Shown: piece by piece, positions 1-64,000 of the stretch | Numbering within the stretch: the stretch's first letter is position 1 | Layout: each line of letters begins with the position of its first letter | Source: Candidatus Nomurabacteria bacterium | GTDB taxonomy: Bacteria; Patescibacteriota; Patescibacteriia; HK-STAS-PATE-3 | Assembly (NCBI GenBank): GCA_023898465.1 | Contig: CP060223.1 | Span: forward strand, 704,001 to 768,000 | Length of the DNA stretch: 64,000 nt | Reading direction: 5' to 3' | The notes under the pieces: model-generated | The model's input: the letters and a program-made list of their open reading frames with translations, nothing else | Database searches by the model: none | What the model was told of the DNA's origin: nothing | Translations under genes and position numbers: made by a program

Positions 1-53
1 ATCAAACTTCTCAAACTGCAGGTGACAGTGCGTGTCAAAGAGTCGCGGCATGT

Positions 54-569
54 CTATGTGAAAATGGAGGTTACACTCTCAATCGCCTTTGGGAAAAGCG
101 GTACTAGCCAGGCGCTCACTGCAGTAAAATATCCAACCACATCTGATTCTGCCAAACGGTTTGCCCAATCCTCCGATAAAGGTAATCGGCCGATAAACTG
201 CAGGGTCACTCCAACGATCAAACTTCCTTCAATGAAACCTAGAATCGCACCGCCGACTCGATTGAGTAATTTCATGCCAGGTAGGATGGCGAAGATATGA
301 AATATCTTATTCGCAAACCAAAAAAGTAAACCCACTGCCTGAGTGACTACAAAGTACACTAAGATAAATCCAACAATATCTGCAACAAGCGCATTCCCGC
401 CCACGATCGGCTGCACCCAATTAGACACTGAGTCATACCAAATACCGGCGAAGAAGATACCAACAAATACACCGACGAGTGAGCCAATGGTCCGTATGAG
501 CCCAGACCAAAAACCAGCCCAAACAAAACCGAATACGAGCAAAATGAGAATAATATCGAGTAGTGTCAT
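54..569 (-). CDS. cvpA: CvpA family membrane protein (colicin V production protein-like)
   Basis: 171 aa with four predicted TM helices; pattern MxxLDIIL..RGF(W)..hhSL..W matches the CvpA family layout. Confidence 0.55.
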   Translation of the reverse strand: MTLLDIILILLVFGFVWAGFWSGLIRTIGSLVGVFVGIFFAGIWYDSVSNWVQPIVGGNALVADIVGFILVYFVVTQAVGLLFWFANKIFHIFAILPGMKLLNRVGGAILGFIEGSLIVGVTLQFIGRLPLSEDWANRLAESDVVGYFTAVSAWLVPLFPKAIESVTSIFT

Positions 570-611
570 ATACTCTAGCCTAGCATAGAAAGCTCGACTC
601 GTCAGCTCAAT

Positions 612-2057
612 CTACGCGACAATGCGTGGAAACAAACCCTCACCCTTTACAATTTTTTCCGCCTCTAGCTGCTGACGCATCTTCTCCCCTGCTTCTGGCA
701 TAAAAGGGCTCACCAAAGGATGTAGGGTGCGCAGACAAAGGATGTAACGTGACAAAGCTGAACGAAGTTCCTCACTCTTTTCCTCTTTCGCCAGCTGCCA
801 CGGTTTTACTTTTTCGATTTCCTCGTCAATAAGACTGATGGCTTGCTGCAACTTCTGGAGGGCGGTAAAGAAATCAAGCTGCTCAATAGCCTGTCCTATC
901 TCTGTCGGGAAATGCGTAAAGTCATCGATGGCAACACTCGCGTCAATCTCTCCGTCTAAATATTGCTCTACCATCTTTGTTACCCGCGCAACTACATTAC
1001 CTAAGCCATTAGCTAGAGCGGCCTGATACTGCTCGGCAAAAGCTTCTTCTTTGATATCGCCATCCTGACCAAAGGGAAATTGCGCCAGGAGGAGATAACG
1101 AGTCGCATCAGCGCCATATTGATCAACCAGCGCATTTGGGTCAATGGCATTGCCAAGCGATTTTGACATCTTCTGTCCGTTCACGGTGAAGAAGCCATGG
1201 ATGAATTCCGCTTCAGGTAAAGGTAGATCAGCCGCCAATAACATAGCTGGCCAATACACTGCATGGAATTTCAAAATATCCTTGGCCATCAGATGATACT
1301 GCGCCGGCCACCACTGCTTTACTTTTTCCTCATCGCTGCCGTAGCCAATTGCCGTGAGATAATTGGTCAGCGCTTCTACCCAGACGTAAATGCGCTGCGA
1401 CTCGTCCCAAGGCAAAGGAATCCCCCACTGCACCTTTTCACGACTGACAGAAAAATCAGCTAGGTCCTGTTTAAATAAACCAAGCACTTCTTTCTTGGCC
1501 CATTCTGGTTGAATCTTGATCTTATCTTGTTCGATCGCCTCTTTTACCTTTGGCAACCATTCTTTTAGCTTGAAGAAATAATTTTTTTCTTGAATCTTTT
1601 CCGGCACCGTATTGTGCAGTGGACACTTACCATCCACTAACTCTTTTTCGGTTAAGAAGCGTTCGCAACCGATGCAGTACAAACCTTCGTATTGATCTTC
1701 ATACAAAGCACCTTTCTCGTGGAGTAGGCTAAGGAATTTTTGTGCACCAATTTTATGCCGCTCCTCGGTGGTGCGGAGAAAGTCATTATGAGAAATATTC
1801 AGCTTTTGCCAAGCTGCTCGAAACTGCGCACTCACCTCGTCAGTAAACTGCTCCGGCGTCTTACCCTCCTTTACTGCGCTCTCGGCTACCTTAGCGCCGT
1901 GTTCATCCGTACCGGTGAGAAAGAATACCTGATCATCACCTAACTTACCGCGCCAATAGCGAGCTAAGACATCGGCGGCAATTGTCGTATACGCGCTGCC
2001 AATATGCGGACGCGCATTTACGTAATAAATTGGTGTAGTGACGTAGAATTTCTCCAT
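612..2057 (-). CDS. metG: methionine--tRNA ligase (short form)
   Basis: Class I aaRS HIGH-type motif (PIYYVNARPHIGSAYT), KMSKS motif (KMSKSLGN), CxxC zinc knuckle; 481 aa. Confidence 0.9.
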   Translation of the reverse strand: MEKFYVTTPIYYVNARPHIGSAYTTIAADVLARYWRGKLGDDQVFFLTGTDEHGAKVAESAVKEGKTPEQFTDEVSAQFRAAWQKLNISHNDFLRTTEERHKIGAQKFLSLLHEKGALYEDQYEGLYCIGCERFLTEKELVDGKCPLHNTVPEKIQEKNYFFKLKEWLPKVKEAIEQDKIKIQPEWAKKEVLGLFKQDLADFSVSREKVQWGIPLPWDESQRIYVWVEALTNYLTAIGYGSDEEKVKQWWPAQYHLMAKDILKFHAVYWPAMLLAADLPLPEAEFIHGFFTVNGQKMSKSLGNAIDPNALVDQYGADATRYLLLAQFPFGQDGDIKEEAFAEQYQAALANGLGNVVARVTKMVEQYLDGEIDASVAIDDFTHFPTEIGQAIEQLDFFTALQKLQQAISLIDEEIEKVKPWQLAKEEKSEELRSALSRYILCLRTLHPLVSPFMPEAGEKMRQQLEAEKIVKGEGLFPRIVA

Positions 2058-2066
2058 AGCAGCACT

Positions 2067-2741
2067 TTAGCTCGGCGCGACTAAAAGCACAAATTCACCC
2101 TTTTGCGAGGGGCGCTTGGCAATGACTGTGGAGACCTCTGCTAGGCTTCCACGAATAATCTCCTCAAACTGCTTGGTAAGCTCGCGACCTACGACGCACT
2201 TCGCTTCAGGCAAACGTTCGGCCAAGGCTTCAAGCGTTTTTACAATACGATGAGGTGACTCAAAAAGGAGGACTGGGTAGACACTCGAGGCGATTTCATT
2301 CAATAAGGTCTCTCTCCCCTTCTTGTGAGGTAAGAAACCAAGGAAGGTGTAGCGATCTACGGAGAATCCGGCAACAGAAAGTAAAGCAGTCACTGCACTT
2401 GGTCCAGGAATCGGCACAATCGGAATACCAGCCGCCACTGCAGCAGCAACCACTTGATTGCCCGGGTCAGACACGCCCGGCGTACCAGCGTCAGTAACCA
2501 AGGCAGCTGAGGTGCCTGACTGCAACTCCTCAATCATCTTATCCAAACGAGCTAGACGGCTGTGCTGATGAAAAGAAACAAGCCTCTTCTTCACATCATA
2601 ACGCTGCAATAACTTCTGCGTTACCCGGGTATCTTCGCAAATAACAAAATCCACTTCATTGAGGACACGAAGTGCTCGCTGACTGAGATCCTCCAGATTC
2701 CCAATCGGGGTTGCTGCAATAAAGAGTGTTCCGGTGCTCAC
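2067..2741 (-). CDS. rsmI: 16S rRNA (cytidine1402-2'-O)-methyltransferase RsmI (tetrapyrrole methylase fold)
   Basis: N-terminal LFIAATPIGNLEDLSQRAL..VDFVICEDTR and DAGTPGVSDPG motifs typical of RsmI. Confidence 0.85.
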   Translation of the reverse strand: MSTGTLFIAATPIGNLEDLSQRALRVLNEVDFVICEDTRVTQKLLQRYDVKKRLVSFHQHSRLARLDKMIEELQSGTSAALVTDAGTPGVSDPGNQVVAAAVAAGIPIVPIPGPSAVTALLSVAGFSVDRYTFLGFLPHKKGRETLLNEIASSVYPVLLFESPHRIVKTLEALAERLPEAKCVVGRELTKQFEEIIRGSLAEVSTVIAKRPSQKGEFVLLVAPS

Positions 2742-3805
2742 GACTCTAAACGATTTTGCTCAGCTTTTTTCTCTTTGAGGAAATCCTCTAAAAAGGCATT
2801 GGCAATAATAGTTACCGGGATCGCTAAGATCACACCAACGATACCAGCCAACTTCGCGCCAATTAACATCACCACAATCACCACGACAGGATTTAAGCCA
2901 GTTACCTTTTGCATCACCTTTGGCACGATCAAATTATTCTCCAACTGCTGGATAATAATATAGAGAATAATAACCAAGAGCGCTTTAATCGGCGATTGGG
3001 TAAAGGCAACCAAGACGGCCGGAATAGCTCCGATGAAAGGACCAGCAATTGGAATAAACTCGGTGATGCCAGCGATCAGAGAAAGCACAATTGCAAAATT
3101 CACACCAAGGATACTCAAACCAATGAAGGTCATCACTCCAATGATCAAGCTGAGAATTAACTGTCCGCGCAACCATAGCCCGAGGCGATGCTGAATACGA
3201 TTAATCACTTGGATGATGTAGGGCTGCCAATGAGCCGGGGCAACCGACTGCACAAACTTCTTAATACCCTGCTCCTCCAGCGTCATATAGAAGGTAAGCA
3301 CCAAGACGCCGAAGAGCGTGAAGATGCCACCGAAAAGATTTACCACGCCGGCAAAAATACTTCCGGTAATTTTCACCAGAGATTGGTTTAATGCGTTTAG
3401 CGTTTCTTGAATATTCTGCAGCAGGGTTTGATCACCTGCATCGTTCTGAATATTCAAGCCATTAATCACATTATTATAAATTGTCGGGAATTTATCAGAA
3501 AAGGACTTCACTTGATCAGCCACCAGCGGCACAAAGAGTACTACCGTTAAACTAATCACGCCGAGTAAAATCGTGTAAAGGATGATAATACCCAATACGC
3601 GAGGAATGCCCTTACGCTGTAGCCAGTCCACCCAAGGATCAAGCGCCGAGGCAAAAACCAAAGAAATAAAGACAATCGCAATCACATCGCGAATGAGGAA
3701 AAGCGCCGCTACGAACAATAAAATCACCAGCACTTTTACAATGCCGCTCGTGGTAACTCGTAAAAAGACTTCGTTGTTATTGTTTTGCGTGGCCATACGA
3801 CACAA
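2738..3805 (-). CDS. AI-2E family transporter (PerM/YdiK-like)
   Basis: 355 aa polytopic membrane protein; C-terminal GITEFIPIAGPFIGAIPAVLVA signature of AI-2E family. Confidence 0.75.
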   Translation of the reverse strand: MCRMATQNNNNEVFLRVTTSGIVKVLVILLFVAALFLIRDVIAIVFISLVFASALDPWVDWLQRKGIPRVLGIIILYTILLGVISLTVVLFVPLVADQVKSFSDKFPTIYNNVINGLNIQNDAGDQTLLQNIQETLNALNQSLVKITGSIFAGVVNLFGGIFTLFGVLVLTFYMTLEEQGIKKFVQSVAPAHWQPYIIQVINRIQHRLGLWLRGQLILSLIIGVMTFIGLSILGVNFAIVLSLIAGITEFIPIAGPFIGAIPAVLVAFTQSPIKALLVIILYIIIQQLENNLIVPKVMQKVTGLNPVVVIVVMLIGAKLAGIVGVILAIPVTIIANAFLEDFLKEKKAEQNRLES

Positions 3806-3887
3806 AGTATAGCTTTGTTTCTAAAAATAGCCAAATCTTCCCGGCAAGTGTCAATAACAAATCAACGAGTAGCGAAAAGACTTTTTA

Positions 3888-5183
3888 TTACTTCTTCACC
3901 AGGTTCTCGAAGCGCTTTGCGTCCTTATAGGGCCCAATAATTGCGAGATTCATCTTCTGCGGATTGATAATTTTGCGAGCCAGAGCATTTACCTCTTCCC
4001 TCGTCACCCGTTGAATCTTTGCCATCTTTTCAGCCGGAGTTTCAATCTTCTTGGTGAGTAGCCACTGCTTCCCAAACCAGGCGCCAATATGATCAGAATC
4101 TTCTAATTCCAGAACCAGCTTACCTTTAATAAATTCCTTCGCTCGTTTCAATTCCGCTTCCGTGATCCCCTGTTTCCGAATCTTCTCCAGCTCCACCAAG
4201 ATTGCCTTGATCGCTTCCTCGGTTCGCTCTTTTGCCACACCGGCTTGAATATAGAGATTGCCAGTATCCTCATACACGGTTGGCGTACAGCGAATAGCAT
4301 AGGCCAGACCGCGGCGCTCTCGGATTTGGATGAAAAGACGTGAGCTCATGTTGCCACCAAGGATGGAAGTCAGTAAAGACAGGGCGGGTAAACTCTTATC
4401 AAAGTAAGAGGCTGCCGGATAACCAATGCCAATCTGAGCCTGCTCAGTCTCTTTGTACATAACCCGCACTCGCGGCTTGGTGCCCGTGTAACGAAAAGGC
4501 TTGAAGGTAAGCTCCTTCTGCTTGGTAGCTGGCACCGTGAAAAGTTTTGCCAATTGCTCATCAATAGTCTCTTCATTATAGCGACCCGATACGACCACCA
4601 TCATATTGCTGGGGAAGTAGTGCGTCTTGTAGAACTTCAAAATAGTGTCGCGAGTCACATTACGAATCACCGAACGAGGCCCGGCGATTAATTGACCAAG
4701 CGTCGAGCCAGCGTACATGGTTTCCTCAAAAATATCCTCGAGGTACATGAGCGGGTTATCCTCGTACATGCTTATCTCTTCGATAATCACAGTGCGCTCT
4801 CGATCGATTTCCTTGGCGTCAAATTTAGAGTTCGCCAACATGTCTGCAATAACATCCAGGGCAAGGTGAAGGTGTTCCGAATTAATTTTAATGTAGTAGC
4901 CCGTGTGATCCTTGCCGGTGAAAGCATTGTACTCCGCTCCCACACCATCCAGTAGGCGTGAAATTGATAAAGTGCTGGGTCGTCGCTTCGTGCCCTTAAA
5001 CATCAAGTGCTCAACAAAGTGGGAAATACCATTTACAGGCTTGCTCTCATGTCGTGAACCAACTTTGGTTAAGACAAGCACAGTCACCGCTTTTGTCTCG
5101 TGCAAAGGCACCTTAAGTACCCGCATACCGTTTTTAAGGACCGAGGTCTGGTATGGCTTCCCTGTCGCAGATTGTTTAGGCAT
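3888..5183 (-). CDS. M16 family zinc peptidase (insulinase-like)
   Basis: HxxEH zinc motif (HFVEHLMFKGT); start taken at MPKQSATG, which is preceded by AGGAG; 4 nt after the glyQS stop. Confidence 0.8.
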   Translation of the reverse strand: MPKQSATGKPYQTSVLKNGMRVLKVPLHETKAVTVLVLTKVGSRHESKPVNGISHFVEHLMFKGTKRRPSTLSISRLLDGVGAEYNAFTGKDHTGYYIKINSEHLHLALDVIADMLANSKFDAKEIDRERTVIIEEISMYEDNPLMYLEDIFEETMYAGSTLGQLIAGPRSVIRNVTRDTILKFYKTHYFPSNMMVVVSGRYNEETIDEQLAKLFTVPATKQKELTFKPFRYTGTKPRVRVMYKETEQAQIGIGYPAASYFDKSLPALSLLTSILGGNMSSRLFIQIRERRGLAYAIRCTPTVYEDTGNLYIQAGVAKERTEEAIKAILVELEKIRKQGITEAELKRAKEFIKGKLVLELEDSDHIGAWFGKQWLLTKKIETPAEKMAKIQRVTREEVNALARKIINPQKMNLAIIGPYKDAKRFENLVKK

Positions 5184-6486
5184 GAAATTTCTCCTGGAAA
5201 AATGATGGTAGGTCTGCCAGTGCCACGCGTTCCTGTCCCATAGTATCGCGATCACGCACTGTTACTTTTTTATCTTCAGGTGTATCGAAATCAACTGTGA
5301 CGCAATATGGCGTGCCAATCTCATCCTGGCGTCGATAGCGACGACCAATTGAGGCGACTTCATCGTACGCGCACACAAAGTTCGATTTCAACGAGTCAAA
5401 TACTTCAGCAGCTACTTTGGTAAGTGGCTCTTTTTTTGACAATGGCAATATGGCGATTTTAATAGGAGCTAAGTCTTTATGCAGACGCAGCATGACTTCC
5501 TCCTCTTTATTACTCTCTGTAGTGGTTGTCCGTCCGCCCTCTACAACTTCGTAAGCATCGAGGAGAAAGGCTAAGGCAGAGCGCTCTACGCCGAAAGAAG
5601 GTTCAATAACGTATGGAGTAATCTTACCCTTCTCATCAGGGTATTCCATCCCATGTGCTTTCAAATCGTAATCAGTCCGGTTGGAAATACCAATTAACTC
5701 TCCCCAACCTTTGAAGGGCCAGTTATATTCCAGATCAACCGTTGCCTTGGCATAGTGGGCCAGCTCTTCTTTTTTCTGTTTGTACTCACGGACGCTGTTT
5801 TCCTTAATGCCCAGCGACTTAAACCAGGCAATGGATTCCTTCACCCAGTAGTCAAACCACTCCCCGTCTTCACCGGGTCGGACAAAAAACTCTAGCTCCA
5901 TTTGCTCAAATTCCCGTGAACGGAAAATAAAATTACCTGGGGTGATTTCGTTACGAAACGCTTTACCAATCTGCGCAATACCAAATGGTAATTTCATGCG
6001 CATGCTCTGCTGTACGGTTTCGAAGTTTACAAAAATGTTTTGAGCTGTTTCTGGACGTAGATACGCTGTAGAAGCATCGTCCTGCACCGGACCAACAAAG
6101 GTGCGAAACATAAGATTAAAGGCTCTTGCTTCTTCAAATTCTTTCTTGCCACAATTTGGGCAAGTCTCACTCATGTCTTCTTCTTTGAAACGCTGATGGC
6201 AAGATTTGCACTCTACTAGCTTGTCGCTAAATCCGCCCATGTGTCCGCTTTTTTGCCAAACAGTCGGGTTGGTCACAATGGCGCTGTCCAAACCAACCAC
6301 ATCGCGTCGCTCTTGAACAAAGTGTTTCCACCAGGCGCGCTTGATATTATTCTTTAGCTCAACCCCCAGCGGACCCCAATCCCAAAAGCCGCCCAGGCCA
6401 CCGTATTTTTCCGCAGTAGGAAAAATAAAACCACGGCGCTTTGCCAAAGATACCAACCGTTCCATCAAATCAGTTTGCGCGTTCAT
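5176..6486 (-). CDS. glyQS: glycine--tRNA ligase (dimeric class II GlyRS)
   Basis: Class II motifs (FRNEITPGNFIFRSREFEQMELEFF), C-terminal anticodon-binding domain; start taken at MNAQTDL, with TATACT box about 11 nt upstream and no SD. Confidence 0.9.
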   Translation of the reverse strand: MNAQTDLMERLVSLAKRRGFIFPTAEKYGGLGGFWDWGPLGVELKNNIKRAWWKHFVQERRDVVGLDSAIVTNPTVWQKSGHMGGFSDKLVECKSCHQRFKEEDMSETCPNCGKKEFEEARAFNLMFRTFVGPVQDDASTAYLRPETAQNIFVNFETVQQSMRMKLPFGIAQIGKAFRNEITPGNFIFRSREFEQMELEFFVRPGEDGEWFDYWVKESIAWFKSLGIKENSVREYKQKKEELAHYAKATVDLEYNWPFKGWGELIGISNRTDYDLKAHGMEYPDEKGKITPYVIEPSFGVERSALAFLLDAYEVVEGGRTTTTESNKEEEVMLRLHKDLAPIKIAILPLSKKEPLTKVAAEVFDSLKSNFVCAYDEVASIGRRYRRQDEIGTPYCVTVDFDTPEDKKVTVRDRDTMGQERVALADLPSFFQEKFHA

Positions 6487-6624
6487 ACATAAGGAGTATA
6501 GCCGATGCCTCCCTGCTTCGGCAAGGTTCAAATATTCTACCAGGCGTCCCTGCCTTCGCAAGGCTATAAATAGAAAGCCCCGCCTCATCTCAATACAAAG
6601 TGTTGTGATGGACGGGGCATGGGT

Positions 6625-6798
6625 TTAGGACGACGCATCGTCATCCTTCTTCTCTGGGTCGGGCTTCTCCTCCTCATCTTTTGGAGGATCACCACTCCCC
6701 CCGCTCGGTCGCCAATCCGTTGCAAAACGAACTGGCTCAATGAGCACTGGAGCTTCAGGTTCAGGCTCTTCCGGCGGCGGCTGTTCTGGAATTTTCAT
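6625..6798 (-). CDS. small acidic Pro/Glu-rich protein (57 aa), hypothetical
   Basis: ORF MKIPEQPPPEEPEPEAPV...KKDDDASS preceded by AAGGAG 6 nt upstream; high GC; not in ORF track (<60 aa). Confidence 0.35.
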   Translation of the reverse strand: MKIPEQPPPEEPEPEAPVLIEPVRFATDWRPSGGSGDPPKDEEEKPDPEKKDDDASS

Positions 6799-6865
6799 CA
6801 CGCGCTCCTTTTCGCCTCCATGGCATCAGCATCTTTCACCAAGTTGAAAAAGAAGTCAATAAGAA

Positions 6866-6925
6866 AAAGCCTCGCCTCGCACTTCGCTCACCCAAGGGTG
6901 AAAGAAGATACGAGACGAGGCGCTA
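6866..6925 (-). terminator. long imperfect hairpin plus U-tract on minus strand (repeat copy R1); tail contains TTGACT
   Basis: About 25-bp imperfect stem (GCCTCGCCTCGCA...ACGAGACGAGGCG around inner CTTCGCTCACCC/GGGTGAAAGAAG) followed on the minus strand by UUUUUCUUAUUGACUUC. Confidence 0.6.
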
Positions 6926-6939
6926 GCAATGTGCAATCC

Positions 6940-7497
6940 TCACAGCGCATCGAAGCTGATCAGTCGACCATCAGGACCAAAAACCCAAAGTCGACTCAGC
7001 CGCTCTAATGTTTGACGGAAGTTTTCCCTGTACTGCTCCAGCGTCGCCCGAACGATTTCCTGGCAATCCTCACCCTGAAGATTCGGGTCTGACTTCAGGG
7101 CAATGATATCGTCCCGGTAGCTTATCGCCGCCTGACGAAGCGCTGCAGCAATCCGACCATTCTGCTCGTGCACAAACTCCCTTCTCAATTGGCCTATGTA
7201 GGCCGCAGCCTGCTGCTCATAGTACTCGATGATCGCCCTGGACACTGCTTCAGCAACACTCAAACGAGTGGCGTAGTGAAGCTTGATCAGCTCCAGTGCT
7301 CTGGAATGGATTTGCCGGCGAAGCCTCCAGTCAAAACCAAAGTGTCCGAGACCTCGACAACGCTCCCTGGCTTCAGCTACTACCGCGTCAACATCCAGAT
7401 CGTTCAGCCCACTCTCCAAGGCCTGCGGCGAGGCACGTACCAAAGCAGATGAGTCAGTTGAGATAAACTCCCAGTTATCCTCTTCTCTACCCATAGG
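6940..7497 (-). CDS. hypothetical protein (about 185 aa from MGREEDNW start)
   Basis: High-GC ORF; internal start has AGGAGG 8 nt upstream overlapping the stop of the upstream gene (translational coupling). Confidence 0.5.
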   Translation of the reverse strand, partial: PMGREEDNWEFISTDSSALVRASPQALESGLNDLDVDAVVAEARERCRGLGHFGFDWRLRRQIHSRALELIKLHYATRLSVAEAVSRAIIEYYEQQAAAYIGQLRREFVHEQNGRIAAALRQAAISYRDDIIALKSDPNLQGEDCQEIVRATLEQYRENFRQTLERLSRLWVFGPDGRLISFDAL

Positions 7498-7498
7498 T

Positions 7499-7750
7499 CT
7501 AACCTCCTGGCAGAAGGAGCTGGCCTGCACCAAGTCTCCGTATCTGCTGATCATAGGATTGAAGCTGTCGTTCACGCTCACCAGATGCTAGACCCAATTT
7601 CGTCAGCTCAGCATCGAGCTTTCTTCGCTCCTCAATCAGGACTTCGGCAATTCGCTGCCGCGCTTCCTTCTGTATTCCCTCAACTTCGTCTCGGGTATGT
7701 TGTACGATTGTCCGAATGGACGCTAAGACCTCACTCTCTTCCACGGGCAC
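7499..7750 (-). CDS. hypothetical coiled-coil protein (83 aa)
   Basis: Charged heptad-like sequence; coupled to neighbouring genes. Confidence 0.45.
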   Translation of the reverse strand: MPVEESEVLASIRTIVQHTRDEVEGIQKEARQRIAEVLIEERRKLDAELTKLGLASGERERQLQSYDQQIRRLGAGQLLLPGG

Positions 7751-7753
7751 ACC

Positions 7754-8275
7754 TCATGCTCGATTAATGTCATCACGTGCCGTACCAAATGCATCTCGAT
7801 GGCGCCGCCGCTCTTCCTCAGACAAAGAGCCTTCCAAGCTGGCGAGATTCCGCCAGCCTCGCCGCTTTGCCTCAGCCTCACTCAGCTCCACTTCTCGAGC
7901 AGTATTGTTCATTGCTCCTAGGACTCGAATTCTACTTTCCTCAGTAGAGCGTGTGGCTGCCGTCCTTTGATCCATGCTATCTATCATAGCTTGCAACTTT
8001 GCAGAAGTTCGCAAAGAGTCAGCACGGCGCTTCTCAACTGCATTCTGAAACCACACGCGCTCTTCTTCTTCCCTCTTCTGTATCCGGCTTACGGCTCCAA
8101 CAAAAAGAAGGACGAGAATGATTGGCCAGAACTTTGCTACCAGAAACGCAAACAACAGAAACACGATGATTCCTATGACTGCCATAAGGCACACTCCCTG
8201 TGTCACGGTGTAATAACCAAAAGAAGAAAGGGCATGCGCCCCTTGCGTATTTTCAAGGTCCTTTCCGTTCTTCAC
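7754..8275 (-). CDS. membrane-anchored coiled-coil protein (173 aa), hypothetical
   Basis: One TM segment (VIGIIVFLLFAFLVAKFWPIILVLLFVGAV) then charged coiled-coil; GTG start 8 nt after a TTGACT-17-TATACA promoter-like motif inside the R2 tail. Confidence 0.5.
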   Translation of the reverse strand: MKNGKDLENTQGAHALSSFGYYTVTQGVCLMAVIGIIVFLLFAFLVAKFWPIILVLLFVGAVSRIQKREEEERVWFQNAVEKRRADSLRTSAKLQAMIDSMDQRTAATRSTEESRIRVLGAMNNTAREVELSEAEAKRRGWRNLASLEGSLSEEERRRHRDAFGTARDDINRA

Positions 8276-8319
8276 TTTTTGTATAACTCTAATATCTTAG
8301 GAAGTCAATGGATAAGAAA

Positions 8320-8378
8320 AAGAGCCCCGCCTCGCACTTCGCTCACCCGAGGGTGAAAGAAGATACGAGACGGGGCAA
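8320..8378 (-). terminator. long imperfect hairpin plus U-tract (repeat copy R2) with compensatory base-pair change relative to R1
   Basis: GCCCCGCCTCGCA...ACGAGACGGGGC; the T>C change in the 5' arm is matched by A>G in the 3' arm; tail CUCUUUUUCUUAUCCAUUGACUUC. Confidence 0.6.
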
Positions 8379-8407
8379 GGAGGCAGAGCTCGCCTGGTCG
8401 AAGATGA

Positions 8408-8959
8408 TCAGCCGAGCGTGGAGCTTCCGTGAAGCGTCTTCACGTCGATCTGCAGTGCCGCCGGGCCTCGAAAGTCACCGAGACGAAGTGACACTTCTTC
8501 TTGAACGTCGATCTGGTAGGAGCAGTCCATCTGGGTTTCATCACCCGCGTCCGGCAGGCGATCCCAGATGATGTACTGCGCCGTAGCATCCGGACCGGAT
8601 CGCGCAGTGACCTCCGGCACCGTGGTCCCATAGTGGCTGACGATGATGCTCTGAGTCCCCGGTTGTTCCGGCCGAGACGTCAGAACAGACTCGACCTGTA
8701 CCCACGGAGTCAGGGCGAAGTCGATCTGGACCTGATTGAAGCTGCTCTGATCCGAAGCCGGCAACAGAACAACCTCACCACCTGCGGAAGCGTAGAGACC
8801 GTCGGGAGCGATGGTGTTGTCGTCCATAGCGTACGTCGCCGCCATTTGAGACACACCCGGATCGTCCCCTCCGGCCGCGTAGATCGGCGGAGCGTGTGAA
8901 AGAGCGTAGCCGCACAGAACGATCAACGCGATCGCCCAGAGCGACAACTTCCTGAGCAT
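8408..8959 (-). CDS. secreted hypothetical protein (183 aa, signal peptide)
   Basis: N-terminal MLRKLSLWAIALIVLCGYALSHA signal-like segment; high GC. Confidence 0.5.
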   Translation of the reverse strand: MLRKLSLWAIALIVLCGYALSHAPPIYAAGGDDPGVSQMAATYAMDDNTIAPDGLYASAGGEVVLLPASDQSSFNQVQIDFALTPWVQVESVLTSRPEQPGTQSIIVSHYGTTVPEVTARSGPDATAQYIIWDRLPDAGDETQMDCSYQIDVQEEVSLRLGDFRGPAALQIDVKTLHGSSTLG

Positions 8960-9092
8960 GTGGACCTCCTAAGGCGAAGTTCCATCTCGTAAGCAACGTT
9001 GCTACTCCCACAATACTTTTGTGGTGAGCATTCACATGGTAACTAAAAGCTTCTCGAGTAGTCAATAGAAGAAGATACACAGTGAATACTGC

Positions 9093-11807
9093 CTATAACT
9101 CAGGCGCCTGCTCGACTCGGATAACCCCACCAACCTCTAAAATCGCTTTATCACGACGACCTAACTGACCCTTTAAGAGATAGTCAGCTAATGCGTTATC
9201 AACTCGCTCTTGAATAACACGGCGCAAAGGTCGAGCACCAAAGACCGGATCAAATCCAATCTCAGCTAATTCCTGCACCGCAGCTTCAGTTGCTTCAAAA
9301 GTAATACCGCGACCCTCTAATTGTCGTTGCACCTTTGCAAGAAGTAGGCGCACGATCTGCACAATCTCATCCTTTTGCAATGGGCGGAATACGGTAATCT
9401 TATCAAAACGGTTGAGAAATTCTGGGCGATAATATTGATTCAGCACGGAGTTGATGAGCTCCTGCGTAATACCTTCAATCGTGGCCTTTTCTTGAATGCG
9501 TTTTTGAATCAGGTCTGAACCTGCGTTGGAGGTTGAAATGATAATCGTATTGGTGAAGTCGATCGTACGACCAATGCCATCAGTTAATCGGCCATCATCA
9601 AACACCTGCAGGAAAATATTCAACACATCAGGATGCGCCTTTTCCAATTCATCAAGCAAGACGAGAGAGAAGGGACTCTTGCGCACCGCTTCAGTTAAGT
9701 AACCGCCTACTGGACCCTGCGTGCCTTGATTACTACCGATCAGGCGAGAAATACTGCTCGGCTCCTGATACTCCGACATGTCGAGACGGATCATCGCATC
9801 CTCGGATCCAAAATACGCTTCGGCTAAAGTTTTTGCCAGCTCGGTTTTACCTACACCAGTCGGACCAAGGAAAAGGAAGGTGGCAATCGGTCGCTTTTGA
9901 TCACGCAATTCTGCTCGAGCACGACGGAGCGCTGCGGCAACTGCTTTGACTGCCTCATCCTGACCAATGATGCGCTGATGCATGGTTGATTCCAAGTTGA
10001 GTAACTTCTCAGACTCGGACTCATTCACTTTAGTTACTGCCACATGCGTTTTACTAGAAACAATCTTTGCCACATCTTCACCGTCTACAAAACTATTCTT
10101 ACCTTTGTGCTTATGAGCATCAACTGCAACTTCTTCCAGCAAGCTAATCGCTTTTTCCGGCAAGTAGCGATCGTGCATGTAGCGCTGTGAAAGGACTACG
10201 GTTTTTTCTAATGCATCGTAGGTAAAGAAAATGTGATGCTTATATTCAAGCGGACCGGCCTTCACCATAAGTATGCGCACCGCTCCATCAGTATCTACTT
10301 CCTGGCAATCAACTTTGGTAAAGGTGCTGGTGAGTGAAGATTGGTTTTCAATATAGCGCGTGTAGTCAATTGGATTAGTGGTGCCGATCACCTGCACTCG
10401 TCCGGTCTCCAGTGCCTGACTCAACACATCAGAGAGATCAAAACTCTCTCCACCGGCTGAAGAAATACCAACAATGTTTTGAATATTATCAATGAGTAAA
10501 ATGATATTTCCTGACTTCACCACTTCAGACAAAATCTGATTCAAGCGTCCTTCTAATTCTCCAGTTGACCCGGCATTACCAACCAGAGCTGCCACAGATA
10601 ATGAAACCAGGCGCTTATCTTTCAAAACATCCGGCACTTCCTCGGTCACCATGCGGCGAGCAATGCCATCGACAATCGCAGTCTTCCCTACGCCAGGATT
10701 ACCAACCAACATGGGACTGCCGCCTCGCTCCAAAACGCGAAACATTTCATCCAGCACTTCCTCACGTCCGACAGTCATCGGGACAGCGCCCCGTTGCGCT
10801 AAATCAGTTAAGTCATGGCTGTACTGATTCAGCATTCGAGTTTCTTGTGCCGTCATGGCCCGGTTCATACCACGCTTCGGTCGCCAAGCTGCCCGCTTAC
10901 GGAAACGCTTATACTGCTCGCACAAATCTTCCTCAATATGCGCCCAAGCCACAACGTGTCGCAGCTTGTTCTCATCTACTTCTAGGTCATAAAGAATATC
11001 CTGGGTGTGCGTTTCTGAAGTAGCTAAGGCGACCAAGACTTCCAGCACGCCAACTTGTTGACGCTTCGTTGCATAGGCTTCTCGATAGGCAGCGCAGAGT
11101 AGCTTTTTTGTTGAAGTGGAAAGATGCGGCTCCCCTGGCCAATCCTGTGGCATGCCAGTGAAAAGTTTCCCAATGCGTTGCTTCAATTGCTCGTACTGAA
11201 TATTTAAACGGGCAAAAAGTACAGCCGCTGTCCGCGTAGTTAACATTGCCGCTAAAATATGCGAGGGCCAAATTTCACGATGATTTAAATGATTCGCAAT
11301 ATCCCAAGCCTGCTGCAGCATGTGCTCTAACTCGTTGTCGAGCAAAGCTGGTAGGTCCTCTACTTTGTCGGCAAAATCTGCCTCGGAGATTTGCTCCAAG
11401 GACAATACCGTCTCCATCTCAGCTGGAGTCTGTCGCGTAATTTTCTTTCGCGGTTTTAACTCTCGCTCAATGCGAAAGTAGGCGTAACAGTCAGTTGCTA
11501 ATGAAATCCAAAAGATCAACATAGCTGGGCTGCGCAAATCCCAAAGGTCGAGCAGTGAAGCGCCGCCCTGAAGCAGTTGATACAACTCCCAAAAACCAAT
11601 GAGGAAACCCGCCAGACCAAAGAAGACTAGGAAACCGTTTATAAAGGCACGTAATCCTCGAGCAAACTTTTCGCCACTTACTTCGCTGCGACCAAATGTT
11701 TTATCCCAGTACAAAATCCGACTGCCAAACATCTCAGAGTAAGGCGCTGGTCGCTGGCCCTTTGGACTGGCCGGTGCTGGATTAGAAAAGCTGTCGGATG
11801 ATGGCAT
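9093..11807 (-). CDS. Clp/Hsp100 family AAA+ ATPase (ClpA/B/C-like) with unusual N-terminal hydrophobic extension
   Basis: Two Clp_N repeats, Walker A GNPGVGKTA (NBD1) and GPTGVGKTELAK (NBD2), sensor motifs; no long M-domain; first about 140 aa contain two TM-like helices, so the true start is uncertain. Confidence 0.85.
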   Translation of the reverse strand: MPSSDSFSNPAPASPKGQRPAPYSEMFGSRILYWDKTFGRSEVSGEKFARGLRAFINGFLVFFGLAGFLIGFWELYQLLQGGASLLDLWDLRSPAMLIFWISLATDCYAYFRIERELKPRKKITRQTPAEMETVLSLEQISEADFADKVEDLPALLDNELEHMLQQAWDIANHLNHREIWPSHILAAMLTTRTAAVLFARLNIQYEQLKQRIGKLFTGMPQDWPGEPHLSTSTKKLLCAAYREAYATKRQQVGVLEVLVALATSETHTQDILYDLEVDENKLRHVVAWAHIEEDLCEQYKRFRKRAAWRPKRGMNRAMTAQETRMLNQYSHDLTDLAQRGAVPMTVGREEVLDEMFRVLERGGSPMLVGNPGVGKTAIVDGIARRMVTEEVPDVLKDKRLVSLSVAALVGNAGSTGELEGRLNQILSEVVKSGNIILLIDNIQNIVGISSAGGESFDLSDVLSQALETGRVQVIGTTNPIDYTRYIENQSSLTSTFTKVDCQEVDTDGAVRILMVKAGPLEYKHHIFFTYDALEKTVVLSQRYMHDRYLPEKAISLLEEVAVDAHKHKGKNSFVDGEDVAKIVSSKTHVAVTKVNESESEKLLNLESTMHQRIIGQDEAVKAVAAALRRARAELRDQKRPIATFLFLGPTGVGKTELAKTLAEAYFGSEDAMIRLDMSEYQEPSSISRLIGSNQGTQGPVGGYLTEAVRKSPFSLVLLDELEKAHPDVLNIFLQVFDDGRLTDGIGRTIDFTNTIIISTSNAGSDLIQKRIQEKATIEGITQELINSVLNQYYRPEFLNRFDKITVFRPLQKDEIVQIVRLLLAKVQRQLEGRGITFEATEAAVQELAEIGFDPVFGARPLRRVIQERVDNALADYLLKGQLGRRDKAILEVGGVIRVEQAPEL

Positions 11808-12267
11808 AGGTAATAATTGGTGGTGTGGCTAACCACACTATGACGAAAACGCTCATGATGAGGAACCAAAGCACAAAGACAAAGAGGCGTCCGACTAGGA
11901 CCACAATACGCAAGAAGAAACTAATAATACGACCGCTCTTGGTGTAGTCGCCGTACATTGGCGTGAACATGTTACGCAGCCAAATGCGTAACGATAACTG
12001 TTCAGCCCGGCCGCGCATCTGCGACAACCAGAAACGACCTAATTGCATGAGGCCACCGCTATACCACCAAAATGGAAAGCGAACAACGTCAAAAAGCAGC
12101 TCCTGGAATAAGAAGCTGAAGGAATATTGCGTCTGGCTTCGCGATCGATACATGGCTTGTGTTTTTCTTTTCACTTTTACTTTACGCATGCATTATAGCA
12201 TTTTTTTTCGCGTTTGGCAAGACTCTATTCTTTTAGCTTCCTTTCTTTTGAAGGAAAAGGAGGAATA

Positions 12268-12300
12268 ACAAAAACCGCGACAAGGCGGGGACGCCCTGTC
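12268..12300 (-). terminator. rho-independent terminator after tgt
   Basis: GACAGGGCG..CGCCUUGUC 9-bp stem followed by GCGGUUUUUGUU on the minus strand. Confidence 0.5.
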
Positions 12301-12309
12301 TACAAGAAA

Positions 12310-13413
12310 CTATAACTGCCCTAGGCGAATCTGTGCTCGAATCTTCTCCATCAAGCGGAGATAGAATCGCACATTATGGATGGTGCACAAGCGCTGCGCC
12401 AAAGGATCCTCTGTGGCAAACAAATGCCGGATGTAGGCGCGTGTTGTTGTCTGGCAAGTTGCACAATCACAGCTGGTATCAATCGGACGCAAATCAGACT
12501 TATATTTTGCATTGGCAATTTTTAGCACCTCGTAAAATTTCCCACGCAGCTCATCACGCTTCCAGACAAATAAAGAACCATGGCGTGCGTTTCGGGTTGG
12601 CACTACGCAGTCAAACATATCAACACCTTGCTGCACCGCTTCCACAATTTGCTCGGGCGGACCAACGCCCATGAGGTAATGTGCTGAGTCCTGCGGCAAC
12701 TCGGGTACGGTCCACTCTAAAACGCGATACATTTCCTTGGCCGTCTCACCCACCGCTAATCCACCAATCGCAAATCCATCAAAGGGCATCTCGCGCAAGG
12801 TCTGCGCATGCGCGATACGGAGATCTTTCTCCCCCGCTCCCTGCACAATAGCAAAACGTAATTGCCCCTGGGTGCGCTTCACCTTGGTACTGCGCTCAGC
12901 CCAGTGCGTGGTTAAAGCAATTGATCGCTCTATCTCCGCACGCGAACTATGAAAAGGCGGACACACATCAAGCAGCATTGCAATGTCAGTACCTAAACGT
13001 GATTGAATATCCAGTGCCCGCTCTGGAGTCAGGAAATGTTTACTGCCATCAACCGTATCTCGGAAACGAACGCCGCGCCGGCTGAGCACGCGGTGCTTGG
13101 CCAAACTAAACACCTGATAGCCGCCCGAGTCAGTTAAGATGGGACCTTGCCATCCCATGAAGTCATGCAGGTCGCCAGCTTTTTGAATGACCGAGAGACC
13201 CGGCCGCAGCCACAGATGATAGGTGTTTGATAAAATAATGTGTGCACCCAGTCCGCGCATAGAGGAAATTTCTAAAGCCCGAACTGAACCACGTGTCGCG
13301 ATCGGCATAAAAAAAGGCGTGGGAATATTCCCATGCGCAGTCGTGAGGCGGCCGAGGCGCGCCTGACTTTTTCGCGATGTTTTGAGCAGCCGAAACGCTT
13401 TATTCCGTGCCAT
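12310..13413 (-). CDS. tgt: queuine tRNA-ribosyltransferase
   Basis: LTDSGGYQVFSL catalytic region and CxCxxC..H zinc site (CDCATCQ). Confidence 0.9.
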   Translation of the reverse strand: MARNKAFRLLKTSRKSQARLGRLTTAHGNIPTPFFMPIATRGSVRALEISSMRGLGAHIILSNTYHLWLRPGLSVIQKAGDLHDFMGWQGPILTDSGGYQVFSLAKHRVLSRRGVRFRDTVDGSKHFLTPERALDIQSRLGTDIAMLLDVCPPFHSSRAEIERSIALTTHWAERSTKVKRTQGQLRFAIVQGAGEKDLRIAHAQTLREMPFDGFAIGGLAVGETAKEMYRVLEWTVPELPQDSAHYLMGVGPPEQIVEAVQQGVDMFDCVVPTRNARHGSLFVWKRDELRGKFYEVLKIANAKYKSDLRPIDTSCDCATCQTTTRAYIRHLFATEDPLAQRLCTIHNVRFYLRLMEKIRAQIRLGQL

Positions 13414-15376
13414 TGTTGCCGTCTGTCACTACACCCTGACCGGTGGCATATTGATCCGCATCAAGGTTAGTGGTGAGTGAATCGTCAGAGACGCTTAAGG
13501 CCTCGTTGGTAAAACTGTCAGTGCCCTCTAACTTGGATGCATCAAGTAAAACCATAACCTTACCCAGGTCACTAGCATTTGGCGTCACCGCAACTTCAAA
13601 GCTGGCGCTTAATGCGTCACTGCTATAACCAACCCCGGCTGGTACGCGGCTAAATTGCCAAGTGATAGTCCGATCGCTGGGGGTAAAGGTAATTGATCCC
13701 AAGCTAGTGGAAATATTTTTCCCAGCCCAAAATACATTGCTCGGTAAGGTGGCGGAAATCTTCACGTTTCCCAATTCATTTACTGTATTGCTCACCTTCC
13801 AAAACAAACGATAGGTTGTAGTTTCTCCAACTTGCGGAGGCAAGGGCCCATCGCCAATTTTAGTAAAGTCTTCGGAATAGTAGCGCGCCTCGGCCGCCAA
13901 AGATGCCTGAGTGATGAGCTTCACAGTAATCGGCTGACTACTCGCCTGCACCTGACTTGCACCGAGCTCCTCTGCCTCACCCTCTATACTCGCCTGCCCA
14001 ATAAGCTCTGGGTTAGTCACTGAACTGTCGCTGGCTAAGCTATCAAGTAATTGCACGCTAATGGTAAATTCATCCTTGCTGCCAGAACGCAACTCGCCTA
14101 AGTCCTCAATTTGCTCCTTGGTCCATATCAAGGTATTTCCCTCGCGCTGAGCTGAATGCGGCTCAACCAAGCTGTCCCAATCAACCAAATCTCCATCGAG
14201 CTGAACCCGTAGCGTTACATCTCGAATCACTTCATCAGTTTGATTCGCATAGCTCAAGGTATATTGCAGAGTGCTACCAAAAGTTAACGCGCGATCTTCA
14301 TGTCCGCTGTTTAGACTGAGGTCTACATTGAGTTCCGGTCGTACCAACTGCACAATAATGCGCTGCTCGGTTTGTAATTGAAAGCTGCCTGTGTTGGATA
14401 AGATGCCCACCCGCGCGACAAGCTCCTGCAAAGAATCAACATCACCGCTCAATTGAGCAGTCACCTGCACCCGCTCTTCATCACCGGGCGCTAAATCCGC
14501 AAAGGTCCACGTCTTCCCCACCTCGGCTGCTGGGTCACTCGACTTCATGCTAAACCCGTCTGGAGTATCTAAAGTTAGTCGCGCCTGGCTGATATCTTCC
14601 TCTGAATTATTTTTCACCAGGAGCTCATACTGCACTTCGCTATCTGGAATCACGCGAGAGGGGCCGTCAAACTGCAGTCCGAGATTAGACTGGGAAATGG
14701 TGAAACTCTCACTAGACTGAGTCACGAATTCTGAGTTAAAGGTCGCTGGCACATAGCTGAGAATAGCCGTGATGCTATGTTCGCTGCCCACATCACCGAC
14801 CACGGTACCGGTGATGGTTATGCGTCGTCCATAACCTGAATCCATATCACCGAGCAGGAAGGAATTTTTTGCATCATTAGCCGGCGCAATGCTCGTATTG
14901 GTTACCTTGAAGCCGTCAGGATAGTTAATATTGAGCTCAGCTGATCGCAGCTTCACTGCTTCACCATTCTGTATAAGTAATTCAAAACTTAGTTCGCCAC
15001 CCGAAGCTACATCGGTCGGCACTTCCATCTTCACTTGTACTTTATTGCCCGTGAAACGCTGCCCGGAAGTGAAATAGAAAAAGCCGGCCACTGCTGCCAC
15101 GACAATCAAGCTCAGGATGCTAAAGAAGGCGATCTTACCCCAAGGCTTTCGCGTCGACTTCTTCCGCGTTATGGTGGTCATGTCCGTCTTCTCCGCCTTT
15201 TCCTCGGCCTGCAAAACTTCAGCAAAGGCTTGCAAGCGTTCGTCGGTCATTTCGTCATCCTGTTTGATGTCGATTTTTTTTGGCTCGTTTTCCTTCTTTG
15301 CTTCTGCCGGCTTCTCAGGAGTTTCCGGTGCTTTCGGTGCAGACTTTTTCTCGGTTTTTCGTGAAGATTTTGCCAT
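13400..15376 (-). CDS. large membrane-anchored extracellular repeat protein, hypothetical (658 aa)
   Basis: Lys/Glu-rich cytoplasmic N-tail, single TM (IAFFSILSLIVVAAVAGFFYF), long beta-rich ectodomain. Confidence 0.55.
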   Translation of the reverse strand: MAKSSRKTEKKSAPKAPETPEKPAEAKKENEPKKIDIKQDDEMTDERLQAFAEVLQAEEKAEKTDMTTITRKKSTRKPWGKIAFFSILSLIVVAAVAGFFYFTSGQRFTGNKVQVKMEVPTDVASGGELSFELLIQNGEAVKLRSAELNINYPDGFKVTNTSIAPANDAKNSFLLGDMDSGYGRRITITGTVVGDVGSEHSITAILSYVPATFNSEFVTQSSESFTISQSNLGLQFDGPSRVIPDSEVQYELLVKNNSEEDISQARLTLDTPDGFSMKSSDPAAEVGKTWTFADLAPGDEERVQVTAQLSGDVDSLQELVARVGILSNTGSFQLQTEQRIIVQLVRPELNVDLSLNSGHEDRALTFGSTLQYTLSYANQTDEVIRDVTLRVQLDGDLVDWDSLVEPHSAQREGNTLIWTKEQIEDLGELRSGSKDEFTISVQLLDSLASDSSVTNPELIGQASIEGEAEELGASQVQASSQPITVKLITQASLAAEARYYSEDFTKIGDGPLPPQVGETTTYRLFWKVSNTVNELGNVKISATLPSNVFWAGKNISTSLGSITFTPSDRTITWQFSRVPAGVGYSSDALSASFEVAVTPNASDLGKVMVLLDASKLEGTDSFTNEALSVSDDSLTTNLDADQYATGQGVVTDGNNGTE

Positions 15377-15713
15377 AGCCTGTACAGTATAGCAGGAAAA
15401 TTGTACTTACGTCAGACCTCATGCTCCCCTTTGCCCCTAGAAAAAAACCCATGGCAGCTCCTTTAGATATCAACTCCATGTCTATCTGAGCTTAGGGGTT
15501 TGGGGATCATTCATTAAGTGAGAAGTCTCTGTCTCTTTGTCGCCGCTAGAAAAAACCCGTGGCATTCTGCCGCGAGTTGTGACGCTCCCGTCTTGGGCGG
15601 GACAGCTTTGCTTTGTCTGACGATACGAGGCTTCGAGTGAGGAGTTGCAAAGCTGAGGAGCAGACGAGCAAAGATATGCCCGAGTTTTTGAGCGCGGCGA
15701 ATGTTTCTTTTGT

Positions 15714-15742
15714 CCTCCTTTTCTTTTCCAAAGAAAAGGAGG
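15714..15742. terminator. 13-bp perfect hairpin (CCTCCTTTTCTTT tcca AAGAAAAGGAGG), likely bidirectional terminator at recO 3' end
   Basis: Perfect inverted repeat followed by T-rich run; related motif at 12228..12262. Confidence 0.45.
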
Positions 15743-15746
15743 GCTC

Positions 15747-16484
15747 CTATTTCACTTTCCGCATCTGCACCCAAAAATATTCCGTGGGTAGCTTTGCACC
15801 CAGCTGCACCCGTAATGTCTGTTCAATCACTTTCGCCACCAGGTCATTTGCCTCACGCGGAATCACCTCGGTATCCAAAGTATGTAAAGCGAGGAGCTGC
15901 TGACGCACATCATCCGGCAAAGCAAAAGCGCCTACCTGCTCTTTGGCACACTTTGCGCAAAGAGCTCCGCCCGCATCTGCGCTGTAATAGGATTCTTGAC
16001 CTAGGTCTTTGCCACAACGTGCACAAATGTCGAGACGAGGTTGTAAGCCTAGTAGCGTGAACAGCTTCCACAAAAAACGTCGGACAATCGGGCTCGCTTG
16101 CTCAGGCTGCGCATCCATATCCAGGAGGCTCTGTCGCAGAGATGTGAAAAGTTCCAGGTCAGGATGATTTGGCTGCGTGAGACGGGTTACCACCTGGGCC
16201 AAAAAGTTGGCTGCAGCAAAGGCATCAAGGTTGTTTCGTAATCCAGCGAGACTATGCAGCATGACACTCCCAATCACCCGATCAAATCTTCCGCGAGCAA
16301 TGTGCAGGCGTATTTCTGATAAGGGCTCGAGCGAACCAGCCAACTTGCTGCTGATCTTCTGCGTGCCCTTGGCGATCAACTCCAGCTTACCCAACTCTTT
16401 GGTAAACACCACAATGCGCCGATCATGCTCGCGCAATGGTCGCCGCTCCAGAACAATGGCATGGGTTTCGGTGGTGAGGGACAT
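15747..16484 (-). CDS. recO: DNA repair protein RecO
   Basis: N-terminal OB-fold region and C-terminal CxxC...CxxC zinc finger (CARCGKD...CAKCAKE). Confidence 0.8.
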   Translation of the reverse strand: MSLTTETHAIVLERRPLREHDRRIVVFTKELGKLELIAKGTQKISSKLAGSLEPLSEIRLHIARGRFDRVIGSVMLHSLAGLRNNLDAFAAANFLAQVVTRLTQPNHPDLELFTSLRQSLLDMDAQPEQASPIVRRFLWKLFTLLGLQPRLDICARCGKDLGQESYYSADAGGALCAKCAKEQVGAFALPDDVRQQLLALHTLDTEVIPREANDLVAKVIEQTLRVQLGAKLPTEYFWVQMRKVK

Positions 16485-16495
16485 AAGCTTATTCG

Positions 16496-17056
16496 CTAGG
16501 TAGAAAGCGCACTACGAACACTTGCAAATAAGGAACTATAGTCAATTTCTTCGGGTTTAGTGGTGTCTATCTCAATCACACTTCCCTCAACTTGAAGCTG
16601 ATCAACTTGAGCATTTAAGAGTTCGACGGAAAATTCGTCGTAATTGGTCTGATCAACATGTCCCGGGTGTCGCTGTCCTGACTCAGCCCGATCTTTAAAG
16701 CGCTGGAGCAAAACCTTACCATCTGCTGTACAAATAATCTGGATAATTCGGGCGCCATAACGTTTCTGTAATTCTTGCATTTTAAGGTTATCATTTTCAG
16801 AACGAAAATTACTTTCAACAATACATGAGATACCTGCCTGAAGCATCTTCTCAAGCGTAAAGTACAGAATTGAATATGAAGCAATGCCCAACTTTCGTGA
16901 CCAGGCACGATCACTCCAACCTAAAGTATCAAATAACTGCTCCTTGATATCATCCCGAGCTATAAGAGGAAAATGAAATTCATCAACAATCTTTCGAGCT
17001 AAAGTTGTTTTTCCCGAGCCGGGCAAACCGGTAATGAGGATAAGAAGCGGCGACAT
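16496..17056 (-). CDS. P-loop NTPase / predicted kinase (AAA_33-like)
   Basis: Walker A ILITGLPGSGKTTLA; about 185 aa from the MSPLL start (upstream TTG start also possible). Confidence 0.6.
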   Translation of the reverse strand: MSPLLILITGLPGSGKTTLARKIVDEFHFPLIARDDIKEQLFDTLGWSDRAWSRKLGIASYSILYFTLEKMLQAGISCIVESNFRSENDNLKMQELQKRYGARIIQIICTADGKVLLQRFKDRAESGQRHPGHVDQTNYDEFSVELLNAQVDQLQVEGSVIEIDTTKPEEIDYSSLFASVRSALST

Positions 17057-17205
17057 AAAATCTCTAGTCTTGAATAGGAAGTATGGAAACTTGACTATAG
17101 CATTAATGCCTGACAAGAAAGAATGACTACTTGACAAAATGTATAATATATGCTATACTTATTATTGTACCTGAAACGTTCCTTCCCCTATCATAGGAGG
17201 ACTCC

Positions 17206-17358
17206 ATGCAGAAGAAGCTGCACTTCGTTGGCGAGCAACTGCTCGAAGTCGGTCGAGACATTCTCGGCCTTCCCCGTGGCTACGTCGTTGACGGCGAGCC
17301 TGGGGAACGACCGCCGACGCATCTGCGCACGGCACTCAAGGGCCTCTTCACCCGCTAG
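17206..17358 (+). CDS. small hypothetical protein (50 aa)
   Basis: ATG preceded by AGGAGG with 5-nt spacing; high-GC; followed by two hairpins (GCCCAAGC..GCTTGGGC and GCAGCCAAGGC..GCCTTGCTGC); <60 aa so absent from ORF track. Confidence 0.35.
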   Translation: MQKKLHFVGEQLLEVGRDILGLPRGYVVDGEPGERPPTHLRTALKGLFTR

Positions 17359-17508
17359 ACCTCGCACTTTCCTCAAACCGACGGCTGCACTACACGTGTG
17401 GCCGTCTTTCTTTATCAAAACACCGCCCAAGCTCAAGGCTTGGGCTACGTATTGTCTTTCTAGGCCTCGCAGCCAAGGCATTGAGCCTTGCTGCATTGTA
17501 TTCAAAGG

Positions 17509-20382
17509 CTACACCTTTAATACAAGCACATTTACTCCTTGCTCATCCAACTTCACTTCTTTCCCATTCTCTAGCTGATCAACTGCCTCCAGTTTCTCAG
17601 CCAGCACAGCAGACTTTAACTCATCAGCGTAACGATCAAATAAACCTCGCACAGTCCCATCCTCAGTGTGATACTGCACGCTGATTTTGTCAGTGCGGTC
17701 CAGACCCATCTTCTTCCGCTCGTCATTTATTTGTCGGGCCAGTTCGCGCACCCAACCAGCTTCCCGGAGCTCGTCTGTGATCGTGGTGTCCAGCGCCACC
17801 TGCAAACCATTATTATCCTTTTGCTTCCAGTCGTCGTCACTCGGTAAAGAGGATTTGTAAAGCACTTCGCGGACATTCACCTCATCTTGAATCAGCTCAG
17901 TAAACTCGGGTTGCAGTTGCTCACCTTTGACCACAACTTGACCCAAAGGCTGACGAACCTTTACTCCGGCTTCAGCCCGAAGCGCGTGAGCCGTCTCTAC
18001 AATCGCACGAACTTGCTGCATGGATTTCAAAACTGCCTCGTCAATGTCTGACTTTGTCTCAGGCCAACTTACCAAGTGCACGCTTTCCTCCGGCCCATCA
18101 ATGTCACTATAAAACGCGTCAGCTAACATAGGCGAGAAGGGCGCCAGTAAAACACAGACTCGCTCGAGTACAGTGTACAACATCGCCCGAGCAGCTTCTT
18201 TATCCGGACCATCTTCTCGGAAGCGATCCCGGCTCCGACGCACATACCACGTAGACAGCTCAGTAATAAAATCCGCGATGGCCCGACTGGCTGTAGTGAT
18301 ATCATAGGCTTCCAGTGAAGCAGTCACTTTCCCAGTCACTTGCTCCAAGTTAGCCATCACCCAACGGTCCAGCACATGCTGAGGCGACGCAGACGGTTCA
18401 GGCCGCTTGTCAGTATGCAGCGAATAAAAGGACACGACATTTGCGAAAATACGAAAGACTTTTTTCGACACTTCATCCGTCCCCTTCTTGTCATACAGTT
18501 TATAGTCTCCGGGTTGGTTCATGCTAAAGAATTGGAAACGGAGCACGTCCGCGCCAAACTCATCAATCACTTCCCACGGATCAACCACGTTCCCAATGTG
18601 CTTGGACATTTTCCGGCCTTTGGCATCAAGAATATGACTCAAGCAAATCACGTTCTTATACGGCGCTTCTTTGCCTAAAACCGTGGCCACAGCTAAGAGG
18701 GTATAAAACCAACCGCGAGTTTGATCTATGGCTTCGGAAATGTAATCAGCCGGATAGCTTACGCCTTCGTCAATGCGTTTTTTCCCGTCATCAGTGTGCG
18801 GATAATACCATTGGGCAAAAGGCATCGAGCCTGAGTCAAACCATACATCGCAAACATCTTGCACCCGGCGATATTCTTTCCCGTCTTTCACTAGCACCAC
18901 ATCGTCAACAAAAGGCCGATGCGGATCAAAATCATCACCAACTTGCTTCGGGTCTTTAGCGAGCTCGCGCAGTTCAGCAAATGAACCAATGCAGATCCGA
19001 TCACCATCTTCCGATTCCCAAATCGGCAACGGTGTGCCCCAATAACGTTCGCGAGAAAAAGCCCAGTCCTTTACTTCATTAAGCCACTCGCCCATTCGGC
19101 CTTCCTTAATATGCCCCGGCACCCAATTAATACTCTCGTTATTCTTTTTCAGTTCTTCGCGTAAGCTGGACATCCGTACAAACCAGGATGACTTCGCGTA
19201 ATAGAGCAAAGGGTTATGACAACGCCAGCAGTGCGGATACTCGTGTTCGTATTGCTCTTGCTGCAACAGCTGATTGTTTGATTGGAGATGCTCGAGAATC
19301 TTGTCCTCGGTTTCTTTAGCTTTGACATAGAGACCAGCTAAGTCCGGCACCTCGTCAGTGAAATGTCCGTCCGTGGTAACCGTATGATGCTTGGGCAGTC
19401 CGATTTCTGTGCCCAGGTTATAGTCATCTTCTCCGTACATGACTGCGGTGTGGACCACGCCAGTTCCATCTTCGGTGGTAACGAAGTTTGCCTCATATAT
19501 ATGATAGGCCTTGTCACTCTCAGTAAAGGTCTTAATTGAGAATAAGGGCTTATATGCTTTCCCAACTAAGTCAGACCCTTTCATGGTTTCCACCACTTCA
19601 GGTTGCTCATCAAAAATCTCTACGCGGTTTTTGGCTAAGATGTAATGCTCGTCTTGTACTTTTACTTTTACGTAGTCAATATCTGCACCAACTGCCAACG
19701 CTAAGTTACCAGGCAGCGTCCACGGTGTGGTGGTCCAAGCCAACACAAAAGTTCCTGGCTCATCTACTAACTCAAGCTTCATATACACCGATGTGTCTTT
19801 CACTGTCTCATAGCCTTGCGCAACTTCATGCGACGACAACGCAGTTCCACAGCGCGGACAGTGCGGCACAACTTTATGACCAGTGTAGAGTAATTCTTTT
19901 TCCCACATCTGCTGAATAATCCACCAAAGTGACTCGACATACTTTGGATCATAGGTAACGTAGGGATGTTCCAGGTCTAACCAAAAACCAATTCGTTGCG
20001 TCAGTCTCTCCCACTCCTCTTGGTATTTCCATACGCTTTTACGGCAGGCTTCATTGAACTTGGCAATTCCATAGGCCTCAATGTCTTTTTTGCTTTTCAG
20101 GCCTAAGTCTTTTTCTACCAGCAGCTCCACTGGCAGACCGTGTGTATCCCAACCAGCTTTCCGTTCCACGTAAAAACCCTGCATGGTTTTGAAACGCGGG
20201 ATAATATCTTTAAAAGCACGGGCCAGAATGTGATGAATGCCAGGTCGGCCATTCGCTGTGGGCGGGCCTTCGTAAAACACAAAACGCGGACCGTCTTTTG
20301 TCCGCTCTAAGGTTTTCTCAAACACTTTGTCTTTGGCCCAGCGTTCGAGGACTGCTTGTTCGCGTTCGGGAAAGGATTGCAT
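17509..20382 (-). CDS. ileS: isoleucine--tRNA ligase
   Basis: Class I aaRS HIGH-like PTANGRPGIHH, KMSKS (KMSKHIGN), editing domain; 957 aa. Confidence 0.9.
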   Translation of the reverse strand: MQSFPEREQAVLERWAKDKVFEKTLERTKDGPRFVFYEGPPTANGRPGIHHILARAFKDIIPRFKTMQGFYVERKAGWDTHGLPVELLVEKDLGLKSKKDIEAYGIAKFNEACRKSVWKYQEEWERLTQRIGFWLDLEHPYVTYDPKYVESLWWIIQQMWEKELLYTGHKVVPHCPRCGTALSSHEVAQGYETVKDTSVYMKLELVDEPGTFVLAWTTTPWTLPGNLALAVGADIDYVKVKVQDEHYILAKNRVEIFDEQPEVVETMKGSDLVGKAYKPLFSIKTFTESDKAYHIYEANFVTTEDGTGVVHTAVMYGEDDYNLGTEIGLPKHHTVTTDGHFTDEVPDLAGLYVKAKETEDKILEHLQSNNQLLQQEQYEHEYPHCWRCHNPLLYYAKSSWFVRMSSLREELKKNNESINWVPGHIKEGRMGEWLNEVKDWAFSRERYWGTPLPIWESEDGDRICIGSFAELRELAKDPKQVGDDFDPHRPFVDDVVLVKDGKEYRRVQDVCDVWFDSGSMPFAQWYYPHTDDGKKRIDEGVSYPADYISEAIDQTRGWFYTLLAVATVLGKEAPYKNVICLSHILDAKGRKMSKHIGNVVDPWEVIDEFGADVLRFQFFSMNQPGDYKLYDKKGTDEVSKKVFRIFANVVSFYSLHTDKRPEPSASPQHVLDRWVMANLEQVTGKVTASLEAYDITTASRAIADFITELSTWYVRRSRDRFREDGPDKEAARAMLYTVLERVCVLLAPFSPMLADAFYSDIDGPEESVHLVSWPETKSDIDEAVLKSMQQVRAIVETAHALRAEAGVKVRQPLGQVVVKGEQLQPEFTELIQDEVNVREVLYKSSLPSDDDWKQKDNNGLQVALDTTITDELREAGWVRELARQINDERKKMGLDRTDKISVQYHTEDGTVRGLFDRYADELKSAVLAEKLEAVDQLENGKEVKLDEQGVNVLVLKV

Positions 20383-20534
20383 GTCAGGAATTCAATTCAG
20401 TACGCCTACTATAGAAGATTCAGGCCGGCTTCGCAAGGCCTAAGCATTGACAAAAAGCCCAAATTGACATACATTGCCTTGTTCATTTTCGCACCTTCCA
20501 TCCTAAGGCTCTCGAGTAGAAAGGAAGCGAACTC

Positions 20535-21047
20535 GTGACAGATGCACCTCATCCCCATTCAGAATCCCCAGATGATCCTCACTTCTGGATCAAGTTCTAC
20601 CCCCACCTCTCAGGCGCAGTCCAGTCTGTCTTGGAGCGAGTCTACCAACTCGGTCTGCCGCAACACCCAGGCATCATCCACGTTCTGTTCGTACACCGTG
20701 GTCAAGACCAGCCTCAGATCACCACGTTTCCAGGGCGGCGCCAAATCGATCTTCGGGTCGGCATGACCCTTCCGCCTTGTCGGGACGCTTTGAAGTCCGA
20801 CCCAGACAGGAAGTGGGCTACCAACATGTGGGACGGCGACCCCGAAGGCAAAATCGGTGCCGCAGCTCTCCGCATCACTCCGGCTGGCCACATCCTCGGT
20901 ATCGTAGGCGAGCATCTGATTCTTGAACACGCGCTGGCCATTCTCTACCTGGCGCTGGCTCGCAGCGGCTTGATCAGCGCTGACGAACTGACCAAGCTCG
21001 AAGTCGACGGCAACCTTACCTACATGGTCTTGCGCGCTCGTGACTAG
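20535..21047 (+). CDS. hypothetical protein (170 aa), paralog A
   Basis: High-GC ORF; C-terminal ILGIVGEH..LAILYLALARSGLISADE aligns with IIGCIGKN..LTVLLTGMKNAGIIDAE of the next gene. Confidence 0.5.
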   Translation: MTDAPHPHSESPDDPHFWIKFYPHLSGAVQSVLERVYQLGLPQHPGIIHVLFVHRGQDQPQITTFPGRRQIDLRVGMTLPPCRDALKSDPDRKWATNMWDGDPEGKIGAAALRITPAGHILGIVGEHLILEHALAILYLALARSGLISADELTKLEVDGNLTYMVLRARD

Positions 21048-21065
21048 CACAAATCCTCCCAACAA

Positions 21066-21096
21066 GACTCCTCATGCCCTGGGGAGTCTTTCTTTA
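21066..21096 (+). terminator. rho-independent terminator after paralog A
   Basis: GACTCC..GGAGTC stem then TTTCTTTAT. Confidence 0.5.
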
Positions 21097-21212
21097 TCCT
21101 CGACGGACTTCGTATATGTAATAAATTGACACCTGCACTACAAGCGCTATACTGCGACCACACTTTTTGCACCTTCCTACAAACCGCGCCTGAAGAAACC
21201 AAGGAGTACCGG

Positions 21213-21719
21213 ATGAAATCTGAAGGAAGCGCTGGTCTTTGGCGGCAACTTACTCCGGAGCTGCACAAGGCTATCGCGAGTATTCACATCTATGCTGAGG
21301 ATCGTGATAGCAGCGGACCTAAGCCTGAAGCATGCCTTCTTGGACTGTCCATAGATGGCACCGTAGTGTACGCTCATGCCTGGCCACCCCGTGGTCCCAT
21401 CTCGCCGAACATGACTACGCACCTCAATACTCTGTGCGCCGTCCTGGCAAGGCGTCGCAGTAAAGGTTTCGCAATCGAAGCGGTTGACGACCGCATCGAT
21501 GCCTACACCGTGGCCGCTGCAGTGCGCATCGCTGGCACCAGCATGATCATCGGCTGCATCGGCAAGAACTTCTATCCCGAGGGTGGGCTGACTGTCCTCC
21601 TCACCGGAATGAAGAACGCGGGGATCATCGATGCGGAGACAGCAAGTCAAATCGCCACACAAGCGAAGTGCCGCTGGTACTACGAGATCAACGAGCTTCC
21701 AATCCCGCGAAGGATATAG
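21213..21719 (+). CDS. hypothetical protein (168 aa), paralog B
   Basis: Start MKSEGS has AAGGAG 6 nt upstream; distant paralog of 20535..21047. Confidence 0.5.
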   Translation: MKSEGSAGLWRQLTPELHKAIASIHIYAEDRDSSGPKPEACLLGLSIDGTVVYAHAWPPRGPISPNMTTHLNTLCAVLARRRSKGFAIEAVDDRIDAYTVAAAVRIAGTSMIIGCIGKNFYPEGGLTVLLTGMKNAGIIDAETASQIATQAKCRWYYEINELPIPRRI

Positions 21720-21728
21720 GAAGCACCT

Positions 21729-21765
21729 AAAGACTCCTCAACTCTGAGGGGTCTTTCTCTTTATT
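21729..21765 (+). terminator. rho-independent terminator after paralog B (sequence-related to the previous terminator)
   Basis: AAAGACTCCTCA..TGAGGGGTCTTT stem then CTCTTTATT. Confidence 0.5.
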
Positions 21766-22900
21766 GCGCTCGGCGAATTTTTTCGTACACTGCAATTGTT
21801 CGCAGAGCTACTTTATCCCAACTGAAACGTCGCGCTTGCTCTAAACCTTGCTGACTTAAACGCTGGCGCAGATTATCGTCAAAGGCGAGTCGAGCTAAGC
21901 CATTGGCGATTGCATTCACTTCCTCGGGATCAACCAGATAGGCTGCCCCGCCGGTGATTTCTGGAAGCGAGGAAATATCGCTGGTCAAAACTGGAGTCCC
22001 CAACGCCATGGCCTCGATGACTGGCAAACCAAAACCTTCATAGAGTGAAGGAAACACAAAGGCTCGCGCGTGACGAATGAGCTCCAGTTTTTCATTCTTA
22101 CTAATGTAGCCAAGGTAATGCACATTGTCCTGAATTCCCTCTTGCTCGAGCGCGGCAAACACCTCGGCCGACTGCCAACCCTTTTTCCCAGCTAAGACAA
22201 GTGGAATGTTATGGAAGCGCACATCTTGGCGAAGGGCTTGTGCATAGGCACGAATGAGACGCGGCAAATTTTTTCGTGGCTCTAGGGTACCGACAAAGCA
22301 GAGGTAGTCGTCAGGCAGATTGAAACGTTCACGCGGATCAGGTTGTGGCTCCCCCGGATTAGGTCGGACATCAACTCCTTCATAAATGACACTGATCTTT
22401 TCACTTGGGACTTTAAAGAGCTCACGGAGATCCTCAGCCGTGCTCTCTGATACCGCAATAATTCGCTCAGCTCGAGTCAGTGATTTGGGAACCAGCAGCT
22501 TGGTAGAAAAAATTTGCCGCGGAAACCACGAGGGGTTTTTGTAAATCGCTAAGTCGTGAATAGTCACTACAGCTGGGCCGGTATACCCGAGTGGAATAAT
22601 ATTAGCCGGTGCGTGAAAAAGATCTAGGCGCTCCGTTTGCATTGCCCGAGCAGTTAAAACATGTGAATACGCAAAAGGCAAATAGCGACGACGCTCGGAA
22701 AATGGAAAATACTTTGGGGTCGCATTGTCGCGCCGGAAAGGACGTAAATCCTTCATGCTGGAGTCAAAAAACAGGACATACTCGTTCCGCTTGTCCTGCT
22801 GCAGCAAGTTCTTAATCAAAAAATAGGTGTAGTGGCCTACCCCGGCACCCTCGCCAACGCTTGGGTTAAGGATTGTGCGGCAGTCAATTCCGATGCGCAT
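21761..22900 (-). CDS. GT4 (GT-B fold) glycosyltransferase
   Basis: C-terminal EX7E-like region FVFPSLYEGFGLPVIEAMALGTPVLTSD. Confidence 0.8.
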   Translation of the reverse strand: MRIGIDCRTILNPSVGEGAGVGHYTYFLIKNLLQQDKRNEYVLFFDSSMKDLRPFRRDNATPKYFPFSERRRYLPFAYSHVLTARAMQTERLDLFHAPANIIPLGYTGPAVVTIHDLAIYKNPSWFPRQIFSTKLLVPKSLTRAERIIAVSESTAEDLRELFKVPSEKISVIYEGVDVRPNPGEPQPDPRERFNLPDDYLCFVGTLEPRKNLPRLIRAYAQALRQDVRFHNIPLVLAGKKGWQSAEVFAALEQEGIQDNVHYLGYISKNEKLELIRHARAFVFPSLYEGFGLPVIEAMALGTPVLTSDISSLPEITGGAAYLVDPEEVNAIANGLARLAFDDNLRQRLSQQGLEQARRFSWDKVALRTIAVYEKIRRAQ

Positions 22901-22919
22901 AAATGCGGGTCCTCCGTTC

Positions 22920-24584
22920 TCATGATGCCTGCTCCTCTGTTCGTTCCATTTTCTCTGGTGCGTGAATTCCCATAAGTGCTAATGTCTTTTGTAGCACAAG
23001 CTTGGACGCCTGGCAAAGTTCATACGCTGGCAAAGAAACCTGCTCGTTATCAATCACGCGCACTTTGGTATAAAAATTGTGAAAAGCCGTAGCTAAAGAC
23101 ATGGCGTATTGCGGCAACTCATGCACGCTGGAGCGACGTGCTACCTGCGCCACCAGCTCGGGGAAACGGAGTAACTGCTTTACTAATTCATCGGCGCTTG
23201 GCTCTTGTAAGGCAGCCTTGGTGGTCTTCCCTTTTTTGACCAGCGGATCAGCCTTACGCAAAATGCTGGCAATGCGAGCATGCGCATACTGCACATAGTA
23301 CACGGGGTTCTTGTCGGACTGCTCGCGGGCCAGATTCAAATCAAAATCCATATGCGTATTCATGCCTGACATGAGGAAGAAGAAGCGCGCCGCATCAATG
23401 CCCACATCCTTAATCAATTCATCAATGGTGACAAAGGTGCCACTGCGCTTGGACATGCGCACCTCTTTACCATCTTCCATTAGGCGAACGAGCTGGAAAA
23501 TGTGAATAGTCAGACGCCCTTCCCAACCCAAGGCCCGCATCGCTGCTTGCATGCGTCCTACATACCCATGATGATCAGCACCCAGGAGGAGTATGGCGCG
23601 CGGGTAACGTCGTACCGCAAACTTATCAAAGAGATAGGCCAGGTCAGACAGGAAGTAAGTTTTTTCGCCATCACTCTTCTTAATTGCTCTATCTTTATCA
23701 TCGCCAAAAGCTGTGGTGCGCATCCACAGCGCGCCATCTTTTTCATACAGCAGTTCGCGCGCTTCCAGCATGCGTAGGACCCGGTCAGTTAATTTCTTTG
23801 TGTGCAATTCTGACTCAAAAAAGAAATTATCAAAATCAATGCGCATCACTTTACTCAGTGTCTGCTTAATCTGCTTCATCATGGCGCGCAAAGCCTGACC
23901 GCGTAGTTTTTTCTTTGCTCGGTCAATGTACTGAATCTGCACGCCAGAAAAATCCAGCGTCTTGGCTAATTCCTTCACATACTCACCCTGGTAGCAGGTG
24001 TCAGGATACGGGACCGGGATACCCTGCTCCTGGAAGTAACGGCGAATGATTGATTCAGCTAAAGTATCAACCTGCTTCCCAATGTCATTTACATAGTACT
24101 CTCGATACACACGATAGCCGGCCATCTCCAACACATTTCCCAAGGTGTCGCCTGTAAAACCTCCACGGCCGTTTCCTAAATGCAGCGGACCAGTCGGGTT
24201 AGCTGAAATAAACTCCAAATGCACGCGCTCACCTTGTCCCACTTCGAGGTGTCCATAGTGATTGCCGCTAAGGAGAATGCGCTTCGCTTGCTTCCGGAGC
24301 CAGTCTGTCTTCAGGTAGATATTAATGAAGCCCGGCGGCACCACATCAAGCTTGCCCACTGAGGCAAGTGGAATACCCGGAGCAATAATCTTCTGTGCAA
24401 TATCAACTGGTGCCATTTTTAAGCGAGCAGCCAATTGCATTGCAATGTTGCTGGAAAAATCGCCGTGTCGTGCATCTGCTGGCGGCTCAATCAGCACCTC
24501 GGGCAAATCGCCTTCTAATTCGGGCCAAACAGTCAAAATATTCTTGACCAGGCGCTTCCGTATCTGATCACTCAGTAATAACAT
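22920..24584 (-). CDS. argS: arginine--tRNA ligase
   Basis: FISANPTGPLHLGNGRGG HIGH-region, DALR anticodon-binding domain at C-terminus; start taken at MLLLSDQ. Confidence 0.9.
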   Translation of the reverse strand: MLLLSDQIRKRLVKNILTVWPELEGDLPEVLIEPPADARHGDFSSNIAMQLAARLKMAPVDIAQKIIAPGIPLASVGKLDVVPPGFINIYLKTDWLRKQAKRILLSGNHYGHLEVGQGERVHLEFISANPTGPLHLGNGRGGFTGDTLGNVLEMAGYRVYREYYVNDIGKQVDTLAESIIRRYFQEQGIPVPYPDTCYQGEYVKELAKTLDFSGVQIQYIDRAKKKLRGQALRAMMKQIKQTLSKVMRIDFDNFFFESELHTKKLTDRVLRMLEARELLYEKDGALWMRTTAFGDDKDRAIKKSDGEKTYFLSDLAYLFDKFAVRRYPRAILLLGADHHGYVGRMQAAMRALGWEGRLTIHIFQLVRLMEDGKEVRMSKRSGTFVTIDELIKDVGIDAARFFFLMSGMNTHMDFDLNLAREQSDKNPVYYVQYAHARIASILRKADPLVKKGKTTKAALQEPSADELVKQLLRFPELVAQVARRSSVHELPQYAMSLATAFHNFYTKVRVIDNEQVSLPAYELCQASKLVLQKTLALMGIHAPEKMERTEEQAS

Positions 24585-24760
24585 AGTGTTTCTAGTATAT
24601 AGAGAAAAGTCGCTCGGTGGAAGATGTGGGAAAAGAAAAAGCAGCTCTCGCATACACGAAAGCTGCTTGTAGTTGACGCCGGACGAGCAAATGCTAGTCT
24701 GGCCTTGGGGAAGCAGGAAGACCTAGGGCCGCAAAACCATTGGTCTCCTCCTTCTCTTTG

Positions 24761-26041
24761 CTACGAAGTAATCACTGCACCAAGCTGCAGACAATCGGTC
24801 GCACCATGCACGCTGCGATCCTGCCGAGCCGTCACCACAATGTCGGCAACTTCACGACCAGCAAAATGCACTGTCACCCGGGTGAACCACTCAGCACTCT
24901 GGCAAGCACCCGTGTCAGTGAAGTACTCAAAGCGCCGTGCACGATTCTGCACTTCTCGCTGCAACACCGCCCGACCCCGCGCCTTGACCGCCTTTGCCAA
25001 AGCTGCCGAGAAACGCGCATCACTGCTGAAGATGGTTCCTTTCATGCCGCTGGAAATTGACTCCTTCAGCACGAAATTCCCATCAGCACACAAGGCCTGC
25101 CAATACTCCGGTCGCTTGCTTTTGTCGACCAAGTAGGTCGGCGGGATGAAAGCGCGGATGCACTGGAGCGCTTCCGAGGAAATGAAAGCATGCAACATTG
25201 CCTCAAGCTGAGGATCAGCTTCATCATTCCGCAAGATGGCCATGACCGCCTTTGAGCCCAGGAAGGGCTTTGGTGGGAAAAGGAAGTCGAGGCGTCCACA
25301 CTCATACCCTTCACACAAAACCTGATTGAGCGCTTGGTTTTTGTACATGAAGGGAAAATCGAGTAAGGGTGCCAGCGACAAAGCATCGAGCAAGTGCGAT
25401 GTGTCGCCCGTACAGACAGCATCCAACTCGCTCATGAGCTGAAGATCGATACCAAGTCCCTTCAATTCATCCTGCAGGATGAGGAACTCCGGCCGATAGA
25501 AACGCTCTTGGTCTGCATAGAGTAAGATGGCCTGGTTCGTGCCCTTCGCCCGGATTGCTTCAGCCACTTTGACTGCCGCGCCCGGGAAACTCGCGTGGCC
25601 ATTCTGTGAAAGACGTCGTGTACGGGCTGCCAAGGTTGAGTAGCCGAGTCCATGTTTGTTGTGACCATCGATCTCAGCTATCCAGAGTCGCCCACTCGGA
25701 TCTTCCATGAAATCCACCTTGCACACTGCTGGTACTCGACCAGGCTCGCGCAGTTGAATCTCGTGATAGGCCGGCGGCACCCCGGTCTGTGACACACGCT
25801 TCAACATCCCCCAAGTTTTACCATGCACCAACTTGGGTTGTGCCGATGTCGCGACCATGCGCCCGATCCCAGACATACAGTCATACAGAGCCGGCGCCAA
25901 GGCTCGCAGATCTTCGGCCTGTTGAGCAGTCAACTCCAGCACACTGGGCGACAACACGAAACCATGCTGCCGACGAGACCCGTTCGTCCAGATACCAGAA
26001 GCTTCTACTACCTCCAGCACCTCTTGATACGATGGAGACAT
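24761..26041 (-). CDS. hypothetical enzyme, possibly a (circularly permuted) ATP-grasp-like ligase
   Basis: Start MSPSYQEV has AGGAGG upstream; FVLKESISSGMKGTIF resembles the ATP-grasp K-x-GS-G-x-G strand and an E-x-D/N-like motif (WIAEIDGHNKHG) lies N-terminal to it, i.e. reverse of the canonical order; fold assignment is weak. Confidence 0.4.
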   Translation of the reverse strand: MSPSYQEVLEVVEASGIWTNGSRRQHGFVLSPSVLELTAQQAEDLRALAPALYDCMSGIGRMVATSAQPKLVHGKTWGMLKRVSQTGVPPAYHEIQLREPGRVPAVCKVDFMEDPSGRLWIAEIDGHNKHGLGYSTLAARTRRLSQNGHASFPGAAVKVAEAIRAKGTNQAILLYADQERFYRPEFLILQDELKGLGIDLQLMSELDAVCTGDTSHLLDALSLAPLLDFPFMYKNQALNQVLCEGYECGRLDFLFPPKPFLGSKAVMAILRNDEADPQLEAMLHAFISSEALQCIRAFIPPTYLVDKSKRPEYWQALCADGNFVLKESISSGMKGTIFSSDARFSAALAKAVKARGRAVLQREVQNRARRFEYFTDTGACQSAEWFTRVTVHFAGREVADIVVTARQDRSVHGATDCLQLGAVITS

Positions 26042-26081
26042 CTTCTCCTCCTTTGCTTCGTAGCGAATTGTGAATGAACAC

Positions 26082-26516
26082 CTAGGGCAGAATTTCGAGT
26101 ATGTCCTGCAACCTAGAGACAGTGAAGGTGGGTTGTTCTTCGGCACTACGAGGAAGTTCAGAGGCGAACTTTCCTTGTCGCACCCACACTGTCTGCAGAC
26201 CGAGACGATTTCCTAGCGCGATTTCTTTGCGCACCCGATCACCAATCACGAAACTATTTCCTATGGCACACCCTTTCACGATGCGCTGAAGCTCGCGTTG
26301 ACTCTTCCTCCGCGAAACAACTATTTCTGAGAAAAAGGAAGCCAAACCCAGTGAACGAATAAGCTCAGTCCGAGTCGGGATAGCTCGACTGAAAAGCGCT
26401 AAAGTATAGCGACGCTGTAGTCTTGCAAGTACTTCAAGGGCACCAGGCACCAAGGCGCCTTGCGCGGGATCGTACAAAGTACGATTGAAATCAAAAACGA
26501 TAACGTGTTGAGACAT
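26082..26516 (-). CDS. HAD-like hydrolase
   Basis: N-terminal hhhhDxx motif (VIVFDFNRT) and C-terminal GDRxxKE motif; 144 aa. Confidence 0.5.
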   Translation of the reverse strand: MSQHVIVFDFNRTLYDPAQGALVPGALEVLARLQRRYTLALFSRAIPTRTELIRSLGLASFFSEIVVSRRKSQRELQRIVKGCAIGNSFVIGDRVRKEIALGNRLGLQTVWVRQGKFASELPRSAEEQPTFTVSRLQDILEILP

Positions 26517-26718
26517 ACAAAAACACCGACCCTCGCGGGTCAGCTGTGATGAACGTTACTTGAGTAAAAAACTACTTACACGTCAACAGCAACTGTGCCG
26601 CGAGGCCAGCTTTGCTAAACCAGAAATAATGGTTGTGCTGTTGAAGATTGTTCATTGCTGCCTAGTCTAACTGAGTAAATGGTCCTGTCAAGCCCTAAAG
26701 GAAAAGACGGCTCACTGC

Positions 26719-27162
26719 TTAGGCAGAAAGCCGTCGTTTGAAATCACTACGCCACTGATCCACTCGCCAGGTCCACTGCAAGTAAGGACCAAAGAGAAAG
26801 TAGCTCAGACGCTCAGTCACCAACCACGGCCCCCAATAGCAGAGCACATGGAGTGGGTGTGCATAGATTGCATAGCGCCGTAGAGTCTTCACGGCCCCCT
26901 CATCAAGCCAAAGCAAGATCCAAAGCGCTATCCAGCAAGGAAGAAAGAGATAGAAACAGCAAACTGTTTTCCACTCTATCAAGCCCTGAGCAACTTCAGC
27001 GAAGCTTTGCTTCTTCCCGGTGAGGAGATCAAGTAGCATTCCAAGCATCACCAACCACATCATCAGCGCGAGACTACCAAGGTACGCCCAAGCAAAGGGC
27101 TGACATCGTCTCATGCGACGTCGCCAGAGCAATGAGCGGATGCTCACCACTTTTCCAGACAT
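26719..27162 (-). CDS. Trp-rich membrane protein, hypothetical
   Basis: Multiple TM segments; terminator hairpin GACGGCT..AGCCGTC overlaps the stop. Confidence 0.4.
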   Translation of the reverse strand: MSGKVVSIRSLLWRRRMRRCQPFAWAYLGSLALMMWLVMLGMLLDLLTGKKQSFAEVAQGLIEWKTVCCFYLFLPCWIALWILLWLDEGAVKTLRRYAIYAHPLHVLCYWGPWLVTERLSYFLFGPYLQWTWRVDQWRSDFKRRLSA

Positions 27163-27283
27163 CTACCCTCCTTGCTATCGACATCAAATGAAAGAACAAG
27201 CTAGACTCTATTTTTCATTCTCTTGTCGTTATCGTCAATCCCTCTTTTCATTTTTGCCGACTCATGGCTATACTGACCTCGCT

Positions 27284-27730
27284 ATGCCAACACTCGCCGT
27301 CAACAAATCTGTGGGCTTCAGCTTCGAAATTCAAGAGAAATTCGAGGCTGGTATTGCATTGTCTGGCCCAGAGGTAAAGGCGGCCAAGCAAGGCAACATC
27401 AGCTTGAAAGGAAGCTACATCACTATCCGGCCTGATGGCGCTTGGCTCATTGGCTGCTATATCTCCCCTTATAAGCCGGCGCAAGCTACCCAGCAAGGCT
27501 ATACCCCGACCCGAGATCGCCACCTCTTACTCCGTCAGAGCGAACTCAGCCGATTAGTGGGTGCTGCCAGCGCAAAAGGCTTGACAGTACTGCCTATTTC
27601 CTTTTATACTAAAGGAGGCTTGATAAAGGTTGAAGTCGCTATTGCTAAAGGCAAAAAAAAGGCAGACAAGCGGGAAAGCATTAAAAAACGTGATATTGAG
27701 CGGCGCATCCGCCAATCAGTCCATCACTAA
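27284..27730 (+). CDS. smpB: SsrA-binding protein SmpB
   Basis: Aligns along its length with SmpB (FEAGIALSGPEVKAAKQGNISLKGSYI...KGKKKADKRE); TATACT box 10 nt upstream of ATG. Confidence 0.85.
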   Translation: MPTLAVNKSVGFSFEIQEKFEAGIALSGPEVKAAKQGNISLKGSYITIRPDGAWLIGCYISPYKPAQATQQGYTPTRDRHLLLRQSELSRLVGAASAKGLTVLPISFYTKGGLIKVEVAIAKGKKKADKRESIKKRDIERRIRQSVHH

Positions 27731-27778
27731 ACTTTGAGCCTTCACCCAGTCGACTGGAGCGTGTTTCCAACTGACCGG

Positions 27779-28180
27779 GGGGATGCCCAATAATCGATCG
27801 ATCGTTCACAATCTGTGCAGGCAAGCCGGTCACCCAGGTCTCCCGTAACAGGCCCTGGAAAAAGCAAGTGTCAATTCATTTGCCAGCAAGGTAAAGAACT
27901 CCATTGCTAACGCAATGCAGTCACTCCAACTTGCGCCAGTTGTCGCGTAAAAACCGATAACCATCTATGCTTACGATGTCCTGAGTTGTTCGCATGGGTG
28001 CTACACTTATCAGGATAGGAACCTACCTTGTCTCGGGTTTGTTCCGAACTATTGAGACTAGGAAATAAATGATTTCGTTCGTTTCATACATTTGTTTCTG
28101 AAGCATTAAAGCGAACTAGGCTTGTAGAATGTACACGATTGTACGATGAGACGCGGGCGTGATACCCGCCATCTCCACCA
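27779..28180 (+). ncRNA. ssrA: candidate tmRNA (ssrA)
   Basis: Directly downstream of smpB; 5' GGGGAUG pairs with 3' CAUCUCC-A-CCA giving a G3-U70 wobble; T-arm GCGGG/cgugaua/CCCGC precedes the acceptor 3' strand; candidate tag reading frame GCU AAC GCA AUG CAG UCA CUC CAA CUU GCG CCA GUU GUC GCG UAA (ANAMQSLQLAPVVA) at 27906..27950. Confidence 0.55.
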
Positions 28181-28296
28181 ACCTTCGCTGTATTGAGCGA
28201 AGGTTGTCCGCCGAAGCTTTATGCGAAGGTGGACAAATGAATGTACATCAACAAGTATGCGGTAACGCAGCTTCGGTTGGCACGGCCATCCGAGAT

Positions 28297-28839
28297 ATGC
28301 ATTCAAACATTTATTCATTAACCACTCCGGCAATTCAGAAAAGGCTTCGCATCAATCACTTTATTCGGATTCCTGAAGTTCGCTTGATTGACGAACAAAA
28401 TACACAGGTGGGGGTTGTTCCAACTTCAGATGCCTTACGCATGGCAGAAGAACGGGGCCTCGACCTTGTTGAGGTTGCACCACAAGCTCAACCGCCGGTC
28501 TGTCGCCTACTCGACTACGGCGCCTATCAATATCAACAGGAACGCCAAGAACGAAAAGCCAAAGCCAAACAAAAGAAGTCTGAAGTCAAAGGAATTCGCA
28601 TCTCTTTCAAAATCGGTGAACATGATCTGGATGTTCGCCAGAAGCAAGCCCAGAAGTTCCTCGAGCAGGGTCACAAAGTGAAATTAGAAATGCTACTGCG
28701 TGGTCGAGAAAAGGCCATGAAGCATCTCGCTGAAGAAAAGCTCCGTAATTTTGTGAGCACGCTCGGTGAATCCGTCACCATTGATCAAGATATTACCCGC
28801 CAAGGAGGAAAATTTTTCCTCGTAGTCCGTAAAAAATAA
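28297..28839 (+). CDS. infC: translation initiation factor IF-3
   Basis: INHFIRIPEVRLID...PPVCRLLDYG..., C-domain GREKAMKHLAEEKL; ATG at 28297, alternative AUU start at 28333. Confidence 0.85.
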   Translation: MHSNIYSLTTPAIQKRLRINHFIRIPEVRLIDEQNTQVGVVPTSDALRMAEERGLDLVEVAPQAQPPVCRLLDYGAYQYQQERQERKAKAKQKKSEVKGIRISFKIGEHDLDVRQKQAQKFLEQGHKVKLEMLLRGREKAMKHLAEEKLRNFVSTLGESVTIDQDITRQGGKFFLVVRKK

Positions 28840-28841
28840 GT

Positions 28842-29039
28842 ATGCCTAAGCTCAAGACCCACAAAGCAACTGCCAAGCGTTTCACCTTTACGAAAAAAGG
28901 TAAAATCCAACGCCGCAAAACCGGCCAGGATCATTTCAATGCACGAGAATCAAGTCGTACCACCATGCGGAAGCGACGAGACAGCTCAGCAGCTAAAGCC
29001 GACGTACGGAAAATCCGCAACGTCCTACCCTATCACTAA
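28842..29039 (+). CDS. rpmI: 50S ribosomal protein L35
   Basis: MPKLKTHKATAKRF..., 65 aa basic. Confidence 0.9.
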   Translation: MPKLKTHKATAKRFTFTKKGKIQRRKTGQDHFNARESSRTTMRKRRDSSAAKADVRKIRNVLPYH

Positions 29040-29051
29040 TGCACGAAACAC

Positions 29052-29390
29052 ATGCGAGTTAAGCGCGGTACATCACACATCAAACGACGTAAGAATTTAC
29101 TCAGTCGAGCCAAGGGCTTTCGCTGGGGACGTAAAAGTCATCCTAAGCTAGCCCGAACTGCAGTACTGAAAGCTGGTGCTCACGCCTACCGAGATCGACG
29201 CAAGAAAAAGCGTGATTTCCGCAGCCTCTGGAACATCAAGATCAATGCTGCTTCACGAGAACAGGGCGTTACCTACCATGAACTGATTGATAAGCTGAAG
29301 AAGGGTAACATCAACCTCAATCGAAAAGTATTGGCTGAGCTAGCCGAACATGAACCAGCAGTCTTTGCTGAAGTAGTGAAACAGGCCTAA
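29052..29390 (+). CDS. rplT: 50S ribosomal protein L20
   Basis: MRVKRGTSHIKRRKNLL..AKGFRW; infC-rpmI-rplT operon order. Confidence 0.9.
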   Translation: MRVKRGTSHIKRRKNLLSRAKGFRWGRKSHPKLARTAVLKAGAHAYRDRRKKKRDFRSLWNIKINAASREQGVTYHELIDKLKKGNINLNRKVLAELAEHEPAVFAEVVKQA

Positions 29391-29423
29391 GACGTTACCT
29401 TACGAAAAAAAAGAAACAGTCCC

Positions 29424-29828
29424 CTAGCGGGACTGTTTTGCTTTATGCGCATACCAATGTCGAAGCACATCTGCTCCAATGAATGCACCAATTGCGTCTA
29501 TACCAACGTCGTGCCAAGCCGGCACTCGATCTTGCACAAAACCCTGATGCCACTCATCGCTGGCCGCATAGAGTGCAGCGAGTAAAAAGGCTAAGAATAG
29601 ACGTCGGGGGCTTAAGTGATTTCCCTGCTGGCTAAGCGCTCGATAAAGCAAAGCCGACAAAATGCCAAACTCCGTGGCATGCGCAAACTTACGTAAAATA
29701 AAATCTATGTTACTAGGGAAACTACTTCGCAATCCTGCAATTGAGGAGAGTCCGAAAATGAGGCCCGCCCAAAGAAGTACAGGTATCCATAATGAAACGA
29801 GATGGGCTAGGGAGGAAGACGATTTCAT
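29424..29828 (-). CDS. VanZ-like family membrane protein
   Basis: 134 aa, 4 TM, KFAHATEFGILSALLYRAL and DEWHQ motifs. Confidence 0.6.
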   Translation of the reverse strand: MKSSSSLAHLVSLWIPVLLWAGLIFGLSSIAGLRSSFPSNIDFILRKFAHATEFGILSALLYRALSQQGNHLSPRRLFLAFLLAALYAASDEWHQGFVQDRVPAWHDVGIDAIGAFIGADVLRHWYAHKAKQSR

Positions 29829-29829
29829 C

Positions 29830-30570
29830 TTAGAGCGGCGGATTGAAAGAGCTCACGCGTAAAAGCCAGTCCGACAAAACTCCCAACTGACCAATGACCA
29901 TAAGAAATCCTATGAGGAGTAAAAGTGCTCCAGCCACTCGCTGCACATAATACGCTGCTCGTTGGAAACGACGTATCCAATTCGCGAGATGATCAATAGC
30001 CAGGCTCAGTAAGAGGAAAGGTGTCGCAATACCTAGCGCAAACACGAGAAGTAAGAAACCACCTGACCACATACTCTCAGACTGACTGGCTAAGAAGAGA
30101 ATCGTCGCTAACACCGGACCAATACAGGGCGTCCAAGCAAAGCCAAAACTTAGGCCGATTAAAAACGCATTCACGCCATGCGACTTGGTAAAGTACTTAT
30201 GCAAATCAAACTTTGCTTCTCGATAAAGCCAAGGCGCCCGGAAAGCACCAAGGAGAAAAAGTCCAAAGAGGAAGAAGAACACACCGGCAATCTGGGCAAT
30301 AAGATCCCGATGACGTAAAAACATGCTACCGATCGAGCTCGCACCTAAGCCAAGTAAAACAAAGATAAGCACAAACCCAGCTACAAAAAAGAGGCTATGA
30401 CGAAAAACCTGCCAGCGAACTCTGGCTAACTGCTCTGCTGGGGCATTTATTGCCACTCCGCCGAAATAACTTAAGTAGGCCGGGATTAAGGGAAAAACAC
30501 AGGGCGCAAAAAAGGCTACTAGGCCTCCGACAAATGCTGCAACAATATGGACATTGGTTCCGTCAAACAC
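29830..30570 (-). CDS. ccdA: cytochrome c-type biogenesis / thiol-disulfide transporter CcdA (DsbD transmembrane domain)
   Basis: Two conserved Cys in TM1 and TM4 (FFAPCVFPLIP; WTPCIGPVLATIL). Confidence 0.75.
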   Translation of the reverse strand: MFDGTNVHIVAAFVGGLVAFFAPCVFPLIPAYLSYFGGVAINAPAEQLARVRWQVFRHSLFFVAGFVLIFVLLGLGASSIGSMFLRHRDLIAQIAGVFFFLFGLFLLGAFRAPWLYREAKFDLHKYFTKSHGVNAFLIGLSFGFAWTPCIGPVLATILFLASQSESMWSGGFLLLVFALGIATPFLLLSLAIDHLANWIRRFQRAAYYVQRVAGALLLLIGFLMVIGQLGVLSDWLLRVSSFNPPL

Positions 30571-30648
30571 CCCAATATCGTACTCGTAGACCGAAAAATG
30601 GTCAATCTAAAAACAACCAGTCTACACTGGCCTGTCTTGTTGTCCATT

Positions 30649-30726
30649 TGGCGGGCCCGACCGGATTCGAACCGGCGATCTTCTCCGTGACAGGGAGACG
30701 TGTTAACCGGGCTACACCACGAGCCC
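30649..30726 (-). tRNA. tRNA-Asp (anticodon GTC), CCA encoded
   Basis: Reverse complement GGGCTCGTGGTGTAGCCCGGTTAACACGTCTCCCTGTCACGGAGAAGATCGCCGGTTCGAATCCGGTCGGGCCCGCCA folds as a cloverleaf: 7-bp acceptor, anticodon loop CUGUCAC, T-loop TTCGAAT, discriminator G. Confidence 0.85.
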
Positions 30727-30953
30727 ATCAAATAGACAACAAAATCTAGGAAATACGGATGAGAGTATATCAGTAACTTATTAAGCTGTCTAGGGTTTTA
30801 TTAGCCTTGAAAACCCCACCCTCCCCGGACCGCCGGAACAACTGACTGCGTCTCAGAAACACATGAGGAGAGAGTTCAATGCGCTTCAAGGAATACAGTC
30901 GGCTCCTGGCGGCCTGGGGAGAGGGTAACGACTAGGCGTTACCCTGTGTGTTG

Positions 30954-31139
30954 CTAGAGGTAGTGAGGCACGAAGAGAGGGCGTCGGCCGAAGTCAGGCC
31001 CTTTCCCTACGGGCTTAACAACCCGTCGTGTGAAACTCCTTCGATCTGTGTAGGTCGTCGCGATGCAGAGCTTATAACCCCGCTCCTCTGCGACCTGATC
31101 AGGATCGAAGTCAAAAACATCGACAGTGGACTTTGGCAT
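30954..31139 (-). CDS. small hypothetical protein (61 aa)
   Basis: GAGGAGG 5 nt upstream of ATG; high GC; shares the ..VD..D..E..Y...TTYT.R.. core with 31266..31619. Confidence 0.4.
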   Translation of the reverse strand: MPKSTVDVFDFDPDQVAEERGYKLCIATTYTDRRSFTRRVVKPVGKGPDFGRRPLFVPHYL

Positions 31140-31265
31140 GCAGACCTCCTCGGGTACTCAGCCTCTAGGGTTTGTACAAACTATTCCTCCTCTCACGCCT
31201 CCTCAAAAGAAGAAGTGAGAGGAGGAGAGCAAGTCAGTCGAAACTGCTTGCTCTCCAAAGAAAGA

Positions 31266-31619
31266 TCAACAGTGGTAGGTCTTCGGTCTCTGGCCTCCGA
31301 AAAGGCCGCGGTGCAGACCAGCGTCCGACCTCCTCGTCCTGCGCGGATTCAACCCGTCCTTGGGCGTACATCCGCGAGAAGTGTAGGTCGTCTGTCTCTG
31401 TGCGCCACCTACCCATGGAGCGTAGTTGACGCCGAGGTCGAGCTTCTCCCGAACCGAGAGGCTCGAGAGATCAACAGGACCGATTTGAGGATCGGATTTC
31501 GATTCCGGAGTGAAGTGATCCGTGACCTTCAGCCACGAACCATTCCCTTCTATCCGAACTGACCCTGGACGCGCGTGAATTCTACACATGCCTTCCCCCA
31601 TCTGCTTGCACTGATCCAT
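31266..31619 (-). CDS. hypothetical protein (up to 117 aa; true start uncertain), paralog of 30954..31139
   Basis: C-terminal 60 aa align to the 61-aa neighbour (PVDLSSLSVREKLDLGVNYA..TTYTSRG vs TVDVFDFDPDQVAEERGYKL..TTYTDRR); DNA-level imperfect repeat (CAACCCGTC..GTGTAGGTCGTC). Confidence 0.35.
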   Translation of the reverse strand: MDQCKQMGEGMCRIHARPGSVRIEGNGSWLKVTDHFTPESKSDPQIGPVDLSSLSVREKLDLGVNYAPWVGGAQRQTTYTSRGCTPKDGLNPRRTRRSDAGLHRGLFGGQRPKTYHC

Positions 31620-31724
31620 CAGTGCATGTAAAGGTCCATCTCTACTCCCAACCCCTTCTCACATTCCTGTGAAATGGGATAGGGGTACTTTAGCGGAAGC
31701 GCCTGCTTCTCGCAAGAATCAGCC

Positions 31725-31808
31725 ACCTCCCCTGGACACTCCTCCTCAATGAGGATTGCCCGGGGGAGGCCACGTACACCGATGCATAAGCCTCCGGTGG
31801 ACGTGGCT
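31725..31808 (-). promoter_or_regulatory. structured leader element C, copy 1 (two hairpins, core GUGUCCAGGGGAG)
   Basis: Read on the minus strand: CACGUCCACC..CGGUGUACGUG hairpin followed by CCCCGGG..CCUC..GAGG..GUGUCCAGGGGAG; homologous to 32602..32674. Confidence 0.55.
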
Positions 31809-32577
31809 AAAACAGTGAGTGGTACCAGGACCAAAGCTCAGCGCCCTTGAACAGAGCGAGAACTGCTGCTGGTGCCAGTAAAGAACCAAATGGAAGAGCT
31901 GCCGAGCTGCTCGCCCTGCCGAAGCGGATCAAGCTCAAGCCCAAGATACTACCAGCAGTAGACGCTAGCAGTACGGCAGCCAAGAAAGCAGCTGGACCAA
32001 GAAAGGCTCCAAGCATGAAAGCTAGCTTCACATCACCAAGCCCCATTCCTACCTGCCCACTTGCCTTCTTATAGAACCAGCCGATCAGGTAGAAACTTAC
32101 TCCTCCAGCCGCAGAGCCAGTGAGAGCTGGTACCAGGCCAATAGTCCAAGGTGAGAGCATCAATCCAAGTACAACTCCTCCCAAGCTGATTTCGTCGGGA
32201 ATGATCCGCTCGCGCCAATCCGTGAAGAAGACAACGAGCAGACCAAAGAAAAACAGCCAGGCGGAAAACCTCGGTATCATGTCAGGAATGGCAACGTAGA
32301 CCAGCAGGGCCAAGCCACCACCCAGCAGTTCAACCACAGGGTAGTGAAGCGAGATTGCTGACCGACAGTAGGCGCAACGCCCACGCAAAGCAATCCAGCT
32401 CAAGACTGGAACGAGATGCCAGGATCGAAGACGTCGACCACAGCATGGCGCGTATGACCTTGGCGTGCATACGCTCTCCCTAGGAGGGAGGCGATGAATG
32501 CACACATTAGCGAAACTGCCGAGCAAAGTGCCAACCATGAACACGAAGCTCGCAATCAGATACACACTTCCGTACAT
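31807..32577 (-). CDS. pilD: type IV prepilin peptidase (A24 family; PilD/ComC-like)
   Basis: N-terminal CxxC..CxxC zinc region (CTPRSYAPCCG..CAYCRSAI), polytopic A24 core; GGAGG 4 nt upstream of ATG. Confidence 0.8.
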   Translation of the reverse strand: MYGSVYLIASFVFMVGTLLGSFANVCIHRLPPRESVCTPRSYAPCCGRRLRSWHLVPVLSWIALRGRCAYCRSAISLHYPVVELLGGGLALLVYVAIPDMIPRFSAWLFFFGLLVVFFTDWRERIIPDEISLGGVVLGLMLSPWTIGLVPALTGSAAGGVSFYLIGWFYKKASGQVGMGLGDVKLAFMLGAFLGPAAFLAAVLLASTAGSILGLSLIRFGRASSSAALPFGSLLAPAAVLALFKGAELWSWYHSLF

Positions 32578-32601
32578 GTCTCCTCCCTGAGTTTGTATTC
32601 T

Positions 32602-32674
32602 CCCCTGGACACCCCTCTTGAGAGGTACCCGGGGAAGATCACGTCCACCGAAGCTTCATGCAAGGGTGGACGTG
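32602..32674 (-). promoter_or_regulatory. structured leader element C, copy 2, ending 13 nt before the pilD SD
   Basis: Minus-strand reading CACGUCCACC cuugcaugaagcuucg GGUGGACGUG (10-bp perfect stem) then CCCCGGGUACCUCUCAAGAGGGGUGUCCAGGGGAGA; second-hairpin inner stem differs compensatorily from copy 1. Confidence 0.55.
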
Positions 32675-32686
32675 ATCGCTGAGCGC

Positions 32687-33097
32687 TTACTCGCGCTGCG
32701 GGGTCAGGACAAGGACGGACTCGCCATCCTTTCCATTGACCGTGATGCGATAGGAGGAGAAGAACTCGGCCGGATCGTAGTAGACCGCACCAGACTCCTT
32801 CCCAGCCTTGTCGTAGGACCCGACGTCGTAGACCGCCGTACCTCCGAAGGGATTCCGGATACTACGCCTGGCGTTCGCCACCCCAGCGATGGAATCCGGA
32901 TAGACTCCTCCGTTCGCTGTAGCCCAGTCATCGACCATGTCCTGCACTTCGTAGGCATTGGACTTGGCCGTCGACAGACGTGCCCTGTCCTGCAGCGCCA
33001 GGTAATTCGGGACGGCGATGAGCGCCAGGATCCCGATGATGACCACCACGATCATGAGCTCGATGAGGGTGAATCCCTCCTGATTCTTCCGAAGCAT
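32687..33097 (-). CDS. type IV pilin / pseudopilin (class III signal peptide)
   Basis: MLRKNQEG|FTLIELMIVVVIIGILALIA: Gly-1, Phe+1, Glu+5 prepilin signature; GAGGAGGAA SD upstream; ORF track extends to a TTG at 33163 but the ATG at about 33097 fits the leader-peptide length. Confidence 0.75.
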   Translation of the reverse strand: MLRKNQEGFTLIELMIVVVIIGILALIAVPNYLALQDRARLSTAKSNAYEVQDMVDDWATANGGVYPDSIAGVANARRSIRNPFGGTAVYDVGSYDKAGKESGAVYYDPAEFFSSYRITVNGKDGESVLVLTPQRE

Positions 33098-33149
33098 CAC
33101 TTCCTCCTCTCTGGCTTCACCGGCAGCCAGTTGCCGTTGTAGAGAATAT

Positions 33150-33235
33150 TTTTCTCTCCGCAATCCTTATTCCCTTCCTCCCCTTTCAAAAGGGGAGGCT
33201 AGGTGGGGTTAAGAACTCTGGAGAGAGGAGGAGGA
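33150..33235 (-). promoter_or_regulatory. structured leader element, family A/B, copy B1 (variant with CCUCCCC/GGGGAGG inner hairpin)
   Basis: Minus-strand reading CCUCCUCCUCUCUCCAGAG..[CCUCCCC uuuugaaa GGGGAGG]..UUGCGGAGAG about 50 nt upstream of the pilin SD; the 5' pyrimidine tract is complementary to the SD GAGAGGAGG. Confidence 0.55.
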
Positions 33236-33435
33236 CAACCAAGGCAGAAGTGACACAAGGTCACAACCGCGAAGATCGACCCTCCTCCATGTGCTAGTGA
33301 CGCCCGCATTCGCGCCAAAGTTGGCGGGTGAGCAGACGGCGGTGATGCGTCAATCCGCATCGAGCTCGCAGCGCCCGACGACGCTGCCACTCGTGCAAAA
33401 AGAGTTCCACATGATGGAAAAATGATATGACACCC

Positions 33436-33612
33436 TCCATCACTTGAACTCCTGATTACAGAAGCAATACGCGCTCCGCGCCATCCATGTTACCCCGCTC
33501 AAGAAGAGCAAGAGACAAAAGAAGGCGGTGAGTGGCCCGATCGGAGTGGTCAGCGCTCCGAGCATGCCAAGCGATAGCAGTTCAGCAGCCACTGCCTGAA
33601 AAAGATATCGCA
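33436..33612 (-). CDS. small membrane protein (58 aa), hypothetical
   Basis: ATG with AGGAGG 6 nt upstream; MRYLFQAVAAELLSLGMLGALTTPIGPLTAFFCLLLFLSGV...; overlaps the 3' end of 33582..34211 in another frame; <60 aa so not in ORF track. Confidence 0.3.
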
Positions 33613-34211
33613 TCCTTGCCTCCTAGGTTTCTGGTCCGATATGCACCGAACCAGACTACAACGTGACAGACCAGGCTGACGCCTGGATATACCAGAGCCG
33701 CGAAACCATCCGGCCAGGCAACAACACCTTGCAACGCATACGCCAGCACGCCCAAACTCCACGGCCACTGGCTCATGCGCTGAGTACGAGAGAAACTCAT
33801 CTTCGCTATAGGTACAAAGGAAGGGATCACCACCACCTGAGCGATGATGTTCTCTGCCTTTGGATTATGAGCAAGGGTTGCGTAACCCAGAGCTATCACA
33901 ACGCCAATTCCCATAGACATGTCCCACGCGTCGATCCTCGCAATCTGGCTGACTTGCTTCCACCCGAGCTTCACAATGTACGCAAGGGTGAAGAGCATGA
34001 TCAGGCTAATGCAGGCGACCTGCACATAGGTAAAGATGCGCGCGTAAAGTGACGTGAATTCCCGATAGGTAAGAAAATTCAACATCACCCACACAAACCA
34101 CATCCCGATGGTAACGGGATGCGGCACTTCGCCCTTGAAGATGGCTCGGAGATACGCGAAGTATGCTCCAGCCAAAGCCAAGGAAGCAAGAACCATACAT
34201 ACCGCTCCCAT
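33582..34211 (-). CDS. polytopic membrane protein, hypothetical (209 aa)
   Basis: Five to six predicted TM helices; no recognisable family. Confidence 0.45.
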   Translation of the reverse strand: MGAVCMVLASLALAGAYFAYLRAIFKGEVPHPVTIGMWFVWVMLNFLTYREFTSLYARIFTYVQVACISLIMLFTLAYIVKLGWKQVSQIARIDAWDMSMGIGVVIALGYATLAHNPKAENIIAQVVVIPSFVPIAKMSFSRTQRMSQWPWSLGVLAYALQGVVAWPDGFAALVYPGVSLVCHVVVWFGAYRTRNLGGKDAISFSGSGC

Positions 34212-34399
34212 GAATACCTCCAGCTAAACGTGTTTTCTTCCTCCCTTGAATAACTAAACTCAATTTAGTAACTCAAGGGAGGCTCCGTCCATGTAGGTGT
34301 GACATGGACGGAGCGGTACGGCCTTGAACCTTTCAAAAAAGGCGGCCGCCATCACTGCGCTGCGTATGTTTGGTGATGCAACGCTTTGTGACAAAGCTG

Positions 34400-34497
34400 T
34401 GGCAGATGCAGGATTCGAACCCAACGACTCGCGAAAGAGTCATCTGGTGAATCGGTTGTTAACCGACGGGACCACTCCCTGGTCACCAGCACCTGCC
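34400..34497 (-). ncRNA. aberrant tRNA-like element (98 nt)
   Basis: Reverse complement begins GGCAGGTG and ends GGGTTCGAATCCTGCATCTGCCA: perfect T-loop consensus, 7-8-bp acceptor helix, candidate anticodon arm UCGG-UUAACAA-CCGA, 26-nt variable arm with GACUC/GAGUC hairpin; T-stem and D-arm are poor; TATACT box 7 nt upstream of the 5' end. Confidence 0.3.
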
Positions 34498-34507
34498 AAT
34501 AAAGTAT

Positions 34508-34555
34508 ACACTCTCCGCAGTCCCGTACCTCACATGGTACGAGGCTCTGGAGAGA
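34508..34555 (-). promoter_or_regulatory. structured element, family A/B, copy A1 (variant with CGUACC/GGUACG inner hairpin), immediately upstream of the tRNA-like element
   Basis: CUCUCCAGAGCC[UCGUACC augugag GUACGGG]ACUGCGGAGAG on the minus strand. Confidence 0.5.
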
Positions 34556-34592
34556 TCCGGAGCAAGTAACGTGTACTTACTCCGGAGAGAAA
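34556..34592 (-). terminator. hairpin after the 139-aa gene (CTCCGGA..TCCGGAG 7-bp stem)
   Basis: Perfect 7-bp inverted repeat with 19-nt loop directly after the stop of 34595..35014. Confidence 0.35.
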
Positions 34593-34594
34593 GG

Positions 34595-35014
34595 TCACAT
34601 GACGCGACCGAGCCTCGATCGAAGTCGTCCGAGCTGCGGCACAGTGAGAAGATCGTTCCGATGCTGAGAGCGTCGTCTCTCTTCTTCTGCACGACACCTC
34701 TCGGTCTCGCGCTTCTGTCGCTTGTCCGCTTCAGTCTTCCGCCACGCTTCCAGCGCGTGACGGAGCGTGTGGAGGACGTCGTACGCATCCTCCGGACGAT
34801 GCGATGCGCAATGTGGCTCGACCACTCCGTGCGTCTGACCTCGATGCGGGCAATACGCCTGCTTCGGACTGCAGGCTTGGCCGCACTGACGACAGACCAG
34901 ACTAGCCTCTTCCGGGTTCGCCAAGATCTTTTCGACCTCGGCTTCAGTGAAAGACCTCGGGACCATGTAGGACCCGGACTCGCTGAGAACCATCATCGAG
35001 ATTGAGAATGACAT
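34595..35014 (-). CDS. hypothetical protein with Cys/His cluster (139 aa)
   Basis: GAGGAGG 6 nt upstream of ATG; CRQCGQACSPKQAYCPHRGQTHGVVEPHCASH plus Arg/Glu-rich C-terminus. Confidence 0.5.
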   Translation of the reverse strand: MSFSISMMVLSESGSYMVPRSFTEAEVEKILANPEEASLVCRQCGQACSPKQAYCPHRGQTHGVVEPHCASHRPEDAYDVLHTLRHALEAWRKTEADKRQKRETERCRAEEERRRSQHRNDLLTVPQLGRLRSRLGRVM

Positions 35015-35064
35015 CGTAGCCTCCTCACTGACTTCCGGCGTCAGCAGCCGCTTAGAGAAACCAT

Positions 35065-35112
35065 TTCCTCTCCGCAGTCTCGTACCTCACATGGTACGAG
35101 GCTCTGGAGAGG
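35065..35112 (-). promoter_or_regulatory. structured leader element, family A/B, copy A2, about 50 nt upstream of the SD of 34595..35014
   Basis: Near-identical to A1 (one substitution in the inner stem); shares the extended flank GAGAAACCATTTCCTCTCCGCAGTC with copy B2. Confidence 0.55.
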
Positions 35113-35157
35113 CCCCGAACTGTGGAAGCTCAGGGCGAAAATCGATTGGACTTGAGA

Positions 35158-35595
35158 CTAGGTTAGTCTCTCAACCGATTTCACGTACACCCAACCCTTC
35201 AATCGGCCTCGAACGTAAGATACGGTGACCTCACTTCCTTCAGCAACAGCATCGAAGAGCTGACGTTCTACAGAAACAGTATCTCGTCCTTCAGCAACAT
35301 CGACTGTCAGCTCCCACTTGTCGGAGTGGTGTACGCTTTGAGGCAGAGTCGTTTTTGTTGCCGCATTATAGACATACATAACGGTGACGTGTGCGGCCGT
35401 GAACGTCTTGTTAACAACGCGCCCTCGGCCCTCTTGAAGCGGTCGGAACCACGAGTCAATCGCCGTGAAGATGCCCCAACCCAGCGCAACGAGCACGATG
35501 AGCACGATGAGAAGTATGACTGCAGCTAGGAGTGACCCATAGGGCCAATCGTTCAAGAGCTCCATAAATCCCCTCATCATATCAGCCGAAAACAT
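35158..35595 (-). CDS. membrane-anchored hypothetical protein (145 aa)
   Basis: GGGAGGG 5 nt upstream of ATG; one TM (LLAAVILLIVLIVLVALGWGIF) then soluble beta-rich domain. Confidence 0.5.
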   Translation of the reverse strand: MFSADMMRGFMELLNDWPYGSLLAAVILLIVLIVLVALGWGIFTAIDSWFRPLQEGRGRVVNKTFTAAHVTVMYVYNAATKTTLPQSVHHSDKWELTVDVAEGRDTVSVERQLFDAVAEGSEVTVSYVRGRLKGWVYVKSVERLT

Positions 35596-35624
35596 ATCGC
35601 CCTCCCTTTGCTAGAGAAACCATT

Positions 35625-35705
35625 TCCTCTCCGCAGTCCTCATTCCCTTCCTCCCCTTTCAAAGGGGAGGCTAGGTGGGGTTAAGAACTCTGGAGAGAGG
35701 AGGAG
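35625..35705 (-). promoter_or_regulatory. structured leader element, family A/B, copy B2
   Basis: About 95% identical to B1 across the CCUCCCC/GGGGAGG hairpin and flanks; about 25 nt upstream of the SD of 35158..35595. Confidence 0.55.
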
Positions 35706-35767
35706 AAGGGCAGTCTTCTTCTCCAGTGTACTTGTCACCCGCTCTACTGCCTGCGGGAAAGAACTAG

Positions 35768-36217
35768 TCAGATGCACTCAGGGTGTGCACCGACATAACG
35801 CCCTTCCACTCCTATTGTAGAGACGTAATCTCCACAAATCTCCCCTCCACACATGACACAACCATGGGTAGCACATGGTTCCTTTTCTCGGGGTGTCCAG
35901 TCACAGGACCCCCCTCTTTCCTTGCCGCATGAGTAGCACGCGGCTACCCACTCGACAATTCCCTTGTGATCTTCAGGGGATTGGATGGGTACCTGGAATG
36001 ATATCCCCGTCAGATCCACACCACAGAATTTGCACTGTTTGTCATATACCGTCCCACGCCGAACTTCCAGTTCGGCTAGTCCGCGTTGATCCATCCCTGC
36101 CATTTCCCCTTTCCTTATGGTGGGGATATGATCGTTACAATATGCAACGTCATAAAGCAGGCCAGATGTGTAGTGAGTCGCGACCTGGTTACACGTATGA
36201 CAATGGATGGTCTTCAT
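35768..36217 (-). CDS. Cys-rich hypothetical protein with four CxxC pairs (tandem zinc ribbons), 149 aa
   Basis: HCHTCN, CKFCG, CYSCG, CVMCGG motifs. Confidence 0.45.
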   Translation of the reverse strand: MKTIHCHTCNQVATHYTSGLLYDVAYCNDHIPTIRKGEMAGMDQRGLAELEVRRGTVYDKQCKFCGVDLTGISFQVPIQSPEDHKGIVEWVAACYSCGKERGGSCDWTPREKEPCATHGCVMCGGEICGDYVSTIGVEGRYVGAHPECI

Positions 36218-37097
36218 TTCATCCTCCAGCGCCTAGAGCGCTTTTACCTGCCCCGCGGAGCAAGCGTATTTCAACTTCTTGGTGAAAGGAATCGTGCACG
36301 CGTACGTGCAGTATGTAGAATCCCCTTCCAGCGGGGCACAGCGCGCAAGGCACTATGGAGTCGCCACCATCGCTTGATGATGACCCTCCTCAAATCGTCC
36401 TCCGACTCAAACTTATTCGACAAGAATCAAGCGAGCTACAAAATTAACTTCATGAGAACGACTTAAGGAGAAATAGATTGTCAACGTTCACGAATCCTCA
36501 GCAACAATCTGGAGGCGAGTAACGAAATGTATCTTTGGACCGAGGCCCGATACACCCTACAGTTTCTCATGAAAGTAGTCAGTTTGCACCAACCGCGATC
36601 ATGTCCACTGGATGTCACTCCCCCTCCATATTGCTGCTGGAGATGAAAGAGGCAGACTTGAGGTATCGGTTTTCCACAATGCTGAGCAAAAGCCCAACAC
36701 CGTAGGATACCTCAAGTCCAACTCCTTCCTTTCCCGGAAGATCGGAGCGAGGTGGTCGCGGCCCTTCGCTCAAAATTTGCGTGACCGGCCAAATGCTCCC
36801 TCCGATGTTTCGGGAAAGTACTGCTAATAAAAATAGGCAGTAGACTGGGGATTTCGAGGAGACGACGAAACACGCAGTATACTGCCTTTTTACTCACCGT
36901 TTTTACGTAGGCAAAACCGGTGTCTCTCTCCTCGGATATTTATTTGGAATGAACCCCCTAAATCAGCGTAACAGCGGATAATACCATACCTAGCTATTCT
37001 TGTCAAGAGTTAAAGGTGCTAATATTAGCCAATTTAGCTAAAATTAGCCCATCCTTACATTATTCCCAGGTGGTAGAAGGAAGGGCTGGGGGTGGCG

Positions 37098-37937
37098 TCA
37101 GCACCGCCATAGCTCCTCACCTCGCACCTCAATGCACACATCCCCTTCTTCAATAGTTGAGAGTATCTGGGCACCGCGCTGCTCCACTCGCTCAAGCGTT
37201 TCAGGGCTAGGATGCCCAAATTGATTATCTAGGCCCGCGGAAACTATAACGATGCTGGGCTCTACCGCATCCAACCAAGCATCACTGGAGGAGGTTTTTG
37301 AGCCATGATGACCCAACTTCAATACATCAGCATGGAGTGGTAAACCAGACTCCAGCATTTCCTTTTCCTCATCAAAGTCGGCGTCGCCAGTCAATATGAA
37401 TGATTTCGCGCCAACATCTAAGCGAGTAACTACTGAATAGCGATTTTGATCGTCTGGCTCCTTTCCTCGCCAATCACCTTTAGGTGCGAGGACGGTCAGC
37501 TCCGCACCAGGCAAACTATAGCGTTGACCAGGCTGCGCATAGAGTATCGTTACCCCCTGATCAACTAAGAGCTGGAGAAACTCCTGATAGGCGGGCAAGT
37601 AATGTTCCACTCCGGTGAGTAAAACGCTTTGCACATGATAACGATGTAGCACCTCAACAAAGCCTGTCACATGATCAGCGTCAGGATGTGTCAGCACAAG
37701 CAGTTCAATAGTGCGGTCAAAATATGGTAAACGCTCACCTAGCCGCTCAACAACGGTCATGTCAGCTCCTGCATCAGTCAACACGTCAAAATGTTGTAGC
37801 GCTTGAATAAGTATCGCGTCTCCCTGTCCAATATCTAGAGTAGTCACTCGCACGAAATGCACCTGACGATATGACCAGACAACATATCCTGCCACGAAAA
37901 TACACAGCACAAATAAAATGAGTCGTATTCGCTTCAT
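37098..37937 (-). CDS. comEC: ComEC C-terminal metallo-beta-lactamase domain protein
   Basis: VTTLDIGQGDAILI...HPDADHVTG MBL motifs characteristic of the ComEC nuclease domain; overlaps upstream ORF by 4 nt. Confidence 0.75.
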   Translation of the reverse strand: MKRIRLILFVLCIFVAGYVVWSYRQVHFVRVTTLDIGQGDAILIQALQHFDVLTDAGADMTVVERLGERLPYFDRTIELLVLTHPDADHVTGFVEVLHRYHVQSVLLTGVEHYLPAYQEFLQLLVDQGVTILYAQPGQRYSLPGAELTVLAPKGDWRGKEPDDQNRYSVVTRLDVGAKSFILTGDADFDEEKEMLESGLPLHADVLKLGHHGSKTSSSDAWLDAVEPSIVIVSAGLDNQFGHPSPETLERVEQRGAQILSTIEEGDVCIEVRGEELWRC

Positions 37938-39439
37938 GCCTGAGAAATTTTTAATGCTGCTCTTTGCCTCCTATCCAAATACCATACCCAGGCAAAAAGT
38001 CCGAAATAGAGAAGCAGCCACCAATATTGTCCTGTGGCAAAATGCAACAATGACCAATCCGGCAAAGCAAAAAATTCCACTACCATGATTACACCACGCA
38101 GTATGAGCCAGGTTGCCGCTCCAAATAGTATGCCAAGTGATAAAGAGAGCACGCTAAGTAAAAGCGCCGCCGTCCCGGCTGCCATGGCAAAAGGAATCAA
38201 GGGAAGGATGAGCACGTTCACAAATAAACTAACGAGAGACACTCGACCAAACACGCAGAGAATAAGTGGCAAGGTAAATAAGGAAGCGGCAATAGTGGCA
38301 GAGATGGTGCCCCGTATTTCAAAGCGCTCTGGCAAGAAATGCACCCAACGATCAACATGACCAGAAAGCAACATAAGTCCCAGGGTAGACCCAAAAGAGA
38401 GCTGAAAGCCCGCATCATCTAATAAGATGCGCGGGTTTACTAAAACCATACTTACCCCACTCAGCACGAGGGCATTTATCCCGCGACTCGGTCGACCTAC
38501 ATGTCCGGCAAAAGCGGCAATGCACCCCATAATACCTGCCCGCACAATCGACGCTTGGCCGCCCACAAAAATTACAAACAGCGAAATTGCTAAGAGGACA
38601 AACCAAAAGGCATGCCGGCGACCAATCGTTTTTATCGCCATCGACATGATGAGGTTTACAACAATGGTGATATTAAATCCTGACAGCGCAATGAGATGTG
38701 TCGTACCTGTCCGACCAAAGGCCTCTGTTAACCACTCAGGCAATCCGCGGCGCGCACCAACCAAGAGACCAGCCTCAAATGATGCTTCAGGCTCGGGTAG
38801 GATACGGGAGAGCTGCGCAGTCACCCACTCCCTCCCATCAATGAGCGCACCACTAAAACTCCAATGAGAGGATTGTACAAGATCGAAGTGGCGAGCACTG
38901 CAGGTTGTCGCAATTCCGGATAAGGCTAGATAACGATCATAGGCAAAATCCTCAATCGGCTCGGGATGACGCACAAAGCAGCTGAAGCTCACCTCATCAT
39001 TTAATCGAAAACGCGGATACAATAGCGCTCGCACTAAAATCTTTGCATCATTATTCTGTTCTGCACTTGTAATTTGATTATTAGAATTTGTTTTTTGTTT
39101 ATTGGTATTTGGAATTTGGGATTTGCTATTTGGGATTTCTATGGTGTACTTAATATGATCGCGGCGAATATCAGGCGCTGCTACAATCTGACCTTGCAGA
39201 CTAGTGTTCCCTTCAGGCAATTGAGCGAGCTCTGACACTACGGTTGCTCGCACTACACCAAGCGACAATCCAAAAAGACAAAGGAGCAACAGTGGTGCGC
39301 GCCGCCCTATAACGAAGATAATAAATACCCCGCAACAAAAAAGAAGCGGGTAAAGCAAAGGCAGAGAAATCCATCGGTAGAGACCTATACCGATGAGGAA
39401 AGAAATAAGTGTAGAGAGAAAAAGCTGGGAACGCGTCAT
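37934..39439 (-). CDS. comEC: ComEC/Rec2 family competence membrane channel domain protein
   Basis: DUF4131-like N-terminal region and Competence domain (LSGFNITIVVNLIM...GQASIVRAGIMG); contains N/K/Q-rich low-complexity insert. Confidence 0.75.
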   Translation of the reverse strand: MTRSQLFLSTLISFLIGIGLYRWISLPLLYPLLFCCGVFIIFVIGRRAPLLLLCLFGLSLGVVRATVVSELAQLPEGNTSLQGQIVAAPDIRRDHIKYTIEIPNSKSQIPNTNKQKTNSNNQITSAEQNNDAKILVRALLYPRFRLNDEVSFSCFVRHPEPIEDFAYDRYLALSGIATTCSARHFDLVQSSHWSFSGALIDGREWVTAQLSRILPEPEASFEAGLLVGARRGLPEWLTEAFGRTGTTHLIALSGFNITIVVNLIMSMAIKTIGRRHAFWFVLLAISLFVIFVGGQASIVRAGIMGCIAAFAGHVGRPSRGINALVLSGVSMVLVNPRILLDDAGFQLSFGSTLGLMLLSGHVDRWVHFLPERFEIRGTISATIAASLFTLPLILCVFGRVSLVSLFVNVLILPLIPFAMAAGTAALLLSVLSLSLGILFGAATWLILRGVIMVVEFFALPDWSLLHFATGQYWWLLLYFGLFAWVWYLDRRQRAALKISQA

Positions 39440-39503
39440 ATCGCTGCGCCACCAACTTGTCCACTATGACTCTACGCTATGTGATGAAAAAAAGAAAGAC
39501 CTC

Positions 39504-39809
39504 TCAATGAGAGGTCTCCACGGCCTGAGAAGCAAGCACGTTCAAGCGCAAGTGACGCACCACCGCGCCGTAGGTAAAGCGCAGCCGAGTTCCCGAAGGA
39601 ACAAGAATCGAATCTCCTCGATTGATACGTGACCCATCGGCCACGAGGACGATCGGACCGGCCAGAGTCAGATTCCTCACTCGAATCTGATCACCCTCTA
39701 CCGAGAAGCTCACCTCCCTCGGAAGCTTCCCTCGGAGGATTTTGCCCTCCTCATCATCCTTACTCCTGAAGGAAACGATCTCGAGACCCTCGATTTCAGT
39801 AGCGCCCAT
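39504..39809 (-). CDS. hypothetical protein (about 101 aa)
   Basis: High-GC; start MGATEIEG has GGAGGG 4 nt upstream. Confidence 0.4.
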   Translation of the reverse strand: MGATEIEGLEIVSFRSKDDEEGKILRGKLPREVSFSVEGDQIRVRNLTLAGPIVLVADGSRINRGDSILVPSGTRLRFTYGAVVRHLRLNVLASQAVETSH

Positions 39810-39936
39810 GTAGCCCTCCACAGGTTGATAGAAAAGAGCAGCTACTCAGTATGTACCATGCGCAAAAGACTCCGTCAAATAAAGAAAGCCCCTCTACATC
39901 CTGCAAAGGGGCTGTACTTGCGGTGAGTGAACGAGG

Positions 39937-40179
39937 CTAGCGGACGACGCGGAAGAGAGTCTCGTCGACAGTGAAGTCCGTACCGTACGGTACCACCACG
40001 TGGCGCGTCGGCCAGACGGTCTCACGACCAACCCGGACGCCACCCACAGCGCTAGTGTTGTGCAACACCACCTGCTCATACCCACGGGAGCGGAGACTCA
40101 CCCCAATATCGTAATCGCCGACCTGGGGATCACGGGGGACCGGATGTGTCCTCATTCCATCAACACGCACAATCTGCAT
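39937..40179 (-). CDS. hypothetical protein (80 aa)
   Basis: High-GC; GGGAGG 7 nt upstream of ATG. Confidence 0.4.
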   Translation of the reverse strand: MQIVRVDGMRTHPVPRDPQVGDYDIGVSLRSRGYEQVVLHNTSAVGGVRVGRETVWPTRHVVVPYGTDFTVDETLFRVVR

Positions 40180-40282
40180 GGTTTTTTCCTCCCAGCAGAA
40201 AAAAATTGGATGTCAAAAAACCGCAAGTAAGAAATACCATACGCCAAAAATACGGCTTTGTCAACGCCTAGCGCCGTGTTAA

Positions 40283-41365
40283 TTATATTACCGCACCCTC
40301 GCCTTTTAAATACGCTTCGATAAAGCCATCCAAATCACCATCGAGTACGGCTTGCGGATTATCTCCCTCGTGCTTAGTGCGATGATCTTTCACCATCTTA
40401 TAGGGATGCAACACATAAGAGCGAATTTGATTTCCCCATTCAGCTGAGTGAAATTCACCCCGAAGTTCTTTGCGCTTTTCCTCTTGTTCTTCCAGCCGCC
40501 TCATGTGCAATTTCTGCTTGAGAATCTTCATGGCTGTCTCTAGGTTCTGCTTTTGCGAACGCTCATTCTGACACTGCACAGTAATCTTGGTGGGTAAATG
40601 GACAATCCGTATAGCTGAATAGGTAGTGTTCACGCTCTGTCCACCATGACCTGAGGCCGTTGATGCCTCAATCTTCAAATCCTTTTCATCAATAACAATA
40701 TCAGGCAAGTCGCCAAAGTCCGGGATCACCTCAACAAGCGCAAATGAAGTATGACGCATCTTCTCGGCATCAAAAGGAGAAATGCGCACGAGGCGATGCA
40801 CACCTGCTTCGGCTTTGAGATAACCATAAGCATAGCGACCAAGCACTTCCATAGTAACACTCTTTATGCCCGCCTCACTACCTCGAGACTCATCAATCAC
40901 TTTCGCTGTCCAGCCCTTGCGTTCAAAATAACGCAGGTACATGCGCTTCAACATCTCAGCCCAATCCTGCGCATCAGTACCACCCGCTCCGGCATGAATA
41001 GCAAAGACGGCATCATTGGCATCGTACTCGCCACTAAGCATCATAGTAAATTCAAGCTGAGTAAAATCTTTCTCCAGCTTTTCGATTTGCGACTGCAGCT
41101 CTTCAGAGTCGCCAGTCTCTTGAGCTAGCTCATCTAGGGCTTGCGATTCTTCTTGCATTCGTTGCCAAAGCTCAACCTCTTTCTTAAGTTCGTCAAATTC
41201 ACGACTTGTCTTTGCCGCTGCCATATTGTCAGACCAGAAATCTGGCTGACTCATCTTATCTTCTAATTCCTTCAATAACTGCTGCTTTTGCGGCAGGTCA
41301 AAGAAACCCCCGTGAGGAGGCAATCTTTTGTGCGAGTTCGTGGATGCGTCCTTGAAGATCAGTCA
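40283..41365 (-). CDS. prfB: peptide chain release factor 2, with programmed +1 ribosomal frameshift site
   Basis: Short frame-0 ORF MTDLQGRIHELAQKIASSRGFL ends at the classic CGG GGG UUU CUU UGA C site (internal SD-like GGGGG, CUU-UGA-C); the +1 frame continues DLPQKQQ..., containing SPF and GGQ motifs. Confidence 0.85.
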
Positions 41366-41616
41366 TAAAACAAAAGTAACATACAAATTTGCTGAAAGCA
41401 ATTCTCGATACACTGATATGACTCCTGTTGCGCGCTGCTGCTGTCTCTGCATGAATAAACCGAGTAGTCAGCATTGATGTTCAGCAGCGCTTGATTCTTT
41501 TGCTTCTTTTCTGATCCCTGTCCCGAACGAAGTCATCGAGCCTGTTGTGATGACGATGTTGAGGGAAAGCAGAAAAGAAGTGTATGGACACCTCTCCGTT
41601 CACTAAGTACGATGCA

Positions 41617-42885
41617 CTATACTTCGCGCTCGCCTAAAGTGAGTTGAATAGTTTTTTCCTCACCATCATGCAATACCTTCAGACTAACAGTATCGCCTAC
41701 CTTATAGTCAATTAAGATATTTGTCAGCGTGGTATCCGAAGTAATTTTCTTGCCATCGAATTCCAGGATAATATCGTTTTCCTCTAGGCCAGCCTTATCT
41801 GCCGGACTGCCTGGGATAACCGCCAACTCGGAAGCATCACTTCCTCGAACGAGTAGAGCGCCATAATCAACTGAGAGATTGTTTTGCTCCTGCATATTGG
41901 CAGTGACTACCGTGTAGCGAATGCCTAGGTAAGGACGAACAATTTTCCCTTTTTCCTGCACGCTTTGCACATCCTGTTTAGCTGCATTAATTGGAATAGC
42001 AAAGCCAAGTGATTGACCCTCAGTAGAAACTGCGGTGTTCACGCCAATTACTTCACCGGAAATGTTCAGTAATGGACCGCCTGAGTTTCCTGAATTAATT
42101 GCCGCATCGGTCTGAATGGTGTCTTCAATCACTTCGGTTTGGCCGCTGCCATCACCTGCTTCAATAGTACGAGAGAGACCTGACACAATACCTTTCGTCA
42201 CTGTGTTTTGGAATCGACCTAAGGCGTTTCCAATTGCAATCACTGTTTCACCGATTTGCACGCTTTCTGAATCGCCCAGCTTCACTGCTGGTAAACCAGT
42301 TTTATCAATCTTCAAAATCGCCAAATCAAGACTTGGGTCTCGGGCTAAAACTTGTGCATCAACCCGCGTGCCATCATTCAGCACGACTGAGTAATCAATG
42401 GTCTCTAAATCTACTACATGCTTATTGGTAAGAATTAAACCATCGCTGGAAACAATAAAACCTGTACCACCGCGCACATCGCGCTTACCTTGTTGGGGCT
42501 GACTCGGCACCCCAATGCCAAATGGAGAGAAAAAATTTGAATCTTGAGAAATCTGACTAAAATCCTGCGTCCCAATGACGCTCACCACACTATCTTGCAC
42601 CTGATTCACTACATCAACCGTAGCTGAATCCTCGGCTACTTGCACCGTACGATTTTCAGTAATTGCTGAGCCTGAGGCATTTAAGCCAAAAAGTTTTTCA
42701 ATCCCACTGCCAAGTTGATTATTCACCGCCAACACGCCAAATACTGCTCCGGAAATAGCGCCGAGCACTAAACTAAACACGACCGCCATGATAAGTATGG
42801 AACGGAAAGCTTTTTTCTCGCTCTCGTGCATGGTCGGCTGAGAGGGTCTTACATTGTGATTTTCTTGTGGTGTGATATCCCCCAT
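41617..42885 (-). CDS. S1C family serine protease (HtrA/DegP-like) with PDZ domain
   Basis: GTGFIVSSDGLILTNKHVV, catalytic GNSGGPLLN, C-terminal PDZ; N-terminal TM anchor. Confidence 0.85.
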   Translation of the reverse strand: MGDITPQENHNVRPSQPTMHESEKKAFRSILIMAVVFSLVLGAISGAVFGVLAVNNQLGSGIEKLFGLNASGSAITENRTVQVAEDSATVDVVNQVQDSVVSVIGTQDFSQISQDSNFFSPFGIGVPSQPQQGKRDVRGGTGFIVSSDGLILTNKHVVDLETIDYSVVLNDGTRVDAQVLARDPSLDLAILKIDKTGLPAVKLGDSESVQIGETVIAIGNALGRFQNTVTKGIVSGLSRTIEAGDGSGQTEVIEDTIQTDAAINSGNSGGPLLNISGEVIGVNTAVSTEGQSLGFAIPINAAKQDVQSVQEKGKIVRPYLGIRYTVVTANMQEQNNLSVDYGALLVRGSDASELAVIPGSPADKAGLEENDIILEFDGKKITSDTTLTNILIDYKVGDTVSLKVLHDGEEKTIQLTLGEREV

Positions 42886-43094
42886 AGCGTATACCCAGGG
42901 TACTGTTCATACCGTGCAGTGTCAAGTCAAAAAGCATCAGTATGGCAGGAAAAAATACCTGCTACGTATAGTACAGCAAGCCTCTCCCTTTTCTTTCATA
43001 AATGAAAAACCCAATACTTTTAAATATATAAGCATTGGGCTCATTCTTCTCAAACTGTGCTCATAAAATAACAAGCACATTGAGACACGACGCT

Positions 43095-43409
43095 CTAGCG
43101 AACTTGCCGGTTTTTTCTATTTCTCCGGCGACGCGAACGTCGAGAGCCCAGTGAAGTCAGTACCACCTCTTGGCAAGGGAATTCCTTAACAAATGGTGGC
43201 CAGTTCACTGGGAAGAACAAGGCTTGGTACCCATGACGGTCAATCAGCTCTTGCCGAAACCTCTCCTCGCAGACATACCACTTCCGTCTCAGCAAAATCC
43301 GACGATTTTCGTGATGTAGCTGTCCGAGTCTCTCTGCCTGCTTCCTGTCGTCAGCCACGATCGGCTGACTCATTCCGCACACTGGACATTGAGCCAGAAA
43401 GCGTTGCAT
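43095..43409 (-). CDS. hypothetical zinc-ribbon protein with Arg-rich C-terminus (104 aa)
   Basis: GGAGG 7 nt upstream of ATG; CPVCG...CEE; tail RRSRRRRNRKNRQVR. Confidence 0.45.
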   Translation of the reverse strand: MQRFLAQCPVCGMSQPIVADDRKQAERLGQLHHENRRILLRRKWYVCEERFRQELIDRHGYQALFFPVNWPPFVKEFPCQEVVLTSLGSRRSRRRRNRKNRQVR

Positions 43410-43519
43410 CTCTCATCCTCCTTTCGAGGTCTTGGGTGGTAGTGACAAGGAACGAACAAAGCATAATAGACCATGAACACTATTTTGTCAATCCAAAACA
43501 AAAGGACCTGAGCTGTGCA

Positions 43520-43660
43520 TCAAGTCCTTTGAAAGTCATCTTCATCTTCAAGCGTTTCCCGATCGCGACGTGACAGCCCCCGGAAGTGGACTATGTAGAA
43601 TGACCCGAGCAATATGGCAGCCAGCCCAAAGATCGAGCCAATGATCAAGGGAAGATGCAT
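43520..43660 (-). CDS. small single-TM protein with acidic tail (46 aa)
   Basis: AGGAGGAGG then ATG; MHLPLIIGSIFGLAAILLGSFYIVHF..RDRETLEDEDDFQRT; its SD overlaps the stop codon of the upstream small gene. Confidence 0.45.
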   Translation of the reverse strand: MHLPLIIGSIFGLAAILLGSFYIVHFRGLSRRDRETLEDEDDFQRT

Positions 43661-43668
43661 GCCTCCTC

Positions 43669-43839
43669 CTAGGGGATGATATCTCCGGCCCGCAGCTCCT
43701 CGAAGTCTTCCTCGGTTGGATCTGGAATTATGGGCATATCGTGGATACGCTCGAAACACTTGAGGCTCCACACAACAAGACCAATCACCACAGCAATGGA
43801 AAACACAAAGATTGCCAAGGTAATCCACAATACCTGCAC
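43669..43839 (-). CDS. small single-TM protein with acidic tail (56 aa, GTG start)
   Basis: GGAGGAGG 5 nt upstream of GTG; VQVLWITLAIFVFSIAVVIGLVVWS..PTEEDFEELRAGDIIP; paralogous architecture to the next gene. Confidence 0.45.
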   Translation of the reverse strand: MQVLWITLAIFVFSIAVVIGLVVWSLKCFERIHDMPIIPDPTEEDFEELRAGDIIP

Positions 43840-43859
43840 TTTAACCTCCTCCGTCGCTG

Positions 43860-44747
43860 CTACGCAGCAACTAAGTCAGCCAGACTCACTAACTCATATC
43901 CCTGATCTCGAAGCTCAGTGATGATAGTTGGTAGTGCGTCCTCAGTTGAGATGCCCCCAACCTGTAAAAGGACAATTCCCCCATTAGCCGCCCGACTCAT
44001 CACCCGCGCTTCAATATCCGCTGCAGTGGCGCCGGCCTGCCAATCTAAACCGTCGACTGTCCAAGTAACCGGACAGTAACCAGCCGACATTACTATATCC
44101 GTCACAGTTTGGTCAACCGATCCAAATGGTGGCCGGAAAAAGGGCTTTGTTGTTAGGTTAGTAATCCCGCTAATTTCTTCATCCGCTGCTTCCAATTCTA
44201 ACAAGGCTTCATCCTCTGTTAAATCTTCAAAGTCGGGATGTGTGTCGCTCTGATTGTAAATGCGATATCCAGCATCGCTGATTTTTTGTACGACATCGGG
44301 ATTGTTACGAGCAAAGGTGCCGGTGAAAAAGAATGAGGCTGGCGCATTTGCCTCCTGCAAGACTTGTAAAATCTCATCAACATTTGCTCCATTGCCGCGT
44401 CCGCTGAAGGTAAGCGTCATTTTTTTCGCGCCGCCCAGTACCGAGATTACCCCGTCGCATTGCGTAGCTACATCAAAATCCTCTGCTACGGCCGGCGCCA
44501 CGCTTGTATTTGTATTCGCATCAGCATTTTCATTTGTCTCAGTATTCGTGTTTGTCACCTCAGCCAGCTGGGTAGTACTATTCTCTACTGCAGTGTCGGC
44601 CGAGTTGGTATCACCTTTGCCAAAGACCCTTTGGATAAGAACGACTACGATAATAAGCGCGACGACATACAAAATCCAGCGAAAAAGCTTCGCATTCGTG
44701 ACAGGCTTACGTTCTTGATAGCGGGCGTAGCGTTGATACGCCGGCAT
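43860..44747 (-). CDS. polysaccharide deacetylase (NodB homology domain) with N-terminal TM and Thr/Asn-rich linker
   Basis: NodB motifs TFDDG-like region, HxxxH region ..SDTHPDF.. and RPPFG. Confidence 0.75.
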   Translation of the reverse strand: MPAYQRYARYQERKPVTNAKLFRWILYVVALIIVVVLIQRVFGKGDTNSADTAVENSTTQLAEVTNTNTETNENADANTNTSVAPAVAEDFDVATQCDGVISVLGGAKKMTLTFSGRGNGANVDEILQVLQEANAPASFFFTGTFARNNPDVVQKISDAGYRIYNQSDTHPDFEDLTEDEALLELEAADEEISGITNLTTKPFFRPPFGSVDQTVTDIVMSAGYCPVTWTVDGLDWQAGATAADIEARVMSRAANGGIVLLQVGGISTEDALPTIITELRDQGYELVSLADLVAA

Positions 44748-44760
44748 AAAGCGCTCCTAG

Positions 44761-45321
44761 TTAGGATTGAGGAACTTCCCTCCGTGCTTTCATTCTAACA
44801 AACCAGCGCACACTTTCAAAGCCGCCAAAAAGCACAGTGGTATAGAAAAGGTCACCTATCAAGGTATTGCGGAAAAATGGCAACGCCATGGTGTAAGACT
44901 GGATCAAGCCGCTAAAGGTGTGAGCGTACATGGTACCAAAGAACCAAACTGCCCAGTTGGTCACGAGATAAAAAACTATTGAGCCGAGCAGCGTGCCACC
45001 TGCAATGCTAAGCACGTTCTTCTTCTGTCGCACCCAGAGTCCAATAAGTCCAACAAAGGCAAAGCTCAGCCACGTGATAGGTGCGAGGGAATACCAGCCT
45101 GCCCCATGAAGACCCCAGGGCAAGGCTTCACGAAAAGCTGGCACAGACATCAATATGTCGCTCATCATCATAATACTCAAGGGCAAAATGACTGCCCAGG
45201 ACTTACGTAAATATACACCAGCAAATAGAGCAATGGCCGCAACTGGAGCCACGTTTAATGGGTGTGGGATGAGGCGTAGGAATACGCCGACGAAAAGGAG
45301 AATGTAGGGAAGAATTTGCAT
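44761..45321 (-). CDS. polytopic membrane protein, hypothetical (possible ECF/vitamin transporter S-component-like)
   Basis: 186 aa, five to six TM helices; family not recognised. Confidence 0.35.
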   Translation of the reverse strand: MQILPYILLFVGVFLRLIPHPLNVAPVAAIALFAGVYLRKSWAVILPLSIMMMSDILMSVPAFREALPWGLHGAGWYSLAPITWLSFAFVGLIGLWVRQKKNVLSIAGGTLLGSIVFYLVTNWAVWFFGTMYAHTFSGLIQSYTMALPFFRNTLIGDLFYTTVLFGGFESVRWFVRMKARREVPQS

Positions 45322-45331
45322 AGTCAGGGAC

Positions 45332-45763
45332 TTACTTTAGCAGGCGCTTCTGCAATGCGTCAAATGCGGTAAGAGCTCGCTGTACTGTACTCATAAGTGG
45401 TAAATTCCCCGCCTCCGCAATAGTCACCCATCGATACTCGTCATGCTCGTCGCTTAAATGGACTTGCTGCTCTTCAGTGGTGCACCAGATATACATTCCA
45501 ACAATATGTCGTTTGAGGCCCTGGATTGTTGGCTCCCAAGCATCAATGGAAATTGGAATATCAACGCGAATATGCAAACCCGTTTCTTCCGCCACTTCCC
45601 GTTTTATGCCATCAAATGGTGATTCACCTAAGCCTAAACGGCCTCCAGGAACATCCCATTTACCAACATTTGTCGCTTCATCATATGCCCGCTCGCGAAG
45701 TAAAAGAATTTTATCTTTATGCGTAATGATCGCTTTTACCGCTACAAATTGTTCTTGGGGCAT
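45332..45763 (-). CDS. NUDIX hydrolase
   Basis: Nudix box GGRLGLGESPFDGIKREVAEETGL. Confidence 0.8.
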   Translation of the reverse strand: MPQEQFVAVKAIITHKDKILLLRERAYDEATNVGKWDVPGGRLGLGESPFDGIKREVAEETGLHIRVDIPISIDAWEPTIQGLKRHIVGMYIWCTTEEQQVHLSDEHDEYRWVTIAEAGNLPLMSTVQRALTAFDALQKRLLK

Positions 45764-45774
45764 AAACGTTTTCC

Positions 45775-46314
45775 TTAGTAGTCAATTCCCTTTTCGGCCA
45801 ACCTGCCTTCATCATAAGGATGTTTCACCTTACGCATGTCAGTCACCAGATCAGCCAACTTGTTAATACGAGGATAGTTGGTATGTCCGGTCAGCACTAA
45901 ATGCAGCGAGGGACGCTTGGCCTTCATAAGCTTAATAAGCGCCGTTTGAGAAAAGAGCTCTGACTCAATAGCTGAAATTGCTTCATCAAGAATTACCACA
46001 TCATAAGCATTTGAACGAACTGCTCGCATGGCCGCTTGAAGCGCCTGCTGCGCTGCTCGCTTATGGACGATGAAAGGTTTCGTATCGTTCAAAATTTTCA
46101 CAAAGCCTTTGCCAAGCACCCAAACATCAACGCCAAGCTTTTTGAGCATGGCGCGTTCACCCGAGGGCCAGCGCTCTTCTTTTACAAACTGGAGGAAGAA
46201 AACCCGCTTACCCCAACCACGAGCTCGGACAGCCACGCCAACCGCTGCAGTAGTTTTTCCTTTTCCCTTCCCAAGGTACAGGAGAGTGAGGCCTGAGGGT
46301 GTTTTTTTATCCAT
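45775..46314 (-). CDS. cobO: cob(I)yrinic acid a,c-diamide / corrinoid adenosyltransferase (CobO/BtuR family)
   Basis: P-loop GKGKGKTTAAVG and conserved SGE, DE motifs of the CobA/CobO family; start taken at MDKKTP. Confidence 0.7.
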   Translation of the reverse strand: MDKKTPSGLTLLYLGKGKGKTTAAVGVAVRARGWGKRVFFLQFVKEERWPSGERAMLKKLGVDVWVLGKGFVKILNDTKPFIVHKRAAQQALQAAMRAVRSNAYDVVILDEAISAIESELFSQTALIKLMKAKRPSLHLVLTGHTNYPRINKLADLVTDMRKVKHPYDEGRLAEKGIDY

Positions 46315-46372
46315 ACCAGAGCATCCCGCCCCATTGCTTATTAGCAATGGGGCGGGATTTTCAAGCTAGTGA

Positions 46373-49306
46373 TTAGGAGCAGCCGCTCGTATTACCGCAT
46401 TCCAGACACTTGTAGCAGGATGCGTTGCGAACCATGATAGCTCCGCAGAAATCGCAAGGCGGTGCGTCGGTTTGATTCTTGATCGTGCTCAGTTCAAGTT
46501 GAACTCCAGAAGTGGCGCTTTCTTTTTCCTCTACTTTTTCTTGCACCTTCTCTGCTACTGGAGCAGCGCTGGCGACTGGCTCGGCTTTCTGGACTGGAGC
46601 AGTTGAGGTCGCCTGCGCGGTCAGATCAGCATTGTGGAATTCAGCTGCCTCTTTTGAGGTCATGAACTTCAGGGCTAACCAGCGGAAAATGTAATCCATG
46701 ATCGACTTCACCATCGGGATCTGCTTGTTGCGTGTGAAGCCGGCTGGTTCAAAGCGAGAGTGCGTAAATTTGCTAATGAGCACCTTCAGCGGCACACCAT
46801 ACTGCAAGTTCAGGGAAATTGAAGTGGCAAAGGCGTCCATTACTCCAGAGAGTGTACTACCCTCTTTACTCATGGTGATGAAGAGCTCGCCTGGTTGTCC
46901 GTCAGGATAGAGACCAACCGTGATGTAACCCTCGTGCCCGGCAATATCAAACTTATGCGTGATAGATTGACGCTCGTCTGGTAGACGATGGCGGTAGGGC
47001 TTCGGGTCAGGTGAAACAACGGCTGCCGCGGTCTTCTCTTGCTTCTTACCATCCTCAGTCAAGGAAGTATTGAGCGGCTGCGTACGCTTTGATCCATCAC
47101 GGTAGATAGCTAAGGCCTTCAAGCCAAGCTTCCAACCCTGAATGTAGGCATCCATGATTTCTTCTACTGTGGAATCAGCTGGCATGTTGACGGTCTTAGA
47201 GATAGCACCAGAGATGAAAGGTTGTGCTGCGCCCATCATTTTTAAGTGACCCATGTGGTGAATGGAGCGTGTACCGTTTGCAGCTGGGAAAGCACAGTCA
47301 AACACGGCTAGATCTTCTTTCTTTACATGAGGAGCACCCTCGATTGTGTCATTGCTATCAATGAAGTCAGTGATAGCGGTAACCTGCTCTTTGGTATACC
47401 CCAGCCTATCCAAGGCCATTGGTACTGTGCGGTTGATAATCTTCATATATCCGCCACCAACCAGCTTCTTGTACTTCACCAAAGCAATATCAGGTTCAAT
47501 GCCGGTAGTATCACAGTCCATCATAAAAGCGATGGTTCCGGTCGGAGCTAATACGGAAACCTGGGCATTGCGGACACCATACTGGGTACCACGGGTAACT
47601 GCTTCGTCCCACACATTGCGAGAAGCTTCCCACATGTCGCTCGGGATCAAGGACTGCGTAATACCATCAACTGCTTCACGATGCTGACGTAATACACGGA
47701 GAGTGGAGTCTTTATTCGTTTCATAATCTGGGAAAGGCCCCATCTCTTTAGCAATCTCGGCTGATTGCGCATAGGCCTGACCAGTTAAGAGGGCAGTAAT
47801 AACTGCTGCGTAGGCTCGGCCTTCATCGCTGTCATATGGTAAGCCAAGTGACATCAAGAGGGCACCCAAGTTTGCGTAACCAATACCTAAAGTACGGTAG
47901 AGGTGACTGCGCGCAGCGATCCGCTCAGTTGGGTAGCTTGAGTTATCGACAATGATTTCCATGGCAGTGATCAACACCTTGATGGCATGGAGATACTTGG
48001 TGTAGTCAAAGCGACCATCCTGCGTCCGAAACTTCATCAGGTTGATAGATGCTAGGTTGCAGGCAGTGTCGTTCAAGAACATGTACTCGGAACATGGGTT
48101 GGAAGCATGGATACGGTCAGTGTTCAGACAGGTGTGCCAATTGTTGATGGTGGTGTCATATTGCAATCCCGGGTCACCACACTGATGGGTTGCTTCAGAA
48201 ATCATGCGCAGCACATCGCGAGCTTTGTACGTATCAACCACTGCATCATCTTTTACTGCCCGGGTCTGCCAATAGCCATCGCTCTCGACTGCTTTCATGA
48301 ATTCATCAGTAACGCGGACGCTGTGGTTAGCGTTTTGGAAATAGACTGAGGTATAGGCCTCGCCGTCAATTGCGCCATCATAACCTGCATCAATTAATGA
48401 CCAGGCTTTTCGCTCTTCTTTTGCCTTACTCCAGATAAATTCAACTACGTCTGGGTGTTCAACGTTCAAGATAACCATCTTAGCGGCTCGTCGCGTTTTT
48501 CCACCCGACTTGATCACGCCAGCAAAAGAGTCAAAGCCCTTCATGAAAGAAACCGGCCCTGAGGCTGTACCACCACCAGACAAGCGCTCTCGTGAAGAGC
48601 GAATTGGTGAAAGGTTGGAGCCAGCGCCAGATCCGAACTTGAAAATCATACCCTCGCTCTTTGCCAAGCTAAGGATAGAATCCATTGAATCTTCTACCGA
48701 GAGAATAAAACAGGCCGAGCACTGTGGATGAGTGTAATCATCCTGAGCTAAACCCACTTCCTGCTTCTCTTTTTGCCAATACCAGCGGCCAGCGCCGGAT
48801 CCCCGGTCATAGCGATGCACGCCACAGTTAAACCATACCGGGCTATTGAAGGTCATATACTGATGCACAATCAACCAGGTCAATTCATCGTAAAAAGTCT
48901 GTGCATCATCAGCTGTAGCAAAATAACCATCCGCCTGACCCCAGTCAGTGATGGTACGAGTGACACGATCAATTAACTGCTTGATGCTGGTCTCTCGCTG
49001 ACCCTTATCATTATCACCGTAAAAATATTTTGAGACAACGATGTTTGTAGCATTCTGTGTCCAAAAATTTGGAACCTCGACATCCTTTTGCTCAAAAACC
49101 ACTTTACCTTTTGAATCAGTAATCGCCGCGGTGCGTCGCTCCCATTGAATCTCATCAAAGGGTTGTACATTTCCACGTGAAAAAAAGCGCTGCCATCGCA
49201 AACCGAGGCCTCGCTTACCCTTCTGCTTAGTATCCATTAATTTTTCCAACAGAGCTTCTTTAGTGCTCTCGTGGACATGAGTATTCGACTGGGCAGAAGG
49301 CGGCAT
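46373..49306 (-). CDS. nrdJ: adenosylcobalamin-dependent ribonucleotide reductase (class II, NrdJ)
   Basis: 977 aa; active-site NPCSEY region, C-terminal CxxC...CxxC tail, B12-binding region. Confidence 0.9.
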   Translation of the reverse strand: MPPSAQSNTHVHESTKEALLEKLMDTKQKGKRGLGLRWQRFFSRGNVQPFDEIQWERRTAAITDSKGKVVFEQKDVEVPNFWTQNATNIVVSKYFYGDNDKGQRETSIKQLIDRVTRTITDWGQADGYFATADDAQTFYDELTWLIVHQYMTFNSPVWFNCGVHRYDRGSGAGRWYWQKEKQEVGLAQDDYTHPQCSACFILSVEDSMDSILSLAKSEGMIFKFGSGAGSNLSPIRSSRERLSGGGTASGPVSFMKGFDSFAGVIKSGGKTRRAAKMVILNVEHPDVVEFIWSKAKEERKAWSLIDAGYDGAIDGEAYTSVYFQNANHSVRVTDEFMKAVESDGYWQTRAVKDDAVVDTYKARDVLRMISEATHQCGDPGLQYDTTINNWHTCLNTDRIHASNPCSEYMFLNDTACNLASINLMKFRTQDGRFDYTKYLHAIKVLITAMEIIVDNSSYPTERIAARSHLYRTLGIGYANLGALLMSLGLPYDSDEGRAYAAVITALLTGQAYAQSAEIAKEMGPFPDYETNKDSTLRVLRQHREAVDGITQSLIPSDMWEASRNVWDEAVTRGTQYGVRNAQVSVLAPTGTIAFMMDCDTTGIEPDIALVKYKKLVGGGYMKIINRTVPMALDRLGYTKEQVTAITDFIDSNDTIEGAPHVKKEDLAVFDCAFPAANGTRSIHHMGHLKMMGAAQPFISGAISKTVNMPADSTVEEIMDAYIQGWKLGLKALAIYRDGSKRTQPLNTSLTEDGKKQEKTAAAVVSPDPKPYRHRLPDERQSITHKFDIAGHEGYITVGLYPDGQPGELFITMSKEGSTLSGVMDAFATSISLNLQYGVPLKVLISKFTHSRFEPAGFTRNKQIPMVKSIMDYIFRWLALKFMTSKEAAEFHNADLTAQATSTAPVQKAEPVASAAPVAEKVQEKVEEKESATSGVQLELSTIKNQTDAPPCDFCGAIMVRNASCYKCLECGNTSGCS

Positions 49307-49346
49307 GGGAATATCCTTTCTGTAATGGTTAATGAGGAAAGTAGCG

Positions 49347-49850
49347 TTATGAGCGGCGACGTTTTTTTACAGTTCGCCGGACTGTTTTTGTACGGAGGAG
49401 AGCTTGCAGTTCGCGTTGGAAAGTCTCAGCGTCTTTGAAAGACCGGTAGACGGAAGCAAATCGGATGTAGGCAACCGGATCAATCTTCTTAAGGTGACGC
49501 ATGATGACTTCGCCAATATCCTTTGACTTCACCTCTTGAGCACTCTTGCGACCACTTAGCTTCTGAATGTCGCGCTCGATTCGACTGAGCAGCTGAGTAA
49601 ACTCTTCAGTAGTCGTAGGTCGCTTCTCAAGTGCCTTGCGTAACCCTTGCTCCATTTTTTCACGTAGGTAGGGTTCCCGGCGTCCATCTCTTTTTAAGAT
49701 GGTGACATTGAGGAGCTCTACTTCTTCATAGGTGGTGAAGCGGAAGGTGCAGCGAGTACATTCGCGACGACGTCGGATGGCAAAGCCATCGGTGACGAGG
49801 CGTGAATCAGTAACCTTGCTATCCGCGTGATGGCAAACCGGACATTTCAT
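49347..49850 (-). CDS. nrdR: transcriptional repressor NrdR
   Basis: N-terminal zinc ribbon CPVCHH..CTRC and ATP-cone; 167 aa. Confidence 0.9.
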   Translation of the reverse strand: MKCPVCHHADSKVTDSRLVTDGFAIRRRRECTRCTFRFTTYEEVELLNVTILKRDGRREPYLREKMEQGLRKALEKRPTTTEEFTQLLSRIERDIQKLSGRKSAQEVKSKDIGEVIMRHLKKIDPVAYIRFASVYRSFKDAETFQRELQALLRTKTVRRTVKKRRRS

Positions 49851-50067
49851 ACCGTTAGCAACTCTTCAGGCTCCATGAGGAGAAGCCTATCCAAGTTATT
49901 CAGATAATGCATCGACAGGGATTAGCCTGTCGACTTGATACACCATCCTGAAGAAAGGACGGTGCGTAGAGCAATAAGTTGTAAGGTTTTTTGGAGGCTT
50001 TCTTGAGACGAAAACAGGCCACTGCCATATCGCGTACTTGTGCTGGCTGGTGCCCGTGTTGCCCCCG

Positions 50068-50124
50068 TTGCTACAATATCTAGTAGTGCTAGGTGTAATT
50101 TTACTACAAGATATAGTCTTGTCA
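50068..50124. promoter_or_regulatory. candidate tandem NrdR boxes upstream of nrdR-nrdJ-cobO
   Basis: Two imperfect 16-18-bp palindromes TACAATATCTAGTAGTG and CTACAAGATATAGTCTTGT about 33 bp centre-to-centre (NrdR boxes are typically about three helical turns apart). Confidence 0.4.
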
Positions 50125-50223
50125 ACCCACAAAACACTAGGAATTTGTGAGTTAAGGGGATTGGAACGGCGCAAAGCACCTCGCCACGCTGAGCGTGACG
50201 TCCCCCTACTCTATCAAGATGTC

Positions 50224-51435
50224 CTAGAGCATTTTCTTTCGGATGAAGGCTGGGATTTCCAGCTCCTCTTCCTCTTTTGTTTTCTCTGTACCGCTATCAC
50301 TGACTGGTCGCGATACCTCTGGAGTAATACGCTTCGGTTTTGGGGCTGGCTCCTCGCGCTTGAAGTCCATTTCCGGCTCATCATCCATAAACGAGGTGCT
50401 GTGCTTTGGCTCGTCTTGGGCAATTGGCGAGATAGTAGGCATCTTTTTCATCACTGGGCGCTTCCCATCCTTACCAAAGCCAGTCGCGATAACCGTAATC
50501 TTAATTTCATCACCAAGTGATTGATCAATCACAGAGCCAAAGATAACCTTAGCGTTTGCATCAGCAGAACTGGTAATAACTTTAGCCGCCTCATTGACTT
50601 CGTACATGGATAACTTCTCGCCACCAGAGATGGTGAAGAGGATGCCATGTGCGCCATCGATAGAAAGCTCGAGCAAAGGAGAATCAATGGCCGCCTTAGC
50701 TGCTTCAGTAGCACGATTTTCGCCAGTGGAGCGACCAATACCCATCAGTGCGGTACCAGCATTTTGCATAATCGCCTTCACGTCAGCAAAGTCGACGTTG
50801 ATAAGACCTGGAACGGTAATCAATTCAGCGATACCCTGCACGCCCTGACGCAACACATCATCAACGATTGCGAAAGATTCCAGTAAGGAAGTTTTCTTAT
50901 CAATAATTTGTAAGAGTCGATCATTAGGAATAGTAATGATGGTGTCTACTCGATCAGCTAATTCGCTGTGTCCGCTCTCGGCAATTGAATTACGCTGCGC
51001 ACCTTCAAAACTAAATGGCTTCGTAACAACAGCTACTGTTAAAGCGCCAACGTCCTTGGCGATTTCAGCAATCACTGGGGCAGCACCAGTACCAGTGCCT
51101 CCGCCCAAACCACAGGTGATGAAAACCATATCAGAGCCTTTTAAGAGGTCGTGAATTTCATCCTGACTCTCTTCAGCGGCTTTGCGGCCCACATCGGGAT
51201 CCATACCAGCGCCTAAACCACGAGTGGTGGCTTTACCAATATGCACCTTAGTTGAAGCTGAATTATGGTGAAGGGCTTGCGCGTCAGTATTTACGGCAAT
51301 AAACTCGATGCCACGAATATGCGCATCGATCATGCGGTTGACTGCTGATCCACCGGATCCCCCGACTCCGATGACCTTTATTTTCGCGAATGTTTCAACT
51401 GGCGGCTTTACTTCTGTTGGTGATTGTTTAGGCAT
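50224..51435 (-). CDS. ftsZ: cell division protein FtsZ
   Basis: Tubulin signature [18 protein letters not shown]; acidic C-terminal tail. Confidence 0.95.
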
Positions 51436-51520
51436 GATGCGAACAATTGAAGCTAATCCTTCGTGCTGATAGTGTAGCGACCAAAGCGGTCTTCTGTCAA
51501 TCTAAGCGTTAGGGAAAAAT

Positions 51521-52759
51521 CTAGGGTAAAAATGACTTCAGCCAATCCTTCACTTTTCCAGTAGCATCTCGGACTGAATGAAGCTTATTCAAGGAAAGTC
51601 GAGGGCCAGTATCAAGACCAGCTCCCCAGGCTAATAAGCCAATTGCCGTGGTATAAGTGGGCTCTTGCACCTTATCTATGGCCGTAACCACATTTGTTGG
51701 CATACCAACGCTGGCAGGCAAACGAAATTGTTTTTTAGCAACATCCACTAGTCCTGGCAGTTTTGCTCCACCGCCAGTTAAGACGATCCCGGCTGGCAAG
51801 CGACCAGAGCGGTCAATTGACTGTAACTCTTTATCAACCATGGAAAAAATTTCCTCAGTGCGAGCTTCCAGAATTTCGGCGACGTGTCGTCGTGAAACCG
51901 TAGCATTATCGCCTCCCTCGTAATCGCTCAGAGTTATCTCTTCGCGCTTCTGCACTTCATCAGGGATCGCGCTGCCATGTTCGAGTTTAATCTTCTCTGC
52001 GACATCGATAGAGGTGCGTAAGCCAATCGCAATGTCATTGGTCAGATGATTTCCACCAACCGGTAATACCTTGGTATGCAGGACGTCGCCTTCCTCAAAA
52101 ACAACTAAGGAGGTGGTACTAGCACCAATATTCACTAAAGCCACACCTAATTCCCGCTGACGCTTTGATAGCGTCGCTTCAGCACAGGCGAGAATCCCGA
52201 GCACCAAGTCATCAACATGAATACCCGTGCGATACACACATTTGGTGAGGTTCTTAATTTGAGAGGAGAGACCCTGAATAATCTGCACGTCTACTTCTAA
52301 GCGCAGGCCAGTCATACCGACCGGATCCTTCACTCCCTCTTGATTATCTACAGTAAACAAACGAGGAATAACGTGGAGAGTTTCATAATTCGGCGGAGTG
52401 GCAACAGCCTGCGCTGCGTCAACAACTCGCTCCACATCATCATCTTTTATTTCTCCATCAGCTTTTGCCACAGCCACCACACCATGACTATCCTGGGAGG
52501 TGATGTGCGTACCTGTCATGCCCACGATAGCTTGCTCGATTGGCAAGCCGGACATACGTTCTGCTCGCTCTAAGGCAGTGGAAATTGAGGTAACCGCATC
52601 TTCGATACTGGTGATCGAACCTTTGCTAATACCTTCGGACGGGCTTTCAGCAGCGCCCAGTATTTGTAATGAATGATCAGCCGGATTTCGTTGGCCAACC
52701 ACAACCCGGATCATGTGTGATCCGATATCCAGGCCTGTAAATACCACATCTTTTGCCAT
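51521..52759 (-). CDS. ftsA: cell division protein FtsA
   Basis: Actin-fold ATPase motifs (DIGSHMIRVVVG..., GGGAKLPGL). Confidence 0.9.
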   Translation of the reverse strand: MAKDVVFTGLDIGSHMIRVVVGQRNPADHSLQILGAAESPSEGISKGSITSIEDAVTSISTALERAERMSGLPIEQAIVGMTGTHITSQDSHGVVAVAKADGEIKDDDVERVVDAAQAVATPPNYETLHVIPRLFTVDNQEGVKDPVGMTGLRLEVDVQIIQGLSSQIKNLTKCVYRTGIHVDDLVLGILACAEATLSKRQRELGVALVNIGASTTSLVVFEEGDVLHTKVLPVGGNHLTNDIAIGLRTSIDVAEKIKLEHGSAIPDEVQKREEITLSDYEGGDNATVSRRHVAEILEARTEEIFSMVDKELQSIDRSGRLPAGIVLTGGGAKLPGLVDVAKKQFRLPASVGMPTNVVTAIDKVQEPTYTTAIGLLAWGAGLDTGPRLSLNKLHSVRDATGKVKDWLKSFLP

Positions 52760-52776
52760 ACCTGCTATTCCTTAAA

Positions 52777-53154
52777 CTAGGTGTTAAATAAAGAAATGAC
52801 GTGAGGGAGAACAATGAGCGCCACGATGAGCAATCCTACGAAAGAAGCAATCAGGACTGCTCCAGCCATAATGTCCTTAATCATTTGGACATAGGTATGG
52901 ATGCGGGGCTCAACAATATCAGTTAACTTTTCAAATGCGCTATTCAGTAACTCGAGAATCAGGATAAGCGCACATATTAAGAGCAACGTAATTATTTCCC
53001 AAGTCTGCAAAGGGAAAATAATGATGAAGAGAATGACGATAGCCACTGCGCCGGTCAGCACTCGGAAATTTTGTTCCTGCTGCCAAGTGGTTCGCAAACC
53101 TCTGATTGCGTAGCGGAAACTTTTGCGCAAAAGAGAGAAACTGAGAAAGCTCAT
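52777..53154 (-). CDS. dgkA: diacylglycerol kinase family protein
   Basis: 125 aa, three TM, ELLNSAFE motif. Confidence 0.75.
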   Translation of the reverse strand: MSFLSFSLLRKSFRYAIRGLRTTWQQEQNFRVLTGAVAIVILFIIIFPLQTWEIITLLLICALILILELLNSAFEKLTDIVEPRIHTYVQMIKDIMAGAVLIASFVGLLIVALIVLPHVISLFNT

Positions 53155-53603
53155 GACCGTGCTTTTGTGAGATAGTCTTTCACTTTATCCTCCCAAGCGC
53201 GCATTATGCGTCGCTCCCCTACTTTGTGATGATCGTGTCCGAGCAAATGCAGATAACCATGGATAAGCAGATCGCGTAACTCCTCTTTAACCGGTCGTTT
53301 CCGTCGATCTGCCTGACGTTGCATTTGATCAGGCGCAATAATCAGCTCGCCAAAAGGGAAATCATCTGAGGAAGCATCCTGGTCACCCTCCATAGTATAC
53401 GTGAAAGAGAGCACATCCGTCACGCGATCAATTTTCCGGTAGCGCTTATTGAGGCGCCGTACTTCTTGATCAGGGAGGAAGGTAACTACAACAGAGTGTT
53501 CCGAATCTTTGGTTTCAGTTAGCTTAGCAGCTGCTTGGATTACTTGGCGAATCCAAGTGGTTGAAAGGTGCGCGGGGGTCTGATTAACAACAGTAATACG
53601 CAT
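53151..53603 (-). CDS. ybeY: rRNA maturation endoribonuclease YbeY
   Basis: HGYLHLLGHDH zinc-binding motif. Confidence 0.85.
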   Translation of the reverse strand: MRITVVNQTPAHLSTTWIRQVIQAAAKLTETKDSEHSVVVTFLPDQEVRRLNKRYRKIDRVTDVLSFTYTMEGDQDASSDDFPFGELIIAPDQMQRQADRRKRPVKEELRDLLIHGYLHLLGHDHHKVGERRIMRAWEDKVKDYLTKARS

Positions 53604-53606
53604 CAG

Positions 53607-54743
53607 CTAGGACGAAGAGCTCGTCAAGCGGAAGCTCTGATACATCATATCAAAAGTCGTCTGGAAATTGAGTGCTGTCAGTTGGCTTACCGCGTAATGA
53701 ATCACGTAAATCTTATCAGCTTTTCCTAAGTACACATCCTCACCAGTCGGGCTCTTTACGCCTTCTAGACCATTCACCACCACATCCTCCAAATCACTGG
53801 AGCTCACGCCTGTATTTAGGGAAAGATAGTAATTTCGGGCGCTTAGCTTTGTTGGGTTATCCTCAACAATAACCTGGATAGTCTCACCAGTTGGATTCGT
53901 AGGCAAAAACTGCACAGTACGGCTATTTTGATCAGTAGCCGAAGCAACCCATTGGGTTGGATAGAGCATAGTGTAGTTAAAGCTGGTGTTGGTAAAGCTT
54001 CGCACTAAGCCTGTGGTATCTAAACGACCGATTCCGCGTGGATTGTAGCCGAGATAGACCTCACCAACGATTTCTGAGGCGCTGTTGACGCGCTTTCCGT
54101 CAATGAAGCCATCTCCATCAGTATCAGGTTGTGTGGCTTCGGTGCCATAGAGCTGCTCTTCCACATCGGTTAAACCATCATCATCGCTATCTAGGGTTGA
54201 TGGCAAAGGTTCAGTTCGAGTGCCCGTGGTATTCGTATTTGTCGTCGTATTTGTATTCGCGCTGTTCGTGTTGGTGGACGTATTGGTATTTTGATTCGTT
54301 ACCACACTATTCGTGTTCTGATTACTTACCGTGTTGGTATTTTGATTAGACACAGTATTCGTATTTCCATTCTCATTCCCATTCGTCACGTTCGCGTTAT
54401 TGGTATTCTGCGAAGCATTACTATTTGCTGAGGTGTTTGTGTTGCTGGTATTGAGATTAAGCTGGAAATTAGCCGCGTTTACGGTATTAGCATTGTCGTC
54501 AGCCGGAGACTGTACAAGGAAATAAACTGCCGCCGCAGCGCCTCCGCCGAGCAGTAAAGTAACCATAATGACAATCCAAAGCATGCGGTTTGGCTTGCCT
54601 GGTCGGCCTTTTTTCGCTTCTGGGTCCAAAAAACGATCCGGCATTACGTGGATATCATCGAAGTGCACCTTGGGGTTCTCGTTTGTATTTACCCCCGGTG
54701 TATTTTTTGGCTGTTGATCTTTGGAGTGATCTCTACCGAACAT
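53607..54743 (-). CDS. membrane-anchored protein with Asn/Thr-rich tandem repeats and thrombospondin type-3-like Ca-binding repeats
   Basis: TM anchor; NTNTVSNQ tandem repeats; DSDDDGLTDVEE / DTDGDGFIDG motifs. Confidence 0.55.
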   Translation of the reverse strand: MFGRDHSKDQQPKNTPGVNTNENPKVHFDDIHVMPDRFLDPEAKKGRPGKPNRMLWIVIMVTLLLGGGAAAAVYFLVQSPADDNANTVNAANFQLNLNTSNTNTSANSNASQNTNNANVTNGNENGNTNTVSNQNTNTVSNQNTNSVVTNQNTNTSTNTNSANTNTTTNTNTTGTRTEPLPSTLDSDDDGLTDVEEQLYGTEATQPDTDGDGFIDGKRVNSASEIVGEVYLGYNPRGIGRLDTTGLVRSFTNTSFNYTMLYPTQWVASATDQNSRTVQFLPTNPTGETIQVIVEDNPTKLSARNYYLSLNTGVSSSDLEDVVVNGLEGVKSPTGEDVYLGKADKIYVIHYAVSQLTALNFQTTFDMMYQSFRLTSSSS

Positions 54744-54751
54744 GACAAGCG

Positions 54752-55252
54752 TTATTGATTGACGTTGAGATTCGCGCGCGAGTTTTGAAAGTCGAGCAAC
54801 GAACCAGGTCCATTTGGATTAAAACGGTCTTTTACTTCTTCACCATCGAGAAATCCGTCACGGTCTGTATCGGCGACCAGCGGATCTGTCTGATATACCT
54901 CGACTTCTTCTCGATCGAATAAGAAATCAGAATCAGTGTCCACTCGAGTTGGGTCTGTGCCCAGCTCAGCCTCTTCGGCATCAGTAAGTCCATCCCCATC
55001 AGTGTCAGTCTCATCAGGATTTTGATCTGCTCCAGAACGTAATGACAGAGCATTTGTATTTGCACTGCTATTCGTGGTGCTATTGTTTACGCCGTTTTCT
55101 GTAGTGCTCTGTTTTGGCCAGTAGCGAAGAGCGAGGAGGACGATGATAAGAAGAGCAAGACTGACTATGAGTATACGAAGAATCAGCCCTTTTGACAATG
55201 CTCGAGATGGCTGAGATGAACTCATTTGTTGTTCAGGCGCTTCTTGGGGCAT
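54752..55252 (-). CDS. membrane-anchored protein with thrombospondin type-3-like repeats
   Basis: TDTDGDGLTDAEE, DTDSDFLFDREE, DTDRDGFLDGEE repeats. Confidence 0.55.
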   Translation of the reverse strand: MPQEAPEQQMSSSQPSRALSKGLILRILIVSLALLIIVLLALRYWPKQSTTENGVNNSTTNSSANTNALSLRSGADQNPDETDTDGDGLTDAEEAELGTDPTRVDTDSDFLFDREEVEVYQTDPLVADTDRDGFLDGEEVKDRFNPNGPGSLLDFQNSRANLNVNQ

Positions 55253-55255
55253 AAC

Positions 55256-58200
55256 TTATGGTCTCTGATAATTAAAGCATGAGCAGCTGGAATTTCCTAG
55301 CGTATCAAAACTGCAAGGGTCGCCCAGTGGAGCTCCGGTCCACTTCCCTGGTCCGTCATACTCCATTTCAGCATACAGGGAGTAATTATTTGCCTCTTTA
55401 CACACGCCAGATCCGCCGCAGTCAGCATTAGATCGACAGGCAACACCACTTCCCTCGCATACTCGACTGGAGATGTAGGCGTAAATATTTGAACCGTTAG
55501 GGTCGCAGTAGAAGGTCTTGGTAGGCTCATTCCAGCAGGTTGTTTGCTCGTAGCCAGCCGGACAGGATCCAAATTGGTTGAGTGGATCAACACTCATACT
55601 ACGGCCAAGTGCATTACCCAAAGTGCTTTGCCAAGAAGGCCACTTAGAAGTACTCATGCCGAGGAGGAAGCTACCAGCTTCAAGGGATGGATAATGGCCA
55701 TTACTGGTGAAGTACTTTTCTAAACCAATGCTGGTATCCTGCAGATCTGCCAGGCGCTTGGTGTCTCGAATAATTTTTGCCTTATTCTCCGGGCCAATAC
55801 TTCCATTGGTATTCATTTTAATACGATTCAACATTTGCTGAAAAATATTGCGAGTGGCATCGTTTGCTCCATCGTTATAAGAAAGCACAAAAATGTGCGG
55901 TACCAATGAAGGAATCGCGTCAAATAAGTTGGTGCCAGCTAAGTAGACAGTCCGCCCATCTCGTAAGGCCTGATAACCATCTATAGTAGTCGATGATGGA
56001 GTGCTCGTAGCAAATGGGAACTGACGACGGTACCATTCTAGCGGTGACAAACCTTCGGAGTTTTGATATACCCGCACGCCAATGGCATCAATAGCATTCG
56101 AATCTGCTTCTTTAAACAAATACTGCTTCTGTACGTCTCCGGTCTGTCCTTTGATAACCTGCAAGTCAAAATTCGGCAACGTACTGTCATTATCACGACA
56201 ATACCCTAGGTGGAAATGATAGTCCTCACACCCTCCGCCCAGACTACAATTTCCCGCACTATCATCAAAATTCCATGCATCTGCACATCGGAAATAATCC
56301 ACTAAGGCCGAGCCGCGTTTCTCAGTGCCATCAGTGCTAACAGAGGCGGTGGCGGAAATAACGGCTTGGCCATTTTCTGCACCGGTCTTTGCTACATTCG
56401 TCGCACTTCCATCCGGCAGCTCCTGAGGATCAGTTAAGGTCGCTACCGTCGTAGTATCAATATCCCAGGACCAATCCCATTCATAGACGCCTGGAATCTC
56501 ATTTATCGGCCCTGAATCACTGCGTGGAGTAGCAGTAAAGAGCTGCTCCTGTCCCTCGGTATCAGCATTCCAAAGCGCTGGAGTGATATCCACGCCGGTT
56601 AATGCGCACACGCTGTCACTATCCACGCTAGTAAAGACCCAGGAGTAATTTGGCATGAGTACGCCGTCTGCACCTCGCAAGCCGTTCAATTCCGTACGAT
56701 ACGCAGTGTTCTTTAAGAGCAGACCAGGGTTCACCCGCAGCTGCGTGGCACTCTTTGCCGTAAAGGTAATGGGGACGCTATTGCCTACGCATCCGCCTGT
56801 TGTACAAACACCTGAAGCACACTCAGTACCCTCCGAACATGCCTCACCTTCACTAAGGCCTCCATCTACGGTCACAATCACCGTATCTGTGGTCATCGTG
56901 CTGACGTCCATAGCCTGGGCAAAATTGGCTTCGATGCTGGTATTGCGACACACGTCAGTATCGCCTGGATTTGGTCGGGTGCTGCTCACACTTGGTTGCG
57001 GCGCACAGCAGCCGGAATTTGCACAGCCATTCCCTACTGAACAATCACTATCAGCCACACAAACCTGACAACTTGGTGCGGTAATGGTGAAAGGGAAAGC
57101 ATTGCTGTCCCCGGCAGCCTTATGCACCACAGTATTCACTGTACCAGTAGGCAGGCCAAGCGGCACTAACACGTCGATTAACGCATCCACCCAGCCATTA
57201 AAGACACTCACATCAATACCTGAGAAACGGACGGCATCGCTTGCTTCTTGTGTGCCAAAATTTTGACCAATAATTTTTACCGGCTGTGCCTCTTGGCCGC
57301 TGTTTGGTTGCAAGGCACAAATGCCAGGTAGGATATTGCTGTTTACATCAAAGTCAGGAAGTATGGGCTCGCCCGTCGCGGCGTCATTAGTGCTATCACT
57401 TACCCCGTCTAAGCCACGCACAACGGTGATCGGACCATCAACTGCATCATCACCAGCTGGTGTGTTTCGATTTGGCACCTCGCTCGCCACAATCACGTTG
57501 TTCCGCCACAGCGCAGGAGGATTTGGACAAATATCACTATTAGCCCACAGGCCTTCTTTATCGCTTGAGTAGCGTACCTGACTATTGCCAACGCAAGTAC
57601 CACCCGGACAATCATTGTAGGTAGTGGTACAGCTAGCACCGTCATTATCACCACCAGAGCAGGTACCTGCCACATAGGATCCGAAATAACAACCATTGAT
57701 GGTTAACCAAGTGCCAATATCTCCACCGTTTGGGCTATAACCAGTGATAACTGGAGTACAGCGATGTTCTGCATTGTTACAGGTGCTTCCTCCACAGAGG
57801 CCGCCCTGCGTACAGTCAGTTGTTTCGTCACACCAGAGGAAATCAATGGTGAGATCGGAAGTATCATATTTACCGCTCCATGAACCCCGCACAGTAGCGT
57901 AGTCAGGAGCAGGTGGAAGTGTTGTTTCTTGTACGGCATGTACCGTAGCTACATCGTCACTAGTATCAGAGTCTGTGGCAAAGTCAGCGTCACCGCTTGG
58001 ACTAACTGTCCAGGTCCAAGGCGTCCCATCAGTATCAATCTGCTGGCCTCCAGCATCACATTGATCAGGGGAAGCATAGGCTTTGCCATAGAAATTTCGT
58101 TCACCATCCTCAACAGTGATGAGCTGGCTAGGAGGCGTCACGGTAACGTGGTCAACCGCGCAAGAGCTTGGGTCATCTTTTGTTCTGAAAGTCCACTGAT

Positions 58201-60850
58201 AAGCTGGAGAGCCAAGGTAGGTCGTATTGGTATTCCCGATTTCCTCTCCACTTGATCCTAATACTCCACCGGGGCCGCCAATTAAGAGTGCAGCATACCA
58301 CTGACTAATCTGCAGTGAACCAACTGGATCAAACTCCAGGCGATCGGTGGCTGCATCATAGGTAATCCCCTCCACGCCGACATTGCCAGTAAAGCTGGTA
58401 CAACTGGCATCTGAGCACTTACGCAAAAGTATAGTGCTGGTAGTCAAAGTGCTCGCATTAATATCGATGCTCGAAGGGCCAAAAGTATTGTGCAGCACCA
58501 CGTTCGGACAAACTGCCTGGCAAGTAGGCCAAGGGTCGGTAACAAAAATTTGATTCGGTGGATAATCCTGTACCGTAAACGGGACTGGGTTTGAATCATT
58601 ATCACTCGCGTCAGTCACATAGACTGGGTGGGTGTTACTCGCTGCACCGCTCGGCACTTGTGACATGGCTGACGTATCAGACCAGCTGGAAATCGTAGCG
58701 GGCTGTCCGTTGTAATAAGTTACCCCGCCGGTAGCTGAACCAAAGCGGACACCGCGTGCCTCAACAGTCTGACCTCGATATCCGCTGCTTGGACTCATCG
58801 AAGCAAGGCAAGGACCCTGAGCGGCCGTATCAGAGTTTACTGAAAAAGCGATATTCGTATTTGATTCCTGCGTACCATAGGCCCCGTCGTCGTAATCAAT
58901 GGTTACCTGTGTGTACACCGAATTACCATTGCTGTAATCCTCAGGAATCGTCGTGACAATGTAGTTTGGTGCAGCTGGGTCATTGAGGCGCGGCGAAGTA
59001 TTGGTCGGCGGCGGAAAAGCCGGGTCAGTATCAAAGTCAGGATCACGCGGCTGAGCACTATGCGTATCAGTGCCAGTGAAACAACTTCCATAAATAGTCA
59101 CGCATTGCCCAGGTGGACCGTTGTTTGGATTTATGGCTGCTACAAAAGGCACACAGGTACAATTTTCTGCATCAGTGACACTGAAATTCCAATTACCTGC
59201 CAGAGTATTTCCATCGCCATCGATTTCTCGATCAGTGGTGATGCGGACATTGAAGTCAGAATTCTGACTCAGGTCATTATTCGGATCAAATTGGTATACC
59301 TTGAAACCGGCATTTGGCGAGCCTGGATTTGGATCAATGATGCGGAAGACGCCGCCCAAGCCAGCCACTTCGTAATCTGGCCCTGGCATTGAGGAGGGAG
59401 CCGGCATGGTTGCACTCATATCTACACCCGGTGTGGCAGGATTATCAATCTCGATAGTTACTGAGTAATCCCACATCGATAGGGTGAAGACTGTAGTAAT
59501 ATTTGTGCTTGGGCAAACATTTCCGCCCTGTGGGTCATAGGCAGCAATACCAGCCGTCAAATCATTGGTTTGGAATTCCCACACTTCGGGCGGTTGTAAG
59601 CCGTTTCCACACAGATCTTCTACGTTTTGTACCGTGATGCGATACCAAGTGAAAGACTCCAACATGGCGCCGTCAGTGAATCGAATATCTACCCGATTAT
59701 CTCCACCTGAGCTAACAACAAGGGAGTCACTGGAGACTGTTCCAATCACTGCGCCACCCTCTCCATCAAGCTGCTGGAGATCAAAAATGCCTGGAATAGG
59801 ATGACTATCAACATCAGCCAAGGAGCTAATATCAATTGCCTCACTAAACCAAATCGAGAGTAAAGGATCGCGTGGTACGTTTCGATCTGGATATCCTGGC
59901 TCAGCACTGATCACCGGGTAAGCTGAACTAACGCTAGGCACCGTCTCATCAACTACATCATTGGTAGTGAAATTCCAGCGATAATGATCACCCGCATCAA
60001 CACAGCCACCGTCAGCGGTACAGTTCGTTAAGCTCAAACCGCCAGTGCTCTCTAAGGTTTTTGGAATGAATAACGTGTAATCAGCAAATGAGTCAAAAAG
60101 CTCATCTGGATGCTTAAAGGTGAGGCTCTTATCTGATGAAGTGAAGATACCAGACACCTCAGCTCCCCCACCGGCATGTTCAAGCTTCAATGGATTGGTC
60201 GCGTCATTCACTGCCGCCTCCACCGTTGCCGAATCAACATTTAAATTGAAACGCGGCATCACTCGACTGCAACGATTCACGTTTTGAGAATTGTCCGGCC
60301 CATCATGCGCAGTTAAAATTTCATTCACGGTAAATTGACTACTTGGCAGCATACAAAGGGGTGATGGGTCAGGTACATTACACTGCGTCCCAGACGCATC
60401 ACAAAGCAGACAAACTCCGCATGGTAAACCCGGATCACACGAATAGGTGTCGCCATTGGTGACATTACTTACCGTGTTGATGACAAAGGTAACAATGGCC
60501 CAGGAAATGAGAATAATAACGAGACCAACTGCCGCGCTGATGATAATCTGTTTTGCTTTATCAACCTTGTCGGCATTTCCACCAGCCGTCATCCAAATAT
60601 ACCCACCGTAGATAACAAAAACTACCGCTACCAGGGCCATAATACCGAGAGCCCAACGGATGATATTTATGATAACGTCTTTGAGATCAGCCGTACCCAG
60701 ACCGATTGAGCTGCCGATGTTTTCTATGGTAAAAGCTGTCGACTGTGCAGCCGCCGGTGCAGGATGAAAAGCTACACTAAGGGCGAGTAAGATACCCCCA
60801 GTAAAAATAACCCCTGTAATGATTCCGAGTAATAGTCGTTTCACAAGCAT
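55256..60850 (-). CDS. giant Cys-rich surface protein (1864 aa) with N-terminal TM-hairpin domain resembling T4SS pilin (TrbC/VirB2-like)
   Basis: Signal/TM, then ALGIMALVAVVFVIYGGYIWMTAGGNADKVDKAKQII..VGLVIILISWAIV hairpin; about 1700 aa of Cys/Thr/Asp-rich beta-rich ectodomain. Confidence 0.65.
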   Translation of the reverse strand: MLVKRLLLGIITGVIFTGGILLALSVAFHPAPAAAQSTAFTIENIGSSIGLGTADLKDVIINIIRWALGIMALVAVVFVIYGGYIWMTAGGNADKVDKAKQIIISAAVGLVIILISWAIVTFVINTVSNVTNGDTYSCDPGLPCGVCLLCDASGTQCNVPDPSPLCMLPSSQFTVNEILTAHDGPDNSQNVNRCSRVMPRFNLNVDSATVEAAVNDATNPLKLEHAGGGAEVSGIFTSSDKSLTFKHPDELFDSFADYTLFIPKTLESTGGLSLTNCTADGGCVDAGDHYRWNFTTNDVVDETVPSVSSAYPVISAEPGYPDRNVPRDPLLSIWFSEAIDISSLADVDSHPIPGIFDLQQLDGEGGAVIGTVSSDSLVVSSGGDNRVDIRFTDGAMLESFTWYRITVQNVEDLCGNGLQPPEVWEFQTNDLTAGIAAYDPQGGNVCPSTNITTVFTLSMWDYSVTIEIDNPATPGVDMSATMPAPSSMPGPDYEVAGLGGVFRIIDPNPGSPNAGFKVYQFDPNNDLSQNSDFNVRITTDREIDGDGNTLAGNWNFSVTDAENCTCVPFVAAINPNNGPPGQCVTIYGSCFTGTDTHSAQPRDPDFDTDPAFPPPTNTSPRLNDPAAPNYIVTTIPEDYSNGNSVYTQVTIDYDDGAYGTQESNTNIAFSVNSDTAAQGPCLASMSPSSGYRGQTVEARGVRFGSATGGVTYYNGQPATISSWSDTSAMSQVPSGAASNTHPVYVTDASDNDSNPVPFTVQDYPPNQIFVTDPWPTCQAVCPNVVLHNTFGPSSIDINASTLTTSTILLRKCSDASCTSFTGNVGVEGITYDAATDRLEFDPVGSLQISQWYAALLIGGPGGVLGSSGEEIGNTNTTYLGSPAYQWTFRTKDDPSSCAVDHVTVTPPSQLITVEDGERNFYGKAYASPDQCDAGGQQIDTDGTPWTWTVSPSGDADFATDSDTSDDVATVHAVQETTLPPAPDYATVRGSWSGKYDTSDLTIDFLWCDETTDCTQGGLCGGSTCNNAEHRCTPVITGYSPNGGDIGTWLTINGCYFGSYVAGTCSGGDNDGASCTTTYNDCPGGTCVGNSQVRYSSDKEGLWANSDICPNPPALWRNNVIVASEVPNRNTPAGDDAVDGPITVVRGLDGVSDSTNDAATGEPILPDFDVNSNILPGICALQPNSGQEAQPVKIIGQNFGTQEASDAVRFSGIDVSVFNGWVDALIDVLVPLGLPTGTVNTVVHKAAGDSNAFPFTITAPSCQVCVADSDCSVGNGCANSGCCAPQPSVSSTRPNPGDTDVCRNTSIEANFAQAMDVSTMTTDTVIVTVDGGLSEGEACSEGTECASGVCTTGGCVGNSVPITFTAKSATQLRVNPGLLLKNTAYRTELNGLRGADGVLMPNYSWVFTSVDSDSVCALTGVDITPALWNADTEGQEQLFTATPRSDSGPINEIPGVYEWDWSWDIDTTTVATLTDPQELPDGSATNVAKTGAENGQAVISATASVSTDGTEKRGSALVDYFRCADAWNFDDSAGNCSLGGGCEDYHFHLGYCRDNDSTLPNFDLQVIKGQTGDVQKQYLFKEADSNAIDAIGVRVYQNSEGLSPLEWYRRQFPFATSTPSSTTIDGYQALRDGRTVYLAGTNLFDAIPSLVPHIFVLSYNDGANDATRNIFQQMLNRIKMNTNGSIGPENKAKIIRDTKRLADLQDTSIGLEKYFTSNGHYPSLEAGSFLLGMSTSKWPSWQSTLGNALGRSMSVDPLNQFGSCPAGYEQTTCWNEPTKTFYCDPNGSNIYAYISSRVCEGSGVACRSNADCGGSGVCKEANNYSLYAEMEYDGPGKWTGAPLGDPCSFDTLGNSSCSCFNYQRP

Positions 60851-60872
60851 GGAAAGAAACGACGCGAAGTGC

Positions 60873-61322
60873 TCAGCCGCTTAATTGCGACTTCACTATG
60901 GCTTGCACGGTCGCGCCATCAGCCTGACCTTTCGTTTTTGGCATAACTGCTGCCATTACCTTTCCCATATCCCCTAGGGAGCTAGCCCCTGTCTCAATAA
61001 TGGCTTCTTGGACGAACTTGGTAATATCTGCTTCAGACATTTGGGCTGGTAAATACTTCCCAATTGCCTCATATTCTGCCTTTTCTTGCTCTGCCAGCTC
61101 TGTTCGGCCGGCTTTGCTATACATATCCATAGCTTCTTTGCGCCGTTTCTGTTCGCGTTTCAGGACCTTCAAAACTTCTTCATCATCCAAAACCTCTTTT
61201 TTCAAGTCAATTTCTTCATTTTTCATGACTGATTTCAGATAGCGCAAAACCGCCACGGCGGTCTTGTCGCTAGAGACAAATGCTTTTTTATAGTCCTCTT
61301 CGATTGTCTGTTGGAGTCCCAT
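60873..61322 (-). CDS. GatB/YqeY domain-containing protein
   Basis: 149 aa; YqeY-like sequence (LKSVMKNEEIDLKK...). Confidence 0.75.
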   Translation of the reverse strand: MGLQQTIEEDYKKAFVSSDKTAVAVLRYLKSVMKNEEIDLKKEVLDDEEVLKVLKREQKRRKEAMDMYSKAGRTELAEQEKAEYEAIGKYLPAQMSEADITKFVQEAIIETGASSLGDMGKVMAAVMPKTKGQADGATVQAIVKSQLSG

Positions 61323-61326
61323 TCAG

Positions 61327-61608
61327 CTATGTTCTTACTGAGGGTAAACGCGGTCCACTTGGTCGGCCGCCCTTGCGCTTCCGTCGATCCAATTCAGGAA
61401 GCTTTCCCATTTTACGAAGGAGCTCATTTCGATCCTTGATTTCTTTGCGTCGAATTGCGCTCTCACGAATTGCCCGCTTACTGCGAGGCGCTTCGTAATA
61501 TCTTCCTTTTTTTGCTCTTATGAGTAAGCCGCTTTGTTGGACTCGTTTGGTGAAGCGTCTGAGCAAGCTTTCAGTAGACTCACCGTCTTTCTTCTTTACT
61601 TCTACCAC
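61327..61608 (-). CDS. rpsU: 30S ribosomal protein S21
   Basis: VEVKKKDGESTESLLRRFTKRVQQSGLL..YYEAPRSKR aligns with the S21 consensus. Confidence 0.7.
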   Translation of the reverse strand: MVEVKKKDGESTESLLRRFTKRVQQSGLLIRAKKGRYYEAPRSKRAIRESAIRRKEIKDRNELLRKMGKLPELDRRKRKGGRPSGPRLPSVRT

Positions 61609-61757
61609 CGAGATAATTCACCTCCTTACTGAGATGCCCTGTCCGATAGACAGGCCTACGCGCAAACACGCGTACCGAACTTTTAAAGTAAAAAAAATAT
61701 ACCACTTTCTATGGGCCTATGTCAAATGGAAATATACCGCCCTAGATGGGACTTTAG

Positions 61758-62099
61758 CTAGGTAATCCCGGCTACCCGCTCCCCACCAAGTAGGTGAATA
61801 TGGAGATGAGGGACTGACTGGCCACCATCCTGACCCACATTCATGACAACTTTATAACCCGACTCTGCAATTCCCTCTTTGGCAGCTGTACGGCGTAATA
61901 CATCGAGAAGCTTCCCTAGTAAGGCGTCTTGTCCATCACCTAATGTTGCGAGACTCTCAATATGCGTCTTGGGAATAGCGAGAATGTGAATGCGCGCCTT
62001 TGGATAGACATCACGAATAACCATGAGCTCATCATCTTGATAAAGTGCCTCGCTTGGTAGCTCGCCTTGTACGATCTTACAGAAGATACAATCGCTCAT
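61758..62099 (-). CDS. HIT family protein (histidine triad nucleotide-binding)
   Basis: HLHIHLLGG histidine triad. Confidence 0.85.
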   Translation of the reverse strand: MSDCIFCKIVQGELPSEALYQDDELMVIRDVYPKARIHILAIPKTHIESLATLGDGQDALLGKLLDVLRRTAAKEGIAESGYKVVMNVGQDGGQSVPHLHIHLLGGERVAGIT

Positions 62100-62112
62100 C
62101 TTCTTCCTAAGC

Positions 62113-63540
62113 TTATAAATCGAGCTTCTGTTGCGCTTCTGAAACGCCTGATTCCTCTTCCATTTTTGCTACAACCTCTGGATCAGCTGCTTGGAGTTGT
62201 TGTGACTTACCTCGTTGCAGGCGCTTCACCACTTCATTTACAATTTTCTGCATATCTACCACTTCCTGAATGCCGTTTTCCATATCACGGATGAGAATTG
62301 TTCCATCCATCATCTCTTTTTGGCCAAGAATCAGTGTATATTTTGCATTCACGCGATTGGCTGCTTCTAACTGAGGTTTAATGCCGTCTTTGCTTAAACT
62401 CTCAGCCACTCGGACGCCCTGAGCTGACAATTCGCCAAAAAGTTTAATGGAAAGTTTACGGGCTGGGTCACCTAATTGTGCCAAAAATACATCGGCATCT
62501 GGCAATGCTTGCGCTTGAACGCCTTGTTCATGCAATCGATTAATCAGACGCTCAATCCCGCAAGCCGCACCCACGGCTGGCGTGGCTCGTCCGCCAATTT
62601 GTTCAATTAGACCGTCATAACGACCGCCACCACCGAGCTCAATCACTCGATCATCCCCTTCTGAGAGAACTGGTAGGAACTCAAAAGCTGTTTTGGAGTA
62701 GTAATCCAATCCTCGTACAATTCGTGGATCAAGCGTATACGGAATTTCTAACTCATCAAGGTATTCCAGCACTGACACAAAGTGCTCCCGGCTTTCTGTA
62801 TTCAAGTGATCTACGGTTTGTGGCGCTGTTTCAGCTAGAGTGCGGCATCCTGTCTGTTTGCAGTCCAATAAGCGGAGGGGATTCTTTTGCATACGACGCA
62901 AACAGTCTTCACATAGCTCACTCTTGTGGGACTTATAGTAGTCCAATAAGGCTTTTTCATACGCTGCCCGACTTTCCTTATCACCTAAGCTGTTCATATG
63001 CACGTTCACCGGCACTTGCAAACGTCGAAACACCTCATAAGTCATCGAAATTATCTGAGCGTCAACAACAGGGTGCGCATCGCCGATCGCCTCAAAGCCA
63101 AATTGAAAAAACTGACGATAACGACCAGCCTGTGGCCTATCATGTCGAAAAAATGACTCAATATAAAAGACTTTTACCGGCTGCGGCTGATTTAACATCC
63201 CATGTTCAAGGTAGGCCCGAGCCACGCCAGCCGTCCCCTCAGGCCGTAAGGCTAGGGATTCGTTGCTACGGTCAGTGAAGGTGTACATTTCCTTTTCCAA
63301 TACATCAGTCTCTTTGCCGATAGTACGATTAAACAAAGCTGCTGGTTCCAGCACCGGGGTTTCAATCTGCTCATAACGATATTCCATTGCCACCTGACGC
63401 ACTGTTTCCTCAACTAAACGCCAATAACCCTGTTCACTCGGCAGAATGTCCTTCATACCACGAACGAGCGTTGGGGTTTTTGGCTGATTGCTTCGCTTCG
63501 GGGCTGCTTGTTCAGCTGTATCTTTTACTTCTTTGCTCAT
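62113..63540 (-). CDS. hisS: histidine--tRNA ligase
   Basis: Class II motifs (FRHDRPQAGRYRQFFQ; GGGRYDGL), C-terminal anticodon-binding domain. Confidence 0.9.
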   Translation of the reverse strand: MSKEVKDTAEQAAPKRSNQPKTPTLVRGMKDILPSEQGYWRLVEETVRQVAMEYRYEQIETPVLEPAALFNRTIGKETDVLEKEMYTFTDRSNESLALRPEGTAGVARAYLEHGMLNQPQPVKVFYIESFFRHDRPQAGRYRQFFQFGFEAIGDAHPVVDAQIISMTYEVFRRLQVPVNVHMNSLGDKESRAAYEKALLDYYKSHKSELCEDCLRRMQKNPLRLLDCKQTGCRTLAETAPQTVDHLNTESREHFVSVLEYLDELEIPYTLDPRIVRGLDYYSKTAFEFLPVLSEGDDRVIELGGGGRYDGLIEQIGGRATPAVGAACGIERLINRLHEQGVQAQALPDADVFLAQLGDPARKLSIKLFGELSAQGVRVAESLSKDGIKPQLEAANRVNAKYTLILGQKEMMDGTILIRDMENGIQEVVDMQKIVNEVVKRLQRGKSQQLQAADPEVVAKMEEESGVSEAQQKLDL

Positions 63541-64000
63541 TGGTTTGCTCCTGTGTCTACTACCGTATCATTACGAGAAAAATGGGTAAGTTTATCAAAA
63601 GGCCAAGCCCGAACCCAGATTCGACCAACGATCGAGTCTCCGGAAATAGGCCCAAATATACGCGAATCCAAACTTGATGGTCGATTATCGCCCATCACAA
63701 AGTATTCATTATCACTCAGGGTGACATCCTCGGTGCCATTGGTATAGATACTCTCAGGCAAATAAATAGATTCATCAAGGGTCATGCCATCCGGGTGCTC
63801 ACTATTAATGATTTGAATTGTGCCGTGTTGCAATTTTACTTCTTCGTTCGGCAATCCAATAATCCGTTTAATATAGAATTCAGACTCCTGTCGTGGATTA
63901 TGAAAGACCACTACTTCACCACGTCGCGGCTCAGAGATGCGATAACTCAACTCATCAATAATAAGGTATTCATTATCATGAAAATTCGGCTCCATCGAGG
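63537..64000 (-). CDS. lepB: signal peptidase I (S26), N-terminally truncated by window edge
   Basis: GDNRPSSLDSR box D/E region; ORF runs off the window. Confidence 0.8.
   Translation of the reverse strand, partial: SMEPNFHDNEYLIIDELSYRISEPRRGEVVVFHNPRQESEFYIKRIIGLPNEEVKLQHGTIQIINSEHPDGMTLDESIYLPESIYTNGTEDVTLSDNEYFVMGDNRPSSLDSRIFGPISGDSIVGRIWVRAWPFDKLTHFSRNDTVVDTGANQ

Follow-up and report, generated by a model that had tools for sequence, protein, structure and literature searches.

On balance, the segment at 30730-36250 of the 64,000-nt stretch of DNA analyzed here (the window), from an uncultivated member of Candidatus Nomurabacteria (CPR), appears to be a horizontally exchanged, strain-variable pilin-accessory island of small cassettes that have been shuffled at regulatory stem-loops. 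Its GC content is 54.5% vs 48.7% in the remainder of the window, rising to 0.550 in the core at 31000-35700; equal-sized windows elsewhere have a mean of 0.490 (sd 0.012, maximum 0.524), which places the island about 4.6 sd higher. GC3 is 0.50-0.78 in the island genes vs about 0.38-0.53 in housekeeping genes. Small GC-rich hypothetical genes are also dotted elsewhere in the window. The low-coordinate edge of the island is marked by a tRNA-Asp (GTC) gene (30649-30726; ARAGORN, Rfam tRNA at 64 bits), which lies on the minus strand, as do the island features mapped below.

The genes of the island form a one-directional array in which each cassette has the layout hpB, Shine-Dalgarno sequence (SD), gene, and hpA. 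In hpB, a pyrimidine/purine base of 6 bp is topped by a small internal loop and an upper stem that varies. hpA, located 3' of the gene, folds stably and has no U-tract. Hairpins of the hpB type have the base sequences CUCUCC/GGAGAG and CCCACC/GGUGGG. Modules of this kind follow pilD (H3B, 31727-31805, with hpA at 31771-31805 and hpB at 31727-31768; direct repeat D3, inverted repeat I1, and fold) and the pilin gene (H3A, 32600-32674, with hpA at 32640-32674 and hpB at 32600-32637; repeats, fold, and a strain junction), and another precedes p61 (31185-31256; inverted repeat I6), where an hpA at 31224-31256 (GGAGAGCAAGC..GCUUGCUCUCC) is joined by a 12-bp pyrimidine/purine hairpin at 31185-31226. 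Further copies of hpB are found in the leaders of p209 (T, 34241-34281; inverted repeat I4) and p139 (S1, 35068-35111), 13 nt upstream of a tRNA-like gene (S2, 34511-34554), and, as a long type, in the leaders of the pilin (L2, 33154-33225) and p145 (L1, 35627-35697). A covariance model of hpB built from five copies (R1) and run with all filters off recovered, in 31.1-35.7 kb, the five building copies (H3B, 48.8 bits; S1, 42.8; S2, 41; T, 40.8; H3A, 37.8), two independent copies outside the model-building set (L1, 23.2; L2, 21.4), and the marginal copy before p61 (14 bits). It gave no convincing match in the remaining 59 kb of the window and none at all in 50 kb of control loci; within the window, hpB is confined to the island.

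The sense strand of hpB scores 14-25 bits above the antisense strand, and the sequence differences of L1 and L2 preserve pairing via G-U pairs, a bias that points to RNA. Double changes occur at 12 of the 15 consensus pairs, and on a shortened alignment 86.6% of the cells are paired vs 72.8% after shuffling (0/500 shuffles as high), these pairing statistics being inflated since some of the aligned copies were located by their pairing. Because hpB also precedes the untranslated tRNA-like gene, it is not an element of translation only. Unusually strong structure is a feature of the spacers of the island (mfe/nt -0.40 to -0.49, z down to -10.8), which have no U-tracts; canonical U-tract terminators are present elsewhere in the window. 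Repeated regulatory hairpins are also seen at 6.6-8.4 kb of the window.

Comparison with two contigs, the strain-level L004 (1.8 kb) and the distant, GC-rich L003 (presumed CPR), has revealed how the array varies. L004 matches the post-pilin sequence of the window through hpA and then switches into the post-pilD hpB. The strain difference is thus exactly one hpB-pilD-hpA unit, missing in L004, with the crossover between hpA and hpB, the pilD-less junction coming from a single short-read contig in which assembly collapse across repeats is possible. Furthermore, the pilins of the two strains are 55% identical vs 88% for the neighboring p209, and the C-terminal part of the pilin has been swapped between strains. 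In L003, the arrangement of hpA and hpB recurs ahead of about 12 small genes, at a distance of 55-140 nt, with hpB recovered there by a covariance model; one of these genes encodes a pilin (43% identity) and adjoins a p209 homologue (51%). The hairpins of L003 share the architecture of those in the island but not their base sequence, and its hpB shows compensatory base changes relative to the island; hpB is conserved in this distant array. The GC content of L003 is 0.55-0.63 throughout, housekeeping flanks included.

The pilin gene (32687-33097) encodes a major-type type IV pilin of 136 aa (Pfam N_methyl, 1.4e-10; TIGR02532), with the leader MLRKNQEG/FTLIELM (cleavage after G), the class III signal G/FTLIE, and no cysteines; its similarity to PDB relatives is confined to the N-terminal helix. 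The prepilin peptidase PilD (A24; 31807-32577; A24_N_bact 3.9e-29, Peptidase_A24 1e-16) is entered as such in NCBI (USN53245), and both genes have a GGAGG-type SD 5-8 nt 5' of the ATG. Three translationally coupled genes at 33294-34211 encode p209 (209 aa, 7-TM; 33582-34211; dN/dS 0.11), p57 (57 aa; 33440-33613; 0.29), and orf49 (49 aa; 33294-33440; 0.12). The p209 and p57 genes overlap by 32 nt and those of p57 and orf49 by TGATG, and purifying selection acts on all three as well as on the pilin (0.43). Homologues of p209 adjoin pilins in both L003 and L004, and the top Foldseek matches of its AF2 model (pLDDT 73) are the KDEL receptor, SWEET, and cystinosin; p209 is thus predicted to be a pilin-linked membrane protein with a 7-TM PQ-loop/SWEET fold.

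The remaining cargo is largely novel. The first array gene, p149 (35768-36217), encodes a Cys-rich (4x CxxC) orphan for which an exhaustive phmmer search of 1.84 billion representatives yielded, apart from p149 itself, a single marginal match (E = 8e-4). The membrane-anchored p145 product (35158-35595), in which an N-terminal TM helix leads into a beta domain with the motif YNAATKT, has homologues in a bacterium of 31% GC (42%), in two IMG/VR viral contigs (30-35%), and, in another genome, next to a Phage_30_3 gene. p139 (34595-35014; NCBI USN53247, hypothetical) is Zn-ribbon-like, Cys/His-rich, and Arg-rich; its best family signal, Zn_ribbon_15, is weak, and a search for phage or viral relatives found none. 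The last cassette carries p61 (61 aa; 30954-31139), an orphan with the SD GAGGAGG 5 nt 5' of the ATG and a coding-like codon-position GC pattern, which has no family match and forms a singleton cluster. A 117-aa ORF (31266-31619) is a doubtful gene, with no SD, an atypical GC2 of 0.53, and no match in a family search. A 71-aa ORF at 31619-31834 was ruled out as a gene by a stop in a relative and a dN/dS of 1.9.

The sequence-only reading had described a compositionally distinct, GC-richer accessory block with a class-III-signal pilin, an A24 prepilin peptidase, novel small cargo, and repeated leader elements, and this description is well supported: windowed GC is not uniform (0.545 vs 0.487), the two pilus genes are confirmed by Pfam/TIGR02532 matches, p149 is an orphan and cargo homologues are rare, and the leader elements were recovered both as repeats and by R1. 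Of the seven small SD genes that it counted, the 61-, 57-, 209-, 139-, 145-, and 149-aa genes do have GGAGG-type SDs 5-8 nt upstream, but the 117-aa ORF has none, and the gene given as 58 aa encodes 57 aa; orf49 and the 99-nt tRNA-like gene were absent from its list.

This tRNA-like gene (34399-34497) is a candidate 8/4 allo-tRNA-like gene on the basis of its sequence and predicted fold. ARAGORN gives a cloverleaf with an 8-bp acceptor stem, a 4-bp T stem, a long variable arm, the anticodon AAC, and discriminator A; the MFE z is -4.2, and the match to Rfam tRNA-Sec is weak (22 bits). Allo-tRNAs are 8/4 or 9/3 tRNA-Sec-like tRNAs (Mukai et al. 2017, PMC5389517), and the gene resembles them in its acceptor and T stems, long variable arm, extended D stem, low-scoring match to the tRNA-Sec model, non-serine anticodon, and setting among accessory/mobile genes. 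However, most allo-tRNAs have discriminator G or U, and their reported hosts are Clostridia, Proteobacteria, and Acidobacteria rather than a CPR bacterium.

Could the segment instead be a native, vertically inherited pilus locus, whose GC content and hairpins reflect local selection on RNA structure and amino-acid composition? The GC-rich block is present in both the window and L004 at dS 0.5-1.0; therefore, an acquisition, if there was one, happened long ago and the GC offset has lasted since, which a native locus with constraints of its own would explain as well. The scattered GC-rich genes and the hairpins at 6.6-8.4 kb are likewise in its favor. This reading is nonetheless unlikely. The GC3 shift (up to 0.78) falls on synonymous sites, pilD is found in only one of the two strains, the extremely sparse homologues of the cargo lie in unrelated hosts (31% and 59% GC) and viral contigs, and no relatives were found among 185,579 GTDB species representatives.

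A slightly smaller probability attaches to a classical integrative island, or the remnant of a prophage, that was inserted at tRNA-Asp through site-specific recombination and whose integrase was lost afterwards. The adjacent tRNA and the GC offset are in its favor, and there are phage connections in the viral-contig relatives of p145, its homologue beside the Phage_30_3 gene, and the match of PHROG pilin families to the pilin N-terminus. However, the island is situated 5' of tRNA-Asp, neither inside nor beyond its 3' end, and the window holds no second, directly repeated copy of that 3' end. Furthermore, no phage structural genes were found, and phage/plasmid collections gave no DNA or protein match except for the pilin N-terminus. 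An integrase, already reported missing in the sequence-only reading, or any other recombinase domain is indeed absent from the roughly 45 scanned of the 60-odd long ORFs of the window; the ORFs outside this domain scan include 54-569, 11782-12189, 16496-17137, 43095-43409, 45332-45763, 55256-60850, 61758-62099, and two genes named from the source annotation and sequence, comEC (37098-39439) and RF2 (40283-41323). The earlier caveat that mobility is unproven also stands, acquisition by transfer being suggested by composition and patchy homology.

It had also been postulated that the locus is a competence module, in which the pilin and PilD would form a ComG-like pseudopilus feeding ComEC and the small genes would be leader-co-regulated accessory factors. 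The stretch does hold a prepilin-type subunit, an A24 peptidase, and ComEC, within 7 kb and on the same strand. In addition, CPR bacteria use com genes for transformation, which in Saccharibacteria requires comEC, and CPR Com proteins are thought to cooperate with type IV pili (PMC10633639). However, type IV pili are essential in Saccharibacteria for reasons unrelated to comEC and are needed in CPR bacteria for host association independently of it (PMC10633639); consequently, pilin function does not imply competence. No PilB/ComGA ATPase, PilC/ComGB platform, PilM/N/O, or PilT was found among the scanned window ORFs, the score of the pilin with the ComGC equivalog, 36 bits, falls short of the cut-off of 75, and no small protein of the island matches a known com family. 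Nor is the linkage to comEC conserved: the pilin-p209 pair of L003 sits between DUF4012 and MurJ/LepA genes, away from comEC. In the window, comEC has the genome-baseline GC of 0.47-0.49 and lies outside the hairpin array; an ORF-poor gap of 880 nt, which has a promoter of its own, parts it from the island. Taken together, these results make a competence module quite improbable.

The attC sites of integrons fold into imperfect hairpins in which the base is conserved, a spacer is left unpaired, and the top varies. An integron-like system, with hpB as attC-like folded single-strand sites of 38-72 nt and a recombinase encoded elsewhere, would account for co-oriented small genes with such hairpins between them, as in integrase-less attC clusters, for a whole-cassette indel exactly at a module boundary, for a non-coding (tRNA-like) cassette, and for the same architecture with another base sequence in a distant genome, but it is very unlikely, given that neither IntI nor another recombinase was found among the scanned ORFs, that CUCUCC/GGAGAG and CCCACC/GGUGGG do not fit the attC consensus RYYYAAC/GTTRRRY, that the crossover lies between two hairpins rather than within a hairpin arm, that mosaic sharing of interiors and flanks among copies fits ordinary homologous recombination, and that the G-U-dependent sense-strand bias points to RNA.

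An exchanged array of pilin-accessory cassettes has parallels elsewhere. In Pseudomonas aeruginosa, pilA is accompanied by tfpO/W/X/Y/Z accessory cassettes between pilA and tRNA-Thr (PMC11841053, PMC5331068). The two systems share strain-specific accessory genes with a major pilin, a stem-loop after the pilin gene, and a hypervariable locus directly beside a tRNA, with alleles thought to be horizontally exchanged (PMC11841053, PMC5331068). Replacement of the C-terminal part of the pilin between strains is common to both. Here, however, the array belongs to a CPR bacterium, stem-loops without U-tracts stand before and after every gene, PilD itself is carried as a cassette, a tRNA-like gene is found among the cargo along with phage-related and orphan genes, and the modeled p209 resembles a PQ-loop/SWEET fold. 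The PeSL modules of T4-like phage hyperplastic regions are small composite motifs repeated between ORFans, which act as homologous-exchange points and yield cassette indels between close relatives (PMC2839356, PMC4122927). The island resembles them in its small repeated regulatory motifs between small ORFan genes and its cassette indel between relatives. However, PeSLs have a recognizable early promoter and lie in phage genomes, whereas this array is chromosomal, has no recognizable promoter inside it, and carries an element of two hairpins, the second of which is structurally conserved.

These considerations suggest a model in which horizontal exchange pieced the island together, with GC-richer CPR lineages and phages as the probable sources, and in which the repeated hpA and hpB supply the homology for cassette gain, loss, and swapping. 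A near-consensus sigma-70 promoter at 37006-36978 (11/12 positions matched, with TG) precedes a highly structured RNA of about 380 nt (MFE -162.5 kcal/mol, z = -7.66) that has no match in Rfam; this region (36600-37006) may be the array leader or a separate ncRNA. Transcription of the array would start from this promoter and/or from unrecognized ones, and hpA and hpB would work at the RNA level, whether as attenuators, as processing sites, or as structures that protect RNA ends, setting a separate expression level for each cassette. Variation of the pilus and cell surface, as in host attachment and phage evasion, may be the function that the locus serves, with DNA uptake as one use of the pilus at most.

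The block between tRNA-Asp (30649-30726) and the comEC ORFs had been called GC-richer than its surroundings in the sequence-only reading, and calculation of both windowed GC and GC3 bears this out. Bases 30730-36250 have a GC content of 0.545 vs 0.487 in the rest of the window, ~4.6 sd above same-size windows elsewhere (maximum 0.524), and the offset is visible at third codon positions, where GC3 is 0.50-0.78 in the island genes and ~0.38-0.53 in housekeeping genes. The island genes lie on the minus strand, the coding strand of almost all window genes, and their housekeeping neighbors by Pfam are aminoacyl-tRNA synthetases, ClpB, TGT, RecO, IF3, L20, HtrA, ribonucleotide reductase, NrdR, FtsZ/FtsA, and YbeY. 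The Pfam scans took in ~45 of the 60-odd long ORFs in the window; those outside them include 54-569, 11782-12189, 16496-17137, 43095-43409, 45332-45763, 55256-60850, and 61758-62099, together with comEC and release factor 2 (RF2), whose names come from the sources' own annotation and from sequence. In the source genome, the NCBI names are prepilin peptidase (USN53245), hypothetical (USN53246, USN53247), and two ComEC pieces (USN53249, USN53250). The tRNA-Asp, the pilin, and the A24 peptidase are all what they were said to be, and the strong SD sequences described for the small genes are present before all proposed genes except the 117-aa ORF (p117), which lacks one.

Other GC-rich (0.55-0.61) hypothetical genes without a Pfam match lie among the housekeeping genes, at 20535-21719(+), 24761-26146(-), and 39504-40179(-), the last being two small genes that flank comEC on the side away from the island. 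Weak paralogy (25% identity) links the two plus-strand ORFs, at 20535 and 21126; paralogy of the island genes with the other GC-rich ORFans of the window was tried and rejected. A second GC-rich patch, 6589-8960(-), holds three hypothetical genes of 213, 173, and 183 aa with no Pfam match, the 183-aa gene having 60.5% GC. It contains two near-identical ~60-nt U-tract terminator hairpins, near 6900 and 8340, each followed by UUAUUGACUUC, and these look like another repeated regulatory module. In addition, a tmRNA gene is located at 27779-28180(+) (Rfam, 74 bits), 2.5 kb from tRNA-Asp, and the RF2 ORF at 40283-41323(-) has a TTG start and is missing the usual N-terminal segment, perhaps because of the programmed prfB frameshift.

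When the island is read along the minus strand, every gene is followed by hpA, a stable hairpin without a U-tract, and a second hairpin, hpB, with a pyrimidine-rich 5' arm and a purine-rich 3' arm, stands before the next gene. Copies of hpB, all on the minus strand, are found at 35627-35697 (L1), 35068-35111 (S1), 34511-34554 (S2), 34241-34281 (T), 33154-33225 (L2), 32600-32637 (H3A), and 31727-31768 (H3B), with a weaker relative at 31185-31226. Identity is 92-94% between L1 and L2 and likewise between S1 and S2, and the interiors and 3' flanks of hpB are shared among the copies as a mosaic. The spacers of the island are far more stably folded than the other spacers (mfe/nt -0.40 to -0.49). 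Elsewhere in the window there are canonical U-tract terminators; hpA, lacking a U-tract, was rejected as one of these. Likewise, a purely SD-sequestering role for hpB was rejected because hpB also precedes a tRNA-like gene.

The hpB elements are conserved as structures. Copies of hpB have total lengths of 38-72 nt. For 16 copies, RNAalifold gives the consensus ((((((..(((((((((...)))))))))..)))))), with double compensatory changes in 12 of the 15 consensus pairs, in an alignment in which some copies were located by their pairing and copies within one genome are interrelated. In a shortened alignment, 86.6% of cells are paired vs 72.8% in shuffles, a level reached by none of 500 shuffles. In it, a conserved mismatch occupies the first position above the 6-bp base. 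With filters off, a covariance model of hpB (R1) recovers, beyond its training copies, L1, L2, a site at 9313 in the distant GC-rich contig L003, and the long copy of L004, a contig from a diverged strain; neither the remaining 59 kb of the window nor 50 kb of control loci gave a convincing match. R1 scores the sense strand 14-25 bits above the antisense strand, and the substitutions between L1 and L2 keep the pairing through G-U pairs; structure in the sense RNA is therefore favored. A sequence-pattern search for hpB in metagenome contigs returned at least 120 chance matches and no relative, and comparison of the island hairpins with Rfam yielded no family, only chance miRNA-like matches.

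Comparison with L004 places a cassette-sized strain difference at the hpA/hpB junction. After the pilin, L004 has a single module and then, directly, the sequence that the window has downstream of pilD. In a three-way alignment, this contig follows the window's post-pilin sequence through hpA (…AAGCTTCGGTGGACGTG) and then continues with the post-pilD hpB (GCCTCCCCCGGGCAATCC…); thus, exactly one hpB-SD-pilD-hpA unit differs, and the joint lies between hpA and hpB. This indel is seen in one contig only, assembled from short reads and 1.8 kb long; the other public contigs that cover the region are all 100% identical same-strain fragments that end in hairpin repeats. Contigs assembled from short reads of at least six samples (L001, L005-L013) stop inside these repeats, with ends at 35676, 33204/33218, and 34553 among others. 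Assemblies are thus broken up by the repeats, and MAGs may under-recover such hairpin arrays. The stretch 3' of pilD, 31555-31805, which is mostly non-coding, is 94% identical to L004 1577-1827, compared with ~82% for neighboring genes (dS about 0.5-1.1), a pattern that suggests either a tract of recent recombination or a non-coding element under constraint.

The same layout, hpA (GGAGGACG..CGUCCUCC) and then hpB (CCCACCCGAG..CUCAGGUGGG), is found in L003, where such modules lie upstream of ~12 of its ~30 co-oriented small genes without a Pfam match. Genes with these upstream modules include a pilin adjoining a homologue of p209, the 209-aa island protein. The ~30 genes, almost devoid of Pfam matches, occupy 2500-17500 of this 59%-GC contig, between DUF4012 and MurJ/LepA, and among them are a semiSWEET-like gene (MtN3/PQ-loop) and, at 31% identity, a second p209 paralogue, as well as genes for secreted proteins that carry signal peptides. 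LepA is also found near a homologue of p145, the 145-aa island protein, in the unrelated contig L014. The GC content of L003 is 0.55-0.63 throughout, including the DUF4012, MurJ, and LepA flanks; consequently, the array is compositionally native there and foreign-looking in the window, a pattern that fits transfer from GC-richer lineages. Since the GC-rich state is common to both strains at a dS of 0.5-1.0, any such acquisition would be old.

The coding status of the small ORFs was assessed by dN/dS against L004 (Logan SRR17818317), whose DNA is 82-94% identical to the window. Values are 0.11 for p209, 0.29 for p57, 0.43 for the pilin, and 0.12 for orf49 (33294-33440), a gene that the sequence-only reading had missed. 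A 71-aa ORF at 31619-31834 was rejected as a gene because it has a stop codon in L004 and a dN/dS of 1.9. The p209, p57, and orf49 genes overlap by 32 nt and by TGATG and form one coupled unit. Between the window and L004, the pilin is only 55% identical in protein and p209 is 88% identical; between conserved flanks, therefore, the C-terminal part of the pilin has been replaced.

Most of the cargo has few or no relatives. In a word-indexed search of 5.8 billion proteins, p209 matched only three: the gene itself as called by NCBI (204 aa, 100% identical), its L004 counterpart, and, at 51% identity, a homologue in L003, a 103-kb JGI contig. There was no match in Pfam or NCBIfam and, by alignment, no relative in metagenome, viral, and genome contig collections. 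An AF2 model of p209 has seven helices (pLDDT 73, pTM 0.69), and its best Foldseek PDB matches are the KDEL receptor, SWEET, and cystinosin (TM-score 0.57-0.59, E 0.016-0.3), which share the PQ-loop/SWEET fold. The homologues of p209 adjoin pilins in both L003 (p209 51%, pilin 43% identity) and L004. For p145, there is one 42% homologue in a 31%-GC bacterium (contig L014), beside Phage_30_3 and DUF4145 genes, and there are 30-35% homologues in two IMG/VR viral contigs; its AF2 model (mean pLDDT 56) is too poor for a fold search. The 149-aa protein, p149, is an orphan, phmmer against 1.84 billion representatives returning itself and one marginal match. No family library matched p139, p61, or p117 (for p139, at most a weak Zn_ribbon_15). 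Viral contigs contained no relative of p139 or p149, tblastn of p139 against phages gave no match, and the sole match of the island DNA to phages and plasmids was the pilin N-terminus. PADLOC found no defense family.

Another cassette position, 13 nt after an hpB copy, is taken by a 99-nt gene, 34399-34497(-), that ARAGORN calls a tRNA-Val(AAC) with discriminator A. In the ARAGORN drawing, its 12-bp acceptor branch is split 8/4, with 8 bp in the acceptor stem and 4 bp in the T stem, one of the two divisions (8/4 or 9/3) expected of an allo-tRNA. The variable arm is long, a 5-8-bp hairpin; the D stem of the MFE fold has 5-7 bp and a pentaloop, that of the ARAGORN drawing 4 bp; and the MFE z-score is -4.2. 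Allo-tRNAs, which have diverse anticodons and often lie near toxin-antitoxin or transposon genes, were found as false positives of the tRNA-Sec model, and their reported hosts to date are Clostridia, Proteobacteria, and Acidobacteria (PMC5389517). The gene shares their 8/4 configuration and resembles the (8/4) allo-tRNAs, of which it may be one; the misfitting feature is the discriminator, which is A rather than the G73 or U73 of serine identity. Against the Rfam tRNA-Sec model, it scores only 22 bits (E = 0.69).

Upstream of the array, within 36600-37006(-), a near-consensus sigma-70 promoter at 37006-36978 (TTGACA-17-TATTAT with TG) is followed by ~380 nt of RNA with an MFE of -162.5 kcal/mol (z = -7.66). 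A convincing ORF is lacking here, and a search of the 36.2-37.1 kb RNA against Rfam found no family, even at E <= 10; the RNA could be a structured ncRNA or serve the island as a long leader.

The sequence-only reading had also proposed that pilin, prepilin peptidase, and comEC may form a competence module. The pilin (32687-33097(-)) begins MLRKNQEG|FTLIELMIVVVIIGILALIAV, and thus has the short basic leader ending in Gly, the Phe at +1, the Glu at +5, and the hydrophobic N-terminal helix of a class III signal peptide; its family scores are 1.4e-10 for Pfam N_methyl and 1.6e-8 for TIGR02532. PilD (31807-32577(-)) has the Cys-rich N-terminal A24_N domain (A24_N_bact, 3.9e-29) and the polytopic Peptidase_A24 domain (1e-16) of the PilD/ComC peptidases, in which two Asp, including that of GxGDxK, are catalytic; its translation shows the motifs FTDWRERIIPDE and GLGDVKL. 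Nevertheless, the competence proposal fails the tests that define a ComG system in the window. The pilin scores 36.3 bits against a cut-off of 75 for NF040999 pilin_ComGC, with only its N-terminus matching, and no assembly ATPase (ComGA/PilB), platform protein (ComGB/PilC), PilM/N/O, or PilT is present among the ~45 Pfam-scanned window ORFs. The sole available synteny comparison does not support a competence reading either. The comEC gene itself consists of a 501-aa Competence-domain ORF and a 279-aa Lactamase_B ORF (37098-39439(-)) that overlap by 4 nt, a split also called in other public assemblies of this strain; both ORFs are at baseline GC and are separated from the island by an 880-nt ORF-poor gap. 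A ComEC search of the genome contigs collection found no relatives. Type IV pili of CPR bacteria can act independently of comEC (PMC10633639). The observation of the block holds, its interpretation is supported only in part, with no support for a competence module, and the closeness of pilin, PilD, and comEC, tempting as it is, should not be taken as evidence for a competence operon.

Our reading is instead that the block is a pilin island in a CPR version, made up of cassettes with hairpin boundaries. The closest known systems are the pilin-accessory cassettes of Pseudomonas aeruginosa and the PeSL motifs of T4-like phages. The former lie between pilA and tRNA-Thr, and a stem-loop after the pilin sets the dosage of the accessory gene (PMC11841053, PMC5331068). 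Here, similarly, an hpA (32640-32674) follows the pilin stop, tRNA-Asp stands at the end of the array, and the accessory gene p209 is linked to the pilin across L003, L004, and the window; as for layout, the p209 group is upstream of the pilin and pilD is downstream. PeSL terminator/promoter motifs mediate modular ORFan shuffling (PMC2839356, PMC4122927), and the island resembles them in having a repeated composite motif between small genes and a motif-bounded indel between relatives. In contrast to PeSLs, the island motif has no recognizable promoter, a sigma-70 scan finding no site inside the array and only those at 37006 and 30792.

An integron-like mechanism, in which an enzyme moves the cassettes, is an unlikely alternative. 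The paired base, unpaired spacer, second stem, and variable terminal structure of hpB are what such a mechanism asks of a hairpin. However, IntI is absent from the scanned window ORFs, and attC cores are missing: the core sites of attC are RYYYAAC (R'') and GTTRRRY (R'), but the hpB bases are CUCUCC..GGAGAG, CUCCCY..RGGGAG, and CCCACC..GGUGGG, with no GTT/AAC. The classical alternative, an integrative genomic island targeted to tRNA-Asp, is in keeping with the GC offset, but no integrase or recombinase domain is found in the ~45 scanned window ORFs (Pfam), as had been noted from the sequence, the 22-nt 3' end of tRNA-Asp occurs once in the window with up to 3 mismatches allowed, and the tRNA has the block on its 5' side.

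For the hairpin-bounded pilin island, then, hpA and hpB would act as RNA attenuators, processing sites, or stabilizers and would drive cassette shuffling through homologous recombination. A bolder version, which we consider quite unlikely, is that hpA/hpB pairs constitute a previously undescribed CPR cassette system, in which structure-defined boundaries, kept by covariation across distant lineages, would be used by a putative dedicated enzyme, via recombination or RNA processing, to mobilize and separately express pilus/surface, phage-derived, and even tRNA-like genes. If true, episymbiotic bacteria would have in it an integron-like or PeSL-like platform for varying their surface. The locus also offers testable RNA leads: the conserved hairpin family, the unclassified 380-nt structured RNA, and the allo-tRNA-like gene, which comes from a phylum without reported allo-tRNAs. 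CPR bacteria (Patescibacteria) have very small genomes and depend on type IV pili for host attachment; to our knowledge, the mechanisms of their surface variation and gene acquisition are largely undescribed. The locus presents a concrete architecture for such variation, in which pilus genes, even the normally 'core' prepilin peptidase, sit in stem-loop-bounded cassettes that vary from strain to strain and are seen again, with compensatory changes, in a distant lineage.

Follow-up and report, generated by a model that had tools for sequence, protein, structure and literature searches.

Three predicted small genes for two membrane mini-proteins and a basic protein beside a polysaccharide deacetylase gene in Candidatus Nomurabacteria

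Results

The locus and its gene calls

In the window, that is, the whole 64-kb stretch of DNA that was analysed, three small ORFs named here mini56, mini46 and zn104 lie on the minus strand (Table 1), with the RNR cluster, FtsZ, HtrA, prfB and a deacetylase as neighbours. The first-pass annotation had described all three, and each was recovered as given there: mini56 with a GTG start and the other two with ATG, the tabulated Shine-Dalgarno (SD) sites in front of mini56 and mini46, and RRSRRRRNRKNRQVR as the C-terminal end of zn104. The same annotation had called the cassette GC-rich; its GC content is 0.507, against 0.493 +/- 0.030 in stretches of the same size, which is the 73rd percentile and does not bear out the label.

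Table 1. Features of the deacetylase, mini-protein and zn104 region, from high to low coordinate.
Feature	Position	Strand	Basis
Promoter-like site of the deacetylase, TTGAAA-16-TAGAAT with TG	44819-44792	-	Consensus scan
Membrane-anchored polysaccharide deacetylase, 295 aa	43860..44747	-	Pfam PF01522, E 9.7e-22
mini56 SD site, GGAGGAGG	43845..43852	-	5 nt before the GTG start
mini56, predicted 56-aa single-pass small membrane protein	43669..43839	-	ORF, codon score, L050 homologue P0004, AlphaFold2
mini46 SD site, AGGAGGAGG	43662..43670	-	Overlaps the TAG stop of mini56; present in L050 as TAGGAGGAGACATG
mini46, predicted 46-aa single-pass small membrane protein	43520..43660	-	ORF, L050 homologue P0006
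Putative intrinsic terminator of the deacetylase-mini56-mini46 transcript	43491..43530 (stem at 43530-43501)	-	Terminator scan; fold -15.4 kcal/mol, z = -3.8
Predicted zn104 promoter, sigma-70-type, TTGACA-17-TATTAT, 11/12 positions	43463..43491	-	Consensus prediction; promoters of Patescibacteria are poorly characterised
zn104 leader with the conserved 13-mer CCTCGAAAGGAGG (43417-43429), SD site inside the 13-mer	43410..43456	-	Comparison with L048 and L050
zn104, 104-aa very basic protein	43095..43409	-	ORF, homologues, codon-position pattern, AlphaFold2
Predicted zn104 intrinsic terminator, GAGCCCAATGCTTATATAT...AAAGTATTGGG and T-run	43003..43042	-	Fold -18.8 kcal/mol, z = -5.0
Second, weaker hairpin and T-run, beyond the zn104 terminator and ahead of HtrA, which starts at 42885	42957..42981	-	Terminator scan; z = -1.7

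Comparisons were made with L050, the closest available relative, with L048 and L049, and with L046 and L047, so that the mini-proteins are sampled in a single relative and zn104 in two. The order, length, start, stop and SD site of all three genes are kept in L050, the opposite of the absence or non-conservation in close relatives that the first-pass annotation had named as grounds against them. Competing frames are broken in the relatives, such that only the three annotated frames stay open. A 102-aa extended ORF (43520-43828) was rejected as a real gene on account of a stop within the extension in L050, and interruptions in relatives likewise led us to reject a 126-aa antisense ORF (43193-43573) and the ORFs antisense to the mini region. 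Each of the three genes has a strong GGAGG ribosome-binding site at the native spacing of 4-7 nt, as at other genes of the genome, and two of the five occurrences of GGAGGAGG in the 64 kb belong to this locus. When the three genes are pooled, synonymous change relative to L050 exceeds non-synonymous change (p = 0.008). Judged by this conservation, the three ORFs are genuine small genes, more than would be expected by chance.

The mini-protein pair and the deacetylase transcript

The deacetylase gene stops 20 nt before mini56 begins, and because of this short distance it is likely the leading cistron of the transcript with the mini pair. The deacetylase is 84% identical to that of L050 (omega 0.085), and the 63 nt at 43863 to 43800 show no differences from L050. 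Co-transcription of the deacetylase, mini56 and mini46 is suggested by the 20-nt gap, by the absence of any terminator between the genes and by the one directly after mini46. The stem of this terminator takes in the final codons of mini46 together with its stop, with UUUUGUUUU next, and it is preserved in L050, where an A-to-G change yields a G-U pair.

The first-pass annotation had proposed that mini56 and mini46 are translationally coupled. With 8 nt from stop to start, the spacing and the SD equipment suit that proposal, and the overlap of the mini46 SD site with the mini56 stop fits coupling, such that initiation at mini46 may depend on termination of mini56.

In mini56, a transmembrane helix at about residues 2-26 is followed by the acidic tail PTEEDFEELRAGDIIP, which is predicted to be cytoplasmic; AlphaFold2 places helices at 2-33 (pLDDT about 90) and 41-51, with a mean pLDDT of 76.7. 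Its codon-usage score, 0.35, is native-like and lies above those of all 202 spurious ORFs. In mini46, a transmembrane helix spans about residues 3-25, RGLSRRDRE follows, and then comes the acidic tail LEDEDDFQRT; its codon score of -0.05 is ambiguous, being within the range of spurious ORFs. Kyte-Doolittle maxima over 19 residues reach 2.79 in mini56 and 2.27 in mini46, and the net charges of the C-terminal tails are -6 and -2, respectively. The protein search returned one homologue for each, P0004 (79-80% identical to mini56) and P0006 (70% identical to mini46 and equal in length), both from L050, and the transmembrane substitutions in the two proteins stay hydrophobic or conservative. By the positive-inside rule, both mini-proteins would be oriented with an external N-terminus and an internal C-terminus, which would put the acidic tails, with their shared acidic-Asp-Phe motif (EEDFEE and EDEDDFQ), in the cytoplasm. 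The architecture that the first-pass annotation considered the same in the two proteins holds for the hydrophobic N-terminal segment and the acidic C-terminal tail; it does not extend to homology, and the two were rejected as paralogues since BLASTP found no similarity between them. The 64-kb window contains no paralogues of any of the three proteins.

In L046 and L047, which are more distant relatives, the gene order is DUF6580, deacetylase, an asparaginase-N-domain gene, HtrA and prfB, with no mini-proteins. As the deacetylase works without them in these two relatives, the mini-proteins are not obligatory partners of it.

The zn104 gene and its product

The terminator at the end of mini46 and the predicted promoter next to it part the mini pair from zn104, an arrangement at odds with the single three-gene cassette of the first-pass annotation. 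The -35 box of that promoter is invariant in L050 and L048, whose -10 boxes are TACTGT and TAATAT, respectively. Within the leader, the 13-mer occurs nowhere else in the window; L048 carries it unchanged and L050 with a single mismatch. The SD sequence AAGGAGGA is positioned 7 nt upstream of the ATG. No significant structure was found in the leader (z from -0.5 to +0.9). We also considered a hairpin that would sequester the SD site (CCUC-GAAAG-GAGG), and rejected it as it folds no better than shuffled sequence and its pairing is broken in L050. Downstream of the gene, the hairpin arms of the terminator are identical in L050 and L048 and unique in the window, and the second hairpin is kept in L050 and not conserved in L046 or L047. 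With its own promoter, a strong SD site and a terminator, zn104 would constitute a monocistronic, self-contained module.

The zn104 protein has a pI of 11.2 and a net charge of +12.7, with 10 Arg or Lys among its last 17 residues, and the Arg-rich character of the C-terminus is conserved in all of its homologues. For comparison, the pI values of mini56 and mini46 are 4.2 and 5.4. The AlphaFold2 model of zn104 (mean pLDDT 83.9, from a two-sequence alignment) consists of a CxxC beta-hairpin and a helix at 22-65, after which a strand at 83-89 leads into an Arg-rich C-terminal helix at 90-103. C8, C11, H32, H33 and C79 are invariant across the homologues, and at the position of C47 L050 has Gly and P0002 has Ala. 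The codon score of the gene, -0.11, is atypical for the genome and falls in the range of spurious ORFs.

The first-pass annotation had labelled zn104 a zinc ribbon, a fold with two CxxC or CxxH knuckles, two beta-hairpins and four ligands. By this definition the label fails: zn104 has one knuckle (C8, C11), C47 is not conserved, and a single N-terminal hairpin is followed by a 44-residue helix. There was no fold match for zn104 and no Pfam zinc-ribbon match, although the same Pfam scan found the NrdR ribbon elsewhere in the window. The N-terminal domains of NrdR and of MqsA/YgiT, and DksA/TraR, resemble zn104 in small size and in a CPxCG at a predicted beta-hairpin turn, although zn104 lacks the second CxxC. 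A metal site formed by C8, C11, C79 and either H32 or H33 probably stabilises the small fold of zn104.

Relatives and exchange of the zn104 module

Among 1.84 billion representative proteins, zn104 has two matches, with P0002, from another metagenome and a different gene context, at 52% identity (E 2.9e-22). Protein databases undercount the gene, as gene callers overlook it or call the opposite strand. The homologue at L050:3216-3530 is 89% identical. The three genes occur together in L050 and not in L046 and L047, where the asparaginase-domain gene occupies the zn104/mini slot. The complete module of promoter, leader, CDS and terminator recurs in L048 and L049, where it lies between a convergently oriented alpha/beta-hydrolase gene and an upstream sequence that differs; in these contigs of only about 1 kb, no mini pair is found within the visible 175-190 nt upstream of the module, a second point against a single cassette.

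Between zn104 and its L048 counterpart, differences by codon position number 37, 27 and 54 (dN 0.39, dS 1.68, omega 0.23, Fisher p = 7e-8), both length differences are in-frame, L048 carrying an insertion of one codon and another of two, and the zn104 frame is the sole one open in all three sequences compared (window, L050 and L048). Against L050, the differences are near-even among codon positions ([7,5,9], [7,7,13] and [5,6,7]), and no gene taken by itself gives a significant test for omega below 1 (p = 0.16, 0.08 and 0.26).

Third-position differences from L050 amount to 7% in zn104, 16% in mini56 and 28% in mini46, against 37-58% (about 45%) in five flanking genes; the binomial probabilities of such low divergence are 3e-18, 3e-6 and 0.013, respectively. 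The zn104 module is the least-diverged DNA of the locus relative to L050, its non-coding parts are conserved as much as the CDS, and the spacer 43655-43432 is only 74-79% identical. The synonymous sites of zn104 are not intrinsically constrained, because 53% of third positions differ from L048. The zn104 module seems to be portable, and the 7% against about 45% in the flanks, together with the atypical codon usage of zn104, suggests that it was exchanged recently between lineages. Around the module we found no integrase, no tRNA and only short, chance-level direct or inverted repeats.

HtrA-anchored loci in 42 GTDB genomes, a collection from which the species of the window is absent, showed neither synteny nor homologues of the three proteins, and cluster look-ups yielded no further family members. 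In the sequences compared, both units are specific to a narrow Nomurabacteria lineage.

Family, phage and defence searches

The first-pass annotation had matched the genes to nothing recognisable, and our searches agree. Scans of the three proteins against Pfam and NCBIfam gave nothing significant, PHROGs no match below E 0.04 and PADLOC no family at E of 1 or better; searches of PDB sequences, by single sequence and by profile, were likewise without significant matches, and those of PDB folds and BFVD returned none. By tblastn there was no match in 50,697 phage records and 72,556 plasmids, and IMG/VR held no relative by protein pattern or by terminator DNA motif. No Rfam family was assigned at the gathering threshold or at E of 1 or better; a sub-threshold RybB-like match was produced by the terminator hairpin and was set aside. 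A search of the literature turned up nothing specific. A consensus scan for plus-strand promoter-like sites within 43500-43900 found none. The first-pass annotation had also likened the group to toxin-like modules; these computational searches found no antisense partner, defence-system match, phage context or extra copies.

Discussion

The reading that we favour, and to which we give about an even chance of being right, is that two independent units lie side by side: a small membrane pair carried on the deacetylase operon, and a self-contained module for a basic protein. The transcript of the first unit would run in the order deacetylase, mini56, mini46 and terminator, with the mini pair translated from its 3' end. 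Most likely, the two would be subunits that assist or regulate a membrane protein, with the co-transcribed deacetylase as prime candidate partner. KdpF, CydX, AcrZ, MgtS and MgrB are small single-pass membrane accessory or regulatory proteins that make up a functional class and not a homologous family. The mini-proteins are like this class in being shorter than 60 aa, having one predicted transmembrane helix, probably sharing an operon with a membrane protein, as KdpF and CydX do, being lineage-restricted and belonging to the kind that annotation often misses, and they have no sequence similarity to any of the five. In the Pfam, NCBIfam, PHROGs and PADLOC scans, no family corresponded to two such coupled proteins in tandem whose acidic, predicted cytoplasmic tails share an acidic-Asp-Phe motif.

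For the second unit, the most likely role of zn104 is RNA or DNA binding by way of its Arg-rich C-terminal helix. Arginine-rich motifs are found in RNA-binding peptides such as lambda and P22 N and HIV Tat and Rev, and basic tails in ribosomal proteins; zn104 is like these in its Arg-rich, predicted-helical end, with no homology to them.

An unlikely alternative derives the entire block from a phage or other mobile element, of which it would be a remnant with no role in the host and zn104 a 'moron'. Phage morons are autonomous promoter-gene-terminator modules inserted between genes, and zn104 is like them in its anatomy, with a predicted promoter and terminator around a single ORF, both conserved in L050 and L048, as well as in lying in a variable slot between two host transcription units, in its atypical codons, in its varied contexts and in its apparent recent exchange. 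Unlike a moron, it is outside any recognisable prophage, among housekeeping neighbours, and phage records, plasmids, IMG/VR, PHROGs and BFVD hold no match. The block has no integrase, tRNA or repeat boundary, the codon usage of mini56 is fully native, and a streamlined 1.08-Mb genome keeps the ORFs intact along with their expression signals, all of which argues against a remnant.

Quite unlikely, too, is that the three genes form one functional triad, a membrane regulator or toxin-antidote-like system in which the acidic tails bind, sequester or neutralise zn104 at the membrane. The genes co-occur in the window and L050 and are jointly absent from L046 and L047, all three are less synonymously diverged than the flanks and have unusually strong SD sites, and their charges are complementary (-6 and -2 in the tails versus +12.7). 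Against this, a terminator and a separate promoter stand between the pair and zn104, the zn104 module has other neighbours and no visible mini pair in L048 and L049, divergence differs between the blocks, the spacer is only 74-79% identical, and no defence or toxin-antitoxin model matches. We regard as improbable a bolder reading, in which the zn104 module, of about 490 bp, spreads horizontally among Patescibacteria without recognisable mobility machinery and encodes a new-fold, metal-stabilised, Arg-rich nucleic-acid binder that the acidic-tailed mini-proteins may tether or neutralise.

It is very improbable that some or all of the ORFs, mini46 and zn104 especially, are untranslated and that their conservation reflects RNA or regulatory DNA elements. 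The codon scores of these two in the range of spurious ORFs, the flat codon-position pattern relative to L050, the part that the 3' end of mini46 takes in a terminator stem, the inconsistency of annotation pipelines and the conservation of the non-coding parts of the zn104 module to the level of the CDS are in line with such elements. However, the comparison of zn104 with L048 has a protein-coding pattern with in-frame length changes; the mini46 frame is open and of equal length in both genomes, with its upstream extension broken and its hydrophobicity preserved; and there is no Rfam family, the leader fold is not significant and the AlphaFold2 model of zn104 is confident.

Finally, mini56 and mini46 have the small size (below 60 aa), single hydrophobic helix and charged C-terminus of type I toxins (Hok, TisB, Fst, BsrG) and class III holins, but membrane-damaging peptides, whether type I toxin-like or holin/antiholin-like, are highly improbable: type I toxins come from stand-alone, tightly repressed loci, often in several copies, whereas the mini genes probably belong to an operon, with a housekeeping-type deacetylase 20 nt ahead of them, and are single-copy in the window, with strong GGAGG sites that are not sequestered in the structures examined, no overlapping plus-strand promoter-like site, no PHROG, IMG/VR, phage or holin match and no endolysin, other lysin or phage genes nearby.

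Returning to the two-unit reading, its significance is modest for now, with two or three sequences per family and functions proposed from sequence. Patescibacteria genomes are heavily streamlined, to about 1 Mb, so small lineage-specific genes with strong signals are likely functional in them. Should the zn104 module travel between lineages with nothing beyond its promoter and terminator, it would illustrate gene flow on a compact scale in a group where very few mobile elements are recognised. The mini pair supplies candidate small membrane regulators for enzymes of the cell envelope in bacteria attached to other cells. Annotation is weak on genes of this kind: NCBI lists one of the three, mini56 (USN53253.1), and in L050 one gene caller picked an antisense ORF in place of zn104.

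Predicted transcription units and the zn104 module

The first-pass annotation had described this locus as a three-gene, high-GC cassette, an observation that was largely right and an interpretation that was right in part only. Its three ORFs, mini56 and mini46 for small single-TM proteins and zn104 for a basic CxxC protein, are present where it had placed them, all on the minus strand (see the table). The GC content, at 0.507 vs. 0.493 +/- 0.030 in same-size windows (73rd percentile), is not high. Mini56 begins 20 nt after the stop codon of a polysaccharide deacetylase gene. The predicted hairpin after mini46, together with the promoter and the terminator of zn104, which are consensus and thermodynamic predictions and not mapped transcripts, splits the mini pair from zn104; therefore, in place of a single cassette we predict two units, probably the tail of a deacetylase-mini56-mini46 transcript and a separate monocistronic zn104. 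The sequence GGAGGAGG occurs five times in the 64-kb window, twice within the cassette. Because many other genes of the genome likewise have GGAGG upstream, at a spacing of about 5 nt, and the motif is biased toward the coding strand (88 vs. 45), the ribosome-binding sites of the cassette are strong yet native-type.

Coordinates of the features in the window
Feature	Position	Strand	Details
mini56	43669-43839	minus	56 aa, GTG start; GGAGGAGG 5 nt upstream
mini46	43520-43660	minus	46 aa, ATG start; AGGAGGAGG overlapping mini56 TAG stop; stop-start gap 8 nt
zn104	43095-43409	minus	104 aa, ATG start; AAGGAGGA 7 nt upstream
Stable hairpin with U-tract	43530-43501	minus	overlaps mini46 stop codon; -15.4 kcal/mol, z = -3.8
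Promoter-like site	43491-43463	minus	directly after that hairpin; TTGACA, 17 nt, TATTAT; 11/12 match to sigma-70 consensus
Strong predicted terminator after zn104	about 43042-43003	minus	-18.8 kcal/mol, z = -5.0
Antisense ORF	43193-43573	plus	
Segment over deacetylase stop, Shine-Dalgarno site and mini56 start	43863-43800		63 nt
Spacer between mini and zn104 blocks	43655-43432		
B12-related cluster	44761-49850	minus	NrdR, class II B12-dependent ribonucleotide reductase, ATP:corrinoid adenosyltransferase (BtuR/CobO), NUDIX, DUF6580 membrane protein
prfB	40283-41365	minus	release factor 2
Programmed +1 frameshift site in prfB	41301-41316		CGG GGG TTT CTT TGA C
tmRNA, full-length	27779-28180	plus	Rfam 74 bits, E 7e-27
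tRNA-Val(aac)	34399-34497	minus	ARAGORN call, 99 nt
Four ORFs, 80-149 aa	35158-35595; 35768-36217; 39504-39809; 39937-40179	minus	GGAGG at 5-8 nt

Four contigs from other samples were 100% identical to the window or had identical proteins, and so were uninformative on variation. Two Logan assemblies, L050 (the closest available relative) and L051, show the order cobA, NUDIX, DUF6580, deacetylase, mini56, mini46, zn104, HtrA; conservation in close relatives had been proposed as a check, and all three ORFs are kept there with lengths and spacings identical to those of the window, at identities of 79-80% (mini56), 70% (mini46) and 89% (zn104). None of the three is present in the remoter relatives L046 and L047 (deacetylase identity 54-63%), in which the order is DUF6580, deacetylase, X, HtrA, prfB and no alignment of the intergenic sequence to the window is possible. 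X (L046:1178-1714 and L047:692-1270) is a short protein of 178-192 aa with the asparaginase N-terminal domain only (PF00710). The deacetylase-HtrA slot is a variable site within an otherwise syntenic housekeeping region.

Among 1.84 billion representative proteins the sole other match to zn104 was P0002 (52% identity, 104 aa, E = 2.9e-22), whose coding sequence lies on the 1-kb contigs L048 and L049. In a three-way alignment (A3: window, L050, L048) homology with L048 starts exactly at the -35 box and stops just past the terminator T-run, and the -35 box, the leader 13-mer CCTCGAAAGGAGG and the terminator arms GAGCCCAATGCTTATATAT...AAAGTATTGGG are kept despite saturation of the CDS at synonymous sites; the 13-mer and the arm motif are each unique in the window. 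The gene that the module faces on L048 and L049 encodes an alpha/beta-hydrolase and is convergent with it, and the 175-190 nt that can be seen upstream lack a mini pair; repeats flanking the module were not found. The zn104 module appears portable, and this, with its anomalously low divergence (see below), is what we find most interesting at the locus. The three genes do co-occur, as a functional triad acting via charge complementarity would have it; however, zn104 is predicted to be transcribed separately and its L048 copy has a different gene context, both of which argue against a triad.

In L050, the gene caller reported an antisense 153-aa ORF (3181-3642, minus) in place of the zn104 homologue (3216-3530, plus), and an antisense ORF is also found in the window. 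At NCBI, mini56 is annotated in the window's own genome, on a 1.08-Mb contig (identical protein USN53253.1, H6760_03710, 'Candidatus Nomurabacteria bacterium'); mini46 and zn104 are unlisted. As gene callers are inconsistent on zn104, its family is undercounted in protein databases.

Protein features and proposed functions

Mini56 and mini46 (pI 4.2 and 5.4) each combine a single, strongly hydrophobic segment at the N-terminus with an acidic tail, so the architecture said to be the same in both holds as a layout, but sequence similarity between them is undetectable. AlphaFold2 gives mini56 a helix at 2-33 (pLDDT about 90), which a flexible linker joins to a short acidic helix at 41-51. Zn104 (pI 11.2, net charge +12.7) conserves C8, C11, H32, H33, C79, PVxWPxF, FPCQ, EV(V/I)LTSLGSR and the arginine-rich tail. 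Its AlphaFold2 model, built on a two-sequence alignment (pLDDT 83.9, pTM 0.61), has a beta-hairpin (2-8 and 12-19) whose turn carries the CxxC, a 44-residue helix (22-65), a short helix (73-76), a strand (83-89) and an arginine-rich helix (90-103). Neither fold nor sequence libraries gave a meaningful match, in agreement with the initial failure to recognise one; with C47 also not conserved, zn104 is not the canonical zinc ribbon first proposed, and a putative Cys3-His type site is plausible.

Our functional proposal is tentative, and we would sooner expect it to be revised than upheld. By the positive-inside rule (K27 and R31 after the mini56 helix; R27, R31, R32 and R34 after that of mini46), both would be small membrane proteins oriented N-terminus out and C-terminus in, and their coupled translation would take place at the end of the deacetylase transcript. 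The acidic tails in the cytoplasm, which have an acidic-Asp-Phe motif in common, probably bind a partner, for which the deacetylase is the first candidate, and the two proteins would then be accessory or regulatory subunits. Zn104 would be a separately, probably strongly expressed, putative nucleic-acid-binding protein on a portable module. That mini56 and mini46 are toxin- or holin-like peptides is improbable, no supporting context having been found at the locus. They and zn104 represent new small-protein families, very narrow in distribution and familiar in their general kind, and there is no evidence of a new system at this locus.

Coding status and divergence

The three ORFs are very likely genes, mini56 being the most secure and mini46 the least. 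The codon score of mini56 (0.35) is higher than those of all 202 spurious ORFs, so its codon usage is native-like; mini46 (-0.05) and zn104 (-0.11) both fall inside the spurious range. In the mini region no frames but those of mini56 and mini46 are open in L050 as well as in the window; a 102-aa extension of mini46 and antisense ORFs were considered and had acquired stops. Within the transmembrane segments, residues are replaced conservatively (S→C, V→M, V→I, I→M, L→V, L→F, G→A, I→L, V→A). The zn104 frame is the sole one that is open across all three of the window, L050 and L048 (in L048 the antisense frame has several stops), and its distant homologue secures it as a gene: against L048, dN is 0.39, dS 1.68 and omega 0.23 (Fisher p = 7e-8), with 37, 27 and 54 differences by codon position. 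Against L050, omega is about 0.5 in the single-gene tests, which are weak (p = 0.08-0.26), and the three genes pooled give p = 0.008. Conservation of a non-coding rather than a protein-level kind is contradicted by this frame and omega evidence.

Between the window and L050, five flanking housekeeping genes have dS from about 0.9 to saturated and third-position differences of 37-58%, vs. 0.096 and 7% in zn104 (binomial probability against the flanks 3e-18), 0.23 and 16% in mini56 (3e-6), and 0.38 and 28% in mini46 (0.013). Zn104, at 94% nucleotide identity, is the best-conserved DNA of the locus; the spacer between the blocks is only 74-79% identical. The segment over the mini56 start shows zero differences from L050. 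Intrinsic constraint on synonymous sites of zn104 is unlikely, since its synonymous divergence from L048 is ordinary and saturated. The simplest reading of these two genomes is that the window and L050 copies would have a common ancestor younger than that of their genomes, via recombination or horizontal exchange; zn104, with its atypical codon usage, fits this reading.

Gene neighbourhood

The surroundings are a core housekeeping neighbourhood, in minus-strand order FtsA, FtsZ, NrdR, class II B12-dependent ribonucleotide reductase, corrinoid adenosyltransferase, NUDIX, DUF6580, polysaccharide deacetylase, mini56, mini46, zn104, HtrA/DegP and prfB, with no phage genes, integrase or tRNA among them; that the block is a phage or plasmid remnant is improbable, no mobile-element match having been found. 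The best identity of HtrA is 48-50%, to Parcubacteria and Paceibacteria MAG proteins, and therefore the organism belongs to a poorly sampled Patescibacteria lineage. The placement of DUF6580 in a B12-related cluster suggests that it could relate to corrinoid uptake or handling. The minus-strand frameshift site in prfB is of the classical kind. The tmRNA was absent from the ARAGORN output, and the unusually long tRNA-Val(aac), lacking an Rfam tRNA match at the gathering threshold, may be a false positive; alternatively, it may contain an intron or be atypical in some other way. Four more ORFs, without a Pfam match at E of 1e-5 or better, may be additional lineage-specific small proteins.

What the first reader, a model, noticed from the sequence alone, without database searches (positions are those of the whole stretch)
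55256..60850. 1864-aa Cys-rich surface protein with T4SS-pilin-like N-terminal hairpin, preceded by two TSP3-repeat proteins
The N-terminal roughly 120 aa of the giant protein resemble TrbC/VirB2-type pilin TM hairpins (GGYIWMTAGGNADKVDKAKQ between two hydrophobic helices). They are fused to an enormous Cys/Thr/Asp-rich ectodomain. The two upstream genes carry thrombospondin type-3 Ca-binding repeats (DxDxDGxxDxxE). Such giant envelope proteins are typical of episymbiotic small-genome bacteria and may mediate host attachment.
Basis: partly seen in the sequence, partly recalled or inferred. Interest (0 to 1): 0.55.

Follow-up and report, generated by a model that had tools for sequence, protein, structure and literature searches.

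The report
Giant surface fibre built on a conjugative-type pilin
A tiny-genome (Patescibacteria) bacterium encodes a 1,864-residue surface fibre whose first ~130 residues are a complete conjugative-pilus-type (VirB2-like) pilin, kept very similar to the cell's own small pilins. This suggests a so far undescribed "modular pilin" that could be how these bacteria reach and grip their hosts.

Summary
Window 55256-60850 (minus strand) is one 1,864-aa ORF with 60 Cys. Its N-terminus has a signal peptide plus two ~35-residue hydrophobic helices joined by NADKVDKAKQ. It scores above Pfam's threshold for T4SS_pilin (PF18895).

One correction: the two TSP3 genes lie downstream in transcription, not upstream.

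New findings:
1. The ectodomain has a Cys knot, 11 beta-sandwich domains, and a conserved tip. The tip is a PsbP/Mog1-like domain plus a type-IV-pilin-like head (fold-level evidence only).
2. The pilin module is the best-conserved part of the protein. It is 72% identical to a 122-aa stand-alone pilin of the same genome. In a distant lineage the giant module and its own pilin are 73-74% identical, while orthologous giants are only 34% identical. Synonymous sites are saturated, so this is not recent gene conversion.
3. S21-YqeY-giant-TSP3a-TSP3b is syntenic across lineages that are 31-37% identical.
4. TSP3b carries a paralogue of the giant's PsbP-like domain.
5. Pilin-module fusions to large Ig-like or lectin ectodomains are widespread in Patescibacteria. 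I found no paper describing them.

Best reading: a modular VirB2-family pilin that presents an adhesive tip. Whether it enters a pilus or stays membrane-anchored is unresolved. Novelty: new variant of a known kind.

The parts
55256..60850 (-). Giant ORF of 1,864 aa. Identical to NCBI 'Ig-like domain-containing protein' from Candidatus Nomurabacteria (P0001).
60743..60850 (-). Signal peptide, residues 1-36 (MLVKR...APAAAQ|STAF). This is the least conserved part of the protein (22% mean pairwise identity).
60455..60742 (-). VirB2-like pilin module, residues 37-132. It has an exposed N-terminal segment, helix 56-91, a Lys-rich loop NADKVDKAKQ, helix 96-131, and the pilin-type C-terminal SNVT motif at the fusion point. 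PF18895 matches residues 56-123.
60296..60454 (-). Cys-rich junction ('knot'), residues 133-185, with six Cys between 138 and 166. It resembles no other region of the protein.
56297..60295 (-). Stalk of 11 beta-sandwich domains, residues 186-1518. Big_5-like: 186-296, 301-428, 430-565, 763-893, 1285-1410. TIG: 566-670, 675-762, 1036-1175, 1176-1260. Third type: 894-1005 and 1411-1518. The block [TIG-TIG-Big_5-third type] is duplicated. Cys-rich linkers lie at about 1006-1035 and 1261-1284.
55811..56296 (-). PsbP/Mog1/LpqN/DcrB-like alpha/beta domain, residues about 1519-1680. First half of the conserved tip cassette.
55259..55810 (-). Type-IV-pilin / pseudopilin-like head, residues about 1681-1864. 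A long helix (1686-1717, motif RDTKRLADL...LEKYFTSNGHYP) packs on a beta-sheet, with a Cys-rich insertion. There is no prepilin leader and no hydrophobic alpha1-N.
54752..55252 (-). TSP3a, 166 aa. N-terminal TM anchor (residues about 22-44), N/S/T-rich linker, and three TSP3 Ca-binding repeats. Starts 3 nt after the giant's stop codon.
53607..54743 (-). TSP3b, 378-aa ORF (probable true start M34 at 54644, giving 345 aa). TM anchor, N/T-rich linker, 1-2 TSP3 repeats, and a C-terminal PsbP/Mog1-like domain paralogous to the giant's.
60873..61608 (-). Conserved upstream genes of the same apparent transcription unit: S21 (61327-61608) and YqeY/GatB-like (60873-61322). YqeY ends 22 nt before the giant's start codon.
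61696..61725 (-). Best sigma-70-like promoter match (11 of 12, with TG) upstream of S21. No convincing terminator lies between S21 and dgkA. This is a consensus match only.

Best explanation
The gene encodes a modular VirB2-family pilin.

Shown:
- The first ~132 residues are a complete conjugative-type pilin. They comprise a Sec signal peptide, an exposed N-terminal segment, two ~35-residue hydrophobic helices, a short Lys-rich loop, and even the N-V-T motif with which stand-alone pilins end.
- A 1,730-residue acidic, disulfide-rich ectodomain is grafted onto the pilin's C-terminal end.
- The ectodomain is a Cys knot, 11 beta-sandwich domains, and a conserved two-domain tip: a PsbP/Mog1-like domain plus a type-IV-pilin-like head.
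- The module is under stronger constraint than any other part of the protein. It stays 64-73% identical to the 'class-1' stand-alone pilins of the same genome.

Inferred:
- After signal-peptidase cleavage the hairpin sits in the membrane like an ordinary pilin, with both ends outside and the loop inside.
- Because it has to stay compatible with the cell's own pilins, it is handled by the same assembly machinery. It may be taken up as a rare or terminal subunit of the VirB2-type filament. In solved F-type pili the C-terminus faces outward, so the fusion would point away from the filament. Alternatively it packs with the pilin pool at the filament base.
- The stalk would be about 45-50 nm long, assuming ~4 nm per domain. 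It presents the tip cassette to a ligand on another cell, probably an envelope glycan or protein.
- The two co-transcribed, membrane-anchored TSP3 proteins are Ca2+-binding partners. TSP3b carries a paralogue of the giant's PsbP-like domain.

My estimates for the sub-claims:
- Exported, membrane-anchored surface fibre with a genuine pilin module: about 0.9.
- Functional coupling to the VirB2-like pilin system: about 0.5.
- Adhesion to a host cell: about 0.5.
For: Pilin module:
- It passes Pfam PF18895, as do all 17 homologues. Some also hit TrbC/VirB2.
- A profile of giant N-termini retrieves 2,001 proteins. The best 120 are almost all 103-150-aa stand-alone pilins. The top hit, P0055, comes from the same 1.08-Mb contig and is 70-72% identical.
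- Giant modules are as close to stand-alone pilins as to each other. Medians are 0.37-0.60 against 0.34-0.56.
- The module is the most conserved region of the protein: 52% mean pairwise identity, against 27-41% for the stalk and 22% for the signal peptide.

Co-variation with the cognate pilin:
- P0031 and its genome's pilin P0138 are 73-74% identical, including the exposed N-terminal segment. P0031 is only 34% identical to the three other giants compared (59% to its closest listed giant, P0028), and P0138 only 37-39% to the other pilins compared.
- Within pilin arrays the module matches only one paralogue class (60-73%). It matches other array members at 32-52%.
- Four-fold sites are saturated: 11/30, 6/25, 8/22 and 9/23 identical. 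The similarity is therefore maintained at the protein level and is not recent conversion.

Topology:
- In the F/pED208 pilus the alpha2-alpha3 loop faces the lumen, and the N- and C-termini lie outside (PMC5018250).

Tip cassette:
- The cassette and the module are the two conserved ends of the protein.
- Orthologues carry CBM_4_9-like insertions in the cassette.

Partner proteins:
- S21-YqeY-giant-TSP3-TSP3 is conserved in five loci.
- A second protein family fuses the cassette directly to TSP_3 repeats.

Context:
- A T4SS ATPase gene lies next to a PF18895 pilin in related genomes.
- CPR-clade VirB4 is present in 2,407 of about 3,026 Patescibacteria assemblies, and no PrgB-type adhesin was found in them (PMC12102498).
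Against: - The gene is not in a T4SS locus or a pilin array. It sits in a housekeeping operon next to ybeY-dgkA-ftsA-ftsZ, and there are no T4SS genes in the 64-kb window. By locus-tag numbering the stand-alone pilin is about 180 genes away.
- I could not show that this genome encodes VirB4.
- No Patescibacteria VirB2-type pilus has been seen experimentally. The reviews speak only of a 'potential' pilus.
- A 1,730-aa ectodomain cannot sit on every subunit of a filament.
- Own-genome preference is clear in two of four genome pairs and marginal in the other two. For P0009, 62-64% against 58-63% to foreign pilins (67% to the best foreign pilin in the wider set). For P0016, 65-70% against 58-65%.
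- The type-IV-pilin-like head rests on fold similarity of modest Z and a motif. Sequence profiles find no solved pilin. hhalign against the window's own pilin gives E 0.1. Pfam T2SSG reaches only E 0.05, in 2 of 13 homologues.
- Binding to a host is not tested at all.
Confidence: 0.5

Rival explanations
1. Static anchor. The hairpin is only a two-helix membrane anchor recruited from a pilin gene. The protein is an ordinary fibrillar adhesin that never interacts with pilins or a T4SS.
For: - The housekeeping location is far from T4SS genes and pilin arrays.
- Many other Patescibacteria proteins of 659 to more than 2,100 aa carry the same N-terminal module on Ig-like or lectin ectodomains, as expected of a generic anchor.
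- The huge ectodomain is sterically awkward in a filament.
Against: - Membrane anchors usually keep hydrophobicity, not sequence. Here the module is the most conserved region, including the exposed 20-residue pre-helix segment and the loop.
- It stays within one pilin paralogue class and follows the cognate pilin across deep divergence, with synonymous sites saturated.
- The helices are about 35 residues long, as in pilins, which is longer than a bilayer needs.
Confidence: 0.3
2. Envelope or S-layer-like structural protein. The giant and the two TSP3 proteins form a Ca2+-stabilised surface layer or envelope spacer tied to growth and division, not to host contact.
For: - It appears vertically inherited in every locus examined, at a conserved housekeeping position beside ftsA/ftsZ or mreC/PBP2.
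- The protein is strongly acidic, and its partners carry Ca-binding TSP3 repeats.
- TSP3b and the giant share a domain that could mediate lattice contacts.
Against: - An elongated single-chain stalk of 11 beta-sandwich domains with a distinct tip is the architecture of fibrillar adhesins, not of lattice-forming S-layer proteins.
- The tip cassette varies by CBM-like and Cys-rich insertions, as expected of ligand recognition.
- Synteny with division genes breaks in L099, while S21-YqeY-giant-TSP3-TSP3 persists.
Confidence: 0.12
3. Released effector or exoprotein. The ectodomain is cleaved off after the Cys knot and acts away from the cell, with the pilin module serving only as an export or processing handle.
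For: The junction after helix 2 is a distinct Cys-rich linker. T4SS-dependent protein export has been proposed for Patescibacteria (PMC10633639).
Against: No protease site or autoprocessing domain was found. The stalk-plus-tip design makes sense only if one end is held in place.
Confidence: 0.05
4. Artefact. The fusion of a pilin gene to a large ORF results from misassembly or a missed stop codon.
For: None found.
Against: - The identical protein is encoded on three independently assembled contigs.
- 54 homologues at 24-59% identity all have the same N-terminal module and Big_5 or TIG domains.
- The reading frame is continuous.
Confidence: 0.01

Closest known systems
VirB2/TrbC/TraA conjugative (T4SS) pilins, and the Patescibacteria VirB2-like pilins of Pfam PF18895 (Wang et al. 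2023, PMC10633639; Quinonero-Coronel et al. 2025, PMC12102498)
   Same: Signal peptide, two long hydrophobic helices, a short basic loop, and Pfam membership. The module is 60-73% identical to stand-alone class-1 pilins of the same genomes.
   Different: About 15 times longer, with a 1,730-aa ectodomain on the C-terminus. It is not in a T4SS cluster or pilin array. It cannot be cyclised like T- or P-type pilins. It is unlikely to form a homopolymer.
Modular type IV pilins, in which a pilin module carries a bulky grafted functional module (e.g. Streptococcus sanguinis PilB/PilC; recalled from memory, not checked here)
   Same: The design principle: a polymerisation or anchor module identical in kind to the major pilin, with a functional module grafted on the end that points outward.
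   Different: A different, unrelated pilin superfamily (T4SS VirB2-type rather than type IV pilin). The graft is an order of magnitude larger. Incorporation into a filament has not been shown.
Fibrillar adhesins of bacteria (stalks of repeated Ig-like domains with a distal binding domain)
   Same: Eleven tandem Big_5, TIG or other beta-sandwich domains, an acidic and Ca-associated context, and a distinct conserved distal cassette.
   Different: The anchor is a pilin hairpin rather than an LPXTG/sortase signal, a T1SS retention module or an autotransporter. The tip is a PsbP-like plus pilin-like pair not described as an adhesin domain.
Type IV pilin / T2SS pseudopilin (GspG/PulG/EpsG, PilA) globular head
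   Different: It is an internal C-terminal domain without a class III leader, N-methylation site or hydrophobic alpha1-N. No significant sequence-profile match was found.
PsbP/Mog1/LpqN/DcrB-like alpha/beta domains
   Different: Only 9-16% sequence identity, with no known shared function. Here the domain is paired with a pilin-like head or with TSP3 repeats.
Pam pili of CPR bacteria (bioRxiv 10.64898/2026.03.03.709456)
   Same: CPR-specific surface filaments built from Ig-like folds and thought to reach the host.
   Different: Pam pilins polymerise by donor-strand exchange with chaperones. They have no VirB2-like hairpin.

Membership tests
T4SS_pilin (Pfam PF18895) / VirB2-TrbC superfamily | Sequence match above the curated Pfam threshold | tested here: met
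   35.6 bits on the full protein and 41 bits on the N-terminus, against a cut-off of 26.6. All 17 homologue N-termini match, and three also hit PF04956 TrbC. NCBIfam Mbov_0395 pilin-like scores 26-31 bits, below its cut-off of 40.
T4SS_pilin (Pfam PF18895) / VirB2-TrbC superfamily | Cleavable signal peptide followed by two long hydrophobic helices joined by a short basic loop | tested here: met
   Hydropathy segments at 2-32, 56-91 and 96-131, with loop NADKVDKAKQ and an AAAQ|S cleavage-type site shared with P0055.
T4SS_pilin (Pfam PF18895) / VirB2-TrbC superfamily | Small stand-alone protein of about 70-150 aa | tested here: not met
   1,864 aa. The top 120 family hits are 103-235 aa.
T4SS_pilin (Pfam PF18895) / VirB2-TrbC superfamily | Encoded next to virB4 or other T4SS genes, or in a pilin array | tested here: not met
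   No further pilin module or T4SS ATPase in the 64-kb window. The neighbours are housekeeping genes.
T4SS_pilin (Pfam PF18895) / VirB2-TrbC superfamily | Polymerises into a T4SS-dependent filament | not testable with these tools
   Needs microscopy or proteomics. Only indirect support from co-variation with the cognate pilins.
Type IV pilin / pseudopilin | Class III leader with G|F(T/S)L(I/L)E and hydrophobic alpha1-N | tested here: not met
   The head is an internal domain preceded by polar sequence (NTNGSIGPENKAKIIRD). The motif scan finds only the separate pilin at 32687-33163.
Type IV pilin / pseudopilin | Alpha1-C helix packed on an antiparallel beta-sheet (pilin head fold) | tested here: inconclusive
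Type IV pilin / pseudopilin | Significant sequence-profile match (Pfam T2SSG / N_methyl, or solved pilins) | tested here: not met
   T2SSG E 0.05 in 2 of 13 homologues. No PDB pilin at E<=10. hhalign against the window's own pilin gives E 0.1.
Bacterial TSP3 repeat proteins (PF18884) | DxDxDGxxDxxE Ca-binding repeats above the Pfam threshold | tested here: met
   TSP3a scores 45.9 bits against 25 and has three repeats. TSP3b has one full repeat and scores 10 bits, so it does not pass on its own. Homologues in L003, L099 and P0318 do pass.
Fibrillar adhesin | Stalk of tandem repeated beta-sandwich domains between an anchor and a distal domain | tested here: met
   Five Big_5-like, four TIG and two third-type domains, by Pfam and internal hhalign.
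Fibrillar adhesin | Demonstrated binding of the distal domain to a target | not testable with these tools
   Only hints: conservation of the cassette and CBM_4_9-like insertions in orthologues, just below threshold.
PsbP/Mog1-like fold | Alpha/beta sandwich fold match to solved members | tested here: met

The most novel reading that the evidence does not exclude
Patescibacteria VirB2-type filaments, whose pilin arrays are essential for epibiotic growth in the one species tested, carry giant modular pilins. A full conjugative-type pilin would serve as the polymerisation foot of a ~50-nm Ig-like stalk, ending in a PsbP-like plus type-IV-pilin-like tip that recognises the host. With Ca2+-binding TSP3 partners, this would fill the role that VirB5 or PrgB adhesins play in other T4SSs. 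It would be the first modular pilin of the conjugative-pilus superfamily, and a chimera of elements from the two unrelated pilus worlds.
Probability: 0.3. Interest if true: 0.8.

Novelty: new variant of a known kind. Interest (0 to 1): 0.62.

Why it matters
Patescibacteria make up a large share of bacterial diversity and live attached to other cells. Their VirB2-like pilins and T4SS are essential in the only genetically tractable species (PMC10633639). Nobody knows what those pilins build or what recognises the host. No PrgB-type adhesin was found in about 3,000 genomes (PMC12102498).

A conserved, syntenic family of giant proteins that begin as a bona fide copy of the cell's own pilin gives a concrete candidate for the missing adhesin. 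It also gives testable predictions: co-purification with filaments, module-swap experiments, and co-evolution across genomes.

It would extend the 'modular pilin' principle from type IV pili to the unrelated conjugative-pilus family.

Even if the module is only an anchor, the result is useful. It defines a widespread, unannotated anchoring mode, a new tip cassette found in more than 1,500 protein clusters, and a three-gene module (giant plus two TSP3 proteins).

Tried and rejected
1. Sequence-profile searches of the N-terminal module and of the head or tip against all PDB chains found no pilins, only chance hits such as designed 'Pizza' proteins, a GPCR and an antibody.
2. hhalign of the head against the window's own type IV pilin gave E 0.1. 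No other type IV pilin was present in the fetched loci to build a profile.
3. The afdb50 fold library was unavailable. Foldseek against PDB confirmed only the PsbP-like half.
4. I tried to find the stand-alone pilin's locus and a virB4 gene in this genome. The genome is not among the GTDB representatives. The exact-protein look-ups returned only a 627-bp contig for P0055 and a Logan contig for the giant. Look-ups in the T4SS paper's supplement by locus tag and genome size found nothing.
5. The recent-gene-conversion explanation for the module/pilin similarity is rejected. Four-fold sites are saturated in all four genome pairs.
6. The head-domain profile search of 1.84 billion representatives did not reach genuine prepilins among its top 150. 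The short hits are contig-end fragments of giants.
It was redone with database homologues.
8. The Pam pilus system of CPR was considered and set aside, because it uses donor-strand exchange and has no hairpin.
Full report
**1. What is at the coordinates**

Window 55256..60850 holds one uninterrupted ORF of 1,864 aa on the minus strand. It has 60 Cys (3.2%), is rich in G, T, S and D, and carries a net charge of about -129.

Hydropathy shows exactly three hydrophobic segments: residues 2-32, 56-91 and 96-131. The first is a signal peptide ending ...APAAAQ|STAF.

The gene is on the minus strand, so the two TSP3 genes at 54752..55252 and 53607..54743 are downstream of it, not upstream. The real upstream genes are YqeY, S21, HIT and HisRS. 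Further downstream lie YbeY, DgkA, FtsA, FtsZ, NrdR and a ribonucleotide reductase.

Intergenic gaps are 22, 3, 8 (or 107) and 3 nt. The only strong promoter-like site lies upstream of S21, and no convincing terminator follows it. The arrangement therefore looks like one transcription unit. This rests on consensus scans only.

**2. The N-terminus is a genuine conjugative-type pilin module**

- Pfam T4SS_pilin (PF18895) matches residues 56-123 above its curated threshold (35.6 and 41 bits against 26.6). NCBIfam's Mbov_0395 pilin-like family scores just below its cut-off.
- All 17 homologue N-termini tested hit PF18895. Three also hit TrbC/VirB2 PF04956 at E down to 7.6e-5.
- A profile of these N-termini retrieved 2,001 proteins. 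The best 120 are almost all 103-150-aa stand-alone pilins, several named 'pilin' or 'VirB2 component' by their sources.
- The single best hit, P0055 (122 aa, H6760_04670), comes from the same 1,082,586-bp contig as the giant. It is 70-72% identical over the mature module.
- The fusion point is the exact end of a pilin. Stand-alone pilins typically end ...ANVTT: 101 of 181 have an NxS/T sequon in their last 12 residues, against 4% in shuffles. The giant reads ...INTVSNVTNG before it enters a Cys-rich junction.
- No second module and no T4SS gene occurs in the 64-kb window.

**3. The family and its genomic setting**

The giant is identical to an NCBI protein named only 'Ig-like domain-containing protein' from Candidatus Nomurabacteria. 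It has 54 listed homologues of 1,068-3,235 aa. All carry PF18895 with Big_5 and/or TIG, and those with a clear source name are named Patescibacteria/CPR; two partial entries carry other names.

In loci of homologues only 31-37% identical, the order is conserved: signal peptidase I, HisRS, (HIT), S21, YqeY, giant, TSP3 protein(s), YbeY, DgkA, FtsA, FtsZ, NrdR. In the most divergent locus the core S21-YqeY-giant-TSP3-TSP3 persists but is followed by MreC/PBP2.

The giants are therefore orthologues inherited vertically, and giant plus TSP3 proteins form a stable module.

**4. Anatomy of the ectodomain**

Pfam on segments, plus profile-profile comparison of slices of the 28-sequence alignment, gives the following:
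- A unique Cys knot at 133-185.
- Five Big_5-like domains: 186-296, 301-428, 430-565, 763-893, 1285-1410.
- Four TIG domains: 566-670, 675-762, 1036-1175, 1176-1260.
- Two copies of a third beta-rich domain: 894-1005 and 1411-1518.
- The block [TIG-TIG-Big_5-third type] is duplicated.

The last 350 residues had no Pfam hit. An AlphaFold2 model (pLDDT 80.6, pTM 0.81) shows two subdomains.
- The helix carries the motif RDTKRLADL...LEKYFTSNGHYP. From my own knowledge this resembles the alpha1-C region of Gram-positive and CPR pilins and of GspG.

The sequence evidence for the pilin-like head is weak:
- Pfam T2SSG reaches E 0.05 in 2 of 13 homologues.
- No solved pilin appears in profile searches.
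- hhalign against the window's own pilin gives E 0.1.
- Foldseek confirms only the PsbP-like half.

I therefore call the head pilin-like at fold level with moderate confidence. It is not a member of the type IV pilin family, because it lacks the leader and the hydrophobic alpha1-N.

**5. Which parts are constrained**

Among 28 giants the mean pairwise identities are:
- Pilin module: 52%, the highest.
- Head: 42%.
- PsbP-like domain: 40%.
- Stalk domains: 27-41%.
- Signal peptide: 22%.

Both ends of the molecule are the functional ends.

**6. The module follows the cell's own pilins**

Four genome-matched pairs could be assembled.
- Window giant and P0055: 72%. The same module is 57-62% identical to giants of two other lineages and 61-62% to their pilins.
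- P0031 and P0138: 73-74%. P0031 is 34% identical to the three other giants compared (59% to its closest listed giant, P0028), and P0138 is 37-39% identical to the other pilins compared. The shared sequence includes the unusual exposed segment EMNNGLENFRSAANY.NTDLPTAMGRIM.
- P0016 and its array pilins: 65-70%.
- P0009 and its array pilins: 62-64%. This last pair shows no clear own-genome preference.

In related genomes the stand-alone pilins lie in arrays with a fixed order. A solute-binding protein comes first, then a 330-387-aa PF18895+PG_binding_1 protein, a 'class-2' pilin, two or three 'class-1' pilins, and finally GT-C-type glycosyltransferases. The giant's module resembles only class 1 (60-73%). 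It matches the other array members at 32-52%.

Across 54 giants and 185 pilins, giant modules are no closer to one another than to stand-alone pilins.

At the DNA level, four-fold degenerate sites of identical residues are saturated: 11/30, 6/25, 8/22 and 9/23 identical. The protein similarity is therefore maintained by selection, or dates from an old exchange. It is not recent gene conversion.

An ancient duplication followed by independent drift would not leave P0031's module twice as similar to its own pilin as to orthologous modules.

**7. The partners**

- TSP3a (166 aa) is a TM anchor, a linker and three TSP3 repeats.
- TSP3b is a TM anchor, an N/T-rich linker, one or two TSP3 repeats and a C-terminal domain.
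- Its profile aligns with the giant's PsbP-like domain (hhalign 96.9%, E 1.5e-10).
- A profile of the head domain finds 1,516 clusters among 1.84 billion representatives. Most are proteins of 1,500-6,860 aa.
- A second architecture places the PsbP-like+head cassette directly after a signal peptide, followed by eukaryote-type TSP_3 repeats in five of seven proteins tested.

This fusion is Rosetta-stone-type evidence that the cassette and TSP3 repeats work together.

**8. Breadth of the phenomenon**

A metagenome scan with another giant's module returned mostly long proteins. Seven that are not close family members all have PF18895 at the N-terminus, followed by Big_5, TIG, Big_7 and, in two of them, Laminin_G_3 lectin-like domains. 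They range from 659 to more than 2,100 aa.

Pilin-module fusions are thus a common design in Patescibacteria.

**9. Mechanism**

Shown: a complete pilin module, an outward-facing graft point, a stalk, a conserved tip cassette, conserved TSP3 partners, and constraint and co-variation of the module.

From established knowledge:
- VirB2/TraA pilins sit in the membrane with both ends outside.
- In the F/pED208 pilus the loop faces the lumen and both termini lie on the outside (PMC5018250).
- Pili grow from the base under a tip complex (PMC12857230).
- CPR-clade VirB4 is present in 2,407 of about 3,026 assemblies. VirB2-like pilins occur widely, and no PrgB-type adhesin was detected (PMC12102498).
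- The pilin array is essential in Southlakia (PMC10633639).
- In related genomes a T4SS ATPase gene lies immediately upstream of a PF18895 pilin.

Inferred: the giant is inserted like a pilin and is recognised by the same machinery or packs with the same pilins. It is either a rare or terminal filament subunit or a foot at the filament base. The stalk is about 45-50 nm long at ~4 nm per domain. The tip binds a ligand on another cell. This last point is hinted at by CBM_4_9-like insertions in orthologues, just below Pfam's threshold. The TSP3 proteins act as Ca2+-dependent partners.

The main rival is that the hairpin is merely an anchor. I give it 0.3 because of the housekeeping location, the steric problem, and the absence of any direct evidence for a Patescibacteria VirB2 pilus.

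**10. Novelty**

VirB2-like pilins and pilin arrays of Patescibacteria are published. In the searched literature I found no description of giant proteins built on that module, of the tip cassette, or of the giant-TSP3 module. The one study that scanned for PF18895 discusses only pilins the size of small proteins.

I rate this a new variant of a known kind.

**Limits**
- Only four genome-matched pairs, of which two are clearly informative.
- The T4SS status of this genome is unknown.
- No functional test of binding or assembly.

Noticed in passing
window 31807-32577 (-) and 32687-33163 (-): A prepilin peptidase (Peptidase_A24) lies next to a genuine type IV pilin (GFTLIELMIVV...). The organism therefore also has a type IV pilus system, separate from the VirB2-like pilins.
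   Followed up: partly
window 37098-39439 (-): ComEC (Competence + DUF4131) followed by a metallo-beta-lactamase-fold protein: a DNA-uptake channel. The same pairing of ComEC near RF-1, HtrA and polysaccharide deacetylase appears in locus L004.
   Followed up: no
window 29830-30570 (-): A DsbD/CcdA-type thiol-disulfide transporter. It fits the need to manage disulfides in a 60-Cys extracellular protein.
   Followed up: no
window 27779-28180 (+) and 30652-30726 (-): tmRNA (74 bits) and one tRNA. The ~1-kb stretch 30730-31800 between the tRNA and PilD has no convincing ORF and no Rfam hit.
   Followed up: partly
window 13400-15376 (-) and 24761-26146 (-): A 658-aa DUF11-repeat surface protein, and a 461-aa ORF with no Pfam family at all.
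   Followed up: no
L014 6431-12420; L012 6702-12860; L006 7069-11660: Stand-alone pilins lie in arrays with a fixed order. A solute-binding protein comes first, then a 330-387-aa protein combining PF18895 with PG_binding_1 in the one tested (the 387-aa L014 protein), a 'class-2' pilin, and two or three 'class-1' pilins. GT-C-type membrane glycosyltransferases follow (DUF2079, GT87, MptA_B). Class-1 pilins end in an N-V-T sequon (101 of 181, against 4% expected), which raises the possibility that these pilins are glycosylated.
   Followed up: partly
L066 6603-9296, L068 7356-9986, L069 1337-4069, L070 2473-5094: In related (Kerfeldbacteria-type) genomes a T4SS ATPase of 874-911 aa (T4SS-DNA_transf/TrwB/TraG-D_C) lies immediately upstream of a further PF18895 pilin. 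This pilin is distinct from the ones in the arrays.
   Followed up: partly
P0206, P0228, P0229, P0282, P0213 (proteins): A second protein family of 680-1,020 aa places the PsbP-like + pilin-like-head cassette right after a signal peptide. Eukaryote-type thrombospondin type 3 repeats (PF02412) follow it.
   Followed up: partly
C-terminal cassettes of P0011, P0014 and P0031 (P0012 and P0016 carry a similar insertion, not scanned); P0024/26/29/32: Some orthologues carry a ~150-aa CBM_4_9-like insertion in or before the head (E 2.7e-5 to 1.3e-2, just under threshold). Others have a Cys-rich DUF4215-like C-terminal extension (the one tested scored E 0.003, below threshold). The tip is the variable, probably ligand-facing end.
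   Followed up: partly
window 56297-59155 (-), giant residues 566-1518: The stalk contains an internal duplication of a four-domain block [TIG-TIG-Big_5-third type]: residues 566-1005 and 1036-1518. Each copy is preceded by a short Cys-rich linker.
   Followed up: yes
window 54644-54743 (-): The start of TSP3b is ambiguous. The longest ORF begins at 54743, but the NCBI model and the conserved N-terminus 'MPDRF' point to M34 at 54644.
   Followed up: partly
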